Positions 1 to 64,000 of a stretch of DNA of 64,000 bases are shown here, piece after piece. Both the position numbers and the translations under genes were made by a program. How positions within the stretch are numbered: position 1 is the first letter of the stretch; the number at the start of each line of letters is the position of its first letter. Source of the stretch: Okamejei kenojei (Eukaryota); the NCBI GenBank assembly GCA_035221665.1, contig CM069161.1, forward strand, positions 15,872,001 through 15,936,000, read 5' to 3'. The notes beneath the pieces were generated by a model. The model saw only the letters and a list, made by a program, of their open reading frames with translations, was not told where the DNA came from and made no database searches.

Positions 1-1053
1 CTTAATTCATAGTGGCACATCTGGTGACGACATGACAGATATAATTATTTTAATATATTCTTTATAAATGCAAAAAAGCTTTGTATATTATTGCATAGAT
101 ATTTTTAAAAAAAACTAAAGCGTTGGACTGTTTCTCAGTAAAATTATATAATGAAGAAAAATGTATAAATTCCTTGATGAGCTGCAAAATCTCCTATCCC
201 CAAAGTACAAGACGTTAATTCCACATCTCATCAACTAACTTCAATTACGTGTAAGCAGCTGCTATAGCAGGTTGGTGCAATATGTATATAAATTCTTAAA
301 ATGAATTTTAATTATTATACAATAGTGATGCAGCAGTAATGCTGGTGTCATGCAACACACTACTGCTCTGCCTGTTAATATAATTACTGCATGTAAAAGC
401 AAATTACTGAAAACTGGAAAGGTAAAATGCATCCAGTAATTGATTTATCGAGCTATGCCATTAATGCAAAAGATATTTCATTTAATGTAGACAAAAGTAT
501 TGACGTCATACAAGGTCTCCTCTTTCACCCGTTGGCAAGTGCAATATTTCTTTCCACTTTTATCCTGTTCCATTGCCATAGCAATACATAACACATTAAC
601 GTCCCTATTCTCTGGCCTTCATCTCACATCCTGACTGTTCCAAGTTTAACTCTCCTGAATGGGAGGACAAGGCTCTCCCCAGAATGTGTTGCAGTACGCA
701 AACTTGAATCCATATTTTCAGCTGTCATCATTAGCCAATGTCATTAGAACTCAGCCCTGAAAGCGATTTAATTTAGATCATATTTTATGTTGCTGCTGAT
801 GTTAGTGCAGCAGGAAAAAAAGGAAGATTTCATTTTGTTCTTGGATTGTCAATAAAATCATTGATAAATCAACACAGCATATTATTCTGCTGTGGGGAAA
901 TAAAATTAATAACATGAAATTAAAAACCTCAGTAATAAAAAAGGCTGATGACCTGAATGAATCTTTATAATAATCAAAGATACTCTACCTTTAAAACCTT
1001 TAATTATATACAAGTGTCTCTAATACAGAAATTAATTGCTTCAACACAATATA

Positions 1054-1352
1054 TAAGGGACAGAGGTTTCGGGGTAACGTGAGGGGGAACTTCTTTACTC
1101 AGAGGGTGGTGGCTGTGTTGGAATCAGCTTCCAGCAGAAGTGGTGGAGGCAGGATCGATTTTAACATTTAAGAGTAAAGTGGATAGGTATATGGACGTGA
1201 AGGGAATGGAGGGGTATGGTCTGAGTGCAGGTAGATGGGACTAGGGGAAAATAAATGGTCGGCACGGACTGGAAGGGCCGAGAGGGCCTGTTTCCGTGCT
1301 GTAATTGTTATATGGTTATATGGTTATATGGTTATATGGTTATATGGTTATA
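1054..1352 (+). mobile_element. CR1 LINE 3' fragment with (ATATGGTT)n tail
   Basis: NFFTQRVV...WN-LP motif. Near-identical to 61079-61350. Confidence 0.9.
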
Positions 1353-1390
1353 TCCACTTGATTGAAACATCCATCTCAGTTTGGAAAGAA

Positions 1391-1396
1391 TTTATT
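1391..1396 (-). terminator. Candidate polyadenylation signal AATAAA for cavin1
   Basis: TTTATT on plus, ~830 nt downstream of the stop codon. An ATTAAA variant lies at 1700-1705. No transcript evidence. Confidence 0.35.
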
Positions 1397-2220
1397 AAAA
1401 TTTCTCACCTACTTATTTCAGAACACCTTTCACATTTGGCCGAGAGTCTGCTGGGTTTTGCCGGGAGTTACACATAGAACTATTGGCATTCCCCAACAAA
1501 TGGACTGGCTGGTCTTGGGAATCCCATGTGAATGCAGAGGTCTGAATTCAGACTTACAACTGTGTAGGATCCACAAGCTGTATAACTATGAGAAACACAG
1601 ATACAGCTAGTTTTAAAATTATTTGGTTGAGCAATAGGTTGAATGATTTCATTATTCAAAACTATTCATACGTCATTTTAGTTGATGCCTTTACTACCTT
1701 TTAATGTCTTTTTTTAAAAATTCCATAGTTTTTCAAAATGTCTGAAGTTCAGACACTGAAAAACCTCAACAGTGTTGACAGCAACCAGAGACTGTGTGGC
1801 TGTTTCCAACTGACAAAGTGTGGGTATTCAGGCTTAATTCAAGGGAAGTAATGGTAGAAGCAGGCTGTGGGTCTCACTGAGGAAAATCCACCTGATTACT
1901 TAATGCTCTCATAATGTAACTTATCGGGTCATGGGGACATTTTTAAAAAAGGCTGTTCCCCCAAAACTGACTTAATTGGGAACTGAAAGTTTGCTAAGTA
2001 TTCCAGTGAAGAGATGACAAACAGGTTTGCTTTACCTCACCAATGCAAGGTTTACTGGCAATGGTCTTCGAATAACTGCGATGAGAGGGCTATAATGTTG
2101 CGCAACACAAATTTCCTAACGCATTTGTACTTTACAATCTACTATTCCAAAAACATTTTGCTCTATTCTTTCCATTTGCCCCAGCCAACGAGCAAGAACC
2201 ACATGACATCAATACAGTCA

Positions 2221-2946
2221 TTACTCAATTCTCCTTTTCAAAAGCAGGAGTTCGGTCTCCGTATCCGGGTCATCCTCCAGTGATTCCTCGTGGATTTCTT
2301 CAATAAGGAGATCAGTGTTGTCCTCATCTTCTACAATGTGTTCCTCTCCCTGACTTTCCATCATCTCCACTTCCTGCACCACCACATCCCCGTCTCTCAT
2401 CTTTTTAACCCAGAAGGTAAACGGTGGGATCCTGTAGACGGTCGTCCGACACCTTGCTGTCTTTTGATGATTTGGTGAGAAGGACTTCCTCAGCTTTGAT
2501 CTGGAGTCTTTCATCTTCTCCTTCCGTTCCTGTGATACTATCTTGTTGCCGAGCTTATTCATTTTTTTCTCAAGTGTGTGCCTTGTCTTTTCCAGGTTTT
2601 CCCTTGTCGCTACCCTGGTCTTCTCCACACTCTCCCTTGTTCTCAGCCGGGTCTTCTGCAGATTATCCCTTGTCCTTTGCTTAGCCTTTTCCATTGATTC
2701 CTTGGAGAATGCTTTCTTGAAATCTTCCATTCGCTTCATGCTAGTCTTCTTGACACGGACGGCTGTTGTTTCCTCTTCAATTACTTCAAGTTCAACCTCT
2801 TCATCAGAGGAGAGTGAGATATTGTCACCTTCAGGCTTCTCCTCGCTGGTCACAAGCTCTTTTCCTGCTTCACTTTCTTCGGGTGCCTTCAGGCTTTCTT
2901 TCACAGACTTCCCGAGGCTCAATTTCACAGGCATTGGTGTTTCATC
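2221..2946 (-). CDS. cavin1: Cavin-1 coding exon 2 (241 aa + stop)
   Basis: Acceptor tttgtattttccag|GAT GAA ACA CCA ATG. Encodes DETPMPVKLSLGKSVKES...LSSDEEVE...EDFKKAFSKESMEK...RENLEKTRHTLEKKMNKLG...KLRKSFSPNH...VYRIPPFTFWVKKMRDG, matching cavin-1 DR2/HR2/DR3. The ENLEKTR undecad repeats are cavin-1 specific. In frame with exon 1. Confidence 0.95.
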   Translation of the reverse strand, partial: DETPMPVKLSLGKSVKESLKAPEESEAGKELVTSEEKPEGDNISLSSDEEVELEVIEEETTAVRVKKTSMKRMEDFKKAFSKESMEKAKQRTRDNLQKTRLRTRESVEKTRVATRENLEKTRHTLEKKMNKLGNKIVSQERKEKMKDSRSKLRKSFSPNHQKTARCRTTVYRIPPFTFWVKKMRDGDVVVQEVEMMESQGEEHIVEDEDNTDLLIEEIHEESLEDDPDTETELLLLKRRIE

Positions 2947-4065
2947 CTGGAAAATACAAAAGCACTATTACAGCCAGGGTTTGACTCTTTGACAAAATCA
3001 TTATAAACATATTCGGACATTGTGTTTGATCATATATCATTCAAATTAGCTCACTTCTTTTCACTGGAAGGAGTATCCTACCACCCAGGAACTAATGTTC
3101 CAATAAATTTGGCCGATATTATCTTGTGTTCTGCCGCTCCAGCATGGAGTCTATTTTTTTCAACCATGTTGAAGACAATGAGAAAGGGCTGAAAGGATAT
3201 GTGCCCATTTTCTTTATAGATTTAGAAAAGCCATTTATCCCGTGGAAGTTGTGTGTGAATGAAGAATTCAGATCAAAATCCATTTCCAAATTTTCCCAAC
3301 AAAGCTTTCGGATGGTATCAAAGTCACCTCAACAATTTTAACATCACAGACAAGGGATCGGTATTCTTCCAGTGTTGTACACTCGCTCCAATTTGTTGGC
3401 TTGTCCCAGCCATGCAAAGAGGTGCACAACTATCATGGTGAAGTATCTGCTCAACCCTGCATTGGAGTTGAACCCCCTCAGAAACGTAGGGTATTTCACC
3501 ACTAGTTGCACCACTATCAGAGAGCTGGATTCGCTGAGACCCACTGGGCATACCTTTGATAAATATAGGGACACACAGAGCTGTGGAAGGTCTTGCCTGA
3601 GCACACGCCTCTCTACTTAAACTGGGAAATAACCAACAGAGTAAATCTTGTTCTTGAAGGCCCTCAAAATTCCCATGACAGCACGAGCCTTGATAAGCAA
3701 GCAAAGCAGAAAGTGTTGGAGAAACTCAATTGGTCAGGCAGCATCTGCGGAGGGTATGTATCAGCCATGTTTTGGGTCGGGGACATTCTTCAGCTAGGTG
3801 TTGCCTGACCAACTGAGTTACTCCAGCACTTTGTGTTGTACTCAAGATTCTAGCATCTGCAGAAACTTGTATTTCATGGTAAGGAAGGAACCAATCAAAA
3901 ATATTTATCTCTGTATGATTTTCTTTCAATACTTCAACATTCATCAAACGACTTGACAGCCAATGGCACATCTGGTTTCATCATTAGCACCCAACATATA
4001 CATATCAAAGGTCCGACCATTGAGTCTCAGTGTTCCAGCTCCCTGACAGTGGTGTAAATATTGGA

Positions 4066-4490
4066 ACATAGAAACAAGGTGCAGGAGTAGGCCATTCAGC
4101 CCTTCGAGCCTGCACCGCCATTCAATATGATCATGGCTGATCATCCAACTCAGTATCCCGTACCTGCCTTCTCTCCATACCCCCTGATCCTTCTAGCCAC
4201 AAGGGCCACATCTAACTCCCTCTTAAATATAGCCAATGAACTGGCCTCAACTACCTTCTGTGGCAGAGAATTCCAGAGACTCACCACTCTCTGTGTGAAA
4301 AATGTTTTTCTCATCTAACAGACAACATATTAGACAATAGACAATAGGTGCAGGAGTAAGCCATTTGACCCTTCGAGCCAGTACCGCCATTCAATGTGAT
4401 CTTGGCTGATCATCCACAATCAGTACCCCGTTCCTGCCTTCTCCCCATATCCCCTGACTCCGCTATCTTTAAGTGCTCTATCTAACTATT
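4066..4490 (-). mobile_element. Two adjacent CR1 3' ends (4066-4316 and ~4330-4490)
   Basis: Reverse complement of the 3' end of the element at 57893-59843. Tails are TTTCTATG and TATTGTC. Confidence 0.9.
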
Positions 4491-5109
4491 GAATGGGATA
4501 TGGAAGACGTGCCTTGTCATTGAAGAGAGAAGGCATCAAGGGCTTGATGATTTGTGCAGAAGAACAGTCAATGGGCTACGTGGCAAATTACCGCCCTGAA
4601 TTTGCATTGCATAGGGCAGTGAAGCAATATACAAAAACAGACCATTAACCTCGACACATGACTTTAAATTTCCCCTTTCCTGCTATCGCTTGCCCAGATC
4701 CGAGGAACAATCGTGGCACAGGAGGACATTCAATTGATCGGATTTGTGCTGGAACCAAGTAAAACCTACTTGTGGGTCTATGGTCCTGTGCTTCCCCCAC
4801 AATACTGCGAGGTCTCTACTCTCAACGTTCTGTCCTGTTGCCTCCAGATGGCACAGTTTAATCTGGTTTCCACCATCATACAGTTACTGAATGTCACGCA
4901 GAAATACTCTTGGTGTAAGTTTCTTCCCTCAAGATTTAAACCCATTTCCTGTCCTTCAACACTTGCAGTTGGGATCAGTTTCCCTCTATTTATACTATCT
5001 CAATCAGTCATGGCCTTTCACAGGTGAAAAAACATGAGCCAACTAATGATCCATTGTACCTTTCAGCACCAGTGTCATTCAGCTACCTAATGTGTACCGA
5101 GTTAAAGCG

Positions 5110-5440
5110 TCATAGAGTGATACAGCATGGAAACAAGCCCTTTGGCCCAACTTGCCCACATCGGCCAACATGTCCCAACTAGACTAGTCCCATCTGTCCG
5201 CATTTGACCCATATCCCTCCAAACCTGTCCTATCCATGAACCTGCCTAACTGTTTCTTAAACATTGGGATAGTTCCTGCCTCTTCTGGCAGCTTGTTCCA
5301 TACCCCCACCACCTTTTGCTATGAAAAAGTTACCCCTCAGATTCCTGTTGAATCTTTTCCACTTCACCTTAAACCCATGTCCCCCTGTCATCGATTCACC
5401 TACTCTGGGCAAGGGACTCTGTGCATCTACCCAATCTAGT
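5110..5440 (-). mobile_element. CR1/HER1-type 3' fragment (related copies at ~13940-14230, ~46990-47230, ~57410-57650 and ~55370-56180)
   Basis: Shared motif CAGCATGGAAACAGGCCCTTCGGCCCAAC...CCCATATCCCTCTAAACC, the reverse complement of the LINE 3'UTR also found at SINE tails. Confidence 0.75.
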
Positions 5441-7017
5441 GATCACGAACCAAAGGCAACAGGAACATAAATCACAATATAACCCAGGATACAGCGCATG
5501 CAGGAATTGTCAGACAAGGATTTCTTGATGTGTAGGAAGGAACTGCAGATGCTGATTTAAACTGAAGATAGACACAAAACACTGGAGTAACTCAGCGGGT
5601 CAGGCAGCATCTCTGGAAAAAATGAATAGGTGACTTTCCGGGTCGAGACCCTTCTTCAGACCCATTTCTTGTTGCTTGTTGCACGAGAAACAGATATTTG
5701 GGATGGGAAGCAGAATTCACGAAGAGATGGGGGCAGCAGCCTGGCTCTGCAACTGATGCCTCACCGCAGACTCGGGAGGTGTGAGCTGCAGAAATCCAAG
5801 CGGGCGTTCCAATGCAACATTCCAGTGCAGTGTCACGGAAGGGGTCAGTTTTCAGCTGACGCATTATCAAGGAGCTGTTTGTCCCTCAGGCAGTGCCAAC
5901 ACTCGGAGAATGTCAGAGTTCTCAAACCAGGAGGATCATTCCTCAAATATCCAACACACCAACATCTATCTGATCATTAATCTCAGTGGTGTTTTTATTC
6001 ATATTCATATTTTATGTTTACTATCAACATAGAAGTAAGCTGTTTGGTCCATCAAGTCTATGACTCAGGGCAATTCTATAACCAACCTCCGACTCATTTC
6101 CTGGCAAATTCCTCAGTCTCACCTTAAATCGTGTCATCTGATTCTCCCACTAACGGTCAACATCAGGGGTGACTTACCGAGGCCCATTGAGATATTGCCA
6201 TCTTCGAGAAACCCCACAGGAAAAACTGCACAGACGGAACTGGAGGTCAGGGCTGATCCAAGTTTTCTGAAGCTGTGAGGCAGCAGCATTGCTGTGGCAG
6301 CCTATAGGACAGCCATTCCACTGAGCCAAAGTGATCTAAGGGGCCCTTAGTATATATAGCTTTGTTTCTTGCTTTTGAAGAAATATTACAATTCGAAACA
6401 TTCGCTTTTCTTTTTTCCACAGATGCTGTTTGTCCTGCTGAGAATATTCAACATTTACTGTTTTTATCTCTGTCTTCTGGCATCTGCAGTTTTTGGCTTT
6501 CTGATTGCTACACTTCAGATATACGTCCTAAGTTGTGAAGTGGTTTGTTGCGTCTGTATACATCATGTTGAAGTCAGTATCTGCAAAAGTATGTGATTGT
6601 GAAGGCGTGAGTTCATGGTGGGCAATGGACATTCTCTTTGCAGACGCTCTGCAGAGAAATTTAGCTTAGCGGCCAAAGGTACCTACTCTGGTAAATGGTC
6701 AGCCCATTTCCTTTGCAAATGAAGTGAGGAGACCTCAGCTGGGGTCTGGGTCTGGGAAGTAGTGGGGGAGAGGGGCAGGATGGGAGGAGGTGATGGAGAG
6801 GGAAATGTCAAAGGAAGGAAAATTGGATTGCTCATTGAGGAGTCGTTTGACCGGGATTGGTGGGTTATTGGATCTGTACACAGAGGTGACTCGTAATCAG
6901 GAAGTGGAGTGACGGATGGAAGGTTTCAATAGTCTTGCAGATCGAGCAAGCGGTATGTGGTTGGTAGGAGTGATTGGTAGGTGGGAGCTGTTTAGGTTTA
7001 TTATTATTACGTGTACC

Positions 7018-7160
7018 TTCTTCTTCTTGCGTATGGCGTGCACGGCCTAGAGTTGTAGGACAACTTGTTCTATTTGATGTTATTTGACTGTGCAGGCCAG
7101 GTTGATTGCATTCGTTGAAACAGGGCGGACCACGTGAAGGTTGCAATCTCCCACCCCCTC
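7018..7160 (-). mobile_element. ~140-bp retroposon with 5' HDV-like ribozyme and (AAG)n tail, copy 1
   Basis: TSD ACGTGTACC (7009-7017 / 7161-7169). Homologous to 33142-33283 and 55535-55675. Inserted in a Rex1-like 3'UTR. Confidence 0.88.
7104..7157 (-). ncRNA. Predicted minimal HDV/CPEB3-like self-cleaving ribozyme (54 nt)
   Basis: GGGGUGG-GA-GAUUGCA-ACC-UUCACGU-GGU-CCGCCCU-G-UUUCAA-CGAA-UGCAAUC. Gives P1 7 bp with G1-U wobble, P2 7 bp, P3 3 bp, 7-nt L3, and J4/2 CGAA with the catalytic C. Confidence 0.8.
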
Positions 7161-8515
7161 ACGTGTACCATGTTACAGTGGAAAGCTTCATTTTGCATGC
7201 TCTCCAAACAGATTAGATATACTGTATAATACACAAATACAATGATGTTAAACTCAAGCACAATAGGTAAGGGGAGTGCAGACAATAGTGCTCAGCATTG
7301 TGGCACATCAATACCATAGACAAAATCCAATGTCTACAATGGAGAGGTGAATCGGACTGTTCCCCAACTTATGGAAGGACTGTTCAGAAGCCTGATAATG
7401 AAGGGGAATAATCTGTTCCTGAGTCTGCTGGTGCACACTTTCAAGCTTCTGTACCTTCCGGTGGAATGGAACAAGGAGAAGAAAGATCGAGCAGTGTGTT
7501 GGGTCGGGTTGGTACTGGGGGCGGTGAGTATTGTGGATATTGAGTGTGAATTGCATGGGTGGTAGGGTGTGTGATCTGTGGGGTTTAATGTCGACTTAAA
7601 GTAAATTTACCCCAAAACAGGTTCCCAGTGTTCTGAAGAAGTGTCGCGACCCGAAACGTCACCCATTCCTTCTTTCCAGAGATGCTGCCTGTCCTGCTGA
7701 GTTACTCCAGCTTCTTGTGTCTATTCCCAAAGTTAACATTGGATCTTCTCGGACATGGGCCCATCAAGTTACACAGGAGCAGGGTTGACACTGTTGTGAG
7801 AACCAGTTCTGCCCCAGTGAAACTGCTAAGCATCGCACATGAACAAATGGTGCTCTAACACCTCTGACCATTTCAGGACCCTTTGTGTGTTACCACACGA
7901 TGTGCAGCAAGGACAATGAATGAAGATTATGGGCTTCATTGTCCACAATTTACAAATGCTTATTTAACTCTGAAAGGTAGTAAGGAATGTGGTGCTCTGC
8001 AATCTCGGTTCTCAGAGTCTGAATTAATGATCTTCCTTTTCATCATAGGACCTCAAATAAGCTTTGGAAAAAATCTCTGATCTCCATCAAAGATAAGGAG
8101 TGTGCAATATAAGGAGTCTAAAATAAATCTTGCAATGAAGGAGATTTACGGAGTTATTTGCAGCTTTGGTGGACATTCCCCAGGGTAGGTGGGATGACGT
8201 TTATTGCCAATGACAGCATTACACTAATGGGGAAATCCCACCCCCATCTGAGTTTGATCAAACTGTTTTAGTACATCTGCGTGCAGGGATGTGGTGTCGT
8301 GTTACCATGTTATATATTGTAATCCAACAACTAATCTGGCAGCAGGAGGAACTCGATCTGTAGCCTCAGCTGTATTTTAGCACACATGCTGTTCAGATGG
8401 ACCAGAAGTTTTTAAAATAGTTGTCTTAACTTTCACCTATATGGAAAGGAACCCCACAGTTCATCTGCAAATATCCTTGTCAAGGTAAAACCAAATAGCC
8501 AGAGGAACTCCTGAG

Positions 8516-8831
8516 GGCCAGCACAGTGGCGCAGCAGTAGACTTGCTGTCTGACAGGGCCAGAGCCCCGCGTTCGATCCTGACTACGGGTGCTGTCCGTA
8601 CGGAGTTTTGTACGTTTTCCAGTGACCACGTGGGTTTTCTCCGGGTGCCCCAGTTTTCTCCCACACTTCAAAGACTTACAGGTTTGTGGGTTAATTGGCT
8701 TTGGTAGAATTGTCAATTGTCCTTAATGTGTAGGATAGTGCTAGTGTACAGGGTGATCGCCGGTTCGCGTGGACTTAGTGGACCCATGGGCCTGTTTCCG
8801 CGCTGTATCGCCGTATCTGTATCTCTAAACT
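8516..8831 (+). mobile_element. tRNA-derived V-SINE (HE1-like)
   Basis: A box TGGCGCAGCAG, B box GTTCGATCC, V-domain GGAGTTT(T)GTACGTT...GTGGGTTTTCTCCGGGTG...CTCCCACAC, and a CR1-like tail GGGCCTGTTTCCGCGCTGTATC. Confidence 0.88.
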
Positions 8832-9627
8832 CATCAGGTCAGGCAGTGTCTGTGGAGGGAAATGGACAGACTTAGAACCATCTCGACCCAAAACGTCATC
8901 TGTCCATTCTGTCCACAAATCGTGCCTGACCTGCTGAGATCCTCCAGCACATGAGTTTTGCTCAGGATTCCAGCATCCACAGTCTCTTGTGACTCCTTGT
9001 GGAGTAACTGAAATGTGTTATATTTTTGTTTTCTACTTCCTGTATCCTGATTAACTGGATTATCTTCAACCCTTGATGGAGGACCATCCAACACTCTGAC
9101 CCCGGTCCAGTTTTCTCACTGTTTTATTGTCCAGGGTGTCCACCCTGATCTCCAACACGACTAAGAGGAAACCTCATACCACCGAGGAGAAGTATCGAGC
9201 GCCAAAACAGCGCTGCAAAAAGCAGTGACACTCAGCGGAATGTATCACATCTTGTTGAAAAATTAGCGTGTTTCGATAAAATGGCTCCAGGAAACCCCAA
9301 AGCACCTTGTCCTCAATAAAGCGCATCTGAAGCGTTCTTATGTTGTAATGGATGTAATGGAGTAGGCTTTATACCTGGTTCGTGCATTGTGCATTGCAAG
9401 CTCTCACACGCACTTTCCTGATAATGGATTGATAATCTGTTTTCTGCAAAGATAATCACAGGATAAATATTGGCTTGGATGCTGCCTTTCTCTGCGATTC
9501 TGCCATGGTATCTTGTTCCATTTTCTCAAGATGACAGGAGGTCCAGTTTAATATCTTGTCCCAAAGACAACATCTGTAAAAATGCAGCGTTCCCGCAGTG
9601 TTGTACTGAAGTATCATTTGAGAGTAT

Positions 9628-10263
9628 AGGGCCTGTCCCACTTGGCTGTCTTTCGCGCGCCATTTACGCGACCTGCTAGCATGTGGGTAGCGCGCGGGCA
9701 GCGCGTGGGTAGTGCTGGACGGGCGCACGGAGTGGCGTGGAGGAGTGCGGACTTCGTCCTGAACTAAATCTTTGCGCGCCACCGGCCTGTCGCGTAACTG
9801 ACGGCCAAAGTGGGACGCAAAGTCTCACCTCCAACAGCAACAGAAGCAGGAAAGCGATTGTCGAACTCGGCCTGGGGCTCACGGCCGTTGCGGATCCGGA
9901 TCTGCCCCCACTCCTACTCCCAGAGCGGGGCCAAGAAAATTGAAGATAGACACAAAATGCTGGAGTAACTCAGCGGGACCGGCAGCATCTCTGGAGAGAA
10001 GGAATGGGTGCGGTTTCGGGTCAAGACCCTTCTTTCAGACTGAAGAAGAGTCTTGACCCGAAACATCATCCATTTCTTCTCTCCAGAGATGCTGCCGGTC
10101 CCGCTGAGTTACTCCTGCATATTGTGTCTATCTTCAAATGACATCACGCGCTCCAGACGGCTGTGCGAACGCACGATGACGCGCGCGACTCTTGTTGGAC
10201 CGTCGCATGTGTCAGTCACTAATGGCCTGTCGCGTAAGTGACGGCCCAAGTGGGACAGGCCCT
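9628..10263. mobile_element. CpG-rich Harbinger-type MITE containing a Penelope-derived palindrome
   Basis: TIR AGGGCCTGTCCCACTTGG / CCAAGTGGGACAGGCCCT with flanks TAT/TAA. The terminal motif is shared with the 11330 family. Confidence 0.8.
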
Positions 10264-11329
10264 TAATGGAGAGATGGATTTTTACCTCTAACATTTAACC
10301 AACCATGGGCATGCCACCACTATCCCAGGGACCACTGCAGCTTCTGAATATTTCTGGTATCAGTGGGTAGTGAGCAGGAAATGTGAAGCACAGGCTTTGC
10401 ATTGATTTTCTTTTCATTCCCATTTTTAGGATGTGGACAGAAACAGTATTTATTCCCTTTTCCTAATTGTGCTTGAGAAGGTGGTAATGAATCACCTTCT
10501 TGAATTGTTACAGACCTTCTGATGGAGATACATTCACTGTGTCATTGGGTAGGGAGTTCCAGAAGTTAGATCCAGCAACGCTGAAGAACAGGCGATATAT
10601 TTTCAAGTTAGGATGATGCACGATTTCAAGAGAACCTGCAAGGTGTTCCGAACCATTTAAAAAGCATTTGGACATATATATAGGATGGGTTCAGAGGGTT
10701 ATGGGCCAAATGCAGGCAAATGAGACTAGTCCAATATGCCTACTCAGTCAGCATAGACAAGGTGGGCCGAGAAGCCTGTTTCTGTGCTGTACGGCTCTAT
10801 GACTCTACGAGATTGTGCTGGGTAAATCTTGTTCTCCAATTACTGATACTGTGTTTCTGCCTGGGCAACTGTCAGGACTTTCTTGTGACATTTCATCCAA
10901 AATGGCCTTCAAACTACACAGTCATGCTATTACAAAGATTACATATTTCCACTGAGGCAACATCGCCAGTCTCTGCCTCGGTTCACTTGTTGCTGAACAT
11001 CTCAACACGTTTTTCTTCCTTCAGCTCTTGATTGTTCCTCTCTTGTGCAATGCTCCATTGGCTTGAACCTATTCTGAACCCCTCTTCCCATTTCTAAACT
11101 TACCACCACATCTATTCATCATGGCCTCAGTTCAAATGGAAGTTGATGTTGTTCAGATCTGCTAACTCTTGAGATGAAGGTGAGTCATAGTCGTATAGTA
11201 CGGAACAAGTCCTTTTGCCCATCTATACTGATGGCATTCGAATGCATTAAGACCATTTGATTCTATGCCTTACCTGTTTAAGTTTAGGTTTATTATTGTC
11301 ATATGTACCAAGGTACTGTGAAAAGCTTA

Positions 11330-11632
11330 TGGCCCTGTCCCACGGTACGAGTTCATTCCAAGAGCTCTCCTGAGTTAAAAAAAAATCAAACTCGTGGTAA
11401 GCATGGAGAATGAATGTAGCGGGTATGTTGGAGCTCGAGGACGTCTCTTAGCGGCTCGTAAGGCTAACGGCAGGTAAACACCGGAAGACTCGTGAAGATG
11501 TTTCAACATGTTGAAAAATGTCCACGAGAGCCCCGAGTACCGACGAGCGGCCATTACCGTAAATCTCCGAGTTCGAATCAGGGCAAACTCAGGAGAGCTC
11601 TTGGAATGAACTCGTACCGTGGGACAGGGCCG
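11330..11632. mobile_element. PIF/Harbinger-type MITE (303 bp)
   Basis: Perfect 46-bp TIRs (11331-11376 / 11586-11631, GGCCCTGTCCCACGGTACGAG...) and TTA TSD on both sides. Inserted in a Rex1-like 3'UTR. Confidence 0.88.
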
Positions 11633-14600
11633 TTAGTTTTTCAATCAAATCACATAATACTATACGTTAAGGCAATCAAGCCAAGCTAGGTACATTAGGT
11701 AGAGTGGATGGAAAGATACAGAGTGCAGAATATAGTTCTCAGCATTACAGGGCAGCTGTTCTAGTTTTACACGTACAAAATATGAAGATATGAATAAGTT
11801 TATTGGCCAAGTATGTACACATACAAGGAATACAAGGAAACGAGTAAGGCGATTCGATCCTCTTCTGGGGCCAGAACGCAAAGAGTCACCACCCTCGGGC
11901 GCCATTTTAGGCATCTATTTAAATGCCTCTTAAACATAGTATCTAATTTTACCACCATCTCTGGCATCATGTACCGGATACCAACCACTCCCTGAGTACA
12001 ATAAATTACCCCTCAGATATTCTTTAAAAAGCCTGGTTCACCTTAAACCTTTGCATTCTTGTTTTCGATAATACTACCATGAGATAACAATTTTGACTAA
12101 CTACCCGAACTATGAAGCTTATTTACGTCTCCTGAAAGCAGTCAGAAACTAACCCGTCGCCCAAATGTCTACTGCCTCTTAGCTGAACTATTCCTGAATT
12201 TAGAAGCTATACAGTTTTCAAGCAGAATTTAAACAAATTAGTGCAAACGCGGACTGGATTACTTCATCATTCCTGTAATTCTTAAGCTGATAGAGTGCAC
12301 AAATCTGCCGCAGATATTTGATTCTGGTCAGTAAACATTGGTGGAATCTGGGGGAGAGTGGGCAGGACAGAGTTACAAGGGCAGCTGCACATTCCGATGC
12401 CTCGTGCTTCAGCTAACCACAGTACCGCCCTCTGCTGGCATAACTTAATATTGAGCCCAACCATAGAAACATAGAAACATAGAAAATAGGTGCAGGAGGA
12501 GGCCATTCGGCCCTTCGAGCCAGCGCCGTCATTCAATATAATCATGGCTGATCGGTTGGAACCAGTTGGAATTATGGGCACACAAAATGCTGGAGAAACT
12601 CAGTGGGTGCAGCAGCATCTACGGAGCGAAGGAGATAGGCAACGTTTCGGGCCGAAACCCTTCTTCAGACTCAGTTGGAATTATGTGTAGGAAGGAACTT
12701 CAGATGCTGGTTTACACTGAAGATAGACACAAAGTGCTTGAGTAACTCAGCAAGACAGGCAGCATTTCTGGAGAGAAGCAATGGGTGACGTTTTGGGTCG
12801 AGACCTTTCTTCCGACTGTCTGCTCGGTTTTTCTCAATATAAAAAACCTTGACAAATCCAGAACATGCAACTGTTCCTACTTTCCATTGGGGTTAGACTC
12901 TAATCAATGAGACACCACCTGGAATAAGTTCTCATGTGTCCTGAATTTGGGAGCTGAAGATATGATTCCTTTGCCATTAATGCCAACTATGGAAGTGATG
13001 GTAAAATTGATGATGTTCTTGCAGATTTTACCATTTTAAGAACATTAAAAATTACCAAATGATTTTGAAATTGCAGATGTTCAAAATGTTTAAAGGCTGT
13101 ATAATTGCTTTGTGATTTAATGTGTTGCGTCTTCATTTGCAACCTGTGGTGCTGTTACACCAAGAACCATCACATTGCAAAGACCTTGGAATAGCCTTCT
13201 GATGCCCTCTGATGACAACCACTGTCATGTAATCTGCTGCACAAACATAGGGGGATGGGCTCGACGTTTCTCATCTCAAGGCTCATTGACTTGGATGTCA
13301 TCAACCTTGTTTTTTAAACAATTTAGTTTTAATTTTGACAGAAGTTTAAATTGGAAAAAGGTTGCACAACATTTCGAAGGTCTTGGCTCTGATGTCAATA
13401 CAATAAGGATCGTGATGGAACATCGAATGTGAAAATCTAGAAGAGACATTTAACTGGGTTTTATTGTCATATTGATCATTGAGAAAATACTGGGTTCATT
13501 CCATGTCCTCTCCACAGAAAATAAAAGGCTTTGGTGAAATATATAAATGGATAGTGCATGATGCAGTCAATTAACAAGTGAGTCATTAGTGTCATTAAAT
13601 GAAATGTCTGAAGCTCAACGGATGAGAGCTCTTAAAGATTTGTCCATTAAAGGCATAAGCACGACTGACAGAGCGAGTACAGTCTGTGTGGTTGCAAAAT
13701 ACCATGGGTAGGGAATGTGAAATATGTGTTCTCAAAAAGCCAAAAGTAGGTTGGGAAATAATTTATAATGTTCCATGGATTGAGAGCAGCCAATTTTAAA
13801 CTTGCTGGTTAAACTTAAAACTCACACAAAAGGTATTGGTTAATATTGAATCTCAGGGGTTTACTTATAAACGGTAGTATTTGTTCTGAAGAAGTGAGTC
13901 AGCGGTGCAAGCAGAAGCTTGATCGCAACGCCCAGTTATAGAGTCATACAACATGGAAACAGGCCCTTCGGCCCAAATTGCCCACAATGACCAAGATGCC
14001 CCGTCTACACTAGTCCCATCTGCGCGCATTTGACCCATATCCCTCTAAACCTTTCCTATCCATGGACCTATCGAAATGTCTTTTAAATGTTGTTTTAGCA
14101 ACAACTATGGTGAAATAGGCCCTTCAGCCACAAACTGCCCACAATTCCCACCTGTGCGCATTTGGCCCATATGCCTCTATACCTTTGCTATCCATGTACC
14201 TGCTTAATTGTCTTGTAATTGTTGCTATAGCAACAACTGAGAAACTATGGCGAGTGAGTGAATCTCCCCAGCATTACCTGACACCTACAACACTCCTTTC
14301 CAAACATTTGCCGTGGACATGATGGGCTGAATGGCCTACGTCTGGCATAGGAAGTACATCACTTTTGAGAAACCAAATCTCACTTTCTCTGATAAAGACA
14401 CTAAGTGCTGGAGTAACTCAGCGGGTCATTCGGGAACATGAATAGATAAGGTTCGGTAAAAAATATCCATAGTGTGTAGAATAGTGTTAGTGCATGTCGC
14501 TGGTCAGCATTTACTCATGGGTTGAAGGGCCTGCTTTCGTGCTGTATCTCCAAACTCAACTGAACAGACAAAATACGATACCATTGTCAATTTGGCTCCA

Positions 14601-17600
14601 GAGAGGTCTTGCATTCCAAGGGGCAGAGAAGTACCCCAACAGTCTCAGTCATCTGTCATTCAGGGCTGAAAGAACTGCATATCATCTGGGTCATCCCTGC
14701 TGGGCTGAACTCAGGCCCTTTATAATATAAGATCAGAAGAAAACAACACACTCACATTGGTCTTTCAAATCCTCTGGACTTTCCAAAGTATCTCCCAGCT
14801 AGTGAAATCATTTCTGACAATAGGCAGAGCTGTAGCTCAGGAAATTAGTAGTCAAATTACTCACAGCAGGGTCCTGTAAACGGCAGTAACATGAATTCCA
14901 TTAACTATGTTGGTTGGATTGGCCACTAATACACCATGCTCTGCTAACCTAAATAAAATCATGAGGTGATTTTCATTTAGCTCAATGCAACCTAGACAAG
15001 GTCACGTGTCTGCAGCCTGAAATCTGAAATGTGGCTCAAGCCCTTGATCTTCTGATTCAAGTGAATGAGCAAGTCTGAATTAAGGCAATTGCCAACTAAT
15101 ATCCCAAATTTTACCTAATCCAATTCAACCAGCTTTCTAATCAGAAGGTAAAAGCTTGAAGCCAAGGTTTACATTTTGGTTGGAAACTCCTCCTGCGCTT
15201 GGAACATTTGACAGTTCCATATTAGGCACCTAGCTGAAGACGAGCAGAGCAATCAGCGTCCCACCGCATTTCTGGCCAATGTTCAACACTCGGACCCATC
15301 AAACCAGGACCTGGAGTTGGTGCCAGTCACAGCATGATCTTTTCGTTTCATCTGGAAGAGGGCAGGTACTGAGGAGAATGCAAAGAAAAAATGCCAAAGA
15401 AAACTAAATCTGCATAACGTATTCAGCGCAGAATGTTGGAGAGAAGAAATCTCAGGAGATCGAGTCTCAAGTGGTGTAAGGAGATCAGAATCACATGCTG
15501 ATGTGTTGGCAGAGCAGCGGGCTTGTGGCATATCAACGGGGTCTTTCTCATCTGCAATAAAGGGTAAATACTTGCTAAGAGTTAATCAGTGGTGGAGCTG
15601 GTGAGAGGGAATAAGAAACCAAGTTAACAGCAGAGGGAATGTGTATTCAACATTCAGAGGCATTTTATATCAACACCTGCCAAGAGAAACAAGGACAGAA
15701 TTCCCAAGCAAAGAATGATGCTCAAAGCTGGTATAGGTAACGAGGCAATTCCTCTGTTGATCTTAACCTCGCACTGACGGGCTCTTTTCACAGTGTTGTC
15801 CACTCACATTTTCGTCAAAGTAGTCAATGGTAGGAAATGTGGCAGATATGGAGGACTGTGGTTTTGTGCGTGCTACATTGCAGTTTCATGAGAAAATCGA
15901 TTGGGGAGCATGTTTTACTATGGCTAGCTTGAAGTTTGAGAATTTGCTCTCTGCATGTGACAAACCTTTATGTAGTGATGCCCAAATATTGTCTGTGATT
16001 ACTATGTTTCGCATTATGTGCTCATGTAGAAGTGAGGTTCAACCAAAAATATAAAACCTATTTCACTGAGATTTAAAGGGGACCCATTTAAGCACACTGG
16101 GTTTCGACATTGGGAACTGGCTGCAGGTATATGCTCTATAAGGTTAAATATTTACCAATTGTTGAAGATAAGAAGAACTTATTTGAGATCACAAGCTCAT
16201 TGCTCCATTAACACAGCTGAAATGTGATTCTGATCTCCCGACACCATCACTGCGACCATTCATGCCCAGAACATGACTTGAGAATCTATCTCCCCCATCC
16301 ATTGATGCCCTGACTCTTCTCTCTTCTATTCTACTCCCCTGCTCCTAACTGTACCCACCTCGACCCATGACCCAACGTGATGGTGAATCATTATTTCTTG
16401 TCTGTTGCTCACACCAACGTGGAAAATGGTGTGTAAAGCATTAAATGTTCGAAGCCTATTCTCTTTCTCATGATCCTTGGGCCCCGTACACAGCGGAGCT
16501 TTACAGACCCTTGCACATGACACAGATTGTGCCGAATGCATACTAATACGTTTCACTGCTGAAGCGGGAGCTGTAGATGCTTATTTACCAAAAAGATACA
16601 TTGCTGGAGTGACTCAGCGAGTTAAGAACATCACCTATCCATGTTCTCCTGGGATGCTGCCTGACCTACAGAGTTACTCCAGCACTTTATGTCTTTTGTA
16701 ATATGTTTAATTGCCTGCTTAGCACATCTCTTCAACACTGTAGAACTTCTGAATAACACCTGGGTCTGTCCGATACAATTATATACAACAAACAGAAATG
16801 CTTCAGCATATTTTGCTCATTAGAGGCATAAAAAACTGCAGATGCTGGAATTTGAACAAAAAAAAAACAAAAACCAACGGGGGAGCTCCGTGGGTCAAGC
16901 AGCATTTGTGGAGGTAGAAGAATAGTCAACATTTTGGACTGAGACTCCGCTCAGAGTATTCTGTTCATTGACCCGTGTCTCAGAATTTCCAGATTTCACA
17001 ATGCTTTTTCAACTTTTCCATACTTCTTAAAGGTTACTTAAAAGAGTGACTCTCCCAACATTACTTGTGCAACTGTTCCAGTGCCGAGCTCCTTCAGATT
17101 CTGCACGGTGACAGCCAGCTTTAGAGCAGTGAGCATCTCCTGCAGGGAAAATTTCCACGGGCCAACGGAACATTTTTTAAAATGTTTGTGTTTGGCGATC
17201 AATGCTCTTGTAAATGAAGAATTCTAAATGAGTTTGCTGATTCTGACACACTTCTGACTCTTGACTGAAGAAGGGTCTCGACCTGAAACGTCACCTATTC
17301 CTTTTCTTCAGAGATGCTGCCTGTCCTGCTGAGTTACTCCAGCATTTTGTGTCTATCTTCAGTGCAAACCAGCATCTGCAGTTGCTTCCTACACAATTCT
17401 GAATCTCTCTCTCTCTCTCTCTCACACACACAGACACACCCAGGAATGACTTCTAACTGGGATCCCGACTCCTCTCACTCAGCACAGGCGATGCTGTGGC
17501 CATTGGTAACGTTGCACTGCCGGGTATCAAAATTCCCAAATTGGCTCTCTGCTTTATTTTGTTCCTCTGCGTCTTTCACCAGAGTTCTGCTGGCATTTCA

Positions 17601-18068
17601 TCCACACCATAATGAGCAGTTTTCCACATTTCACTCACAACGCGAGGGAAATTCTCCGGGAAGTTTTCGGCAAAACAGACTCTTGCTAATAGCAGTAAAA
17701 TACAGAAGAATGCTCAGTCTGTTCAAACTTTCCAGTCACTTGCACTCTGTTGATGTGGTATTTTGGCCGTTGTCCTAGCAACAGTATGCCAAACCCCCCC
17801 CTCCTACCATTGATGTTATCTGCGGATGAATCATGAGATTAAAAACAAAAGTCCTGGAGACGCTACCAATTTAGTGTTGAATGCCAAGGCTGTTCCAGGG
17901 AACTGATGTGTCCTCACACATTTCCACCTTTCCTAGCACTAGCAGGGCAAGCCCTGATATTTGCTTGACCATCGCACTGCATCATTACATAATGAGAACG
18001 GTCCTAATCCAAAACATCGACGTCCATTCCCTCCACAGATGCTGCCTGACCTGACCTGAGGGTGGTCC

Positions 18069-18520
18069 ACGGCACGGCGGTAGAGTTGCTGCCTTACAGT
18101 GCCAGAGACCCGGGTTTGATCCTGACTATCGGTGCTGTCTGTACGGAGTTTGTACGTTCTCCCTGTGACCACGTGGGCTTTCTCCGGGAGGTCCGGTTTC
18201 CTCCCACACTCCAAAGACGTACAGGTTTGAAGGGTAATCGGCTTTGGTAAGTTGTAAAAATTGTCTTTGGTGTGTGTAGGTTAGTATACATAGACAATAG
18301 GTGCAGGAGTAGGCCAATCGGCCCTTCGAGCTAGCAACGCCATTCAATATGATCATGGCTGATCATCCACAATCAAAACCCCGTTCCGGCTTTTTCCCCA
18401 TAACCCTTGATTCTGTTAGCCATAAGAGCTAAATCTAATTGTTGATATGGTGATCAATGGTCGGTGGGGACTCAGTGGGCCGAAGGGCCTGTTTCCGCGC
18501 TGTATCTCTAAAGTCTAAAG
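18069..18520 (+). mobile_element. V-SINE interrupted by an antisense CR1 3' end (~18291-18436), itself inserted into a Penelope-derived arm (~17995-18570)
   Basis: SINE head and V-domain resume after the CR1 fragment. The arm sequence GCTGCCTGACCTG...CTGAGTT is split around the SINE. Confidence 0.8.
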
Positions 18521-19825
18521 ACCTGCTGAGTTCCACCAGCACTCCAGTTTCTGCAGTTCTTTGTGTGTCTCCATCGCAACATGGGATCCAGCTGTGCTCA
18601 AATCCCTCCACGACTTTCACCCTCTCTTCTTCTGTAACATTTCCCGTTGTACAATTCCCCAGGATTTTCACTGTCCTCCAGCCCTGTGTGTGTCCGATCT
18701 CTTTGCCCAATTAGTGTTGGGAGTACCTTGGATTGATCAGGACCTATGGTTTGGAGTTCCCTCTTTAAACCTAGCTGCCTCTAAGGTTCTTTAGCAACTT
18801 GTCAGTTTCTTTGTTGAACTAAATTAAGGCGCATGTTGCAATCAAAAGCGCTTGAACAAGGGGTTGGGAAGAACAATGGGCCTCTATCCATCTCAACGTT
18901 CTTGCAAGAAATGACTGAGAACCCAAGTCTTTGAACAAGCCACTTATTTGAATATCTCTTTATGTAACTTGTTATTAGTTTAGCCTGTTCATACCCATGT
19001 TGTGCACCTTGAGACACCTTTTATTTTTAATGGTTCAGTGTTAATGCACGTTGCTGTTGCCTCGATAGAGGATCAGGCGATCGCAACTCTTTTAATCCTT
19101 CCTTATCCGGAGGCAGAGATTTATTGTCCCTGGGAAGACATCTTGCAGATGAGATAAGCTCAGGGTGCGTCTCAGTACCTGGCCATCGCTCAGTGATATA
19201 ATCACCAGGCTGCACATAAACATGAAGAGGGGCTGGAGCACTTGGCAACATTGTGAATGGCTTCATGAAATGTCCTGTTGTTCAGTCAGAACATGTAACG
19301 TTAGAAGATAATATCTGGGGGATATCTCAGCACGTTGCTGTGCACTGGTTCTGGATGAGTCAATATTTTGCACCATTTGATTGTATGAATAGAGCCTTTG
19401 GAATCCTTACTGAGTACTTTCATCTCTAAACTCTGCAGTATTCAGAATTAGGTCTCCAAAATAAATCTTGTTTTTTTCTGTGAGGTCTTGAGGAAGGACA
19501 ATGATAGAAATAAAACTCTTTGTATTTATAATTTCAATATCAAATTCTTGCAAATGTTCTCACAGTGATAGTCCATTGAAGTTGTCTGACTGCCTTCATA
19601 ATCCTCAATGGTGTTTCATTGTCATGTGTGCACTGTACAGTGAGATTCTTTTAGCATAGATCACACATGCATGAGCCACCATAGTTTGGCGCCATTTACC
19701 AAAAATTCAAAGTCCGGTCCTTGCGCTCGATGTACTGGAGCAGCTCCCGAACCAGATAAGCCCCAGGCCATCCTCCTTGACCTCGACCGGCTCGGCCTGC
19801 AAACCGATATCCCTCTACTCACCCA

Positions 19826-20205
19826 ACAGGGGCGACCTCATTGAAACTTACAGAATAATGCAAGGCATTGATAGAGTGAATGTGGAAAGGATGTTTCCAC
19901 TGGTGGGAGAGTCTAGGACCAGAGGTCATAGCCTCAGAATTAAAGGGCACTCTTTTAGAAAGGAGGTGAGGAGGAACTTCTTTAGGCAGAGGGTAGTTGA
20001 TCTGTGGAACTCATTGTCAGAGGACTGTGGAGGCCGAGTCAGTGGATATTTTTAAGGCAGGGATGGATAAATTTTTCATTAGAACAGGTGTCAAGGGTTA
20101 TGGGGAGAAGGAAGGAAAATGGGATTAGGGAGCAGAAATCAGCGAAGTAGTCTCGATGGGCTGACTGGCCTAATTCTACTCCTATAACTTGTGAACTTGT
20201 GACTG
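19826..20205 (+). mobile_element. CR1 LINE 3' fragment
   Basis: RGDLIETYRIMQGIDRV...SRTRGHSLRIKG...NFFRQRVVDLWNSL; short tandem tail. Confidence 0.88.
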
Positions 20206-20843
20206 TCTTTGCATCCTGGGAGCTCCTCTGCAGCCGACCTCGAAGGCACTGGAGGCAATCCCCCAGTCCCTGTTCTACCGGCCCATTACTCAAGTCCATT
20301 GTCACCAGCAGCTCCCTTCTCCTCAGCTCTCCGGTCTTCAGGGCTGAGCTTATCCACTAGGATAAGGAACAACTTAATCCCATGTGTGACACTTTGCAAA
20401 GAAGGCCACACAGTTTTTGCTGCATCCATCCACACCAATACTGTTCAACTCATCCTCCGTAACAAATGGGGGAATTAAAATTCTCCCCTCGAAATTAAAC
20501 TTGCTGTTTCCATGGACACACCAGATGGAAAAACTGAAACTTGAACCTTTTGACCATATAGGGCAGATCTTTGTAGGACTGAGTACTTGTTGATAATAAG
20601 CACAGCAATATATAGCCTGATTCAGTGCCCTTGCCAACATTCCTGATTTTAACGAGTTGTTTGCATTAATTGATGCAGCATTCTGTGGGGGAGGGGGAAT
20701 CCCTGATATTGAAGCAACGGTATAAAATCAGCTAATTACTCCAGAAGTCACAAAACATTAGTAGAATGGTGTTTATTCCACAGACTAAATTAAAGATAAC
20801 GAAGTTGCCATTTTGCACTTATACCTTTTGCATTCTTCATTTT

Positions 20844-21137
20844 TAGTTTAGTTTCGTTTCGAGATACATCGCTGAAATAGGCCCTTCAGCCCACCGAGTC
20901 CGCACCAACCTGCGATCCCAACACATTAACACTATTCTACACACACTAGGGACAATTTCCACTTTTACCAAAGCCTATTAACCTACAAACCTGTACATCT
21001 TTTAATGCAGGAGGAAACCAGAGCTCCCAGGGTAAACCCACGCAGGTCATGGGGAGAACGTGCAAACTCTGTACGGACAGCGCCCATAGTCAGGGTCGAA
21101 CCTGGGCCTCTGGTGCTGTTGTTTACCGCTGCACCAT
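20844..21137 (-). mobile_element. V-SINE (HE1-like)
   Basis: Reverse complement of 8516-8831, with a (CTAAA)-type tail. Confidence 0.85.
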
Positions 21138-21765
21138 GACCTCTCAGCTTGGTGGGAATGCCCCGCCCAATAAGATAGCTGCAACTTGAGTAAAAGAACA
21201 TCAGATCCACTTGAAGTCTGTGTCACTGACCGCAGACCACAGGAATATTCGACGTGCATCCACCACAGAGCACATATCTGTCTGTAGTTACACCGTTATC
21301 TCCAAGGTTTTTGTTTGCATTGGATTAATAGCTGGTGGTCTTTACTATGTTTCCTCCAACAGGTGGTCTGACAACAGCACTGGGGCCCATCAAACCCTGG
21401 CAGTGAATCGTGGAGATGAGGAATGCAAAGTCCAAGTCCTTTATGGACATTTTCTTTCTCCGAAATGCCGGTGTTTATAGAGCAGAGCCTCTCAAGACCC
21501 CAAACCCACCCACTGAGATGAATCATGAGTGAAAGATGAGCAGTACTAGGGCGGGGCTCGGATTCCCACAAGAGGGAGCAAAAATAGAAATGTTAGAAAT
21601 ATTTCCTCGGTCACTTTGAGTCAAAGCTGATTTTAAAGAGACAGAATTTTGAGGCCAGAGTACGACTATAACTCACAGCCGCTGCTTGGCGATGACTGTC
21701 TTAAAGCGCATAGTACTATGTGCTCAGGAATAATTGGTTGGTCCTTGTGAGGAGTAAGTCAGCGT

Positions 21766-22071
21766 GGGTGGCACAGCGGGGGAGTTGCTGCCCGACAGCT
21801 CAGTAACTGCCTGACAGCGCTTGCAGTCCGAGACCCGGGTTCGATCCTGACTACAGGTGCTCTCTGGACGGTTTTTACGTTCTCCCCGTGACTGTGTGGG
21901 TTTTCTTCGGTTTCTTCCCACATTCCAAAGACGTACATGTTTGTAGGTTAATTAGCTTGGGATATGTGTAAATTGCTCCTAGTGTGTGTAGGATAGCAGG
22001 ACTCACTGGACGGTGCGGACTGGATGGGTCGAAGGGCCTGTTACCGCGCTGTATCTCTAAATTAAACTAAA
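21766..22071 (+). mobile_element. V-SINE (HE1-like)
   Basis: B box GGTTCGATCC, V-domain and tail GCGCTGTATCTCTAAA. Confidence 0.85.
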
Positions 22072-23226
22072 GGTACGGGACTCCCTTAATCTTCGGATTT
22101 CCATTGCACTTTCACATTTCCACACAGCACTGTTTTCTTTCAAGTGTCTGGTCTTCACCCCTGCTGGGGCAACCAAAAAGTGTTTGTTTCATTTGGAATA
22201 CCACACAGTAGACCCACAGGCCATGAGAGAAATATGCAGGCCCAAACATAGTCCTCAAATATAATGCAGTTATGTCTTTGGATGTTGTCGGCAGCCACAA
22301 GCCCAGTCAAACCCATTGACTTTTTCTTCTTATCAATGTGTCTCAGTTTGCTATCCTCTGACATTTCTTGCCCAAGTGTACACACTTGATCACACACCTC
22401 CAACTTGGATTGTGTTGTGTTAATCTACCACCACGTGAAATATGTCAAGGAAATGAAATTCTTCTTTGAAAGAAAAACACTGGGGTTTACACCTCCCTTC
22501 ATATTAATAACTTGGTTGGAAAAACAAAATCACATTTTCAGAAATGCCAAGGACTGGAGGGAAATGGGCAATCCGGGGTGGAAGGAGTTGCCCGGAGCCC
22601 ATCTAAACCTACCTCCATCAATTAACTTCGAGCTGTATCCAGGGAGTGGATACTGAGCAGTTATCCTGGCCTGAGTTCGATGACCACACTGTTGCAGGTT
22701 TACAAGGTTGTTTTCACGCACATCATTTAGCTGTAAATATCCTCCACTCACTGTATTGTTTTCTGGAGAAATTGCCTCGGTCTTATTTGGAGAAGTTGCT
22801 TCCATTTCTCTTTTCCCAATCCGAAATTCGATTCTGCTTTTAACTACATTGACTTTGATGTACAACTACAAGTTCTCTAAGTCACATGTCCTCTCCCACC
22901 TCAAATACATTGATGTGGTGTGGTCAACATATATATACAGTATATATATAGTTCATGAAAAATATGCGCTGAAGGACGGGGCTTCACCCTCACTAGAGGC
23001 TCAGTGGTCTGTAGGAATATACTCTTATGTGCTTCAGTTTCATGCAATGTCATATTCTGGGTATCAGGCCATTACTAATACAGGGAATAATAAAAAGTAA
23101 ACCTCTTTTCCCAGGTTGGCTTCAGTGAGAAATTCATATTTTTTTGGATACATTCAGAGATCTTAACATTATCGGTGCTTTCTACATCTACCACACACAT
23201 TTACAAAGCATCTGCACAGAGTAAGA

Positions 23227-23660
23227 ACTATAAGGAGAGGTTGGACAATCTTGGATTGTTTTCCCTGCAACTTCAGAGGTTGAGGGGGAGACCTGAGAGA
23301 AGTAAATACAATTACACAAGGCATGGATAGGATCGACAGTCAGAATCTTTTTTTTCCCAGGGTGGAAATGTCAAAGACTGGAGTGCATAGCATCATGATC
23401 AGAGGGGGGAAAGTTTAAAGGAGATGTATAAGGCAAGTGTCTTTACACAGAGAGTGGTGTGTGTGTGTTTGGAACGCGTTGCCAGGAGTGGTGGTGAAAG
23501 CAGATACGACAGCGGCATTTAAGAGGATTTTAGATATGCAGGGAATAGAGGGATATGGATCACGTGCAGGCAGAGGAGATTAATTCATCTTGGCATCATG
23601 TTCAACATGGGCATTGTGGGATGCAAGGCCTGCTCGTATGCGATACTGTTCTACGGTCCA
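23227..23660 (+). mobile_element. Degraded CR1 3' fragment
   Basis: Y-ERL--LGLFSL--RLRGDL-EV...FTQRVV--WNALP-VVV motifs with frameshifts. Confidence 0.8.
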
Positions 23661-24917
23661 ATAAAACACTGCAGGCTATTATAGAACTACAGCCTACTTT
23701 TACCATTCCCAGAATTCTATTTTTGTGGACGTAGTTTTAATTAAATGATCCAAAGGTTCAGAACATGAAGCAGAATTTGGCAAGTGGCTGATTTATCGTT
23801 TTAAAGTTGCATTTGGCTAATGTTTGTTTCAGGTACGTTTCTTTGATAAATTAATTGATCAGTGCACTAAACTGAAACTCGAAATTGTATTTGAACTTGA
23901 GGGGGAGCCGGAGAGGGGGAGCACCATCAGGAAGGAATGTTCCAAAACTGCCCGGTCCTTGCTGTATATCATGGTGCAATGGGTTGGCCTGGACACATGG
24001 CCAGCATCTGACACTTGGGGGAGATGTCTGGAGCAGCTGTTGGAGCAAGAGCTTCAGCAACTCCATTCATCAGATGACATTCCCATCTGACTAACGTTGG
24101 CTTTGAAATCACGATCCCACACAGTCACTCAATCTGCCAGGCTTAGCTCCATCATTACTGATGGCTGACACTCAGCCTCTGTGATGTGTTCTTTTTCTCT
24201 CTGCACGCAAGCAGCCAAGCGGGTCAAGGGAGGCTCAGCTGATGTGAGGGGCAGGATTGCTGCTCGCAAACCTCCCTTAACTATGGGGCCAAGTCCCCCG
24301 CTCAAGTTAAGTGGTTCAGGAAGGAGGACAACTCCAGTGGAAGGAACAATGAAAGTGTTATGGTTGTGGACGGGGAGGAGTTGGGGGGTGGGTGGAAGAG
24401 CATCTTTCCCGGTCATGCCGTGGGTGTAGGAAAAAGCCCTTGGATCAGGAAGTCCAGAGATTGCCTGTGAGAAGTCAATTCAATCCTTGTCCTCTTGGGC
24501 CAAGAAAACTTTCCAATATTTGTGAAAAGAAAAATCAACTCTCCTGGGCATTTTACTATTTACAAGTTGCCTGGCAATTCTTCCCACCAAAGTCTCAGTT
24601 AAAAATAACCAATGGGCCCTAACGATATCACTGGTGCCTGACTGACATTTACATCCTTAGTTGCCTAGCGTGAGGATCCATTGCATCTGTAAGTTAAACT
24701 GATCAGTTGCCAAAGGTGGCCAGGAATCAAATGTGTAAGTACAGTGAAACGGCCAAGAGTTCACTGGGTTAAGGGTTGTTCCCTTGTCTCTGAAAAGATT
24801 TGTCATTCCAATCAAAAACGCTAGTTGCAATAAACACGTCAAAAAGATTTTCATGAGATATATAGTTCACGACCCTGGTGGCTACAGGAATCAATCTGTC
24901 CTCCCATCTCCTAAGCT

Positions 24918-24964
24918 GGAATTGAGTCTGAAGAAGGGTCTCGACCCGAAACGTCACCCATTCC
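24918..24964 (+). ncRNA. Predicted minimal type-I hammerhead ribozyme motif
   Basis: ggaauugagu-CUGAAGA-A-GGGU(CUCG)ACCC-GAA-ACGU-C-acccauucc: conserved core, stem II, palindromic stem III and imperfect stem I. Confidence 0.65.
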
Positions 24965-27900
24965 TTCGCTCCAGAGATGCTGCTTGTCTCGCTGAGTTAC
25001 TCCAGCATTTTGCGCCTGTCTCCCTTCCCTTGAACTTGGGGTTGTCTATGCTCCAAGACAATCCATGGCAATCCGAGGATCGAAGACTAACATTCATAGC
25101 CTCCTGCAAGCAATTCAGGAGAAAAGTCTTAAAACGTTTTCATCTTTTTTTATTGCTTCAATTAATTAATTAAAAAATAATGATGGTGAGGAAAAGGGTG
25201 GTTGGACCAACTCAGAAATAATCCAATTGGTAAATATATTTAGTTCCCCTACCGATAAAAAAAATTGCCCCTGATTGTCTGGGCTAAAAGCCCAGTACAG
25301 AAACAACTGTGAACCAAACTCTACTTCCGAAATTTGGGTCAGTTGAAGTAAATGGATTCAATGCAGATTCTCAAGACCTAACTGAGTCCACTGACATAGC
25401 TGCAACTGAATGTTGGAAATCAGATCAAATAAGGACTGTGGTTACTTCTCCAAAAGAGTAGTCCTTTCCCCACAGCCGTGGTCACTGCTAATGATACTGG
25501 CTTTTCTTCTCCAGTTTATCGAATTAAATGATTTCACCTTCTTCATCTGCCAAGGTGGTCTTTGGAGACATCTCCAGATCATCACGCCAGAACTCCAGAC
25601 AATTTGTTCAGTAACTTAAACGTTTATTTCTATAAAGATTGAAAATAGAAAGAAGACTGAAGGATGAAAGTAGTTTGCAGATTAGAGCCTTTGAAGGAAA
25701 TATGATGAACTCCACACGGAATTTTTAAAACCTGAGGATATGTCCCACTTGGAAATGAAGCATGGAGAACAAGAGAAATTTGGATAAACAATTACTTTGG
25801 TAGAGGATAAAAAAATGTTGTGACTGAGAAGAAGCGGCGACAACTATTGCAAGGATCATTGATTGTTTGACGTGCTATTTATCTAACAACAAGGAACGGC
25901 ACATGCTGGAATCTTGAGCAAGGCACACAATGCTGGAGGAACTCAGCAGGTCAAGCAGCATCTGTTGAAGGAATGTGCAGACAGCGTTTTGGATTGGGAT
26001 CCTTCTTTAAACTGACTCGTTGAGATCCTCCAGCACTTTGTGTTTTGCTTGTTAGTTTTATACACCGGAGAGCGCCAGATATATATGTTGCAAACGAGAT
26101 AAATAACATCCGAGGTGAAATACTGAAAATAGGCCTATGATATCAAAGTGGGTGGAAGGGAGATTGCTGTTTGATGGTCCCAACATGAAAATAGTATTCA
26201 GTTACTGCTGGTAGGACATCTTGCCTCAGATTAAATAAGCAGCAGTAACACAATAGCATGAGGCCGCATGATCACACCAACATTTTGTCTGGAGTAAGAA
26301 TAGACCAACCTCCATCCCAGAGCACATTAAAAGTAAAAACTTCACTGCATTGGATCCATGTTTAATAGTTTAAAAATAAAACTGCAGCTGAGCTCCACAG
26401 CTGTGAAATCCTTTGACCAAACGCAGTGACGTTGACTTTAACAGTACAGTTGGGATATCTGGTTTTGGTTTTAATATTCTTGTAAACCCATCCTAAACAA
26501 ATCCCTGAAAAATGTCCCTTTAAGAGCGGATCTCGGCTGCGTTTTTTTGGCAATGCCTTAAAACAAACAGTCTCACTCACAGCATGGAAAAAATTACTGT
26601 TCTTGCATCCCCTGGGCCCCTTTGATAGCCTGATGGAAATAGAACTTACAAAGGACGTATAGTTTGTTTAAGCAGAGGTTCAGTACTGGAAACAGTGAAG
26701 AGACTTGGCACTGCACAGCGGTTCTGGAACGGTTTGTATTTGAGGCAGCTGCTGGCAGCGGAATTCACAAGGAAAAAATTATACACCTAACCCTTCAACA
26801 AAATATTCAATTTATGGCTTACTCTGTTTAATACAGTTTCTTCAGCTTACGTCTGCTCTGAATGCAATGTGTCATTAGCTGGCTGACAAACCATTATCTG
26901 TTTAACATCCTTCACATCTCATGAAGTCAGTCTCCCGCTTGGATATGACACAACAAGGCCCATCCATTAGCTGCTGTTGTGGGTGAATTGGGGAATGAGT
27001 GCTGAGAGCTTAGAAGACGAGAGAAAAATTATTTGCTTTCCTATAGCATCTTTCTTGTCCCTTTTAGGGAATTCCCGACGCTCCTCCCAGCTCGTTACTG
27101 ACTACTGAAGTGTGGTTGAGCTGTGGGAAACTGACTGGTGCACAGTGAGCCCCCATGGCCGTTTCATGATAATGATTGGATAAACTGCTCCAGTGAGTGG
27201 ATGATAAATGTCAGCCACTACCCTGGAGATACCTGCCTGCTCTCCAGTGAGGTACTGGCAGAAGTTGCTGCAGTTTGTGTTTCTGGGTACCTTGACCTGG
27301 TTGGTCTGTTCCACGACAGCCTGTGCTTTGAGCTCAGCAAACAGTCCACCATCATCATCATCGTTGAAAACATCAACGGGCGCAGCGGCAGTGATCGCAA
27401 CTTTGCAAACAGTCCACCCTAAGTACCAACTTTTGGGTAAAGCTGCGTTATCGATAAACGATTGTTCAAGAAGAAACTGCAGATGCTGGAAAATCGAAGG
27501 TAGACAAAAGTGCTGGAGAAACTCAACGGGTGCAGCAGCATCTAAGGAGCGAAGGAAATAGGCACCGTTTCGGGCCGAAACCCTTCTTCAGCCTTATCAA
27601 TAAACGATTTGGTTTTTAAGTGTCTGATTAGATCGTATATTTTAATGATTTCTTTTGATGTACTCTCAGCCCCACGGCATTGTTTGGTTCTTGTTCATAG
27701 GTTTTTGGAGCAGAATTAGGCCATTTGGCCCATCAAGTCTACTCCGCCATTCCATCATGGCTAATCTATCTTTCCCTCTCAACCGCTTTCTCCTGCCTTC
27801 TCCCCGAAACCCCTGACACCCTGATTCTTAGGAAGGTGAGTGTTACCTTCTCCCAAAATCAGAGGCAGAGGTATTGCTAGTTATTGATTATAATGCATGC

Positions 27901-29685
27901 ATTAAAATCAATAATACATACAAACTTGCATTTCCTTGCTTTTTTAATTATGTTAGTGCTCAAGCATTGATGGTTGGTCAATCAAGAGGTGACCAATGTT
28001 ACTCGTGCTTTCTTTAGCTAAAGCTACATAGTATGTCTTAAAGGTGTGGTTTGTCCGGAGAAGGTACCAGAAATTAATTTGACCTGGTAAACAGAGAAAT
28101 GTGGATCAATATGGGGAAGAGTGAGCTCCATAGTTTATGAATGATGTGTTAGAAGTTGAGGAGAAGGTAAAAAGTGAATGAGATAGAGTCATAGAGAGAG
28201 TCATGGAATTATACAGGGTGGAAAAGTCCAACGCCCACATCGACCAACATGCCCATCTCCACTTGTCTCACCGATGAGATCAGATGTTCAGTATTGGCAG
28301 ATAACCAGAGCATCTTGTCAGATGGTGGTGGGAAGAAGAGACAATCCTGGAGATTAATGGCACGAGGGACATTCCAAGGATCAGGAATCAGTCTTGCAAA
28401 CAGTTTGATGACCTGACACACAATGGTGGCTGCATCCTCGAATACTATTTCTTCCAACTGTCACCAGCCTCAGCCTGCATTTCAACTCCTCGATCACTCA
28501 GGATTTATACTTACTATACATGTGCCAACTATTGTACCCAAATACGGCAAAGATAATTTATATGGCAAACCTGGTCACCAAAATGTCCTTCAGCGGTCGG
28601 TCTATCCTAAGAACCTTTGAATGCTTCTGTAACATGACACGACTATAAAAAGTAGCAAACACTTGTAAAATCTGTAGTTGAAGCCAGGCAAAACAAATCA
28701 TCCTAATGGGTATAAACCTTTATCATTCCCCCAACTTTAATTGAACACATTTCTCAGGAAGTACTAGAGAGCTCTCAAAGCTTTTTCTCTCCTTTGCTTT
28801 CCCTGTAAAGTCTATACCCCTCACCTGTCTTTACCAATCTGTAGCTGGACAATGCCTTTTAGACTATTATGTTGTGTGAAAATTAGTGTAGACTCATTAA
28901 GTCAGCTTCGACATTACTTCCCATGGACTCGGGGATAATCTTGACTTTGATTTCCACTGATATTCACTTCAATTAATATTGTTAAAATTGGGAGGAGGAG
29001 GATATATAATGGCCCAGAGATTCGACACCAGACTCATTATAAATGTTAAAATTTTCCTCAGTTTCAGCTCATCCTAAAGTCTTCTAGATATTGCAAAATT
29101 GAGTAGAATTTAGGAAATGTGCTTTGTAAATTACAATGTTCCCCATTTTCCTACCTTTGGTGGAAATATATTGAAATTGATTGTATTTGTCAGTCCATTT
29201 GGATCAATGTGTATTTCCAAAACTGAAGCCAGTAAGTTTGCCACACCATGGGACTTTATCCATGGCTGGCCAAAAAGTAGGTGAAAAAAACAAACTGCTG
29301 CTGAAACTCTGCAGTTAGGCAGCATCTCTGAAGGGAATATGCAGTTGACGGTTCGGGTGAGGACCCTTGATCAGTCTGAAGGGTCCCGACCTGAGATGGC
29401 GCCTATCCATTTCTTCACACATGCTGCCCGACCTGCTGAGTTCCTGCAGCACTTTGCTTTTGGGTCCAGAACTGCAGCATCTGCAGTTCCTTACTTCTCC
29501 ATCGAAGTGAAAATTCTGTGCTGCCATTTGTGTTGATTACCTGGTCTGTGGGGGCAGAAATGAGCAATTGTGTTCCCCCAACATGGAATCTGTGGTTGGG
29601 GAGTGGATACAAGCTGCAGAAAGAGGCCATTTGACCAGCCCGTCCTTAATGGGGTTTATATTCAACTTCAATACAAACCTCATTG

Positions 29686-29980
29686 GGCGGCACAGGTAGA
29701 GTTGCTGCCTTAGAGCGCTGGAGGTGCTCCTGACTAAGTCGATCCTGACTGAGGGCGGTGTCTGTATGGAGTTTGTACGTTCTCCCCGTGACCACGTGGG
29801 TTTTCTCCAGGTGCTCTGGATTTTCTTCCACACTCCAAAAACGTGCAGGTTTGCAGGCTAATTGACTTCAGTAAATTGTAAATTATCCCTGGTGCTAGCG
29901 TATGGGTTGATCACTGATTGGCACAGACTCGGTGGGCTGAAGGGCCTGTTTCCACGCTGTATCTCTAAAGTCTAAAGTCT
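29686..29980 (+). mobile_element. V-SINE (HE1-like)
   Basis: Same head, V-domain and tail as 8516-8831. Confidence 0.85.
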
Positions 29981-31035
29981 TGAACCTCCTCCTGTCTTAC
30001 AATGTAACCTTGCTGCCATCAATCACCCATCAGCCTACCCCCTTAAATCTATCCACAGTATGACAGTCTTGGTAAGGCCTTATTCTGCATCTTTATTTCC
30101 TGTTAAGTGTGTCTAAAATCTATGAAATAAATTTCAGTGACAGCAACATCATCTCAACTGTTTTTATTGTTTTGCCCAGAAACCCATCCTCATCTCCATG
30201 AACTGAGTGTACAAGCACGTGGCAGCTGCATGATGAGCTGTTTCCACACTCCTGTCCCAATGAGGTCTGCGTAGCAAATGGCATTCAGTGCACAGATGCT
30301 GCTTTATCGTGGATTTAGCACAAGCAAAGGAGGACTTTCCATGTGACGTAATTGTGGTAACAGTTTGGAGCGTGAAGAAAGATTTTTTTTTTTGTAAACC
30401 CTCATTCCATTTCCCAACTGGAATAATGGCACCCTCATCTATACACACTTAGATTAAAACCTGCCCGAATATTGCAAATTAGCTATTTTCTTAAAATAGG
30501 CCTGGAAGTAATTGGATCTCAGCAACACAAAGTGCTGGAGTAACTCAGTGAGTCAGGCAGCATCTCTGGAAGACATGGATGGGCGAAGCTTTGAGTTGGG
30601 ACCTTTCTTCAGCTGCCTACGGTCACCCATCCATGTCCTTCGATACTGCCGAGCGGCTGAGTTATTCCAGCACTTTGTGTTCTGTACAAGATTGCAGCAT
30701 CTGCAGTTCTTTGTGTCTACTTCTGAGGTTCCAATATGTGGACTGTAAGCCGCAACAAGATTCACAAAGGTAACATTAGCTTCTTACGGTGTGAACTATT
30801 ATCACTGTGGCTGCACAGAAATGTTTCAAGGGAAATAAAAACATGGAATTAATGCCCTACCTATGCGGCTGTGTTGGGGACAATGAGATTCGTACAAGAT
30901 CAGGCACTCTCTTTCAAATGCCTATCCAATTCCTTTTGGAAAGGCCTAAATGATTTTATCTCGATCACTTTGATAGGCACTGAGTTCCAGATCACAACCC
31001 AAACTTTAAAACTATTTTTTCCCAATTCTTGCTCG

Positions 31036-31318
31036 GGTACTTTCCCTGCAACCGCAGGAGATGCAACACCCGTTCCTACCCCTCTCCTTCACATCCATCC
31101 AGGGAGTCCAGCAACTCTTCCAGGTGAGACAGAGATTCATATCCCACATCCATCTCCTTCAACTACCTTTTAGTAGTCGGGCCTTATAGTGCCCCCATCT
31201 CTCCCCCCCCCCCTCCCCTCCCGACCCCCTCTTCCCCAATACAATTTCTTCGACCCAAATCATTGCCTACCCATGTCTTCCAGATCTGACCTGCTCAGTT
31301 ACTCCAGCAGTTTGTGTC
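31036..31318 (+). mobile_element. Penelope-like element 3' relic: Cys-rich pre-GIY-YIG linker followed by terminal repeat arm
   Basis: Frameshifted GTFPCNRRRCNT-SY...TSIQGVQQLFQVRQRF, followed at ~31248-31318 by the arm GACCC-AAA...CTGACCTGCTCAGTTACTCCAGCA. Confidence 0.7.
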
Positions 31319-33141
31319 ATCACACTGTGGATGGCTTCATTGTAATCATATCTTTTCTTTTCGCTGACGAGATTGCATGCAACCATAAAGCTTTTCACTG
31401 TACCTCGGTACAGGTAATAACAAACTACACTCTAACTCTAAAACTCTAAACCTATCTGCCTGGTTCTTGAAGCACCTCTTAATGGCAACAACATCTCTAT
31501 TTATTAAGTGTTAAAGAAGGAACTGCAGATGCGGGAAAATCGAGGGTACACAAAAAGATGGAGAAACACAGCGGGTGCAGCAGCATCTAAGGAGTGAAGG
31601 AGATAGGCAACGTTTCAGGCCAAAACCCTTCTTCAGTAGGATTTTAGGGTACTGAGACTAGAAGGCAGAGAGAGGAGGGTGTGAGAGAGAAACATCTCTA
31701 TTTATCTTGTCACAAATGTTCACCCCTCTATCAACTATCCAATAAGTGCCTGGAATAAATCTTATCCAAAGCATATTTTATCACAATCAAATATTGAAAC
31801 ACAATCTATTTGTGATTATGTTATCTTTGTGGTCAGGGTGTTTTTGCCACCTTGTGTAAGTCTAAAGGTGGGATAGGCTTGAAGCATCGAGATTGATCAC
31901 GTTTAAAGACTCTGATGCTTGATGTGCTGAAGGCTGCAGCAATGTGGATCGTTAATATACAAAGAGGCTGGACCTTTTTGTCCGGTTCAAAGCTCAGTTC
32001 CTCCAGGGTTTCTCCAGGGTATCTGGCCTCTTGAGAATTTGAAATGACTATTTACAAAGAGTTACAGAATCACAGCGCCGCTTCTTTAAAGAAATGGAAC
32101 AGTCACAAGATCGTCAGGAGGCAATGAATAATCGAGATCAATCTCAACCAAATAAAATCCTTAACATAATAATAAAGCAAATTTTGATCCATCTTTGGTC
32201 GTCCATCTGCAAGGAATCCACATTTTCCCCCGATTATTGGCTTAAAATGAACGTCATTTCATTTAGCACAATACAAGGCTTTCATTACCAGTGCAGAAAA
32301 ACATCTTGTGAATAGATGAAATAATTTCATCAATTTGGTCTGCTTCTGTACGGTCACATGTGAGGGCACTGGACAGATTTATTGCAAATATGCTTAACAT
32401 TATTTGTTATCAGAGCTGAGTTATCCTGTGCAACAATTATTAATTCTCCAAAGCAGGTTAATGTCTGCCTCCTGCAGAGATGCCAATATGTTTTTCCTTC
32501 ACTGGCTGCTCCTACTTATGGAAGTTAATGCACAGGCGGGGAACTGTATAATTTGCCTGATAGCTTACTGGAATGATTCAAGGCTATTTTTGTGCCATCA
32601 TATCGTGAGTGCAGGCGTGGGGGATGCCTACAGTAAGTGGCAGAGAATAGAGGCAACAGTTAGAGTTTACTGTCATGCATGCAGTATCTGTTCTGAGAGC
32701 ATAAAACTCCAGGAAAGATCTCAAATGATTTATTCCGGGAAGAAGAGCTTTGCATGTCACAGTTTGTACTTCAATTACTTTAAAATAAAATTAAAGGTTA
32801 CCATGCATCTGCCAGGATGCTATAATTAATTTTCATCTTGGCAGAAGTGTGATGTTCACAGATAATACGGTGCAATGTAAAGGGAGTCGTAAAGGCAATG
32901 GCTAATAAGAACAGTAGGACTTTAGGGTACTGAGACTAGAAGGCAGAGAGAGGAGGGTGTGAGAGAGATCACAAGCCAGTCATGTAATGTGTAATAAAAA
33001 TAAAACTGCTGGGGGGGGGGGGGGGGGGGACTCGGCAGTTCGAGCAGCACCTATGTGGGGAAAGGTATTGTCGATGTTTTTGGTCGAGACCCTGCATCAG
33101 GCTTATTGCCACATGTGATGCTGCTGTGGATCTGAACTGTT

Positions 33142-33283
33142 GTGGGTGGAAGATTGCAACCTTCACGTGGTCCGCCCTGTTTCGACTAATGTGATCAACT
33201 CAACGTGCACAAGCAGAAGATCAAATAGAACAAGTTGTCCTGCAGCATTAGGCTGTGCACGCCACACGTAAGAAGAAGAAGAT
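33142..33283 (+). mobile_element. HDV-ribozyme-headed short retroposon, copy 2 (ribozyme 33143-33196)
   Basis: TSD TCTGAACTGTT (33131-33141 / 33284-33294) and (AAG)n tail. The P2' substitutions remain G-U compatible. G1 is replaced by T. Confidence 0.88.
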
Positions 33284-36200
33284 TCTGAACTGTTTAAACC
33301 AGTGATGCCCCAGATTTCATCCTATAGCCAAGAAACAAGGCCAGAATACATCCATGTTTGGATGCTAAATGGCCCTAAAATCTCCAAAAGAGCAGATGTC
33401 TCAATTATGGAGCACATTTGTACACTGGCAAATACAAAACGCATGAGTGGCTGTGCCCACGTCTTAAATTGGCCTTGAGCCCTTTATGTATGCAATGTCT
33501 GTGTTGTCTTGCATTTTTAATTAGCTTATCGACACTCACTGTCTAAATAAAACTAAAACCAATCTGTAACATGTCAAAGCGTCAGATGAAAACAAAATGA
33601 TTCACAGCAAGAGAGCCCCTCATCCTGCAGATTAACCCACAGAACAGGGTTAAGGAGGCAGTGACTTAGAAGTTACTTTTTGGAAAGATCCCCAGGAAAT
33701 CATTCAATCCCACAAACAGAAAGACATCTGCAAAAACTTAATATAAAATGTATAATCATACAGCGCAGCCTCTCTGAGCAAGGAGGAAAGGATGCCCAAT
33801 TTCAGGAGGTGCAGCAAATCCGGCTTGTTGTAGACCAGGTTTACAGTGTGCATGCAATGATCCCAGAGAGACTGGGGTTGGGGTGAGGCTCCAAATTCTA
33901 GTTTCATGTCCTTTTGATAATTTATTGATTGACCCTCCAGTTCTCTCCCATATTTTGCTGAAGGCACTGACTCACACAGGGGGGAAGCCATTCCTCAGAT
34001 GCAAGGACAGACAGACTATTCTCCAGAGGGGCATCACAACAAAACCTATTTTTGCCAAATATTTTCCAGGGGAGGTAACGAGACAGGTGTTGTTCTAGAC
34101 TTTGCGTAGGGACGTGGAGATCAGTCTCTACTGCACTATTACCACCAAGGTTATGGACACCGCCAGCCAAGCCGAGTTGGCAGGGCTCAGTGTCAGAGAA
34201 GGAAATGACTTTGGTCATGAAATTATGCCACATGATACAAACAACCCCATTCACCGTTGCAAGGAGGCTCAACATCAAGTCCTGTCGCTCCTAGAACTCT
34301 TAATCTGATGATTCTCAGCTGGAGGTAGTGGGCGCTCAGGTAAGTCATCTGAAGCGTGCAAGGCTGAGCCAGGAGCCGACATCCCACTTCACTGACGTGC
34401 AACTGGAAATAGTGACTGCAGAAGAGGTCTCCATGGAAAGAACAGAAGCTCCTCAATCGCGCCCAACCAACCACATGCACACATGCACACACGCTCGCAC
34501 GCACCAGAAAATTAGGGCCTCTCCCAGTTTGATCCATTGTTGCATCCATCAGTCTTCTCAATGTCGGACTCCCCACCGAGGTTTGCCCCATCACGGGTGC
34601 CTGAGACAGGCTGCTTTCTTCCACCAAACCCTGTTCATCAGCTCTATATCATAATCGCCATGTCAGATGTGCATAGACCCGGCGATTCCTGTCACCAGTG
34701 TCTGTATAAGGTGACGTGCACAGGAGCGTCACGCATTGAAGCAAATGGTTCAACACAGCTTTAGGTTCTAAGCACACATCACCATGATTTTATCCTTCAA
34801 CAGCAAACCACGGACAAACTGTAGCTGATGCAAATGATGAAATTCCAGATTAGGCCTAAATGCAGGAGTACTTTCAAACATTGTAGCTGGGCTGCAGACA
34901 AGGCCGAATTGTTGAACAGTAACATTTACCATCGGTGGTCATTTGCAAACGGCAGTGAGCAGTCATATTCAACTCCTGTTATAAAACTACGTAAATAAAC
35001 AAAACCCATTTCATACTTTGTTGTAAACATCTATCACTCCAGTAGATCATGACATTGGGGTTTTGCCTCAGCAGCTATCAGAGGTGAAATCCAGAGACAT
35101 TGGCCTCGTGAATCAAATTATCTGGCCCAGTGTAACAGAGGGCTGGTGTTACAAAGGGCAACGTCCCTTCAATGTCATACCAAGTGTCAACTAATTGCGT
35201 GCTGTTTGGAGTGGGACAGAGCTGGATAATTGTGATTGTGTAGTGAGTGCCAGCTACTGTGATGAGCCCTGACCTGGACGTGTAAAACGGCAAAATTTTT
35301 CTCAGGCAAAGTTTAAGATCTCCTGAACAAACTTTACTTTGCTTTCCACGACACCACGCGTTTCAACAGTTAAACTCAGCAGCCGTAAAGAACTGTCTCT
35401 GCCCAAGTTCAAAACATTGTCCTGATTAGCAGAAGTGGAAAGACACATTCCTTAAAAGAACAATGTCAGGAACAGGCAAGTGTTCTGCTGGATAATTCAG
35501 TTTTGTTTTCCCAGAGAGCAATTAGTTGTTTAGTTTTTAATCAGCCTGTTTTTTCCACGGCTTGTCAAAGGAGCTGGGCCACAGTGTTGTGGTGACCAGC
35601 AGAAAGCAGTCTGAGAATAGAAAGCACACAGCACGCAAGGGCCTGTGAGTGACTGTCAGTGAGTCTCCTGTCGCTCATTGTTTTACACAGGACAATAGAT
35701 ATTGGGTGTAGACACGAAATGCTGGAGTAAGTCAACGGGTCAGGCAGCATCTCTGGAGAGAAGGAATATTGGGTGCGATACAAAGCACTTCCTCTTCAGA
35801 ACATGTGGTGCCAAGTGCCCTAATATTTTGCAGTTACATTTGCACGTTTATTTTGAAAGCTGCTTTCCCCCCCACTAATACTTGGGTCTTTCATCGCAGA
35901 TATAAACGAGATGCAAATTCCTGTTGATATTAATTTTCACATGAGCAGCAAATACCATCTGTCAGACCCCAATGAATCACTTGAGCCTGGGCCAGGCTAC
36001 AAATAGACTGCTCTTGGATGGGATCTGCAGCTGTGAGTGAGTCCATGCACAGCACTGGCCCTGGGATTTATTAGTCATGCACATTTCCACTGGGGGGGGG
36101 GGGGGGGGAGCGCTTGGTGAATGGTAGATCACCAATTGAGAACACAAGAGCTGAACTCTGGCTTTGCTTATAGAACCAGAGAAAACATTTGTTGGAAATG

Positions 36201-39200
36201 GACTCCATTAATGGAATCCTGCATCGTGTCCAAGAAAATACAAGAACAAGATTCTCTGATTTTCCCAGGCATTACCCCAACCCCCCCCCCAAAATGTCAT
36301 GTGCAGTTTCAGTGTCTGCTGGAATGGTTACTTCATGTCTGTGAAAGGGGAGAAGTTATTTTCTGTGCTATGACTGACATTTAAAAAAACACTTTTTGAG
36401 GTTGTTTGCAGCACTGATCGAGACTGGATATCTTTGAAAATGCTAGAAGATTTTGAGTAGAATGTATGGGTGGGGAAAAATATCAAGATAATGGGAATTA
36501 CACGTCAGTGGTCGATGCAGGGAGGTGTGTTTGGGTTTGTGAACATTGGGAACATGGCTGGCTCCAGAATGATTAAAATAGATGCTTTTTTTTGGAAAGA
36601 TTGATCGAGGTCAGGTAAGAATATTATACTTACAACCTCATCAATTTCCCTATGTCTGGACATTACAGAGGAATTACTTAGCTGAGAATCCATTTAATGT
36701 TGGGTATGATGGTAACTACAGTAAAATATGATTTAATGAATGCAAACATTCTGACTTTGTGCCAGGAAATCGGTTGGTGTAAACCTGACCCATGAGAAAG
36801 AGCTCACAACCATGTTCTCAGCCAACTACAGATTCCTTAATGAGCTTGCTGCAAGTTATGAAACTTGAAGCCAATGCTGATGATGCAGCTCCTATGCATG
36901 GCACGAAGGCTTTACTCCAGGGTGAGTGCGTTGTGATCACGATTAGCAGGAAACTTAGCATGGAACTGAGAGTGCTGAAACATGAGGCACAGAAGGATTC
37001 TCTTACTTGAGAAACAGCAAGAAATGGGGAATGTTGCTGGATGGGTTGCTCCGAGAATCTTGAGGAACATGGTGCTAGAAGAATGGCCACATGTTGGATC
37101 GATTTAACAGACGAACTATCCCTTTCACTTCTTTACTGCCTCTATGGTAATCTCTCCTTTTAAACTTTGTGAGATAGTGCTTCTGATTCTTTGATTGTGC
37201 CAGCCCAGCGACTGAAGGGTAATGTCGTTCCAGTAATCCTGGGTTTACAAAGAGGTCCATCAGTTATCAGTTACTGAAACAAAGAGAAACTGGGCAGATG
37301 CTGCACTATTAGAGGTTCCATTCTGCAGATGACACACGCCACATCAGTCTCTCAGGTCGAAGTGATAACTGAGAGCAGAGATAATCCATGCGTCAATATA
37401 CATTGTTTCAACAGGTTATCTTTCTTTCCATTTGTTTCTTCATGAGGCATCGTTGACTAAGCAAGCATTAATTGCCCATTCTTATCTCCCCCAGGTCACT
37501 GCAGAGGGTAGTTAAGAGTTAGTCACTATGACTACAGGAGGTTTCCCTTGGATGCTCTGGTTTCCTCCCACATTCCAAAGACATGCAAGATCATAGGTTA
37601 ATTCATTAATTACTCAATTAACTAACTCTCCCACAGCATAGGTGGATGGTAGGAAGATCAGGATGGAATTGGTGGGTAATGTGAGGGATTATTATAGGGA
37701 AGTAAGCGGGAGATGAGATTGGTGGGATTGCTCTAAACCTGGTGGCTTCATGCATTGTAAGGACACGGGGTTTGTATTAAAACATGGCTGTTAGTCACAA
37801 AGGCCTCAGTCAGGGAACATTAGGCTTTGTGCTACGTTGTTACTGAGTTTTAGATGTCAGACTGTAGCTGAAACCTGGTAAATGTTTAATAATTTGTCAT
37901 GACCTATTATGTTTGGACAGGAATCTGTGTACAAGCTAGTGTGTGAGTATAATACATCGGAATTTTAAATGTGGATAAATGCTATGTTTGGATCATGCAG
38001 ACTTTTATCTGTACAAGTCTGTACCAGTCTGCAGGCCCCACATGCATGGCAATTTGACAAATATCTTTATCTGCGCTACGAAAGAAGCTCCGTGAGGCCA
38101 AGAGAGTGCTTGGAGGGGTGTGTTTGAATAGGTTGGGTTCCTGAAATATTCAGCTCAATAAACGCAGACAAAAAGAGCCAAACCGACAACAGTGGAACAG
38201 TGGAAATCGGAATTTGAAAGGATGCAATAGGTCCATCAACATCTGTAAAGAACGCAGGAAACAGCCTGCCCCAGCAACCAGTAAGATCAGAGTTATTGAT
38301 CTCCTATCTTAGCTACTTTGGCCTGAATGCTCATGTAATAAGTGATCCCAGTCGCATCCAAATTAACTGTGGGGATCAGGAGCTGAAGATGTGCGGGGGA
38401 GCGGATACATATTGCATCTTTTCAGTGGAAGCGGTATCTACAAATTTGGCTTCCTGTTTCCATCTTAAAACAAACTATTTCTTCAACTAATTCTGCAAGC
38501 AGAGAAAATCTAACCGTTTCTTTCTGACATTCAAAGGTCTCAACATCACTGAGTCTCTTGTCAACAACGCCCCAGGATTACAATTCACTCGAACTATAAC
38601 TGGACCAAAAACACAAAATAAGTGGCTGGAAGAGCAAGTGGAGGTGGAGAGCAGATCCCAATGATTAGGCGGCGGCTGGTGGCACTGATTCACAGGCAGT
38701 CTGAACTGGAGGGTTAGAGATGGCAGAAGTCACTCACTGTTGCTCTGAGACCCCTCTGCAGAGAGTCAGAGAATCAGCAGCCTCTCTGGAGAAAAGGAAT
38801 AGGTGACATTTCAGGTGGAGACTCTTCTCAACCTGAAACATCACCTATTCCTCTTTTCCAGAGATGCTGCCTGACCTGCTGAGTTACTCCAGCTTTTTGT
38901 GTCTATCTTCAGTTTAAACCAGATCTGCTATCCCTTCCTACACAGAGAGTCAGCGATGTTGTAACAGGGATCCTCCTGGGGGATCAGGTTATGGAATAAG
39001 ATTTAAGGGCTGAAAATAACCGTCTAGTCTTTGCCCTTAGTAAGGGCCCAAGCATACACAGTAGACTTTGGAAAGAATAAAGTGGAAATATATCTTATAA
39101 ATATTATTAACAAATGGTTCTAAAAAATTAATAGTTGTTTCTACCCGGTTTGAACAAATGCATGCCTTTGGTGTGTGTGAATTTGAAACCCATGATGTAC

Positions 39201-39764
39201 CAATTATTCCAGCTACCTGCTTGACGATATGAATTTTACAACAACAAAAAAACAGGAGAAAGAAGAGGTTCCTTTGTATTTGGGTGACCCCAGGCATTGT
39301 GGTCATAATTTGGGTTTAGCGGTGAAGGGTAGTTCAAAACCACAGTTCCAATAGTGGTGATTTGACAAACCCAAGCACACTATTAAGAGGGGCTAATGGA
39401 ACTTCATCCCAAAACTGGACATGCACCAATTATTAAATCTGCCTATGAATTGGCAGCAACTTCTCACATCACTAGACAATCCATGCAAATGACTCACTGG
39501 GAATTTCTGGCTCAATAATTATCAGAGATTCTGAAACTAAAGCCAAGCTACATTGGTTAAAAAAAAAAAGCCAGCAGATGAGGATGTAGATGAATACTGT
39601 TTTGTAAATGCACTCACATTGGGATAACAGGTTCAAGTAACTGGGGCGAAGATGGTGGGTGGATATTGCAATGGATTCTCATGAGTTTGGTTGTGTATGT
39701 ACCTCCACAATATGACCGCATTGAAACTGCACAAATGAAGAGCCTGAAACAGTCATGACATATT

Positions 39765-40050
39765 GGGGCCACAGTTTAAGAATAAGGGGTAAGTCATTTA
39801 GAATGGAGACGAGGAAACACTTTGTGAGTTGTGAGTCTGTGGAATTCTCTGCCTCAGAGGGCGGTGCAGGCCGGTTCTCTGGATACTTTCAAGAGAGAGC
39901 TGGATAGGGCTCTTAAGGATAGTGGAGTCAGGGGATATGGGGAGAGGGCAGGAACGGGGGTACTGATTGGGGATGATCAGCCATGATCACATTGAATGGC
40001 GGTGCTGGCTCAAAGGGCTGAATGGCCTACTCCTGCACCTATTGTCTATT
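39765..40050 (+). mobile_element. CR1 3' fragment with TATTGTC tail
   Basis: GGCCACAGTTTAAGAATAAGGGG...GATCAGCCATGATCACATTGAATGGCGG, as in the other CR1 ends. Confidence 0.85.
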
Positions 40051-40619
40051 GACACAGATTATTCACAAAATGTTCTGACCCTGACTATTGTGAGCCAAGC
40101 ACAAAGCAGCTCTATTCAGAAAGAAGAATCTGAAGAAGGGCCTCGAACCGAAACGTCACCCATTCCTTCTCTCCAGAGATGCTAAGTTACTCCAGCATTT
40201 TGTATCGATCTTCGGTTTAAACCAGCATCTGCAGTTCCTTCCTACACTCAATTCAAGACAAGTCCACTTGACATGACATGTAAGTTATTTTTAAAATTAG
40301 AGTACCCAGATAAATAAGTGAACAAATCAATTCATTGCATTGGATCAGGCAACAGATGCTCTGCTCAGACCTGCTGGAAGAGCAAACCAGTCTCAACACT
40401 TACTGTACTGCTGGAGTTGTCACCTGCACCTTAACCTCTGCAGAACATTCCATTCCCTTTAATTCCCCATAAAACACAGTATATTCGATAATGCTTGCAT
40501 TTAGGTGACACATTATCAAAGTTGCAACATCTCCAGAATTAATTACTTTGGAAGTGTTGTAACTGGAGTTACTGGGAAAGCTTTTAACGTAGTAAGAAAG
40601 TGTTTTATCCCAGCAGTGG

Positions 40620-41300
40620 AATCTCGACTAAGTGTTTGTTCCTGTGAGATTATTTGTCTGTTTGTACGTGCCTACCTCTGTGTGACTGTTGTATTGTGTC
40701 TATTTGTTTATTATCAGATTATATTTGGTGTACCCGTTGGATCATGCGTGAAGTTTTATGTGTTGGCCTGTTTGTGTTTCTATGTACAATGTATCTATTG
40801 AATTGTGTGTGCTTCTGTGTAGATCATGTGTTCCTGTTGCATTGTGTGCCTTTTTCTATTGTACTATGTATGTCTATTGACTTCTGTTCATTTCTGTATG
40901 TCTGTTGAATCTTAAGTACATTGTTGTAGGTTTATGGGTTGTGCGTTTGTTTATGTATTTGAATGTTTCTGGTGGATCAATGTTTTGTGAATCCATTGAG
41001 TCCTGGCATTTGTGTATGTTTGATGGATAAATAAATGTTTGTACAATCCAACATTCCGGCAACAGTGAAAAAAACTATTTGAAGTGACACAGACCATCCG
41101 ACACACATTCATTGTTCAATAATTGAACAACCCCACACACACACACAACCCCTTACAACGCACATAGTCTGCCATACAGGCAATCCTACAAGGAATACAA
41201 ATAGGCACAGTCTGATGTGCACACGCTCCCCAATAAATACAAACGTAATCCTATACATATACACATAATCAAACACACATACTAATCTGCCCATACAAGG
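40620..41300. repeat. Degenerate TG-rich then AC-rich low-complexity tract
   Basis: 40620-41040 is strongly T/G biased; 41100-41300 is strongly A/C biased. Confidence 0.7.
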
Positions 41301-41681
41301 AGAAGGTTAATTATAGATGCATAACTTTCTTATGACTAAGATTTCAACGTTAGCTTTTAGTAGTTAAGGATTGTTGAAAAATCTTTAGAGCCTTGGAACT
41401 TATTAATAGCATCTGTATAATAACATAATACAATTTAGGAATATAATCACAGCAGATGTGCATAGATATATTCTGATAGTCTCAGTCACAGATTAATCCT
41501 ATGCCCAGCAGCTTGACTCAGGCAAATGAGCATCTTGTTTTATTATTACCCAGCCGATGAAAGAAAACTGCAACTTTGGCCAGAATGGTAGAGGACAATT
41601 TCAACAGCAGGAACCAGAGAAAATCTGCTGACTTCTGTAGGAAATGAAGGAGTGAGTTCATCTATCAATTTAATCCTCCCG

Positions 41682-41914
41682 AAGATAGACACAAAAACCT
41701 GGAGTAACGCAGCGGGACAGGCAGCATCCCTAGAGAGAAGGAATGGGTGACATTTCAGGTCGAGACCCATCTGCAGAGAGAGGTCTGAAGAAGGGTCTCG
41801 ACCCGAAACGTCACCCATTCCTTCTCTCCAGAGATGCTGCCTTTCCCGCTGAGTTACTCCAGCTTTTTGTGTCTATCTTCGGTTTAAACCTGCATCTGTA
41901 GTTCCTTCCTACAC
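41682..41914. mobile_element. Penelope-derived palindromic short element with hammerhead motif (41782-41815); representative of ~25 copies/arms
   Basis: Inverted arms GAAGATAGACACAAAA..CTGGAGTAAC.CAGCGGGACAGGCAGCATC...GGGTGAC..TTC.GGTCGAGACCC and its complement. Other copies at about 3705, 5529, 7632, 8834, 9941, 12577, 12686, 16590, 16835, 17264, 24925, 25895, 27464, 29315, 30524, 31505, 33040, 35707, 38770, 40129, 42335, 49698 and 51767. Confidence 0.85.
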
Positions 41915-42779
41915 AATATAATCCTTCCACCATCCATCAAAATGTGCAATTGTTCCACCTGACAGGTAAATGAATGTATTCAGGTTGGGGTCAAGGGCGA
42001 GGATGAGGATGAGAGCGGGAATGAGCAAGGGTGAAATTCAGCTTTAATGGTTGGGCAACATATGCAGCAATATATCAGCTGCCTGTATGGATCTGTACAT
42101 TGACTTCAGTCAGTGAGAAAACCTGTGCATTACAAGTTTGTAATGGCTAGTTTCAATATCATGCCAACACTGAATTTCAGATGTTTTTTCATACGTTCAC
42201 AGCATCATTGGTGATTTCAGCTTCACTCAGTCCTCTGTTTCTGCCACTATTCTGCTTCTTATCCAGTGACAGCCCCCGGCAACAGTCTGGAACTAAACCC
42301 ACAAAAAAATAAGTGCCAGAGAAACTGAGTGGGTTAGGAAGCTTCTGTGGAGGGAAATGAACAGACGACATCTTGGGTCGTTGGGTCGTGACCCTTCTTC
42401 AGACTGTTGACGCCCATCCATTTCTCTCCGCAGATGCTGCCTGATGTGCTGGATTTCTCTAGCACTTCATTTTTATGCTCAAGATTGCAGCATTTGCAGC
42501 CTGTTGTGTCTCCTGTTTGCAAGCTGATATCTTACGTGACACTGAGCTGCCTTCTCTAAGAGTGCCTACTCTCACTTCCACAACATTGCTGTCACCTTGC
42601 TCTCAAATCCTCCCTCGCTGAGACACTCATCCCTGCCTTTGTTGCCTTTGGCTTATTCTCCCTTCTCACTTTTTGCTGGCAGCCCACAATGTATTATCTG
42701 CAAACTTCAGGTCACACAAGACATTATGTGTAACTTGTACTAGGTCTGGTAAGATCACCAGCTCTGTTCTTCCTACTGC

Positions 42780-43135
42780 ACCACTCGCCCACCCCAGCAA
42801 CGACTGTTCCAGCTGCTACGGTCAGGCAAACACTTCCGTTGCCATGCTGTGGAAACGGAGAGGATGAGAAGGAGTTTCTTCCCAGAGGCCATTAGGACTG
42901 TAAGCTCCTATCTCTCCAGGGACTAACTTTACTGTACCATTTTACTGTTGCGTGGTGTCCTTTTAAAATGGCTATTTTTCATTTTTTGTTCCTCCTACAA
43001 ATATGTAATATGCGAATATGTGTTTCTGTTCCATTCTGTTTTGTCGTTTTGTTTGCACAATCCACAAGCATTGCCACTGTTCATTTTGCTGCGCATCTCG
43101 TATGTGTATGTGACGAACAAACCTGACTTGATCAC
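42780..43135 (+). mobile_element. Rex1-like LINE 3' end
   Basis: HPSNDC..LLRSGKHFRCHAVETERMRRSFFPEAIRTV (frameshifted), followed by an AT-rich 3'UTR. Confidence 0.7.
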
Positions 43136-43159
43136 AAATACTGCAATGGCAGACAGACC

Positions 43160-43927
43160 AAAATAGTAAGATTAAACGAGAACTTACCAGTTCGAAGTTT
43201 AATCGTTATTTTATGAGGAGTAACGATGAGGGATTACGTGAAGAAGCCCCGCCTGGCGCTAGAACGGCATACTTCAAAGCAGCGGCATGAAAAACACAGA
43301 ACTTAATAGCCGGAGTAAGATAGTAAGGCTCAACATAGATTTAGAACTACCAGATGATCATTTATTTTATGAGGGTCGGGAGTGGAGGGCACGTAATCCC
43401 TCATTGTTACTCCTCATAAAATAACGATCAAACTTCGAACTGGTAAGTTCTCGTTTAATCTTACTATTTTACTTCGGAGTCACGTGAGTGACTACGTGAA
43501 GATTTTGAAGCTTTCTGTGTTTTTTATGTCGTAGACTCATTCCATACGACACTCTGGCTCATTCAACACAGTAATTTTGACGGCCACCGGTATCGGAACC
43601 GGCTCCGTAATCTCCCGTTCCGATCGCTCCCCTTAGGACGTTCTTTTAAAACTCCGTTGTTTTTTATATAAAGTATTTCCTTTTATTTGAACTTTTACTT
43701 ATTTCTTACTTTTAAATTAGTTTTAAATCCTGGTTTTCAATACCAGCCACGGAGTTTTTTAGACCCTGAAAGTGTTTTTCCACTGCACTTGCCTGCGGGC
43801 CCGTACCTACCACTGTCGAGGAGCTGCCTCTGCAGCTCTTGCTCTGCCGTCAGCGTCGACGTCATGCCGTTCCAGCGCCAGGCGGGGCTTCTTCACATAG
43901 TCACTCACGTGACTCCGAAGTAAAATA
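43160..43927 (-). mobile_element. Non-autonomous miniature DIRS-like (tyrosine-recombinase retrotransposon) element
   Basis: 33-bp ITR pair (43238-43270 / 43864-43896, 1 mismatch) with non-matching outer extensions. Internal region 43390-43502 is the reverse complement of the left end (43160-43240) fused to that of the right end (43890-43927). AAAATA occurs at both ends and at the internal junction. No recognisable coding ORF. Confidence 0.82.
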
Positions 43928-45134
43928 CATGTTACCATGCAGACTGCTTCAGTTGCACCTTGTTAGCAATGGAATTTTTCAGCCACGAACCTTTGTAGAA
44001 ATTTTAGTTGATGAAGATTAACAGGCCATTACAAATAAGATATATTTTCTAGGCTTTTTGTTTAGGAGGAAGCTAGCTTCCCATTTTTTGGAAACGAATG
44101 ACTTTAAGTTAATGTGGAATCATTATACTTTGTATTGTGGTGTAAAAATGTCACTTCTCATCAATTCTGGTTTCCAGTTATGTGGGCTGATACTCTCTGG
44201 AGTTTAAAATAAATGAGGAATGATCTCATGAAGCACATAAGATTATCAGGGTTGACACCAAGTACATACGATTGAGAGGATATTCCTCTTTGCCCAGGAG
44301 TCGAGAATTAAGGAGCACTCGGGGGCTGCCCTTTTAGGCAGAACTTTTCATTCTCTCAGAAGGTTGTGAATATTTGGAATTCTCAATCCCTACAGAACTG
44401 TGCATGGTGAGTCAACTTGTACATTCAAGGCTGAGTCAGATAGATCTTGGGAGAGCAAGAGAATCCAGGGTAATGCAGGAGAACATGAATGGTTTGCAAC
44501 AGGACACCCCCCCACTCAGAGCAAGCACTGATCGGAAAATGCCTTTCCTTCCATCAGATAATACCAACTCTCTGATACCCAATCAGTGTCACACCGTGAG
44601 GATCAGCCAATTAATGAAGCCTGGTGGCTAAATATTGGTTATTAGGCATCTTTATAAATGTTGTTCTCATTGAGAGAATGGGAGATTTACAATTGTGGAC
44701 ACACTATCAGATCATGAAACACTACTGTATATGCATTGTAATACAATCAGCTGCCAAACTCCTTTTACATTTCCCCAACATTGCACCTCATCTGATCTTT
44801 GCATAAGCATTCTTCACTATATCATTGTAGAACATAGAACAGTACAGCGCAGGAACAGGACCTTTGATCCACGATGTCCGTACTGAACATGATACCAACT
44901 TAAACTAATCTCCTCTGTCTGCATGTGATCCATATTGCTTCAAATCCATATCCATGTGCCTATCTGATGTTTCTGCCAACCTGCATAAGCTAATTTCTAA
45001 TTGAAAAATGAGTTTGCAGTGGTTTTGATCAATAGATCAATAGATCAATGGCCAGGCGCAGTTTTTAAAAACTGTATTCATTTTGGCGATTTGCACAATG
45101 CTACACACTTAGCAGTGACTGCTCACACCAGGCT

Positions 45135-46010
45135 GCCGTTGACAACGAGGTGGTGAGCTTCATGAATGGCTTCAGTCTGTCTGATGAAGGTGCTCCCATA
45201 ATGCTAAAGGGGAAAGAGTTCCACACATTGGACCCAGGATATTTCCAAGCCCGTTCGACTTGGAGGGCAATCTGCAGACGCTAGTGTTCCCAGGCACCTA
45301 CTGCATTTACCCTCTGCAAAGGTGGTGGGTTAGGGAGGTGTCGATGGCACACTGCAGAAGGTGCTGCCACCAATGACTAGAGATGCAGGGAACGACATGG
45401 TGATGAACAGGGTACTGCTTTTTGCCAGAGGGCGTTGAGTTTTTGAAAGATACCAGTGCTGCTTTCAACCAAACAAGAGGAGGGAATTCCACTGCAACCC
45501 TGACTTTTACCTTACAGATGGTGAGAAGATCTTGGGCGTCAGGAGGTGAGATGTTGAGATACGTTCAGGATAGCCATGATTGGTCTGGTTGTGTTTCTTG
45601 CCATTGGGACTCCTGGTATGTTGACGGAGCCCTCAACAATGGCAATGGCATTGAATGCCACGAGTCATGGTACTGTTACAGGTGAGTAGATGCTGCTTGA
45701 TACTGCAGGCAATGACAGTTCACCTCTCTGCTGATGAGTGGTGGACATTGACATTTTGTGAACAAGGCATTCCTGGGCAATTTTCCCTATTTTTGGGCAA
45801 ACGCCAGCGTCGTACTTGAAGAGTTTGGCTCGAGGTGCAGCCTCCTCGGGAGCAGGTCTCCAGCACTACAGCTAGAACGTTGACTGCTCCCACTGCCGTG
45901 ACCACGTTCAGTGCTCGCAGCTGCTTTTTGTTATTGTATGGAGTGAATCAGGTTGGCTGGAGACCAGCTACCATGGTGGTTGGGATCTCAGGAGGAAGCT
46001 GAGCTGACCA
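45135..46010 (-). mobile_element. Old degraded non-LTR retrotransposon (related fragment at ~10400-10650)
   Basis: Mutual similarity with 10470-10650 (GAGGTGGT...GAGTTCCA....TTGGACCCAG...CTGCA..GTGTTCC). Clade not determined. Confidence 0.5.
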
Positions 46011-48496
46011 TCTAAACCTCTGCAGTGCAGATGTGTGCATTTTTCCATTGTAAATGCCTTCAGTAGCTAGGGTTTGACATCCCATTAGACAGGGCTCAAC
46101 TCAGAACACTTAATGCTTGCTCATTTCACAGGGTACACCGTGTTCCCTGAGTAGCATAAACCTCTGGGTGCTTTTGGCTGAGGTGAGATCTGAGGTTCCC
46201 CGGGAGCTGGTCAAGTGAAGATCAGAGACTGAAATGCTTCTCAGGCCAGAGAGCAAGCCAAGATTAACAACCCCCTCTACTACTCCCCTTGCACTAGTAG
46301 TCAGTTCTGTGTGACATGGGAGGAGAGAACATGAACATTTCTTTGAGTCTATTTTTGGAAGCTGCACCATGTGGAACTGATTCATGGGGGCCACACCCCA
46401 CTTCAGTGTTTTCAAAAACTATGTCCCATCCAAACTTTCTTCCATGCACATCTATACAGTACATTAGCTCCATTCTCATTCACTTGTTGGAACTCAGCCC
46501 ACTGGCTAAGCCCAGAGAACTCAAGACTCAATTGAATTACCTTGTAACAAATTAAGATAATCAGCCAATTTATGTCTCATATTTCCAGCATTCTGAGCTT
46601 TTTTCTTGCTCCTGGTATTTCAGACTTCATTCTTACCCCTCCTACCTATCCCGTCCCAGGGCACACCCTATCCACCTTTAGCAGCCAACACCACCATTAC
46701 TTGTGAGAGTCTCGCATCACCATCTTGCTGACCTTCCCTCTCGTGTTCTCCACCCTCCGCCTCTCTCTGCAATTTAAAATATGTTAGAGCCTAACTTTGT
46801 CCTCCCCCAATGCCATTGACATGAAATGTTGGCTCTGTTCCTCTCTTCACACCTGCTGAATATTCTGAGTATTATCTCTTGTTATTGTAGAGAACTTTGG
46901 CACAGGTCTGCAAAGACGATTGCTCGGGTCATTCCTTATTGCTCAAACAACTATTTACCAAAGAGCATCAGCAAAGAACAACGGCAACCTCGCTACTATT
47001 TACAGCCATACAGTTATAGAGCACAGAATCCGGCTCCTTGGCCCAATGACCATGACAATTCTGATGCCTATCCACATCAGTCCCTTTGCCTGTATTAAGC
47101 TCTTACCTGTACTTTTGCGGTAATGGTCAAAATTCCTTTCAAACGTTGTAATTGTATCTGCTGCTACCACTACGAGCAATTTGTCCCATTTAACTACCAC
47201 CCTCTGTATGAAAAACATGCCCCTCAGATCTCCAGCCTGGACCATCAAATGCTTTTGAGCAAATGGCATCCAGAGTAAAGTGGAATAAATCCCTGCTCCT
47301 TGTGGCAAGTCCATCTTTCAGATCTGAACAGCGGTCAGTTTTTTTGTCGATCATCTACAAAAGCTCAGAGTACGCAAATGTACCGGACTCCGCCAATCAC
47401 CAGTTCTGCCTGGGGCAGACTCAACCCCAACATCCCATCACAAACGCAATATACACAGCAGCACTTAGAGTAAGCTGGAGACCATCGTAACATCGACAGC
47501 GCAAATGACGCAGTCATTGCCAACAGGCTTCAGAAGCTGGGACGTGTGACAACAAGAACATAAGGAGCAGGTGGAGACCACACAATATCCCCCATTCAAT
47601 AATATCTTGTTGGAACTTCTTCCTCAGTTCCACTTTCCTGCCCTTCCCCATTACCCTTGATAGCCTCTGAGTCTAGGTACACCTGTATGTTCACTGGATC
47701 CAACCTGGCCAACCTACATAGAGGGTCCTGTGTAAAGGCAGCAGCTTCTCTTTCCCACTTTATAGCATGAGATGGAATGTTCAATGTGGCAAGGACATTT
47801 GATGAAACAAACGAATGACTTTAGTAGAATGACCTTACAGTGGGATGTTTGGGCATTGCCACTGAAGGTGGGAGTCTGACATAGCCCTTGCTTTGAAGGT
47901 TGGCTCTATCCTTGCTGTGAAATGCCAAGCCAGCACATTATTTTCTCCAGAGCAGCCCATTGATCCCCTGTGTCCACACTCAGACAGAGGGAGCAAAGCT
48001 ATCTAGGGCTGCAACACACCCTCCGAGCCCAAGTATAAAAGGTGAAAATCGCTTCACTATCAGCACAATGTCTTCTCTGCAGTTGAGCATGTTTTCCGCA
48101 ATAAAAATGATGAAGTCTGCCCCAGAGCAGCTGTGTAACGTCGAGCCAGAGCTGAAATGGGGACCGGCTAGGCGCAAGTTTTTGAAATGAAACCCACATG
48201 TGTTATTTATGGATTGAGCCAAACTCCAGCAGCATGCTCCTACTCTCTCAGCTCCCGAAAAAATATGGCGCCAAAATCAAGCTTAATTAAGGATGTGTTT
48301 AATGAAAAATAATTGTTGGGCAGTTTAAAATGTACTTCTGTAATACTTTCTTTTATGATGTTACTGATTATTCTGCACACTCTGGTGTATCTAAATCGTT
48401 GCATATCAACCACGCAGGGAAGGTAAAGTACAAATAAATTTGAAGCAGCTAAATTATTCTGTGAAGAATTGTGTTCTCAGATTGTGTAGGACAGAG

Positions 48497-48794
48497 TTTA
48501 AAGTTTAAAGAGATACAGCATGGAAACAGGCCCTTCAGCCCACCGAGTCCACACCATCCATCGATCACCCGTTCACACTAGTTATATGTTATCCTACTTT
48601 CTTGTTCACTCCCTACACACTAAGGGCAATTTACAGAGCTCCATTAACCTATAAACCTGCAAGTCTTTGGGATGTGGGAGGAAACCCATGTGGTCACCGG
48701 AAGAATGTGCAAACTCCAAATGGACAGCACCCGTGGTCAGCAACGAACCTGGGTCTCTGGTGCTTCGAGACAGCGGCTCTACCAGTTGCGCCAC
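48497..48794 (-). mobile_element. V-SINE (HE1-like)
   Basis: Reverse complement of the head (TGGCGCAACTGGTAGAG), V-domain and tail. Confidence 0.85.
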
Positions 48795-50962
48795 TTCTCA
48801 GCGGTCTGGTGCGGTTTGAGGATGTGGACGGAATTCCATCACTGATGCTAAATTAGAAAACATTCAGTCCAACAATTCTGTGTTTTTTCCACAGAACCCT
48901 TTTCCCATCTTACTTCATATCATCTCCTCAACCTCTCCTTCTAGTCCTTTCTGCCTGGGTCCGGCTGCCTAACCTCAGCCTTGGGGACTTAACGATATGA
49001 CATGGGCTTGGTTTGGGTTGGATTGAACTGTACCATGTTGACCAGGTTCAGTATTTTATCCAGGTCAGGAATATATGCCTAGTATTAGTGCCTAGTATCT
49101 GCTCGGGGTCAGTAGCAATGAGCCTGACGTATAGCTAGTGGGACTTTTCCACTTTCCCATAAATGCTTCTCAGTCAGGATAGTTGTGGAAACATTGAGAT
49201 GGCGTTGGACAGAGGTCAGATTTGGAATGGCCACTGTGAGAGCGAAGTGCGTCGGGTTTTAATTTTACACAGATCTCAATTTTCTGCCACGTATCTTATC
49301 CAGATTCTGATTAAATCTATCTCCACTAATCATTTCAAGAACTCCGTGTGGGAGCACGTTCCACTGCCTTCTAAATGAAGGAGTTTTTTCTTGACCTCCT
49401 TTTTAGGTTTATTGATGGTTATCTCCTTTCTACAGTCCTGACTTTAGGCTCCCCCAGCAGTGGAAGATCCTATGGTCAAATAACAAAACACCAAGAGTGT
49501 TGATTTCAACATTATGTAAAATTGCTTTGAACAGTTACATTCTGCACAGGCCTGCTAGTGGACGATAGTTTACAGTCACACACTGATGAATTCAAAGTTA
49601 TTTCTTGTGGTTTGTAAATTTCTCTTGCAGAAGCTAATGAATTGTTGGCGAGTTCCCATAGGCTAATATAATATAAACCAACTGTTTTCCTTTATTGCTC
49701 AAGAAGGAACTGCAGATGCTGGAAAATCGAAGGTAGACAAAAGTGCTGGAGAAACTCAGCGGGTGCGGCAGCATCTATGGAGCGTTCGTTCCATAGATGC
49801 TGCCCTACCCGCTGAGTTTCTCCAGCACTTTTGTCTACCTTTGTTTTCCTTTATTGTTATCCGCACTGACAAAAGGATTTGCATATGTGGCAAAATAAAT
49901 GCAATATCTCTAATTTGTCTGCCTAAATCAAATATGAAACCTCAGCAACTATGGTGTCCTGTGGACTGTGTCTGCAGCTGCACGACTGAGTTTAGTTTGC
50001 ACTACTACGGTTACATAGTATTATGGTTATTAATTAATTTTATTACTGATTGTTGTTTATTTAACTGTGCATTGCGTTTATAGACCTGTTATGCTGCTGC
50101 AAGTAAGAATTTCATCATTCAGTTGTTGGCGAATATGACATTTAAACACCCTTGATTCTTGATTCAGAGTTAAAGTGCAGAAATAGGTTATCTAACATAT
50201 CACCAACTGTCTAATCCAAGGCATTCTTCTATGCTTTCAGTTCATACAAGCATGTATTTCCTTTTAAGTATCTTTTTACGCTTAATGTTATGTTAAAAGC
50301 CGTTTGCATAAAGTTACCAAATGTGTCCAATTTATTCCTTTTTCAACTCTTGAGAATCCCAGGTCTTTGCTCTGTGCTGAGGATTTATCAGGCACTGAAG
50401 ACTCGCTTTGATGTTTCTCAAAATATTTCGTCATTTAAAACAGATTTACTATCTTCCCCTTAGGTTCTGAGCTTTAATTTGCAACTACAATCTTACATTT
50501 CTGATACAATCTTACATTTCTGAAAGCGAATCTTCAGGGGACTTGCTTTCTGGGACAGTTATCTTCCTATCACAAGATGCACAGAACCACACACAATACT
50601 CCAACTGTGGTCCAATTAATGCCATGCACCAATTTAACAATTTGTTTCTTTCATAGTCCACACCCCCGCAAATAAATCTCAGAGTTGCATGGACTTTTAT
50701 TTCCATGCATTTCAATTTTAAATCCATGAGTTCCATCAGAGTTAAAATTGAATCCTTGCTTTTCAAAGTCTTTGGACATGTGAAGGAATAAACCCGAGGA
50801 ACTACTTAACATGGTCATTTGAGTCGAGACTGAATTCCTGATTATTTAACCCTTTATAATGGGCCCCACCCAGATCAGACTTTACTGTTCAGGGGAGGTG
50901 GACAACTCCCCGTGACACAGCCTTGCCTCAGTCGCTGAAGATGTGGAGGTGAGGACAAGCAG

Positions 50963-51383
50963 TTGTTCTTTCTAGAATATAGGAGATTGAGAGGGGATCT
51001 TATAGAAATTTACAAAATTCTTAAGGGGTTGGACAGGCTAGATGCAGGAAGATTGTTCCCGATGTTGGGGAAGTCCAGGACAAGGAGTCACAGCTTAAGG
51101 ATAAGGGGGAAATCCTTTAAGACCGAGATGAGAAAGACTTTTTTCACACAGAGAGTGGTGAGTCTCTGGAACTCTCTGCCACAGAGGGTAGTTGAGGCCA
51201 GTTCATTGGCTATATTTAAGAGGGAGTTAGATGTGGCCCTTGTGGCTAAGGGGATCAGGGGGTATGGAGAGAAGGCAGGTAAGGGATACTGAGTTGGATG
51301 ATCAGCCATGATCGTATTGAATGGCGGTGCAGGCTCGAAGGGCCGAATGGTCTACTCCTGCACCTAATTTCTGTGTTTCTATG
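50963..51383 (+). mobile_element. CR1 LINE 3' fragment
   Basis: ORF 50963-51292 is nearly identical to the C-terminus of ORF 58483-59745, with the same 3'UTR. Confidence 0.92.
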
Positions 51384-52282
51384 TTTTCTTTACTGACCGA
51401 GTGGAAGCAGCTCAACAAGGAAGCTGTGAAATTTAACGCCTTTATAATTAATATTGGATTTCTAGCCTGCAATAAATTGGCTGAAAATAAACTACTCCGA
51501 GAAAAGAAAAAATACTTGGAGCAGATGGTTCTTTAGTTGCAGTACCAATCGCTGACACGCAGGCAGGATAGCTGCACAGAATCAGATTGTTGAGGTATTT
51601 TGCAACGTTTCCTCTGCACACTGCAACAGGTACTCTGAAACACGTTCACAATTTCACTTGCATTAATCAAACTGGAAATAGGCATTGCCTCCAATGCAGA
51701 GGGGTCAGACAGCATCTCCCAACGCATGATTTGGAAGCTGTGCTGCGGAATCAGGTCTCGTTGATTTGAAGGCAGACACAAAAGGCTGGACTAACTCAGT
51801 GGGTCAGGCAACATCTCTGGAGAAAGTGAATAGGCGACGTTTCGGGTTGAGACCCTTCTTGATTTGAATTGTCTGGAGCATGCAGCAAGGGTCTGAGGTT
51901 TGCTGATTGTGTTTTGGAGTCGGGTTACACAGCAGGGGGCGGTGGTGAAAATACTTCTAACGGTTGTCACATCACAAAAAGGTCACTGATCAGCATTGCA
52001 CATGCTGCCGGTACAGTTAGACCTCAGCCCAGCCAGGGAGCAACCGCACCCCGTGCTCGCCCGCTTCTGAATGAAAGTTCACTGTAGTTACTGCTCATAA
52101 ATATCATAACATTAAGCCTCAGATCAAAAGAATCACTCCTTGCATTGTTTTAAATTGTCTCTGGTTACTCTGGTGTCTAGGTACATAAGTATACACACAT
52201 ACATCCTAACACAGATTCCAACACACAAACGCTCTCTAACACACGTGCACACACAAACACACACACTCTTCGAATGACTTAC

Positions 52283-52741
52283 CCTGTAGACCATTACTTT
52301 GAAGTTATTCCGTTTCAGCAGCACGGCCTCGTTTGACTCGAGCTTCTTGATCTGCGCTGCCTGCTTCTCCATGTTATGCTTGATGGTCTTGACATTGACA
52401 CTGACTTTCCGAATCTTCTCCAGCATCTTGTTGACACTGCTCGCCGAGGTCGTGTGCGACTTGGTCAGTTTGCTCAGCTCAGTTTGAATGCCGAACACGG
52501 CGTTCTCCATCTCCTGGTGCCGCTGCTCGAGCTGCTGCTGGCTGCTTTGGATCTGATCAACCATTCCCACCACTTTGTCCAGGAGAGTGAGCACCAGCAC
52601 CCCATTGAACGGAGGCTCGGACTTTGAGCTTTCATTCTGCTTCAGCGGCTCTGCGGGCTCCGGGCTGTCCAGCTCCCGCCCCTGGTCCAGCTCCTGCTCC
52701 AGGCTCAGCTCCTGCGCCTCTGTCTGCATGGTGTCTGCCAT
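52283..52741 (-). CDS. cavin1: Caveolae-associated protein 1 (cavin-1/PTRF), coding exon 1 (153 codons)
   Basis: ATG in strong Kozak context (CCAACCATGG). Encodes MADTMQ...NGVLVLTLLDKVVGMVDQIQ...TSASSVNKMLEKIRKVSVNVKTIK...QIKKLESNEAVLLKRNNFKVMVYR, the cavin HR1 coiled coil. Ends at donor AGG|GTAAGT, phase 0, the same position as the mammalian NFKVMIYQ|DEV junction. Confidence 0.95.
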
Positions 52742-53100
52742 GGTTGGAAATGTCAAACTGGGATTGAAAATACCAACTGAACCTGGGCTGACTGTGCTGG
52801 GATGGAAGCCAGTCCTGCAGGGCGAGAGAGAATGAGAGAGAGAGGGGAGCCTGTCTATATGTGCTCTCACTCCTGTTACACAGCTGCTCAAGAAGTGTCC
52901 AACAAAATGTGCAAGCTTAGAAGGACATCAGCTACTCCACCTAGCTGCACAGTGTGAGACTGCTGAAGTTCATGCCAGCCCCCTCCTTAAATTGTTTGAA
53001 TATTTGGGAGGGAGTTGAAGACTTCCAATGCAAGCACGGGCACATCTAACGAGGAAGGCACACCTCCAAGAGAAAATATCGCAGACCTGAGACAGGAATG
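52742..53100 (-). promoter_or_regulatory. Putative cavin1 5'UTR and proximal promoter
   Basis: Repeat-free stretch upstream of the ATG. TATA-like CATATAGA (~52854-52861, minus), GC-box-like GCCCCCTCC (~52978-52987) and TEAD/MCAT motif GGAATG (53095-53100). Motif spotting only; TSS unknown. Confidence 0.35.
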
Positions 53101-53882
53101 TTTACAGAACTGTGCTCTACATGTTAAATGCTAAGTAACAGACTCTGGAACTGCTGATGGATGAATCCAGCTTTGAAACAGACCTCAGCACAAGCCAGCC
53201 ACACATGCCCACGCACACAAAGAGACAGCTGAATTTCCATTGTGGCAAATGTACTAGTCTAAGCAATTTCTCTTTGCAAAGAAAGGCAGATTCTGGTACA
53301 AACAATAAAAATCCAGCAACAGTTAACATCAATTTCCACACTTAATAGTCCTTCAGTGAGCACAAATCTATATTTAGCCTCTCACTGTTAACTGTGAAGT
53401 TGGTAAAACTTCTCGTCTGCGTAACATTCAACAAACAGCTGGAAACAATTCACAAACAGATTTTTCTTTGAATCAGTAACAAAAATGATATCAACCGAGT
53501 GGGACTAGAGGCAAAAGGGAATCTGTTCGGGGATGCCTGTATGATGCACCAGATTAGAGATGAAGGCGGTGAATGTTTTCTTTGCCTGATGTTATATGAG
53601 CCACAATGATCATATGTGGCCCAGTTACTTTATGCACTCCCAGTTTGTTTAAATATTTATCTCGAGTGTTCAGTTGCAGAATGGCTATTCCCTTCCTGTA
53701 CTGTTGTTCTGTCTCTGAGTGTTCTTTCAGATTAACACTGCCATGGAAAATGGGATAGGAATCAGGGTGTGTTTAGTCAATGTTATTCAACAACCACAGG
53801 GTCAGATGGGAAATTATGCTCATTCGTGTTCTTAGGAGAGGATTTGCTGCATTATTATTTGACAGTGCCATAAATGTACATA

Positions 53883-53887
<5 letters not shown>

Positions 53888-53928
<41 letters not shown>
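53888..53928 (+). repeat. (GA)n microsatellite
   Basis: About 20 perfect GA units. Confidence 0.95.
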
Positions 53929-53930
<2 letters not shown>

Positions 53931-54123
53931 AGTAAGTTTATTGGCCAAGTATTCACATACAAGGAATTTGCCATGGTGCTCCGCCCACAAGTAACAACAT
54001 GACATACAGTGACAGTTACGAATGACTCAGAAAAACACTAAACATTAATATTAATAAAACATTGATGTGAGAGTGAGAGGGGGAGAGCGGAGATGGGGAA
54101 GGAGAGAGGGTAGGGTAGGCTGG

Positions 54124-54415
54124 GAAGATCATCAAGGACCCCTCCCACCCTAATCATGGACTGTTTGCCCTCCTACCATCGGGGAGGCGGTACAGGAGCC
54201 TCAGGTCCCGCACCAGCAGGATGAGGAGTAGCTTCTACAATAACACCATCGCACTGCTGAACTCGGAGTCCCGCCGATAGATTCCCACATCTGTATTTAT
54301 TTATCTGTATTTATCTAAACATTGCTATCACTACATACTGACACTAAACTGCATTTTGTTGTACCCATACTTGTATCTGTGCAATGACATTAAATTTGAA
54401 TTGAATTGAATTGAA
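54124..54415 (+). mobile_element. Rex1/Babar-like LINE 3' end with (TTGAA)n tail
   Basis: Translates KIIKDPSHPNHGLFALLPSGRRYRSLRSRTSRMRSSFYNNTIALLN, the Rex1-type C-terminus. Confidence 0.82.
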
Positions 54416-54459
54416 GGGAGAGGGAGAGGGTGAGGGAGAGGGATATATATATATATATC

Positions 54460-54960
54460 ATATTGTCATATGTACCAAGACAGAACAATACGATTCTTAC
54501 TTGCAGCAACATAACAAGTTAACACGATACTCGGTAGATAATATTATAAACAAACAAAAATAGAAGACTCCAATATTAGCGCAAAACCAAACAAAAGCCT
54601 GAGGTCCCATGTGCAACCAAGACAGTTCCTGATTTGATGTTTAGTTGGGGTTTGTAGTGTTCAATAGCCTGATTGTTGTTTGTAGTTTTCAATAGCCTGA
54701 TGGGTGTTTGGAAGAAACTGTCCCTGAACCTGGAGATCATGGTTTTCCAATCCTATACCTTCTTCCTGATGGCAGGAGTGAAATAAGACCTTGGCCAGAT
54801 GATGTGGGACCTTTTTGAGGCAGCGCCTCCTATAGATCCCTTCAATATTGATCAGCTTACTACTCATGAAGGACCGGACAGTGTCGATCAGTTTTTGTAA
54901 TCTTCTTCATTTCTGGGCATTCGAGTTCCTGAACCAGGCAGTGATGCCACCAGTCAATAT
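54460..54960 (-). mobile_element. Degraded Rex1-like LINE 3' end
   Basis: Minus strand reads SLLPSGRRYR...RFRDSFF...IRLL with frameshifts. Confidence 0.7.
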
Positions 54961-55534
54961 GCCCCCTACCGAACAAAGTCATAAGCTTAGTTTTTTTGTC
55001 TGACAAGGTAGATTTACCTTGGGCACTTGATCTTTGGTGACTCAGACCATTATCAAAGCTATTCTGCTGCACTGTAGTCTAGGGAGTGCGACATGGAGAA
55101 TGACGCACTACTCTACATCTAAGAGATGCAGAAAGTTTGACAACAAATAATTGGGGCAGCACTGGAGAAAAATATGGCTGGAGGGGCCTTGGTTAGTCAG
55201 TTTGCTTCTACTTACCGCTTATCCCTTCGAGGCCCTGATGTGAAAGGTCTCGAAATACCAGTCAAATATATGTCACGGGTGTGGCCAAGTTCATAGAGAT
55301 GAGGTAGGAAAATTATTACTGGGATAACGAAGGCATAAAAACATTTTGCAAGGATGACATAAAATTATAAAGAGAGACTGCATAGGCTGGAATGTTTTAC
55401 ACAGAGGGTGAGGTGTGCATGGGACATGCTGCCAGGGATGGCGGTGGTGGCAGTTATGATAGTAGTGTTTAAGAGGCATTTGATCAGGCAGATGCAAGGA
55501 ATGGAGGAATATGGATCACGTGCATGTAGATTAG

Positions 55535-55675
55535 GGGGGGGGGGGGAAGATTGCAACCTTCACGTGGTCCACCCTGTTTCGACTAATGCAATCAACCCGA
55601 CGTGCACAAACAAGATCAAATAGAACAAGTCGACCCACAACTTTAGGCTGTCCACGCCATACGCCAGGAGAAGAA
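55535..55675 (+). mobile_element. HDV-ribozyme-headed short retroposon, copy 3 (ribozyme 55540-55593)
   Basis: Imperfect TSD GCATGTAGATTAG / GCATGTCGACTAG (55522-55534 / 55676-55688) and 5' G-run. Inserted in a CR1 3' fragment. Confidence 0.85.
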
Positions 55676-57892
55676 GCATGTCGACTAGATGCATTTAACT
55701 TGGCAACATGTTCAGCATGAACATTGTTGGCTGAAAGGCTATGTTGTATGCTCCAATGTAAGAGACAGAGGGGTGACCTGATAGAGCTTTATTAAATCAT
55801 GCAGGGCATTGCTAAGGTGAATAACCATAGTCTTTGTTCTTGGGTAGAGAAGTCTAAAACTAGAGTGCATAAGGTTAGGGTGAAAGAGGAAAGATTTAAA
55901 GGAGCCTGAGGAGCAGACTTTTCACACAGAGGGTAGTGCTTACATGGAACAAGTTGCCCAGAAAAAGTGGTAGAGCTAGACAATAGACAATAGACAATAG
56001 GTGCAGGAGTATGCCATTCGGCCCTTCGAGCCAGCACCGCCATTCTATGTGATCATAGTTACAATCACAGCATTTAAAAGACATGGAAATGAAAGGTTTA
56101 TTATATTATGGGATAGGCACGGACATGCAGGGTTAGTTTCATTATATGGTTTGGTCAGCGTGAACAAGTTGGAGCAAGGGGCATGTTTCCAGAACAGAAT
56201 ACCCAGACCTTTACGTCTGAAAAGAGAACACCAGCAGATGATATAATGGAGATTGTTATAGTTAGGAAAGATGGCCAGTGTTGCTATTTGTAGGAAGAAT
56301 GAAATCGAGGCCCTCAATATAAAAAAAGGGCAAATAATCCAAAGGGCATTAAAAGCAATTCTTGCCCCAGAATATGATGAGGAAGAGGACCTCTAGATGT
56401 AGTGGGGGCACAGATTCATATACATGTGGCCCAGACTGGCACTAGGGGGAAGTGGATGCTGCTGGATGTCTGGAAGCATAGGCAGAGGCTTAAGGGGATT
56501 GTAATTTTTAACACGCTGGTTGGTCCTGTGGCCTCTGAACCATGAGTTCTACATAAAACTGCGATGGTACCATTGCGAATGGCTCCTCCCACCTCACTTC
56601 CATTATACTGTGCCTGATGCCATGATCCAAACTTTGATGTGTCCACGAACATCCCAGAAAAGCATAAAATGACAAACAGCAGGCATTGCAGGGAAGAGTT
56701 CATGATGTGGTCATTGCAATTTTACCCTGCAATAACCAATGAATGAGCGCCAAGAATTAACAAACGTGGGCGATTACCTCACATGGTGAAAATCTTCTGC
56801 CAGTGGTCACTAAACATGGACAAACGTCTCGATTTCAAGCCTCGTTGGGTACTCGATTTCAAGCTTTTATTGGGTACTGGAATTTTACTTCAATTATTAA
56901 GTTGACTTACAAAGAGAAGTTAATGTTTTTGCAGATTTCACAGCTGCGCTGAGCTGGTCAGTTGGGATGAGCTGGTGTTGGATGATAGGGAGTTTCCACA
57001 GTTTACAGCTGCCGGGGACTAACAGCTGTAGAGGAGGTCTCCCAATAGCAGCACGGAAACTGCCACGGTGTCCCCCCGTAGGTCGATGCTGACACCAAAA
57101 ACAGGCAACTACAGTTACTATCAACGGGCTGAAAACTATCTGCCTCAGGCCTTAACCTCTTCATGATCGAAAGCAGTGGTGAACATCAGAGTTGCGTCAA
57201 GAAACATGTCAGCGCAGAATATAACCGGCCCTACACAAGTAAGGGAGCCAAATATTGTTCATTAGGGTTCTAAGGGCAATGACAATCTCATAAGGGTGAC
57301 TCCGTTCTCAGATGCCTGATCCCAAAACTTGAACAATTTGGGCACTAGTCTGCTCTGCGTTAGTAGTCTCCAGTTCTGAGTTTGTTTTGGTCCTGCTGTG
57401 CAGTTGTTAGAGACATACTGCATGGAAACAGGCCCTTCAGCCCAACTGGCCAATGATGACCAAGATGTCCCATCTATACTAGTCTCACCTGCCCATGTTT
57501 GGTCCATATCCATCTAAATCTTTTCTATCCATGTATCTGTCCAAATATCTTTTAAATGTTGTCATACTATCTGCCTCGACTATCTGCTCCAGCAACCCAC
57601 TCCTTATACCCACCATCCACTTCCTGAAAAAGTTGCTCCTCAGGTTCCTATTTCCTCTCTCACCCACATTGTTTGTTTTTCCAAGTTTCAGCTGTAAGTT
57701 TAAAGGTCTGATGGGAATAGAGCACGCAACGTCTCACTACATCCCTACTCTTGCTTGAGCTTTGGAGAGGAATAGTTAGGGTTGCCGACTCTGGTTTTTT
57801 TTATTCTGGACGGTGATGTCACACGACCACTTGGGTTGAATCACTGCCTTCATTCTTCCATCATTGCCCCATTCTCCATCAGATACCATTCA

Positions 57893-59843
57893 ATCATCAG
57901 AGGACTGGGAGAAATTCAGAGACCAACAGAGGAGAACAAAGGACTTAATTAGGAAAGGGAGAATGGAGTATGAAAGAAAACTGGCAGGGAACATAAAAAC
58001 TGACTGCAAAAGTTTTTATCGATATGTGAAGCGCAAAAGATTAGTTAAAACAAATGTAGGTCCCTTGCAGTCAGAAACGAGTGAATTGATCATGGGGAAC
58101 AAGGACATGGCAGACCAATTGAATAACTACTTTGGTTCTGTCTTCACTAAGGAAGACATAAATAATTTGCCGGAAATAGCAGGGGATCGCGGGTCAAATG
58201 AGATGGAGGAAATGAGTGAAATCCAGGTTACCCGGAACGTGGTGTTGGGTAAATTGAATGGATTAAAGGCCGATAAATCCCCAGGGCCAGATAGGCTCGA
58301 TCCCAGAGTACTTAAAGAAGTAGCCCCAGAAATAGCAGGTGCCTTAATGATAATTTTTCAAAACTCTTTAGATTATGGAGTAGTTCCTGAGGATTGGAGG
58401 GTAGCTAATGTAACCCCACTTTTTAAAAAGGGAGGGAGAAAGAAAACGCGGGAATTACAGACCAGTTAGTCTAACATCGGTAGTGGGGAAACTGCTAGAG
58501 TCAATTATTAGAGATGGGATAGCAGCGCATTTGGAAAGTGGTGAAATCATTGGACAAAGTCAGCATGGATTTACGAATCTTATTGAATTTTTCGAGGATG
58601 TAACTAGTAGAGTGGATAAGGGAGAAGCAGTGGATGTGTTATATCTGGACTTTCAGAAGGCTTTCGACAAGGTCCCACACAAGAGATTTGTATACAAACT
58701 TAAAGCACACGGTATTGGTGGTTCAGTATTGATGTGGATAGAGAACTGGCTGGCAGACAGGAAGCAAAGAGTAGGAGTGAACGGGTCCTTTTCAGGATGG
58801 CAGACAGTGACTAGTGGGGTGCCGCAAGGCTCAGTGCTGGGACCCCAGCTATTTACAATATACATTAATGATTTGGACAAGGGAATTAAATGCAACATCT
58901 CGAAGTTTGCGGATGACACGAAGCTGGGGGGCAGTGTTAGCTGTGAGGAGGATGCTAGGAGGCTGCAAGATGACTTGGATAGACTGGGTGAGTGGGCAAA
59001 TGCATGGCAGATGCAGTATAATGTGGATAAATGTGAGGTTATCCACTTTGGTGGCAAAAACAGTAAGGTAGACTATTATTTGAATGGTTACCGATTAGGA
59101 AAAGGGGAGATGCAGCGAGACCTGGGTGTCATAGTACACCAGTCATTGAAAGTAGGCATGCAGGTGCAGCAGGCTGTGAAGAAAGCGAATAGTATGTTGG
59201 CATTCATAGCAAAAGGATTTGAGTACAAGAGCAGGGAGGTTCTACTGCAGTTGTATAGGGTCTTGGTGAGGCCACACCTGGAGTATTGCATACAGTTTTG
59301 GTCACCAAATCTGAGGAAAGACATTCTTGCCATAGAGGGAGTACAGAGAAGGTTCACCAGACTGATTCCTGGGATGGCACGACTTCCATATGAAGAAAGA
59401 CTGGATAGACTCGGCTTGTACTCGCTGGAATTTAGAAGATTGAGGGGTGATCTCATAGAGACTTACAAAATTCTTAAAGGGTTGGACAGGCTTGATGCAG
59501 GAAGATTGTTCCCGGTGTTGGGGAAGTCCAGGACAAGGGGTCACAGTTTAAGGATAAGGGGGAAGTCTTTTAGGACCGAGATGAGAAAATCGTTTTTCAC
59601 ACAGAGAGTGGTGAATCTGTGGAATTCTCTGCCACAGAAGGTAGTTGAGGCCAGTTCGTTGGCCATATTTAAGAGGGAGTTGGATGTGGCCCTTGTGGCT
59701 GAAGGGATCAGAGGGTATGGAGAGAAGGCAGGTACAGGATATTGAGTTGGATGATCAGCCATGATCATATTGAATGGCGGTGCAGGCTCGAAGGGCCGAA
59801 TGGCCTGCTCCTGCACCTAATTTCTATGTTTCTATGTTTCTAT
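57893..59843 (+). mobile_element. 5'-truncated CR1-clade LINE (HER1-like): ORF2 RT region, 3'UTR and (TTTCTATG)n tail
   Basis: ORFs 57864-58469 and 58483-59745 carry KSPGPD, VPEDWRVANVTPLFKKG, YLDFQKAFDKVPH, GVPQGSVLGP, SKFADDTKL and RPHLEYC. There is a +1 frameshift near 58449. Confidence 0.95.
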
Positions 59844-60956
59844 GTAATTAAAAAGAGAACAACATTGAGGGAAGTTTGAATATCGATGTTTGCTTGGTGT
59901 TAGGTGTTGGATCACAGAACAGCACTGGAACAGGCCCTTCAGCCCACAATGTCTGCGATGAACTTCATATCAGGAGAGAGAATGCAAAATCCAGGCAGGC
60001 ACGAGGAGCCACACGGCCCAATCCTGCTTCTATTTCTTATCTTCCTCAGTCCAGATGCCAAAAAATGGAAAAAGGAAATGGCAGGGAAACATTTACATTG
60101 CAATAAGAAATGAAGTGTCAATCCACGCTCCAGCTGTAGGCCGGCACACGCAAGTGGTAAAAAAAATGGCTGATTCTCCTTGCAAACCAGCTGGCCAATG
60201 TAGTCTTGTGGCAGGTGATGGGGGCGACTGGAAGGCGGGGCTCGGACGCAGCTTGCTAGCATAAGGCACTTTCAAAACTCAAGAGACTCAAGAATCAAGG
60301 GTGTTTAATAGTCATATGCGCCACGAATGGAACAACAAAATTCTTACTTACTGCATCTTAACATAATAATACGCAGATAAATATATCATAAATACAATAA
60401 ATCAATAACAGTAATACCATAACAGTGCAAAACTGAAGTCCGTGTGCAACCAGAGAAATAGTGCCTGGAAGATTATAGTTGCTGAGGTAGAGGTTAGACA
60501 AGAGTGTTTAATTGTCACACATACCAACAACATATGGTTAGTGTATTCATCGTAAGTGACTAGCAATAAATGTGCACTGGAGTCTCTGACTGACTAGAAG
60601 AGTCAGTCAGAGTCAGTACAGGATACTGAGTTGGATGATCAGCCATGATCATATTGAATGGCGGTGCAGGCTCGAAGGGCCGAATGGCCTACTCCTGCTC
60701 CTATTTTCTATGTTTCTATGTTTCTAAGAGAAGTATATGAGGAAATGCTGAGCATTTAGCATTTCTCCAATGATACCAGGATAGAACCAGCGCCATGAAT
60801 CAAGCCCGTTCTGCCAAACATCCTTGCCCCAATTCATCTGCTGCCAACTCTGTGGCATAATCTTTAAACAATTGCATGGAACTCATCTGCCACCTCAAGG
60901 GGGAAGCAAATCCTACTTGAACCCAAGGAGCCACCGAAGATGAAGAAGAGCGCAGA

Positions 60957-61350
60957 AGGTTAAGGGGGGACTTGATTGAGGTCTTTAATATGATGAAAGG
61001 GATAGACAGAGTTGACGTGGATACGTTTTTCCCATTGAGGGTAGGGAAGATTCAAACAAGAGGGCATGACATGAGAATTAAGGGACAGAAGTTTAGGGGT
61101 AACGTGAGGGGGAACTTCTTTACTCAGAGGGTGGTTGCTGTGTGGAATGAGCTTCCAGCAGAAGTGGTGGAGGCAGGATCGATTTTAACATTTAAAAGAA
61201 AGGTGGATAGGTATATGGACGTGAAGGGAATGGAGGGGTATGATCTGAGTGCAGGTAGATGGGACTAGGGGAAAACAAATGGTCGGCACGGACTGGAAGG
61301 GCCGAGAGGGCCTGTTTCCGTGCTGTAATTGTTATATGGTTATATGGTTA
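60957..61350 (+). mobile_element. CR1 LINE 3' fragment, same subfamily as 1054-1352
   Basis: ORF 60972-61268 (IEVFNMMKGIDRVD...TRGH...NFFTQRVVAVWNELP) and ATATGGTT tail. Confidence 0.9.
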
Positions 61351-62374
61351 ATCAGCCTTCGGTTCACTCACCTTGTGATACCTAGGTCCATTAACTTCAG
61401 TCATGGATATTTTAAGAAGCATATCAAAGGAAGAAGGAGAGGCTGAGAGGTTTAGGAAGGGAATTGCAAAGTTTCAGCTGAAGGTTTGTCTTCCAGTAGG
61501 GGAGAGATTAAATACTGGGACTTGCAAAGGGACTGCTAATCTCTCAGAATGTTTCAGAATTGGAGAAGGTAAAAGGCGAAATAACAGTGAATGGAGTGGG
61601 AGATACAAAGAGATTTGAAAACAAGGATGACAAACTTTGAAGTGTAAATTTTATTTACTGGGATCCAGGGCCCAGTAAAAACCACGGCAGATCCTATCCC
61701 TGGAGCTATGGAAATTACCTTGTGAATCCAGGTCAAATCCCAAGTATGTGACTCAGGGGCTGAACTTGGAGTTTATGCCGAGTCAAAATATTTCACGTTT
61801 AATCCACAATTACTATATGAATCCGACCCTAATCATCAAAGGTGAAGATTGAATTTACTGGATAAAAGTTGTATCTAATGTAATGCATCGCCAATGATAT
61901 ATGATGATCATTGGACCTGCTTATACTCAGTCTACATGGTCTATGATGCAACAGCGCTTTAAACTAAATATTAACGCTCAATTTAATTATGAATCTCAGA
62001 AAGCTGGTAACAAAATGTTGGGCTGTTGGCATAATTAATCAGCTTGTTGTGAACCTGCTGGCAATTCTTTGCCCTCGATCACATAACATCGCTATTATTT
62101 TTATGTCTTGTACAACAAGCAGCGGAAAACTGATTTCCTCCCTTTCCTCTCTGCTGCTGATGGACTAACCTCAGATTAAAGACACTTCCTGCCCTGATTT
62201 TCGTAGGAAATGTAATCAGATGTAAGGTCATGCTAATCTGCAGAACCATTGGTGAGAAGAAAAGAGGAAACAAATGTTAAGTTAAATATTTAAAACACCC
62301 TCAACAAAAGTGAACATGTTAATTGGGAAAGTTTTGCAAATATTTCTGGCTTGCAAGAAAACTCAGCGGTTCCA

Positions 62375-63200
62375 TCAAGGGGCCATAGCGTCTATCAGCA
62401 TAGAAATGGGCCCTATGGGACAGGAGCAGGCAGAAACAATGGGTCTGCCAGAACAGTCCTGCTTGTGTATTGTGTGGATAGAAGCAGGCAGTGCGGGACT
62501 GTGGGTAAATAAGGTTGGGGGCTGTGGAGGGGAGATCACCAGAGGCAATACGATCAGAAACATTCTGGGAGATGATGGCTTGGTGTTTGTCTGTGAGGTC
62601 ATGTTCATGAGGTAGGTGTGCGGATGTGTCTGAGAGCGCAGCTCAGTAGAGGTCAGCCTGCCAGACTGGTGCTTCCCTTGATGGCGGGCTTAATAACAAG
62701 GTGGGGATTGCTGTTGAGTGAGCGGAGGGCTGAGTGTTCAGAGGAGGCGAGATTGGAGTGGGTAAAGTGCCTGTCCCACTGTACGAGGTAACTCAAGAGC
62801 TCTCCCGAGTTTAAAAAAAAAATCAAACTCGTGGTATGCACGTAGAATGTACGTAGCGGGTACGTCGGAGCTCGGGACGTCTCAGCGGCTCGTAACGCTA
62901 ACGGCACGTACTCGGGAAATGCGGTAGACTCGTGAAGATTTTTAAACATGTTGAAAAATGTACACGAGAGCCCCGAGTACCTACGAGCGGTTATTACCGT
63001 AATTCTCCGAGTTCGAATCAGGGGAAACTCGGGAGAACTCTTGAATCGTACAGTGGAAGTGGAAGAGGAGTGGACAGTGGATGCCACGCTGGCTGTTGGA
63101 AATAAAAAGGTCAAGAGAGAGTAGAAGGTCAACAGGGGACATCCATGAGGAGGAGCAATGTTGGAGATGGGAGAATGGGTCGTCACTGGGAGATGAAGAC
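62375..63200 (-). pseudogene. Degenerate Penelope-like element reverse transcriptase fragment
   Basis: Translations LDLFISN, HSNLASSEHSALRSLNSNPHLVIKPAIKG (cf. IKPADKG) and TIHKQDCSGRPIVSACSCP (cf. KIHK..RPIVS) are typical PLE RT motifs. Frameshifted and interrupted by a MITE. Confidence 0.85.
62766..63056. mobile_element. Second copy of the 11330 MITE family, right TIR truncated
   Basis: Colinear similarity to 11330-11632, preceded by TAA. Splits a Penelope RT relic. Confidence 0.85.
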
Positions 63201-64000
63201 ACCGTGCTAGAAATAAAGGCCAGGAGGTAGAAATGATGGAAGATGTACCTGGGTAATGTAAATACAGTGGTGCTGAAGGAAGATCATTAATTGGTTAAAA
63301 TCCTACTCACAGCTGGCAGAAAGGCCATTACAAGAAACTGGCTTGCAGCGGACACACCCAGACTTAGACAATGGTTAGACATAGTACAGGAAATATTTGT
63401 CATGGAGAAAATGAGTGAAAGAAGACGAGTTTAACAGAAAATGGGAAAAATGGATTAGGCAGAGACATAAAGACATCAACACTGTATAATTTTATAGACA
63501 ATAATGTAAGTTATTGGAAATGTTTTAAATATGAAAATAGTTCTGTATACTGCATCATTAATTGTAAACTGAACCCCCCGCTACACTGTTGTATGTTTCG
63601 TTGTTATATTTGTGTTTTATTTGTGTATATATAAAAGCAATAAAAACTAAAGTGAAAAAAAAAGAAATGATGGAAGAAGAGTTCATGATGGGCTCGGAAT
63701 TTGTTGAGTGTGCGCACAGATCATTTGCCCACATTTGGCTCATATCCCTCCAAACATTTTCTACCCCTACGACATGAAATATTAACTGTTTCTCTTTCCA
63801 TGGATGATGCCTGAATTGCTGATCTCTTGAGAGTTTCCAGCATTTGTTGTTCTGTTTTCAGATTTCTATCTTGGGTGCTTTTTGATTTTGATTTACTGAT
63901 GGACAGTTTGCAGTTCTTCTTGTCATCAGCAGAGGGAGATATTGCCCCTCTATCTGCTGGAGTAATTGGTTAATTATGAGCGCTGTAATATTTTCCTTTA

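Follow-up and report, generated by a model that had tools for sequence, protein, structure and literature searches.

R2, RTE and L1Tc/Ingi elements carry ribozymes at their 5' ends (PMC6765202, in excerpt). A second group, the bipartite non-autonomous LINEs (Vingi-1_EE derivatives, RIME, NARTc and R2 SIDEs), consists of short, non-coding elements with LINE-type ends and target-site duplications (TSDs). In the excerpted text of Kojima 2018 (PMC5786205) these arise only in the Vingi, Ingi, RTE and R2 clades and are tied to 5' ribozymes; the list of ribozyme-bearing clades in the same excerpt omits Vingi. Repbase elements filed as Ingi may include Vingi-type ones. An intronic HDV-like ribozyme of mammals is that of CPEB3. 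The murine Cpeb3 ribozyme lies 9,931 nt before an exon, has a half-life of 2-3 min and modulates its mRNA, and slow intronic ribozymes left splicing unaffected in the work of Fong 2009 (both from the excerpted text of PMC10919898). Finally, the minimal HDV-like (drz-Mtgn) and theta ribozymes lack P4, measure about 55 nt and have in vitro cleavage rates from 0.002 to more than 10 per min (PMC10879173, in excerpt).

The window, by which we mean the whole 64-kb stretch of DNA analysed, contains a P4-less motif of this kind in the intron of a cavin1 gene. It is the head of a short dispersed element, copy 1 of a family that we call A, and its parts are as follows.

7104..7157, minus strand: HDV-like ribozyme head without P4, from a descriptor, folding, and covariation with the heads of family B and of the LINE V2
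7157-7151/7128-7122, minus strand: P1, a G1-U36 wobble plus 6 pairs, 7 bp
7148-7142/7110-7104, minus strand: P2, 7 bp
7141-7139/7131-7129, minus strand: P3, 3 bp
7138-7132, minus strand: L3, 7 nt
7136/7121, minus strand: P1.1, one C-G pair
7114, minus strand: putative catalytic C in J4/2, from the descriptor

This self-cutting RNA motif looks real. The head of copy 1 has the nested double pseudoknot P1/P2/P3/P1.1 with its G1-U wobble, together with the J4/2 C and the L3 residues U20 and G25 expected of an HDV-like ribozyme. P1.1 is joined to J4/2 by six bases where P4 is absent, and cleavage is predicted 5' of G7157. The J4/2 C occurs in 26 of 26 aligned heads, a count to be read with the selection pattern itself having demanded that C. 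When both strands of the 64-kb window were scanned with a descriptor, four matches came up, namely the three family-A copies and one poor, lower-scoring match at 44647. Rfam by itself is insufficient to establish copy 1 as a ribozyme: at the gathering score it returned zero matches anywhere in the 64-kb window, and the HDV-F-prausnitzii model, which expects the P4 that copy 1 lacks, matched weakly at exactly 7104-7157 (14.4 bits, E 3.4, against a gathering score of 44 bits). Descriptor and fold agree with the sequence-only reading that copy 1 keeps its predicted pairings and G1 and lies on the cavin1 sense strand within the intron. That reading did not bring out that the ribozyme heads a longer element with TSDs, that P4 is missing, that G stands at -1, or that the flank upstream can pair with P3/L3.

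The head shares with CPEB3 the G1-U36 wobble, U20, C22, A23, G25, U26 and a single P1.1 G-C pair (PMC4836649, in excerpt), and copy 1 is also intronic and sense. CPEB3, however, is single-copy, has P4 and has been conserved for more than 100 million years (PMC10919898, in excerpt), whereas copy 1 is P4-less, has a predicted inhibitory flank and belongs to a set of mobile, decaying copies that number about 10^4 or more. The drz-Mtgn and theta ribozymes, which match the head in size and in lacking P4, come from metagenomes and gut phages and sit beside tRNAs; copy 1, in contrast, heads a vertebrate retroelement with no adjacent tRNA. A literature search, judged by listings, turned up no vertebrate retroelement of high copy number with a minimal ribozyme of the HDV-like kind, and none of the literature found, including that on Vingi elements and ribozymes, described family A; Repbase, Dfam and patents lay outside that search and may contain it. 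The suggestion that copy 1 is an analogue of how intronic ribozymes arise is fair as regards structure, given the HDV-like fold, mobile family, CPEB3 register and sense orientation, but the special role at cavin1 that came with it is not supported.

We read copy 1 as an ordinary, probably neutral insertion of a Vingi-type short non-autonomous element, freed by its ribozyme, inserted by a LINE and trapped by its flank, with little effect on cavin1 splicing; we put the probability of this reading at roughly 0.78. The route would begin with transcription of a family-A copy, probably as part of a Pol II transcript of the host, either a read-through or an intronic one. The HDV-like head would then cut just before G1 and free the element, as copies starting at G1 suggest, and by analogy its action would match that of the ribozymes at the 5' ends of R2, RTE and L1Tc/Ingi elements. 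A Vingi-type LINE protein would recognise the short 3' end and GAA tail and insert the element by target-primed reverse transcription with a duplication of 9-13 nt, a step to which the shared ends and TSDs point. At cavin1 the duplicated target, complementary to P3/L3 and transcribed first, would hold the ribozyme in an inactive hairpin, and it is because of this predicted trap that splicing should be little affected.

The element and its insertion site comprise the following features.

7017..7157, minus strand: whole non-autonomous element of 141 nt, family A copy 1, consisting of the head, a body of ~75 nt and a (GAA)n tail
7033..7103, minus strand: body, predicted to form a long stem around a small hairpin
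7017..7035, minus strand: last 19 nt, shared with the 3' end of the LINE V2
7158..7168, minus strand: upstream TSD, from paralogous empty sites
7006..7016, minus strand: downstream TSD, from paralogous empty sites
6990..7200 (approximate), minus strand: 3' end of the host repeat, older than copy 1 and unrelated to it, from uninterrupted paralogues
33143..33281, plus strand: copy 2, antisense intronic, G1 changed to T, J4/2 variant
55540..55676, plus strand: copy 3, upstream of cavin1 exon 1, J4/2 variant

The TSD of copy 1 is 11 nt long, and the empty site is represented by 12 rows of uninterrupted paralogous sites, some from overlapping loci. At -1 copy 1 has G, generally the least favourable base for cleavage, where most of the paralogous empty sites show C. 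A preference for the host repeat as target was rejected, as the remaining family-A copies lie in unrelated targets. Copy 2 is antisense with a mutated G1 and copy 3 lies outside the gene, both as first described from the sequence. They probably belong to an older subfamily and are not merely decayed, because the J4/2 variant that they share, with T in place of the G that follows the catalytic C, recurs in further loci (L036, L038, L052 and L058).

Family A is dispersed through the genome as short copies with TSDs and a microsatellite tail, no ORF and no tRNA head, which is the make-up of a bipartite non-autonomous LINE. In the 2.76-Gb genome there are 9,563 occurrences of an exact 22-mer from the head (0 of the reversed control) and 3,130 of a 22-mer from the tail. 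A rough capture-recapture estimate (6/28 overlaps) gives about 45,000 copies, and the incidental density is lower, at 4 copies in 801 kb of loci chosen for other elements; family-A copy number is about 10^4 to 5x10^4. The family-A stretch was also heavily covered in 4 of 4 runs of related organisms, where depth does not measure copy number. The repeats present suggest that the genome belongs to a cartilaginous fish.

The 5' end of family A coincides with the predicted cut site, since G1 and the end of the TSD agree to within 1 nt in 37 of 53 head-bearing loci. TSD length was 9-13 nt in 42 of these 53, and among the top 30 loci the element started at the G1 head in 29 and a TSD was called in 28. 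T precedes G1 in 27 of 53 copies, which suggests a preference in the second nick of the endonuclease or in integration.

Related elements in the same genome connect family A to Vingi-type LINEs.

L093:4490-4681, minus strand: family B, also found at L131-L180
L231-L236 and L252-L262: LINE V2, Vingi-type, about 3.2 kb

Family B, a sister element of ~192 nt whose head has P4, was first met through a chance Rfam match. It is demonstrably an internal deletion of a related Vingi-type LINE: its 5' and 3' parts can be traced to one autonomous LINE, and its tail led to a LINE fragment and from there to at least three related LINE families. It has many near-identical young copies and several deletion variants. 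The V2 copies are likewise young (98-99% identical), with frames up to 778 aa, and V2 is possibly recently active. V2 begins at the G1 of a head homologous to those of A and B. It has RVT_1 and a weak C-terminal zinc motif, which presumably resembles that of Vingi elements; the endonuclease gave weak matches (E 0.0004-0.004) in frameshifted pieces, and no RNase H family was found over the C-terminal 778 aa. A compact single ORF with APE and RT and no RNase H is how the Vingi clade is defined in the excerpted text of PMC13708176, and V2 appears to fit that clade by anatomy, rather than by a tree with named references; the Atlas clusters bear no clade label.

Over their first 38 nt the three heads (A, B and V2) can be aligned gap-free, and 98.3% of cells pair, compared with 32-47% in slid controls. 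Changes on both sides were seen in 7 of 18 pairs, a covariation that amounts to about one split between two lineages, among heads chosen by a pattern fixing P3. The terminal 19 nt of family A match in full at 4 of 6 V2 loci and at 17 positions in the other two, and most of these 19 nt are GAA tail, which an RTE family has too. Relative to a LINE, then, family A has a homologous but diverged head and a match to V2 in only the last 19 nt; its body is conserved with weak covariation (1 of 14 pairs), and no LINE origin could be detected for it. Unlike the described bipartite elements, family A has a parent that was not found among the loci screened: no LINE bearing its head was present in 30 tail loci or in 20 + 30 Vingi-type loci. 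The top 30 PF14529 loci belong to a different LINE with no DNA match to family A or B, and 20 further PF14529 loci contained no parent.

That RTE family is a full-length 3.27-kb LINE with an HDV-like head of its own as well as the GAA tail, and it raises a different account of an equally neutral insertion, in which the RTE drives family A or the head serves more as an internal promoter than as a cutter. Pr77 of L1Tc is both promoter and ribozyme (PMC3383444, in excerpt). We regard this account as unlikely: when aligned to the RTE, neither the head nor the body of family A scored better than 30 shuffles, by which the RTE was rejected as the direct parent, and the 3' end ahead of the tail matches V2, not RTE. 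At three loci (L081:1120, L086:298 and L097:1118) the full-length RTE starts at an HDV-like head in which, judged by eye, the first base is C and the P1.1 pair is reversed. A third Vingi-type family (L239:405, L240:776) has a different G-start head, HDV-like by eye, that the descriptor missed. Another LINE family, seen at L112 (G000:C2:28228257), has a 1,276-aa open frame, with near-identical endonuclease domains in 30 loci.

The host gene is a cavin, with PF15237 on both coding exons and PTRF/cavin1 as the best PDB matches.

52283..52741, minus strand: cavin1 coding exon 1, from PF15237 and PDB matches
2221..2946, minus strand: cavin1 coding exon 2, from PF15237 and PDB matches

Its coding region has one intron, 52282-2947 (49.3 kb), and G1 of copy 1 lies 4,210 nt ahead of the acceptor, in agreement with the 4.2 kb given earlier. 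The intron also contains two near-perfect inverted pairs of SINE-like repeats, 6-8 nt apart, at 9940-10137 and 41679-41882 of the window; these could form long dsRNA hairpins and are possible editing substrates. Upstream of cavin1 (57840-59840, plus strand) is a LINE with a 443-aa RT frame, which we take to be of the CR1-like clade.

An intact core in sense orientation at this distance invites comparison with CPEB3: the copy might cleave cavin1 pre-mRNA before exon 2 is reached, lower splicing and be kept for that reason, with the murine ribozyme (9,931 nt, half-life 2-3 min; PMC10919898, in excerpt) as precedent. At the polymerase speed quoted in that excerpt, however, only about 1.1 min is available to copy 1. 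A regulatory role would also require that the insertion be shared with relatives. One contig from a DNA-sized run of a relative (X22) contains the flank and enters the head by 29 nt, below the 31-nt rule applied, and is a weak hint of such sharing; the insertion may be common to both and hence older than the "recent" first proposed. Orthologous copies were not recovered across the junction. Against a regulatory role, a deep contig from a probable RNA run (X4) ends exactly at the cavin1 3' splice site, 2947, as it would if cavin1 were spliced in that relative, which may or may not carry the insertion. We consider control of this kind very improbable, the predicted fold of the flank being one of the reasons.

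7131..7165, minus strand: predicted inhibitory 10-bp hairpin, 7165-7156 (flank, G1 and G2) with 7140-7131 (P3 and L3)

The duplicated target upstream of copy 1 is complementary to P3/L3, and the resulting hairpin is predicted at -18.0 kcal/mol versus -11.7 for native P1+P3. It spans the cleavage site and is predicted to have formed by base +29, when P1 is still unable to close; the 5' strand of P1 is predicted to be held already by a flank hairpin that forms earlier. To free the native helices is predicted to cost 4.3-8.6 kcal/mol when the flank is 10-200 nt long; 400 random flanks gave a median of 1.2 kcal/mol, with 5.75% as bad as that of copy 1. With a 30-nt flank the cost is 6.6 kcal/mol, compared with a median of 1.3 among 21 intact copies, of which copy 1 ranks third for predicted flank inhibition. 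These ViennaRNA values are pseudoknot-free and omit Mg2+ and tertiary contacts, which favour the native fold. Pairing with the 5' flank slowed the HDV ribozyme 2,700-20,000-fold (PMC4615214, in excerpt). Copy 1 is thus predicted to be trapped shut by adjacent sequence; some cutting in vivo is possible. As one of many thousands of copies, and predicted to be folded shut, copy 1 is unlikely to have a role in cavin1 control, and at the level of the locus it is probably of little consequence.

The behaviour of the family points the same way. The family-A head shows no sign of selection after insertion: at non-CpG sites in the tail-selected set, 32 of 611 head positions (5.2%) and 33 of 663 body positions (5.0%) were mutated, and in all 38 ungapped copies, a set biased by similarity to copy 1, the head was slightly less mutated than the body, at 57/1786 and 81/1938. 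Of its 141 sites, copy 1 itself has 6 that depart from the family majority; this is an ordinary number and not one that favours retention for a regulatory function. The same comparison bears on the proposal that copy 1 is a source element, whose RNA is set free by way of cavin1 transcription and goes on to found new copies. It is sense in a transcribed intron with head and tail intact, and such elements are said to be transcribed through lying in introns (the review PMC6765202, in excerpt). We find the proposal scarcely credible, as its flank is predicted to trap it and the best of the 39 other copies scored are only 95-96% identical; no near-identical daughters were seen among those 39 (40 of 1,343 candidates were scored).

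Nor is cavin1 special as a host, since an intact family-A copy, predicted to be unblocked, lies sense in an intron of ~394 nt between two collinear TdT/Pol mu exons. This copy (L011:1501-1641, minus strand; G000:C38:6398041-6398181) is about 280 nt ahead of the acceptor and has a flank cost of 0.7-1.5 kcal/mol up to 120 nt. It is a better test case than the cavin1 copy, and the blocked and unblocked copies form a matched minigene pair for the splicing question. By a strict rule 4 of 30 tail-selected loci were intact, with 9 left unscored for indels or truncation; from this proportion hundreds of intact sense intronic copies are expected genome-wide.

The story of family A is more interesting than that of the cavin1 locus. 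It is possible, though doubtful, that tens of thousands of P4-less, CPEB3-register ribozymes have been spread by still young LINEs of Vingi type, that many cut nascent host RNA in vivo, that sense intronic copies persist mainly where they are slowed by mutation or, as at cavin1, by pairing with the flank, and that splicing is affected by some of them, the TdT/Pol mu copy for one. Were that so, the family would amount to a large-scale natural experiment on introns that cut themselves, and would serve as a present-day model of how ribozymes of the CPEB3 type could have come from Vingi/Ingi 5' ends. The presence of ribozyme heads on LINEs of Vingi type is also relevant to gene writing, for which this element class is used (PMC13708176, in excerpt).

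Thousands of the copies lie in introns, in either orientation, so that genome statistics can be used to ask whether splicing suffers when an intron cuts itself. An orientation survey of 300 of 341 candidate exons from 108 loci yielded 7 loci with credible host exons; one ALKBH8_N match was dropped as presumably repeat-derived. Together with the two window copies, 3 of 9 were sense, comprising 3 of 6 for family A and 0 of 3 for family B, a sample too small to judge a bias. Adjacent copies on contig C1 were on the same strand in 60 of 99 pairs (p 0.04), including 18 of 24 within 50 kb, and in the merged list in 68 of 121 (p 0.2). Either the purging of sense copies or the loss of inverted pairs might account for this slight same-strand excess.

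Follow-up and report, generated by a model that had tools for sequence, protein, structure and literature searches.

The short repeat that recurs throughout a 64,000-nucleotide stretch of genomic DNA (hereafter the window), which we call the arm, is the pseudo-LTR (pLTR) end of a group of EN+ Penelope-like retrotransposons (PLEs) of the Neptune type, with units of about 3.65 kb. The best explanation for its many copies, and one that we consider likely, combines this pLTR end with two RT starts, run-off solo arms, twin-primed pairs and a decayed hammerhead. Both the hammerhead motif and its PLE home are already known, and as such the finding is ordinary; the scale and regularity of the arms make them a very large record of PLE insertion ends.

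Arms and hammerhead motifs in a cavin intron

Searching the window by BLAST with two arm consensuses, we found 30 arms covering 2,743 bases, in agreement with the roughly 25 copies or arms in 64 kb of a first-pass annotation; a further arm at 42402, beyond these 30, was seen in a separate repeat comparison. The annotation had also described the arm as the commonest short repeat, and it forms the largest repeat family of the window (24 segments, vs 20 for the next). All 30 arms lie inside the 49-kb intron of a two-exon cavin gene, 16 sense and 14 antisense, bearing out the proposal that they seed introns on both strands, with no strand bias. The gene and the arms discussed below are:

2947..52282, minus strand: 49-kb intron of cavin (PTRF/SDPR), with GT donor and AG acceptor
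~52741-52283 (exon 1) and 2946-2224 (exon 2), minus strand: cavin coding exons (Pfam PF15237, E 1.5e-46 and 1e-35)
24925..25021, plus strand: main example arm, comprising AGT, a minimal hammerhead and the downstream part; short (tail-less) 3' end; 93.6% to the A consensus
24928..24955, plus strand: minimal type-I hammerhead core of that arm (C3-A9, extra A, stem II, G12-A15.1, palindromic ACGT, C17)
41679..41915, both strands: head-to-head pair of a short arm (minus, 41776-41679) and a long tailed arm (plus, 41785-41915)
9942..10135, both strands: head-to-head pair of two short arms, joined at a CAG-W-CTG palindrome
12584..12671, minus strand: B-type short arm with intact core, beginning at AGT directly after a 14-bp TSD; sense to the cavin pre-mRNA
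12684..12817, minus strand: A-type long arm with damaged core, just upstream of the insertion at 12671
5529..5661, minus strand: A-type long arm with damaged core; 8-bp TSD
7633..7724, plus strand: A-type short arm, found by BLAST
17265..17395, plus strand: A-type long arm with intact core, without stem I
27463..27593, minus strand: B-type long arm with U16.1 changed; 16-bp TSD with one mismatch
31509..31690, minus strand: B-type long arm with intact core, without stem I; some 54 nt of additional sequence at its 5' end, within a 15-bp TSD
38777..38944, both strands: head-to-head pair with its junction inside stem II; 11-bp TSD
49701..49849, both strands: B-type head-to-head pair with its junction downstream of the hammerhead, core absent; 15-bp TSD
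40130..40247, plus strand: A-type long arm with an internal deletion
51768..51863, minus strand: A-type short arm; 10-bp TSD
3707..3836, 25891-26044, 29290-29495 and 30525-30712, both strands: older, diverged head-to-head pairs of BLAST arms

Five TSD pairs had been named, and all are real: 12563/12672 (14 bp), 27448/27594 (10 bp exact, 16 bp with one mismatch), 31490/31691 (15 bp), 38759/38943 (11 bp) and 49683/49842 (15 bp); random flank pairs attain 10 bp in 9 of 2000 cases. The main example arm has no clear TSD, its best exact flank match being 5 bp, and the pair at 41679..41915, whose plus-strand arm has an intact core and a 3-bp stem I, is flanked by a 7-bp repeat. The only direct (same-strand) pair in the window, 12584-12817, is an insertion with its own TSD.

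Eight 10-kb stretches at fixed positions elsewhere in the genome contained 36 arms, and extrapolation from sampled DNA gives about 1.3 million arms, or some 4% of the 2.76-Gb genome. The density of copies with a perfect core is much higher near the start of the large contig C1, most strikingly for copies with CAGT in front; the first 27 Mb hold 50 and the next 50 are spread over 150 Mb. An apparent subfamily with the common 5' flank GAATTGAG was set aside as a product of selection by the search query. Mid-arm sequence also occurs in short tandem arrays with units of about 54 nt or longer, without the hammerhead core:

L165:2004-2224, L166:470-795, L060:2633-3070 and L064:658-1093: mid-arm tandem arrays

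A second repeat cluster of the window, with about 20 segments (4056-4496, 18071-18520, 39765-40051, 50963-51386, 59416-59844 and others), probably represents several SINE and LINE-end families chained together; the window contains no tRNA genes.

As annotated, letters 24928-24955 can be read directly as a complete minimal type-I hammerhead with an extra A. The sequence CTGAAGA (24928-24934) is followed by the extra A after A9 (24935), a 4-bp stem II of GGGT/ACCC with a CTCG loop (24936-24947), GAAA (24948-24951), CG, T at 24954 and C17 at 24955; the predicted cut falls after 24955, and stem I is 2 bp long. The arm thus contains the CUGANGA / GAAA / UH core of the PLE minimal hammerhead (min-HHR), together with the extra nucleotide between 9 and 10.1, G10.1-C11.1 and the palindromic 15.2-16.2, and lacks the helix I of 4-5 bp. 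With a hammerhead descriptor we found five intact motifs in the window, at 17265, 24928 and 41785 on the plus strand and at 31636 and 12668 on the minus strand, vs a mean of 0.04 and a maximum of 1 in 50 first-order shuffles of the window. Genome-wide, a degenerate 28-letter core had 62,260 matches and its reversed control none.

The two stem II subfamilies with different loops that had been recognized are both present, as A-type and B-type arms. The claim that stem I is closed in some copies holds for the 3 bp at 41785, but longer closed stems are not native: among 46 intact motifs stem I measures 2 bp in 30, 3 bp in 5 and 0-1 bp in 11, with none of at least 4 bp. The closed stem reported at about 5626-5669 on the minus strand belongs to the copy at 5659, whose core is damaged and whose stem is partly borrowed from its 8-bp TSD. 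A comparison with Rfam, suggested earlier, gave no hammerhead match for the window or the main example arm (E up to 1, then 10), as expected because the motif is almost without stems I and III; the Rfam matches in these scans were hairpin look-alikes arising from palindromes and were rejected.

The parent Penelope-like elements

The Penelope origin proposed in the first-pass annotation was confirmed by the presence of the arm at both termini of RT/GIY-YIG elements, so that the arm does stand at PLE termini, in arm-ORF-arm elements. A genome search for GIY-YIG yielded loci with an endonuclease segment ending about 100 nt before an arm; the first hits were mostly from another PLE family, without the arm, and were discarded. 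Among the 30 best loci for the EN query, 26 have the arm pattern no more than 330 nt after the GIY-YIG stop, two have a damaged core and two end before the arm. In full elements, a pyrimidine-rich UTR separates the GIY-YIG stop from the 3' arm. The GIY-YIG domain was recognized by Pfam (E 5.6e-7), and the upstream RT resembles another PLE ORF (tblastn E 1e-72) and contains RT motifs, while the 443-aa fragment tested had no match to Pfam RVT_1. At the other end, 15 of 25 loci have all or part of an arm immediately ahead of the ORF start, and full arm-ORF-arm partial tandems of about 3.65 kb were present in 5 of 12 fetched loci, one of them with a 15-bp TSD.

The linker before GIY-YIG reads C-x4-C-x2-C, which is the mark of Neptune and Nematis and fits the CX2-5CxxC linker reported as common to both (PMC8557442). 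Partial tandem pLTRs, inverted 5' copies, a 30-40-nt tail and a TSD are all present, as in EN+ PLEs. Element copies are 85-92% alike, and all full copies seen are broken, with no intact ORF and a longest open frame of 479 aa among 150 EN hits. Both A-type and B-type arms are attached to several UTR types and to EN, and the elements therefore comprise several related families with a common end.

Full elements have a frame that runs uninterrupted from the hammerhead-core TGA as far as the first ATG (L147:1640-1800 and equivalent loci); some 30 nt beyond the tail, this ATG lies inside a splice-donor-like AAG/GTATG. Within the window, none of the arms adjoins a recognized UTR; at 31035-31141 and 62427-63185 the window has small decayed fragments like PLE linker/EN and RT.

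We also came across a second, young EN+ PLE family, which is attached to telomeric repeats and may matter more than the arm itself. It occupies about 5.0-36.2 kb of contig C43 (L014-L017) and occurs at L018, L023 and L037, with dispersed 3' fragments at L006-L013 and L019-L025. Its 6.35-kb units, 95-99% alike, stand five head-to-tail between (CCCTAA)n tracts in an array that adjoins the telomeric start of the contig, and in many dispersed copies the end is a telomere-like stretch with CCCTAA-like repeats after it. Each unit has a 759-aa RT + GIY-YIG frame (Pfam) and, upstream of it, a second open frame, at most 605 aa long, with no match in Pfam. Its full type-I hammerhead (stem I about 8 bp, stem II 4 bp, stem III 5 bp) gives a weak match to Rfam HH9 (16.2 bits; cut-off 52). 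Published accounts, as far as we consulted them, tie telomere attachment to EN-minus PLEs, and our literature search, which did not extend to Repbase, Dfam or subscription journals, found no telomere-targeting EN+ PLE.

Arm ends, copying and ribozyme activity

The arms end in few places. Their 3' ends form two clusters, at model positions 87-99 and 123-131, about 35 nt apart. In 144 kb of unbiased DNA, 24 of 44 arms end 5' at -5 to +8, 18 break inside the arm and 2 enter the UTR, such that 24 of the 26 arms reaching C3 stop around the TCAGT just before the hammerhead. This 5' wall is a window about 5 nt wide and not a single base: per-base retention is 0.76 at -3 and 0.74 at -4, vs about 0.93 downstream (21 local copies), an end exactly at GT or AGT occurs in only 2 of 17 copies bounded by TSDs, and an exact 35-mer that occurs 6,705 times in the genome is preceded by GT in 4,952 cases, by AGT in 3,767 and by CAGT in 2,773. 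Among the first 15 perfect-core copies of contig C1, 7 run on into UTR or EN, vs 2 of 44 in unbiased DNA; comparison of 7/15 with the 2/26 arms reaching C3 therefore places the run-through share between about 8% and 45%. The element is also present in contigs of four sequencing runs from four organisms, where its loose ends fall at these 5' and 3' positions, although such contigs reveal neither the RNA start nor a cut.

Head-to-head pairs are similarly regular. Our set of 39 contains loci originally selected with other queries and a few pairs called twice; in 27 a long arm is joined to a short one, 3 are short-short, 1 is long-long and 8 are unclassified, so that long+short accounts for 27 of 31 classifiable pairs (p 1.1e-5). 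The fold-back centre CTTCAG-W-CTGAAG has 8,420 matches in the genome; 34 of the first 100, counted by eye, have a non-native central A, for which inversion is the only explanation.

The 5' wall and the long+short pairing would both fit run-off reverse transcription from a transcript start combined with twin priming. According to this scheme, transcripts would begin at an initiator-like site, at the A of the TCAGT just before C3, because this sequence fits YYANWYY, which we take to be the initiator consensus. Within the arm, RT would have two alternative start sites, about 35 nt from each other, giving short and tailed 3' ends; the RT-start mechanism is borrowed from the anole PAc element, and the ends are what we observe here. 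Priming on the 5' arm would reach the run-off RNA end after 100-135 nt and leave a solo arm, and priming on the 3' arm would give longer, 5'-truncated copies. If both target strands were primed, one at each start site, the two cDNAs could be joined head-to-head, often through self-complementary CAG-W-CTG cDNA ends. The hammerhead is a real motif of the element, kept in master lineages and decaying in dispersed copies, and most genomic copies appear to be short products of autonomous-element machinery.

Published work on PLEs provides several of these parts. For PAc, internal priming at two sites bounding a 30-40-nt tail has been described, with both target strands cut and extended; a protein dimer is predicted, and the hammerhead cuts only with the protein and is dispensable for insertion in vitro (PMC11167929). 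An internal promoter has been reported for Penelope (PMC2377424), palindromes at inverted PLE junctions in PMC3846280, and a one-sided tail for PLEs in PMC8557442. If true, the run-off and twin-priming model would jointly explain solo pLTRs, the one-sided tail and the head-to-head palindromes. We regard it as possible, if on balance doubtful, that two steps of PLE transposition not described before are recorded in these approximately one million short insertions: a strong-stop-like run-off cDNA, primed internally on the 5' pLTR of a transcript that would start three bases before the hammerhead, and twin priming in which each target strand takes a different RT start site. In the literature searched we found neither the 5' wall nor the long+short pairing, and no paper tying strong-stop or twin priming to PLEs or pLTRs; Repbase, Dfam, subscription journals and supplements outside the search may cover the family.

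The first-pass annotation had read the arms as a non-autonomous family that moves on its own. TSDs also flank truncated autonomous copies, and both subfamilies are attached to PLE 3' UTRs or EN; since the majority of copies resemble short autonomous-element products, the existence of a distinct non-autonomous family does not follow. A related reading, in which the solo arms are themselves the masters, as a SINE-like non-autonomous family with an internal promoter and RT starts that is moved in trans by the PLE protein, is rather unlikely in our view. It would sit well with the 42 solos and short pairs vs 2 UTR-attached copies among 44 arms (a count in which unknown UTR types could be miscalled as solos), with the internal promoter of Penelope (PMC2377424), with a report that pLTR sequence alone suffices for mobilization in trans (PMC3846280) and with a 2026 preprint deriving retrozymes from pLTRs (10.64898/2026.07.22.740005). 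Against it, A-type and B-type arms both occur on several UTR types and on EN, and palindrome spacers, 5' extras and solo junctions differ from copy to copy among the listed copies, so that the palindromes were not copied as units. Solo-arm masters are compatible with our preferred explanation, under which solos may be re-transcribed and moved in trans.

It is quite improbable that the 5' wall is instead set by splicing, with the UTR resembling a polypyrimidine tract that ends in CAG/T, or by palindrome-driven template switching. In favour of splicing, 14 of the 16 A arms that are joined to a UTR retain CAGT, with UTRs of different types among them, donor-like sites exist at the EN stop and after the tail, and a D. 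virilis intron has been reported to end at helix I (PMC4209133); yet 812 kb of loci contain no copy with either predicted spliced junction, the sole match being a UTR variant, and exon 1 is missing from solos in which the TSD immediately precedes AGT or GT. On these grounds spliced RNA was rejected as the template. Template switching would draw on the palindromes at inverted junctions (PMC3846280), but a palindrome alone leaves many solos unexplained. Cleaved RNA was likewise ruled out as the template: among 233 arms, no 5' end falls at position 29, the predicted cut site, and 3 fall at 30-31, without a peak.

We return to the hammerhead, which the first-pass annotation regarded as potentially self-cleaving, a proposal left weak by the 2-bp stem I, a preferred alternative fold, decay of G12 at CpG rate and the absence of strand bias. 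For the main example arm, the hammerhead fold scores -3.9 kcal/mol vs -13.4 for the MFE structure, a hairpin between the core and the strand that follows it, with energies that ignore tertiary contacts, dimers and protein help; arm monomers do not fold more stably than shuffles (z 0.61 to -0.12). In this arm (24928-24967), as in others, an alternative hairpin can form between the strand that follows the cut site and the 5' part of the core together with stem II. Such a hairpin would keep the ribozyme off until protein refolds it. The copies proposed for a cleavage assay (after 24955 and 41812) are antisense to the host pre-mRNA, as is the arm at 24925..25021 as a whole; only the copies at 12668 and 31636 are both intact and sense to cavin. 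Self-cleavage at 24928-24955 is unlikely because of the 2-bp stem I, the preferred other fold and the antisense orientation, and the arm hammerhead is probably not an active ribozyme in this intron.

Retention is a little higher in the core than downstream of it (A-type 0.946 vs 0.894, B-type 0.973 vs 0.941), which speaks for self-cleavage, but this excess is expected because subfamilies were mixed and alignments were required to begin at C3; core CpGs decay at the same rate as other CpGs, and G12 is kept in only 80-85%. Single min-HHRs are reported to be inactive in vitro and dimers to cut weakly (PMC4209133; Lunse et al. on dimer cleavage, via the review PMC6765202). That the dispersed motifs are functional ribozymes cutting host pre-mRNA, as dimers or with protein help, is highly improbable despite the 62,260 intact cores, the slight core excess and the protein-dependent cleavage by the PAc hammerhead (PMC11167929), given the short stem I, the lack of strand avoidance in the cavin intron with just two intact sense cores, the CpG decay and the missing 5'-end peak at the cut site; dispersed copies almost certainly do not cut host RNA.

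Comparison with known systems

The arm motif is a further case of the minimal hammerheads of PLE pLTRs described in 2014 (PMC4209133), with which it shares the type-I core, the extra base after A9, G10.1-C11.1, the palindromic 15.2-16.2 and the predominance of solo copies, few lying inside full PLEs. Stem I is usually 4-5 bp there vs 2 bp here, a length also found in a D. virilis variant. Core counts, obtained with different descriptors, are about 4,000 in coelacanth and 9,000 in Xenopus vs the 62,260 reported above. That paper, as far as we consulted it, does not name cartilaginous fish, the group to which the host seems to belong judging by the repeat, and our literature search found no paper on the arm family in this group; Repbase, Dfam and subscription journals may hold it.

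Non-LTR retrozymes (Li et al. 2026, 10.64898/2026.07.22.740005) are likewise short and PLE-derived and carry a type-I hammerhead. They form head-to-tail tandem units, whereas the window arms are solo or head-to-head, an arrangement that excludes the arm as a tandem retrozyme.

Neptune-clade EN+ PLEs (Craig et al. 2021, PMC8557442) have the same order of RT, zinc-finger-like linker and GIY-YIG, as well as partial tandems, inverted 5' copies and a tail at one end; our clade assignment is by linker. Neither a 5' wall at the hammerhead nor a count of long+short pairs appears in that description, as far as we consulted it.

PAc (Poseidon) of the green anole (Frangieh et al. 2024, PMC11167929) also has a hammerhead at the pLTR-ORF junction and two RT starts that bound the tail at about the same distance from stem II. 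No PAc reads are reported to begin or end at the cut site, matching the lack of a copy-end peak there in our data. The element described here differs in its CX4CxxC linker of Neptune/Nematis type, in being known from its sequence, and in the position of the first in-frame ATG, about 30 nt after the tail vs at stem II in PAc. With the 5' wall and the long+short rule in hand, how PLEs finish their insertion becomes testable in the in vitro PAc system.

Follow-up and report, generated by a model that had tools for sequence, protein, structure and literature searches.

The 765-bp DIRS1-like element of an Okamejei kenojei contig is very probably an internally deleted copy from a large, decayed family moved in trans

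Within a 64,000-nucleotide stretch of the Okamejei kenojei genome (hereafter the window; the genome containing it spans 2.76 Gb), a segment of about 770 bp carries terminal and internal repeats of the DIRS1 type. A sequence-only reading had taken it for a young parasitic family living on an autonomous DIRS. Is the short form itself a mobile family, or a single copy that has lost its interior? We conclude that the short form is an ordinary deletion that happened once. Very probably, the element belongs to a family (family A) and represents one copy whose interior, of approximately 4.1 kb, was lost through one microhomology-mediated deletion and which left no detectable progeny; family A itself is of near full size, long, non-coding and moved in trans. 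The real parasite is the decayed family of approximately 4.8 kb, not the miniature.

A direct check of the window letters recovered all three repeat pairs where they had been placed, with the mismatches claimed. The arms 43160–43240 and 43390–43470 pair over 81 nt with two mismatches (43201, 43225), and the arms 43465–43502 and 43890–43927 over 38 nt with one (43495); an internal 113-bp segment (43390–43502) is indeed complementary to both joined termini. The core of the inverted terminal repeats (ITRs; 43238–43270 and 43864–43896) is 33 nt long with a single mismatch, as announced, or 44 nt at 91% when extended. These repeats are far above chance, and the folding z-score of the element is −23.2 (20 shuffles). 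The ‘different outer extensions’ attributed to the ITRs hold only in part: a true extension (approx. 45 nt) exists at the 3′ end, but the other outer parts, of about 30 nt, are partly complementary and form a divergent ITR.

Read on the minus strand, to which all the following features belong, the element occupies 43162–43926, or 765 bp including both terminal ATT. Its 5′ terminus (left ITR, 43864–43926) is composed of a divergent part (43897–43926) and the conserved part (43864–43896), the first 37 nt being complementary to the left portion of the internal complementary segment (ICR). The ICR (43390–43502) comprises a left (43466–43502) and a right portion (43390–43468), which overlap at the 3-nt circle junction (43466–43468). 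Repeat analysis and aligned ends then place the right ITR at 43207–43270 (conserved 43238–43270, divergent about 43207–43237) and the right extension at 43162–43206, with the 3′ ATT at 43162–43164. The E-box (CACGTG, 43906–43911), GC-box-like (GGCGGG, 43881–43886) and CRE-like (TGACGTC, 43858–43864) letters noticed earlier are present at the right end, and this region (43858–43911) may act as an internal promoter; the GC-box-like run and the ATG/CRE differ between families. Two putative splice donors follow. The one at 43805–43811 (G/GTAGGT) lies at what is presumably the homologous position of a donor used in family B (copy L175, below); the other (43787–43793) has GC instead of GT here, and reads CAG/GTAAGT in 38 of the 42 family-A copies scored. 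The CpG observed/expected ratio over 43162–43926 is 1.21 versus 0.42 for the window, which makes the element a small CpG-rich island and is consistent with a young insertion.

The window element contains no open reading frame longer than 51 aa, and RT/RH/MT and YR coding is absent from it, tblastn giving chance matches only. It is a DIRS derivative, not an autonomous member, and was rightly called non-autonomous, its coding regions having been deleted. Two families, B and C, in which the reading frames of gag-pol and YR are open, provide the coding partner with the same ends that the sequence-only reading had proposed to look for. A PF00589 profile search yielded 3605 candidates, of which 96 were scored, and each of the 30 loci returned and of the 20 extended has the same 3′ end and ICR. 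L111 (family B, 4765 bp) displays a 1090-aa frame (RVT_1, 4e-22) and a 333-aa YR frame (Phage_integrase, 4e-11); its Dam match is weak (0.003, under the cut-off), and RNase H and gag, in L111 as in its relatives, are assigned presumptively by motif and position. These frames lie on the strand matching the minus strand of the window, in agreement with the sense predicted for the element. L195 (family C, 4952 bp) exhibits frames of 1065 and 347 aa, and its first 65 nt are 95% identical to the window element; L049, also of family C, is 94% identical to it over the 3′ 410 nt, and an RT query taken from L049 retrieved 147 scored matches, several of them in frames longer than 1000 aa. In L111 (L111:3275-6547) and L195, the presumed gag and RT-RH-MT share a single frame (1090 and 1065 aa). 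A PDB sequence search with the YR gave no match, and the ESM Atlas returned eukaryotic integrase clusters only.

The DIRS1-like anatomy proposed earlier is therefore upheld: inverted terminal repeats, an ICR near the 3′ end with a 3-bp junction overlap (AAT) and covariation between families, and relatives with the same termini that encode RT, MT (Dam weak) and YR. A MITE, a foldback element or a chance hairpin unrelated to DIRS would also account for the strong hairpin and the lack of any frame above 51 aa, yet we give this practically no credence, as it is refuted by the coding relatives. Moreover, the repeats are subterminal and asymmetric, and there is no target-site duplication beyond the shared ATT, of which empty sites contain one.

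The AAAATA motif reported at both ends of the window copy is present there, but its interpretation as a 6-bp target was an over-reading. Across 70 5′ and 69 3′ termini from all families, only ATT (AAT on the plus strand) is shared. The 5′ crossover trinucleotide (43924–43926 in the window) shows A in 67, T in 69 and T in 70 of the 70 termini, whereas the 3′ ends show T, A, T and T in 67, 69, 69 and 68 of 69. The flanking positions vary: the base before ATT matches the window element in 22/70 termini and the two bases after it in 30/69 and 39/69, G never following the 3′ ATT (0/69). The core is thus a 3-bp ATT, and the 6-bp match in the window is partly coincidence; the empty-site sequence predicted earlier for this locus comes out identical with a 3-bp or a 6-bp target. 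Insertion by recombination without target duplication, also proposed earlier, fared better. Among 35 elements submitted to an empty-site test, 14 lay within repeats of which the collected loci include an empty paralog; the best matches of 12 were gapless at one ATT, and those of the two others gapped and distant. Relatives of the window element hence integrate at a terminal trinucleotide without duplication, as judged from paralogous sites. ATT/AAT is the commonest terminus of DIRS1-like elements under the trinucleotide rule given in PMC3266345. Four DIRS copies (L049, L050, L031 and L122) are themselves inserted at ATT within other DIRS copies.

The distribution of the two halves of the element in the genome bears directly on the origin of the short form. 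A first genome search with the window element yielded 6071 first-look candidates, 40 of which were scored: 38 cover positions 1–416 only (98–99%), and two match throughout, namely the window itself and L002 (89%). The other half has 40 scored places at 96–100%. Both halves are carried by 16 of the 20 extended loci (chosen by 3′ end), 3.9–6.8 kb apart, and long copies possess ATTAC at both edges of the part deleted from the window copy. In the latter, this 5-nt microhomology forms the deletion junction (43571–43575), joining the 5′ approximately 355 bp to the 3′ approximately 415 bp. A 29-mer spanning the junction occurs once genome-wide with up to three mismatches allowed, whereas a TRIM- or SIRE-like family would show several copies of one junction at different sites. 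A copy of similar size, which the sequence-only reading had proposed to look for, does exist, L002 being a second miniature (756 bp), but its junction is different and contains a few filler bases. Together, the unique junction and the different junction of L002 indicate that the miniature was not amplified, as far as the searches reach. Finally, none of the 29 complete copies among the 40 that were sampled on contigs C1 and C2 by exact match to the 5′ 31-mer is shorter than 2.3 kb, and the notion of a young parasitic family of approximately 770 bp is not supported. The sampled copies leave room for a miniature family with other breakpoints; the search band for further miniatures was set from the two known ones and consequently carries no information on the clustering of breakpoints. 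The window junction was also considered as a splice product, and rejected because the part removed lacks GT-AG ends on either strand.

The 765-bp form could instead be a transposition product, generated by an RT template switch at ATTAC or transcribed from a short master and integrated as short cDNA. The window copy retains all cis elements, a second miniature exists, and short RNA-derived copies can apparently integrate, since a 1590-bp one (L175) has both ATT ends. Nevertheless, the single occurrence of the window junction, the filler bases at that of L002 and the size of the complete copies make a mobile mini-DIRS unlikely. For the one-off deletion that we retain, an event in the chromosome after insertion is favoured, with reservations, over a deletion during reverse transcription.

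Family A itself comprises at least 1025 copies genome-wide (5′ 31-mer, up to two mismatches), mostly of 4.6–5.2 kb, with a median of about 4.8 kb. Among the 40 copies sampled on C1 and C2, the 29 with both ends within 6.5 kb measure 2361–5247 bp, with a longest ORF of at most 138 aa; 25 of these exceed 4 kb, and the 11 other sampled copies have no 3′ end within 6.5 kb or a 5′ end that is not anchored. No DIRS ORF was detected in the sampled family-A copies, which were taken non-randomly, as best matches or by the exact 5′ 31-mer on two contigs. Their interior (GC 31% versus 43%) yields only decayed or faint RH/MT/YR remnants by tblastn. Many copies (e.g. L036) also share, in what was the gag region and in other parts of the interior, a tandem duplication of approximately 165 bp and a number of (TA)n tracts.

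Using the open YR of L195 as reference, 34 of 38 A copies longer than 4 kb could be anchored. Three stops are common to their YR gene (31/33, 33/34 and 32/32 copies), as are 11 frame-breaking deletions (29–34 of 34). These genes are 64% identical to the open L195 YR and 92% identical among themselves (range 74–99), and a repeat run on 15 copies with L049 as reference agrees on the lesions. The mismatch between ICR and termini amounts to 2.1% in 38 of 44 A copies (six with indels excluded); for family B the figure is 3.6%, from 13 of 14 copies (the row with indels excluded). These shared lesions, combined with an ICR/terminus divergence of approximately 2%, imply that family A was already defunct when it multiplied and that it was mobilised in trans, although recombination between ICR and terminus means that their similarity may understate age. 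The family is thereby LARD-like, with many copies, conserved ends and a loss of coding that preceded amplification. At seven positions of the right terminus where A and B differ, the ICRs always show the matching difference, which is what templating of the ends by the ICR should produce. In a 28-row tree, rooted for drawing only, the ten A rows form one clade (100/100) with a 0.35 stem and mostly short tips; six of these rows have an atypical base composition. The loop between right ICR and right terminus is inverted in six of 101 3′ regions (L088, L108, L122, L138, L165 and L195), which turns the right ITR into a direct repeat and could reflect recombination or an assembly artefact; two further regions have deletions in this loop.

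Shared lesions alone would fit any common descent, and the ICR/terminus inversions do reveal local recombination, so that family A might have spread by DNA-level duplication or gene conversion. This is highly improbable, being largely refuted by the flanks, which are unrelated from copy to copy and start exactly at ATT, and by the precise empty paralogous sites, including those of the A copies L002, L040, L042 and L045. Trans-mobilised retrotransposition thus remains our reading. Following the Cappello model (as outlined in PMC7192593 and PMC3266345), an internal promoter in the left ITR region would produce the RNA of family A, which RT supplied in trans by coding families would copy; the ICR would restore both ends and join them at AAT, after which a tyrosine recombinase, again supplied in trans, would cross the ATT of the element with a genomic ATT. 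Coding capacity for gag-pol and YR disappeared from family A long ago, while its 5′ leader, ICR and termini were retained. From this model we infer the RNA, cDNA, end-joining and YR crossover steps; according to PMC7192593, circular cDNA and YR integration are unproven even for DIRS-1, the cDNA being mostly linear and single-stranded, with no inverse-PCR product. The ICR of DIRS-1 is essential and its RT acts in trans, and the assay could not answer whether its other proteins do so (PMC7192593). The precise insertion of more than 1000 copies, whose dead YR genes have their lesions in common, argues that DIRS proteins besides RT act in trans. End similarity designates family C as the likeliest helper; against this, the tree groups family A with L128, not with L049/L195.

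How the downstream YR frame is translated is not explained in the DIRS literature examined. The family-B frame lacks a Met near its start, and in most lineages the end of pol overlaps TGCAG. Donor and acceptor candidates were noted before copies joining them were searched for, and a single copy was found. L175 (G000:C2:53316361; region G000:C2:53314861-53317897, element on the minus strand) is a family-B element of 1590 bp with both ATT ends and an ICR, in which leader position +119 is joined exactly to the YR acceptor (1-nt overlap), gag-pol being gone at a GT...AG pair. It looks like a retrotransposed spliced RNA and suggests a spliced YR mRNA, for which it offers an exact junction. In L111 the YR acceptor corresponds to +3289, and +137 is a second candidate leader donor. 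A random deletion would be very unlikely to fall exactly on both predicted sites (about 1e-7 per deletion, by estimate); however, a single copy represents a single event, and a resident copy converted by spliced cDNA would look the same. On balance we lean towards a DIRS YR made from a spliced subgenomic mRNA, comparable to retroviral env, from a leader donor to an acceptor in the last gag-pol codons; L175 would have completed a full cycle by way of spliced RNA, and all steps, including integration, would be available in trans, as in family A. The family-B donor would be +119, and translation would start 16 codons after the acceptor, at AUG, or at GUG in family B and part of C. The rarity of amplified short products, set beside a thriving dead form of 4.8 kb, would point to a requirement for length or internal sequence.

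The CAG acceptor is found in 20 of 22 unspliced rows. Of 23 distinct rows, 16 have GTG and 5 have ATG at codon 16 after it, the context being in most cases a purine at −3 and a G at +4 (the GTG rows are mostly from family B, hence non-independent); of the other two, one is frameshifted and one has ATG one codon earlier. GTG takes the place of ATG at the likely start codon of YR in families B and C, within a strong Kozak context, which raises the possibility of non-AUG initiation. Exact motifs retrieved no spliced copy of family A. Among 37 matches with a base other than C at acceptor −3, 18 were examined (17 unspliced copies altered by a point change or a small indel, and one local inversion), the rest being 17 TAG, one AAG and L175 itself. 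At the YR acceptor of one family-B copy (L189, G000:C17:51514361-51514540), a local inverted duplication forms a hairpin. Four public runs (contigs; three marked probably DNA) contained no leader-to-YR joint among 15 of 21 joints, and have no bearing on the question. Two other routes to YR were discarded: an AUG in the CRE motif spliced in frame, because many copies read TTA in place of this ATG and its phase is shifted by 2-nt insertions, and a −1 ribosomal frameshift, no slippery heptamer being visible by eye at the pol end.

In repeat dimensions, the only feature compared, the window element resembles LgDIRS1 and AcaDIRS1 as described in PMC3266345: ATT at both ends, an AAT junction, no left extension, a divergent ITR of approximately 30–35 nt and a conserved one of approximately 33, a right extension of approximately 45–48, an ICR of approximately 37 + 79 nt and no long ORF overlap (LgDIRS1: 35/31/48, ICR 39-86, 4680 bp). 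DIRS1-like elements usually have three ORFs according to the same source, whereas the coding relatives here carry the presumed gag and RT-RH-MT in one frame of 1065–1090 aa and the window copy has no ORFs. Dictyostelium DIRS-1 shares the ITR and ICR layout but has ITRs of approximately 300 bp (PMC7192593). The Xenopus DIRS-like families (PMC9210276) likewise combine a vertebrate host, ITR/ICR and an MT domain, but differ by TTT ends, ITRs of approximately 120 bp and three ORFs with a LAP2alpha gag. Other non-coding derivatives of tyrosine-recombinase retroelements are TOC1 of Chlamydomonas (PMC9940879) and SIRE, derived from VIPER (PMC6681497), the only non-autonomous YR elements in the literature searched. 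TOC elements are listed with split direct repeats instead of ITR/ICR (PMC3266345), and SIRE is a short amplified family (PMC6681497), whereas the form amplified here has nearly its full length. Neither a spliced DIRS YR mRNA nor a non-autonomous family with ITR/ICR was found described in this literature; either may be recorded in the Poulter and Butler 2015 review, in Repbase or in supplements, which lie beyond it.

The window copy marks a natural minimal cis set (about 355 bp + 415 bp), and family A would escape domain-based annotation; what deserves following is the dead family of near full length together with the spliced copy, not the miniature. LARDs are large, non-coding elements moved in trans and derived from LTR retrotransposons. 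We take family A to be LARD-like and the window copy TRIM-sized, with another repeat structure and integration chemistry than in those classes, the TRIM-sized copy not being amplified here.

Cavin (PTRF/SDPR) frames at 52133–52927 and 2221–2964 flank the element, both on the minus strand, so that it probably sits in sense orientation in an intron of a vertebrate cavin gene. The two cavin exons are approximately 49 kb apart, and the element between them, on the same strand, carries a donor-like site. Its right flank is single-copy. Elsewhere in the window, a LINE-like reverse transcriptase (57840–59745, plus strand) is split over two frames of 209 and 443 aa (RVT_1, 3e-30).
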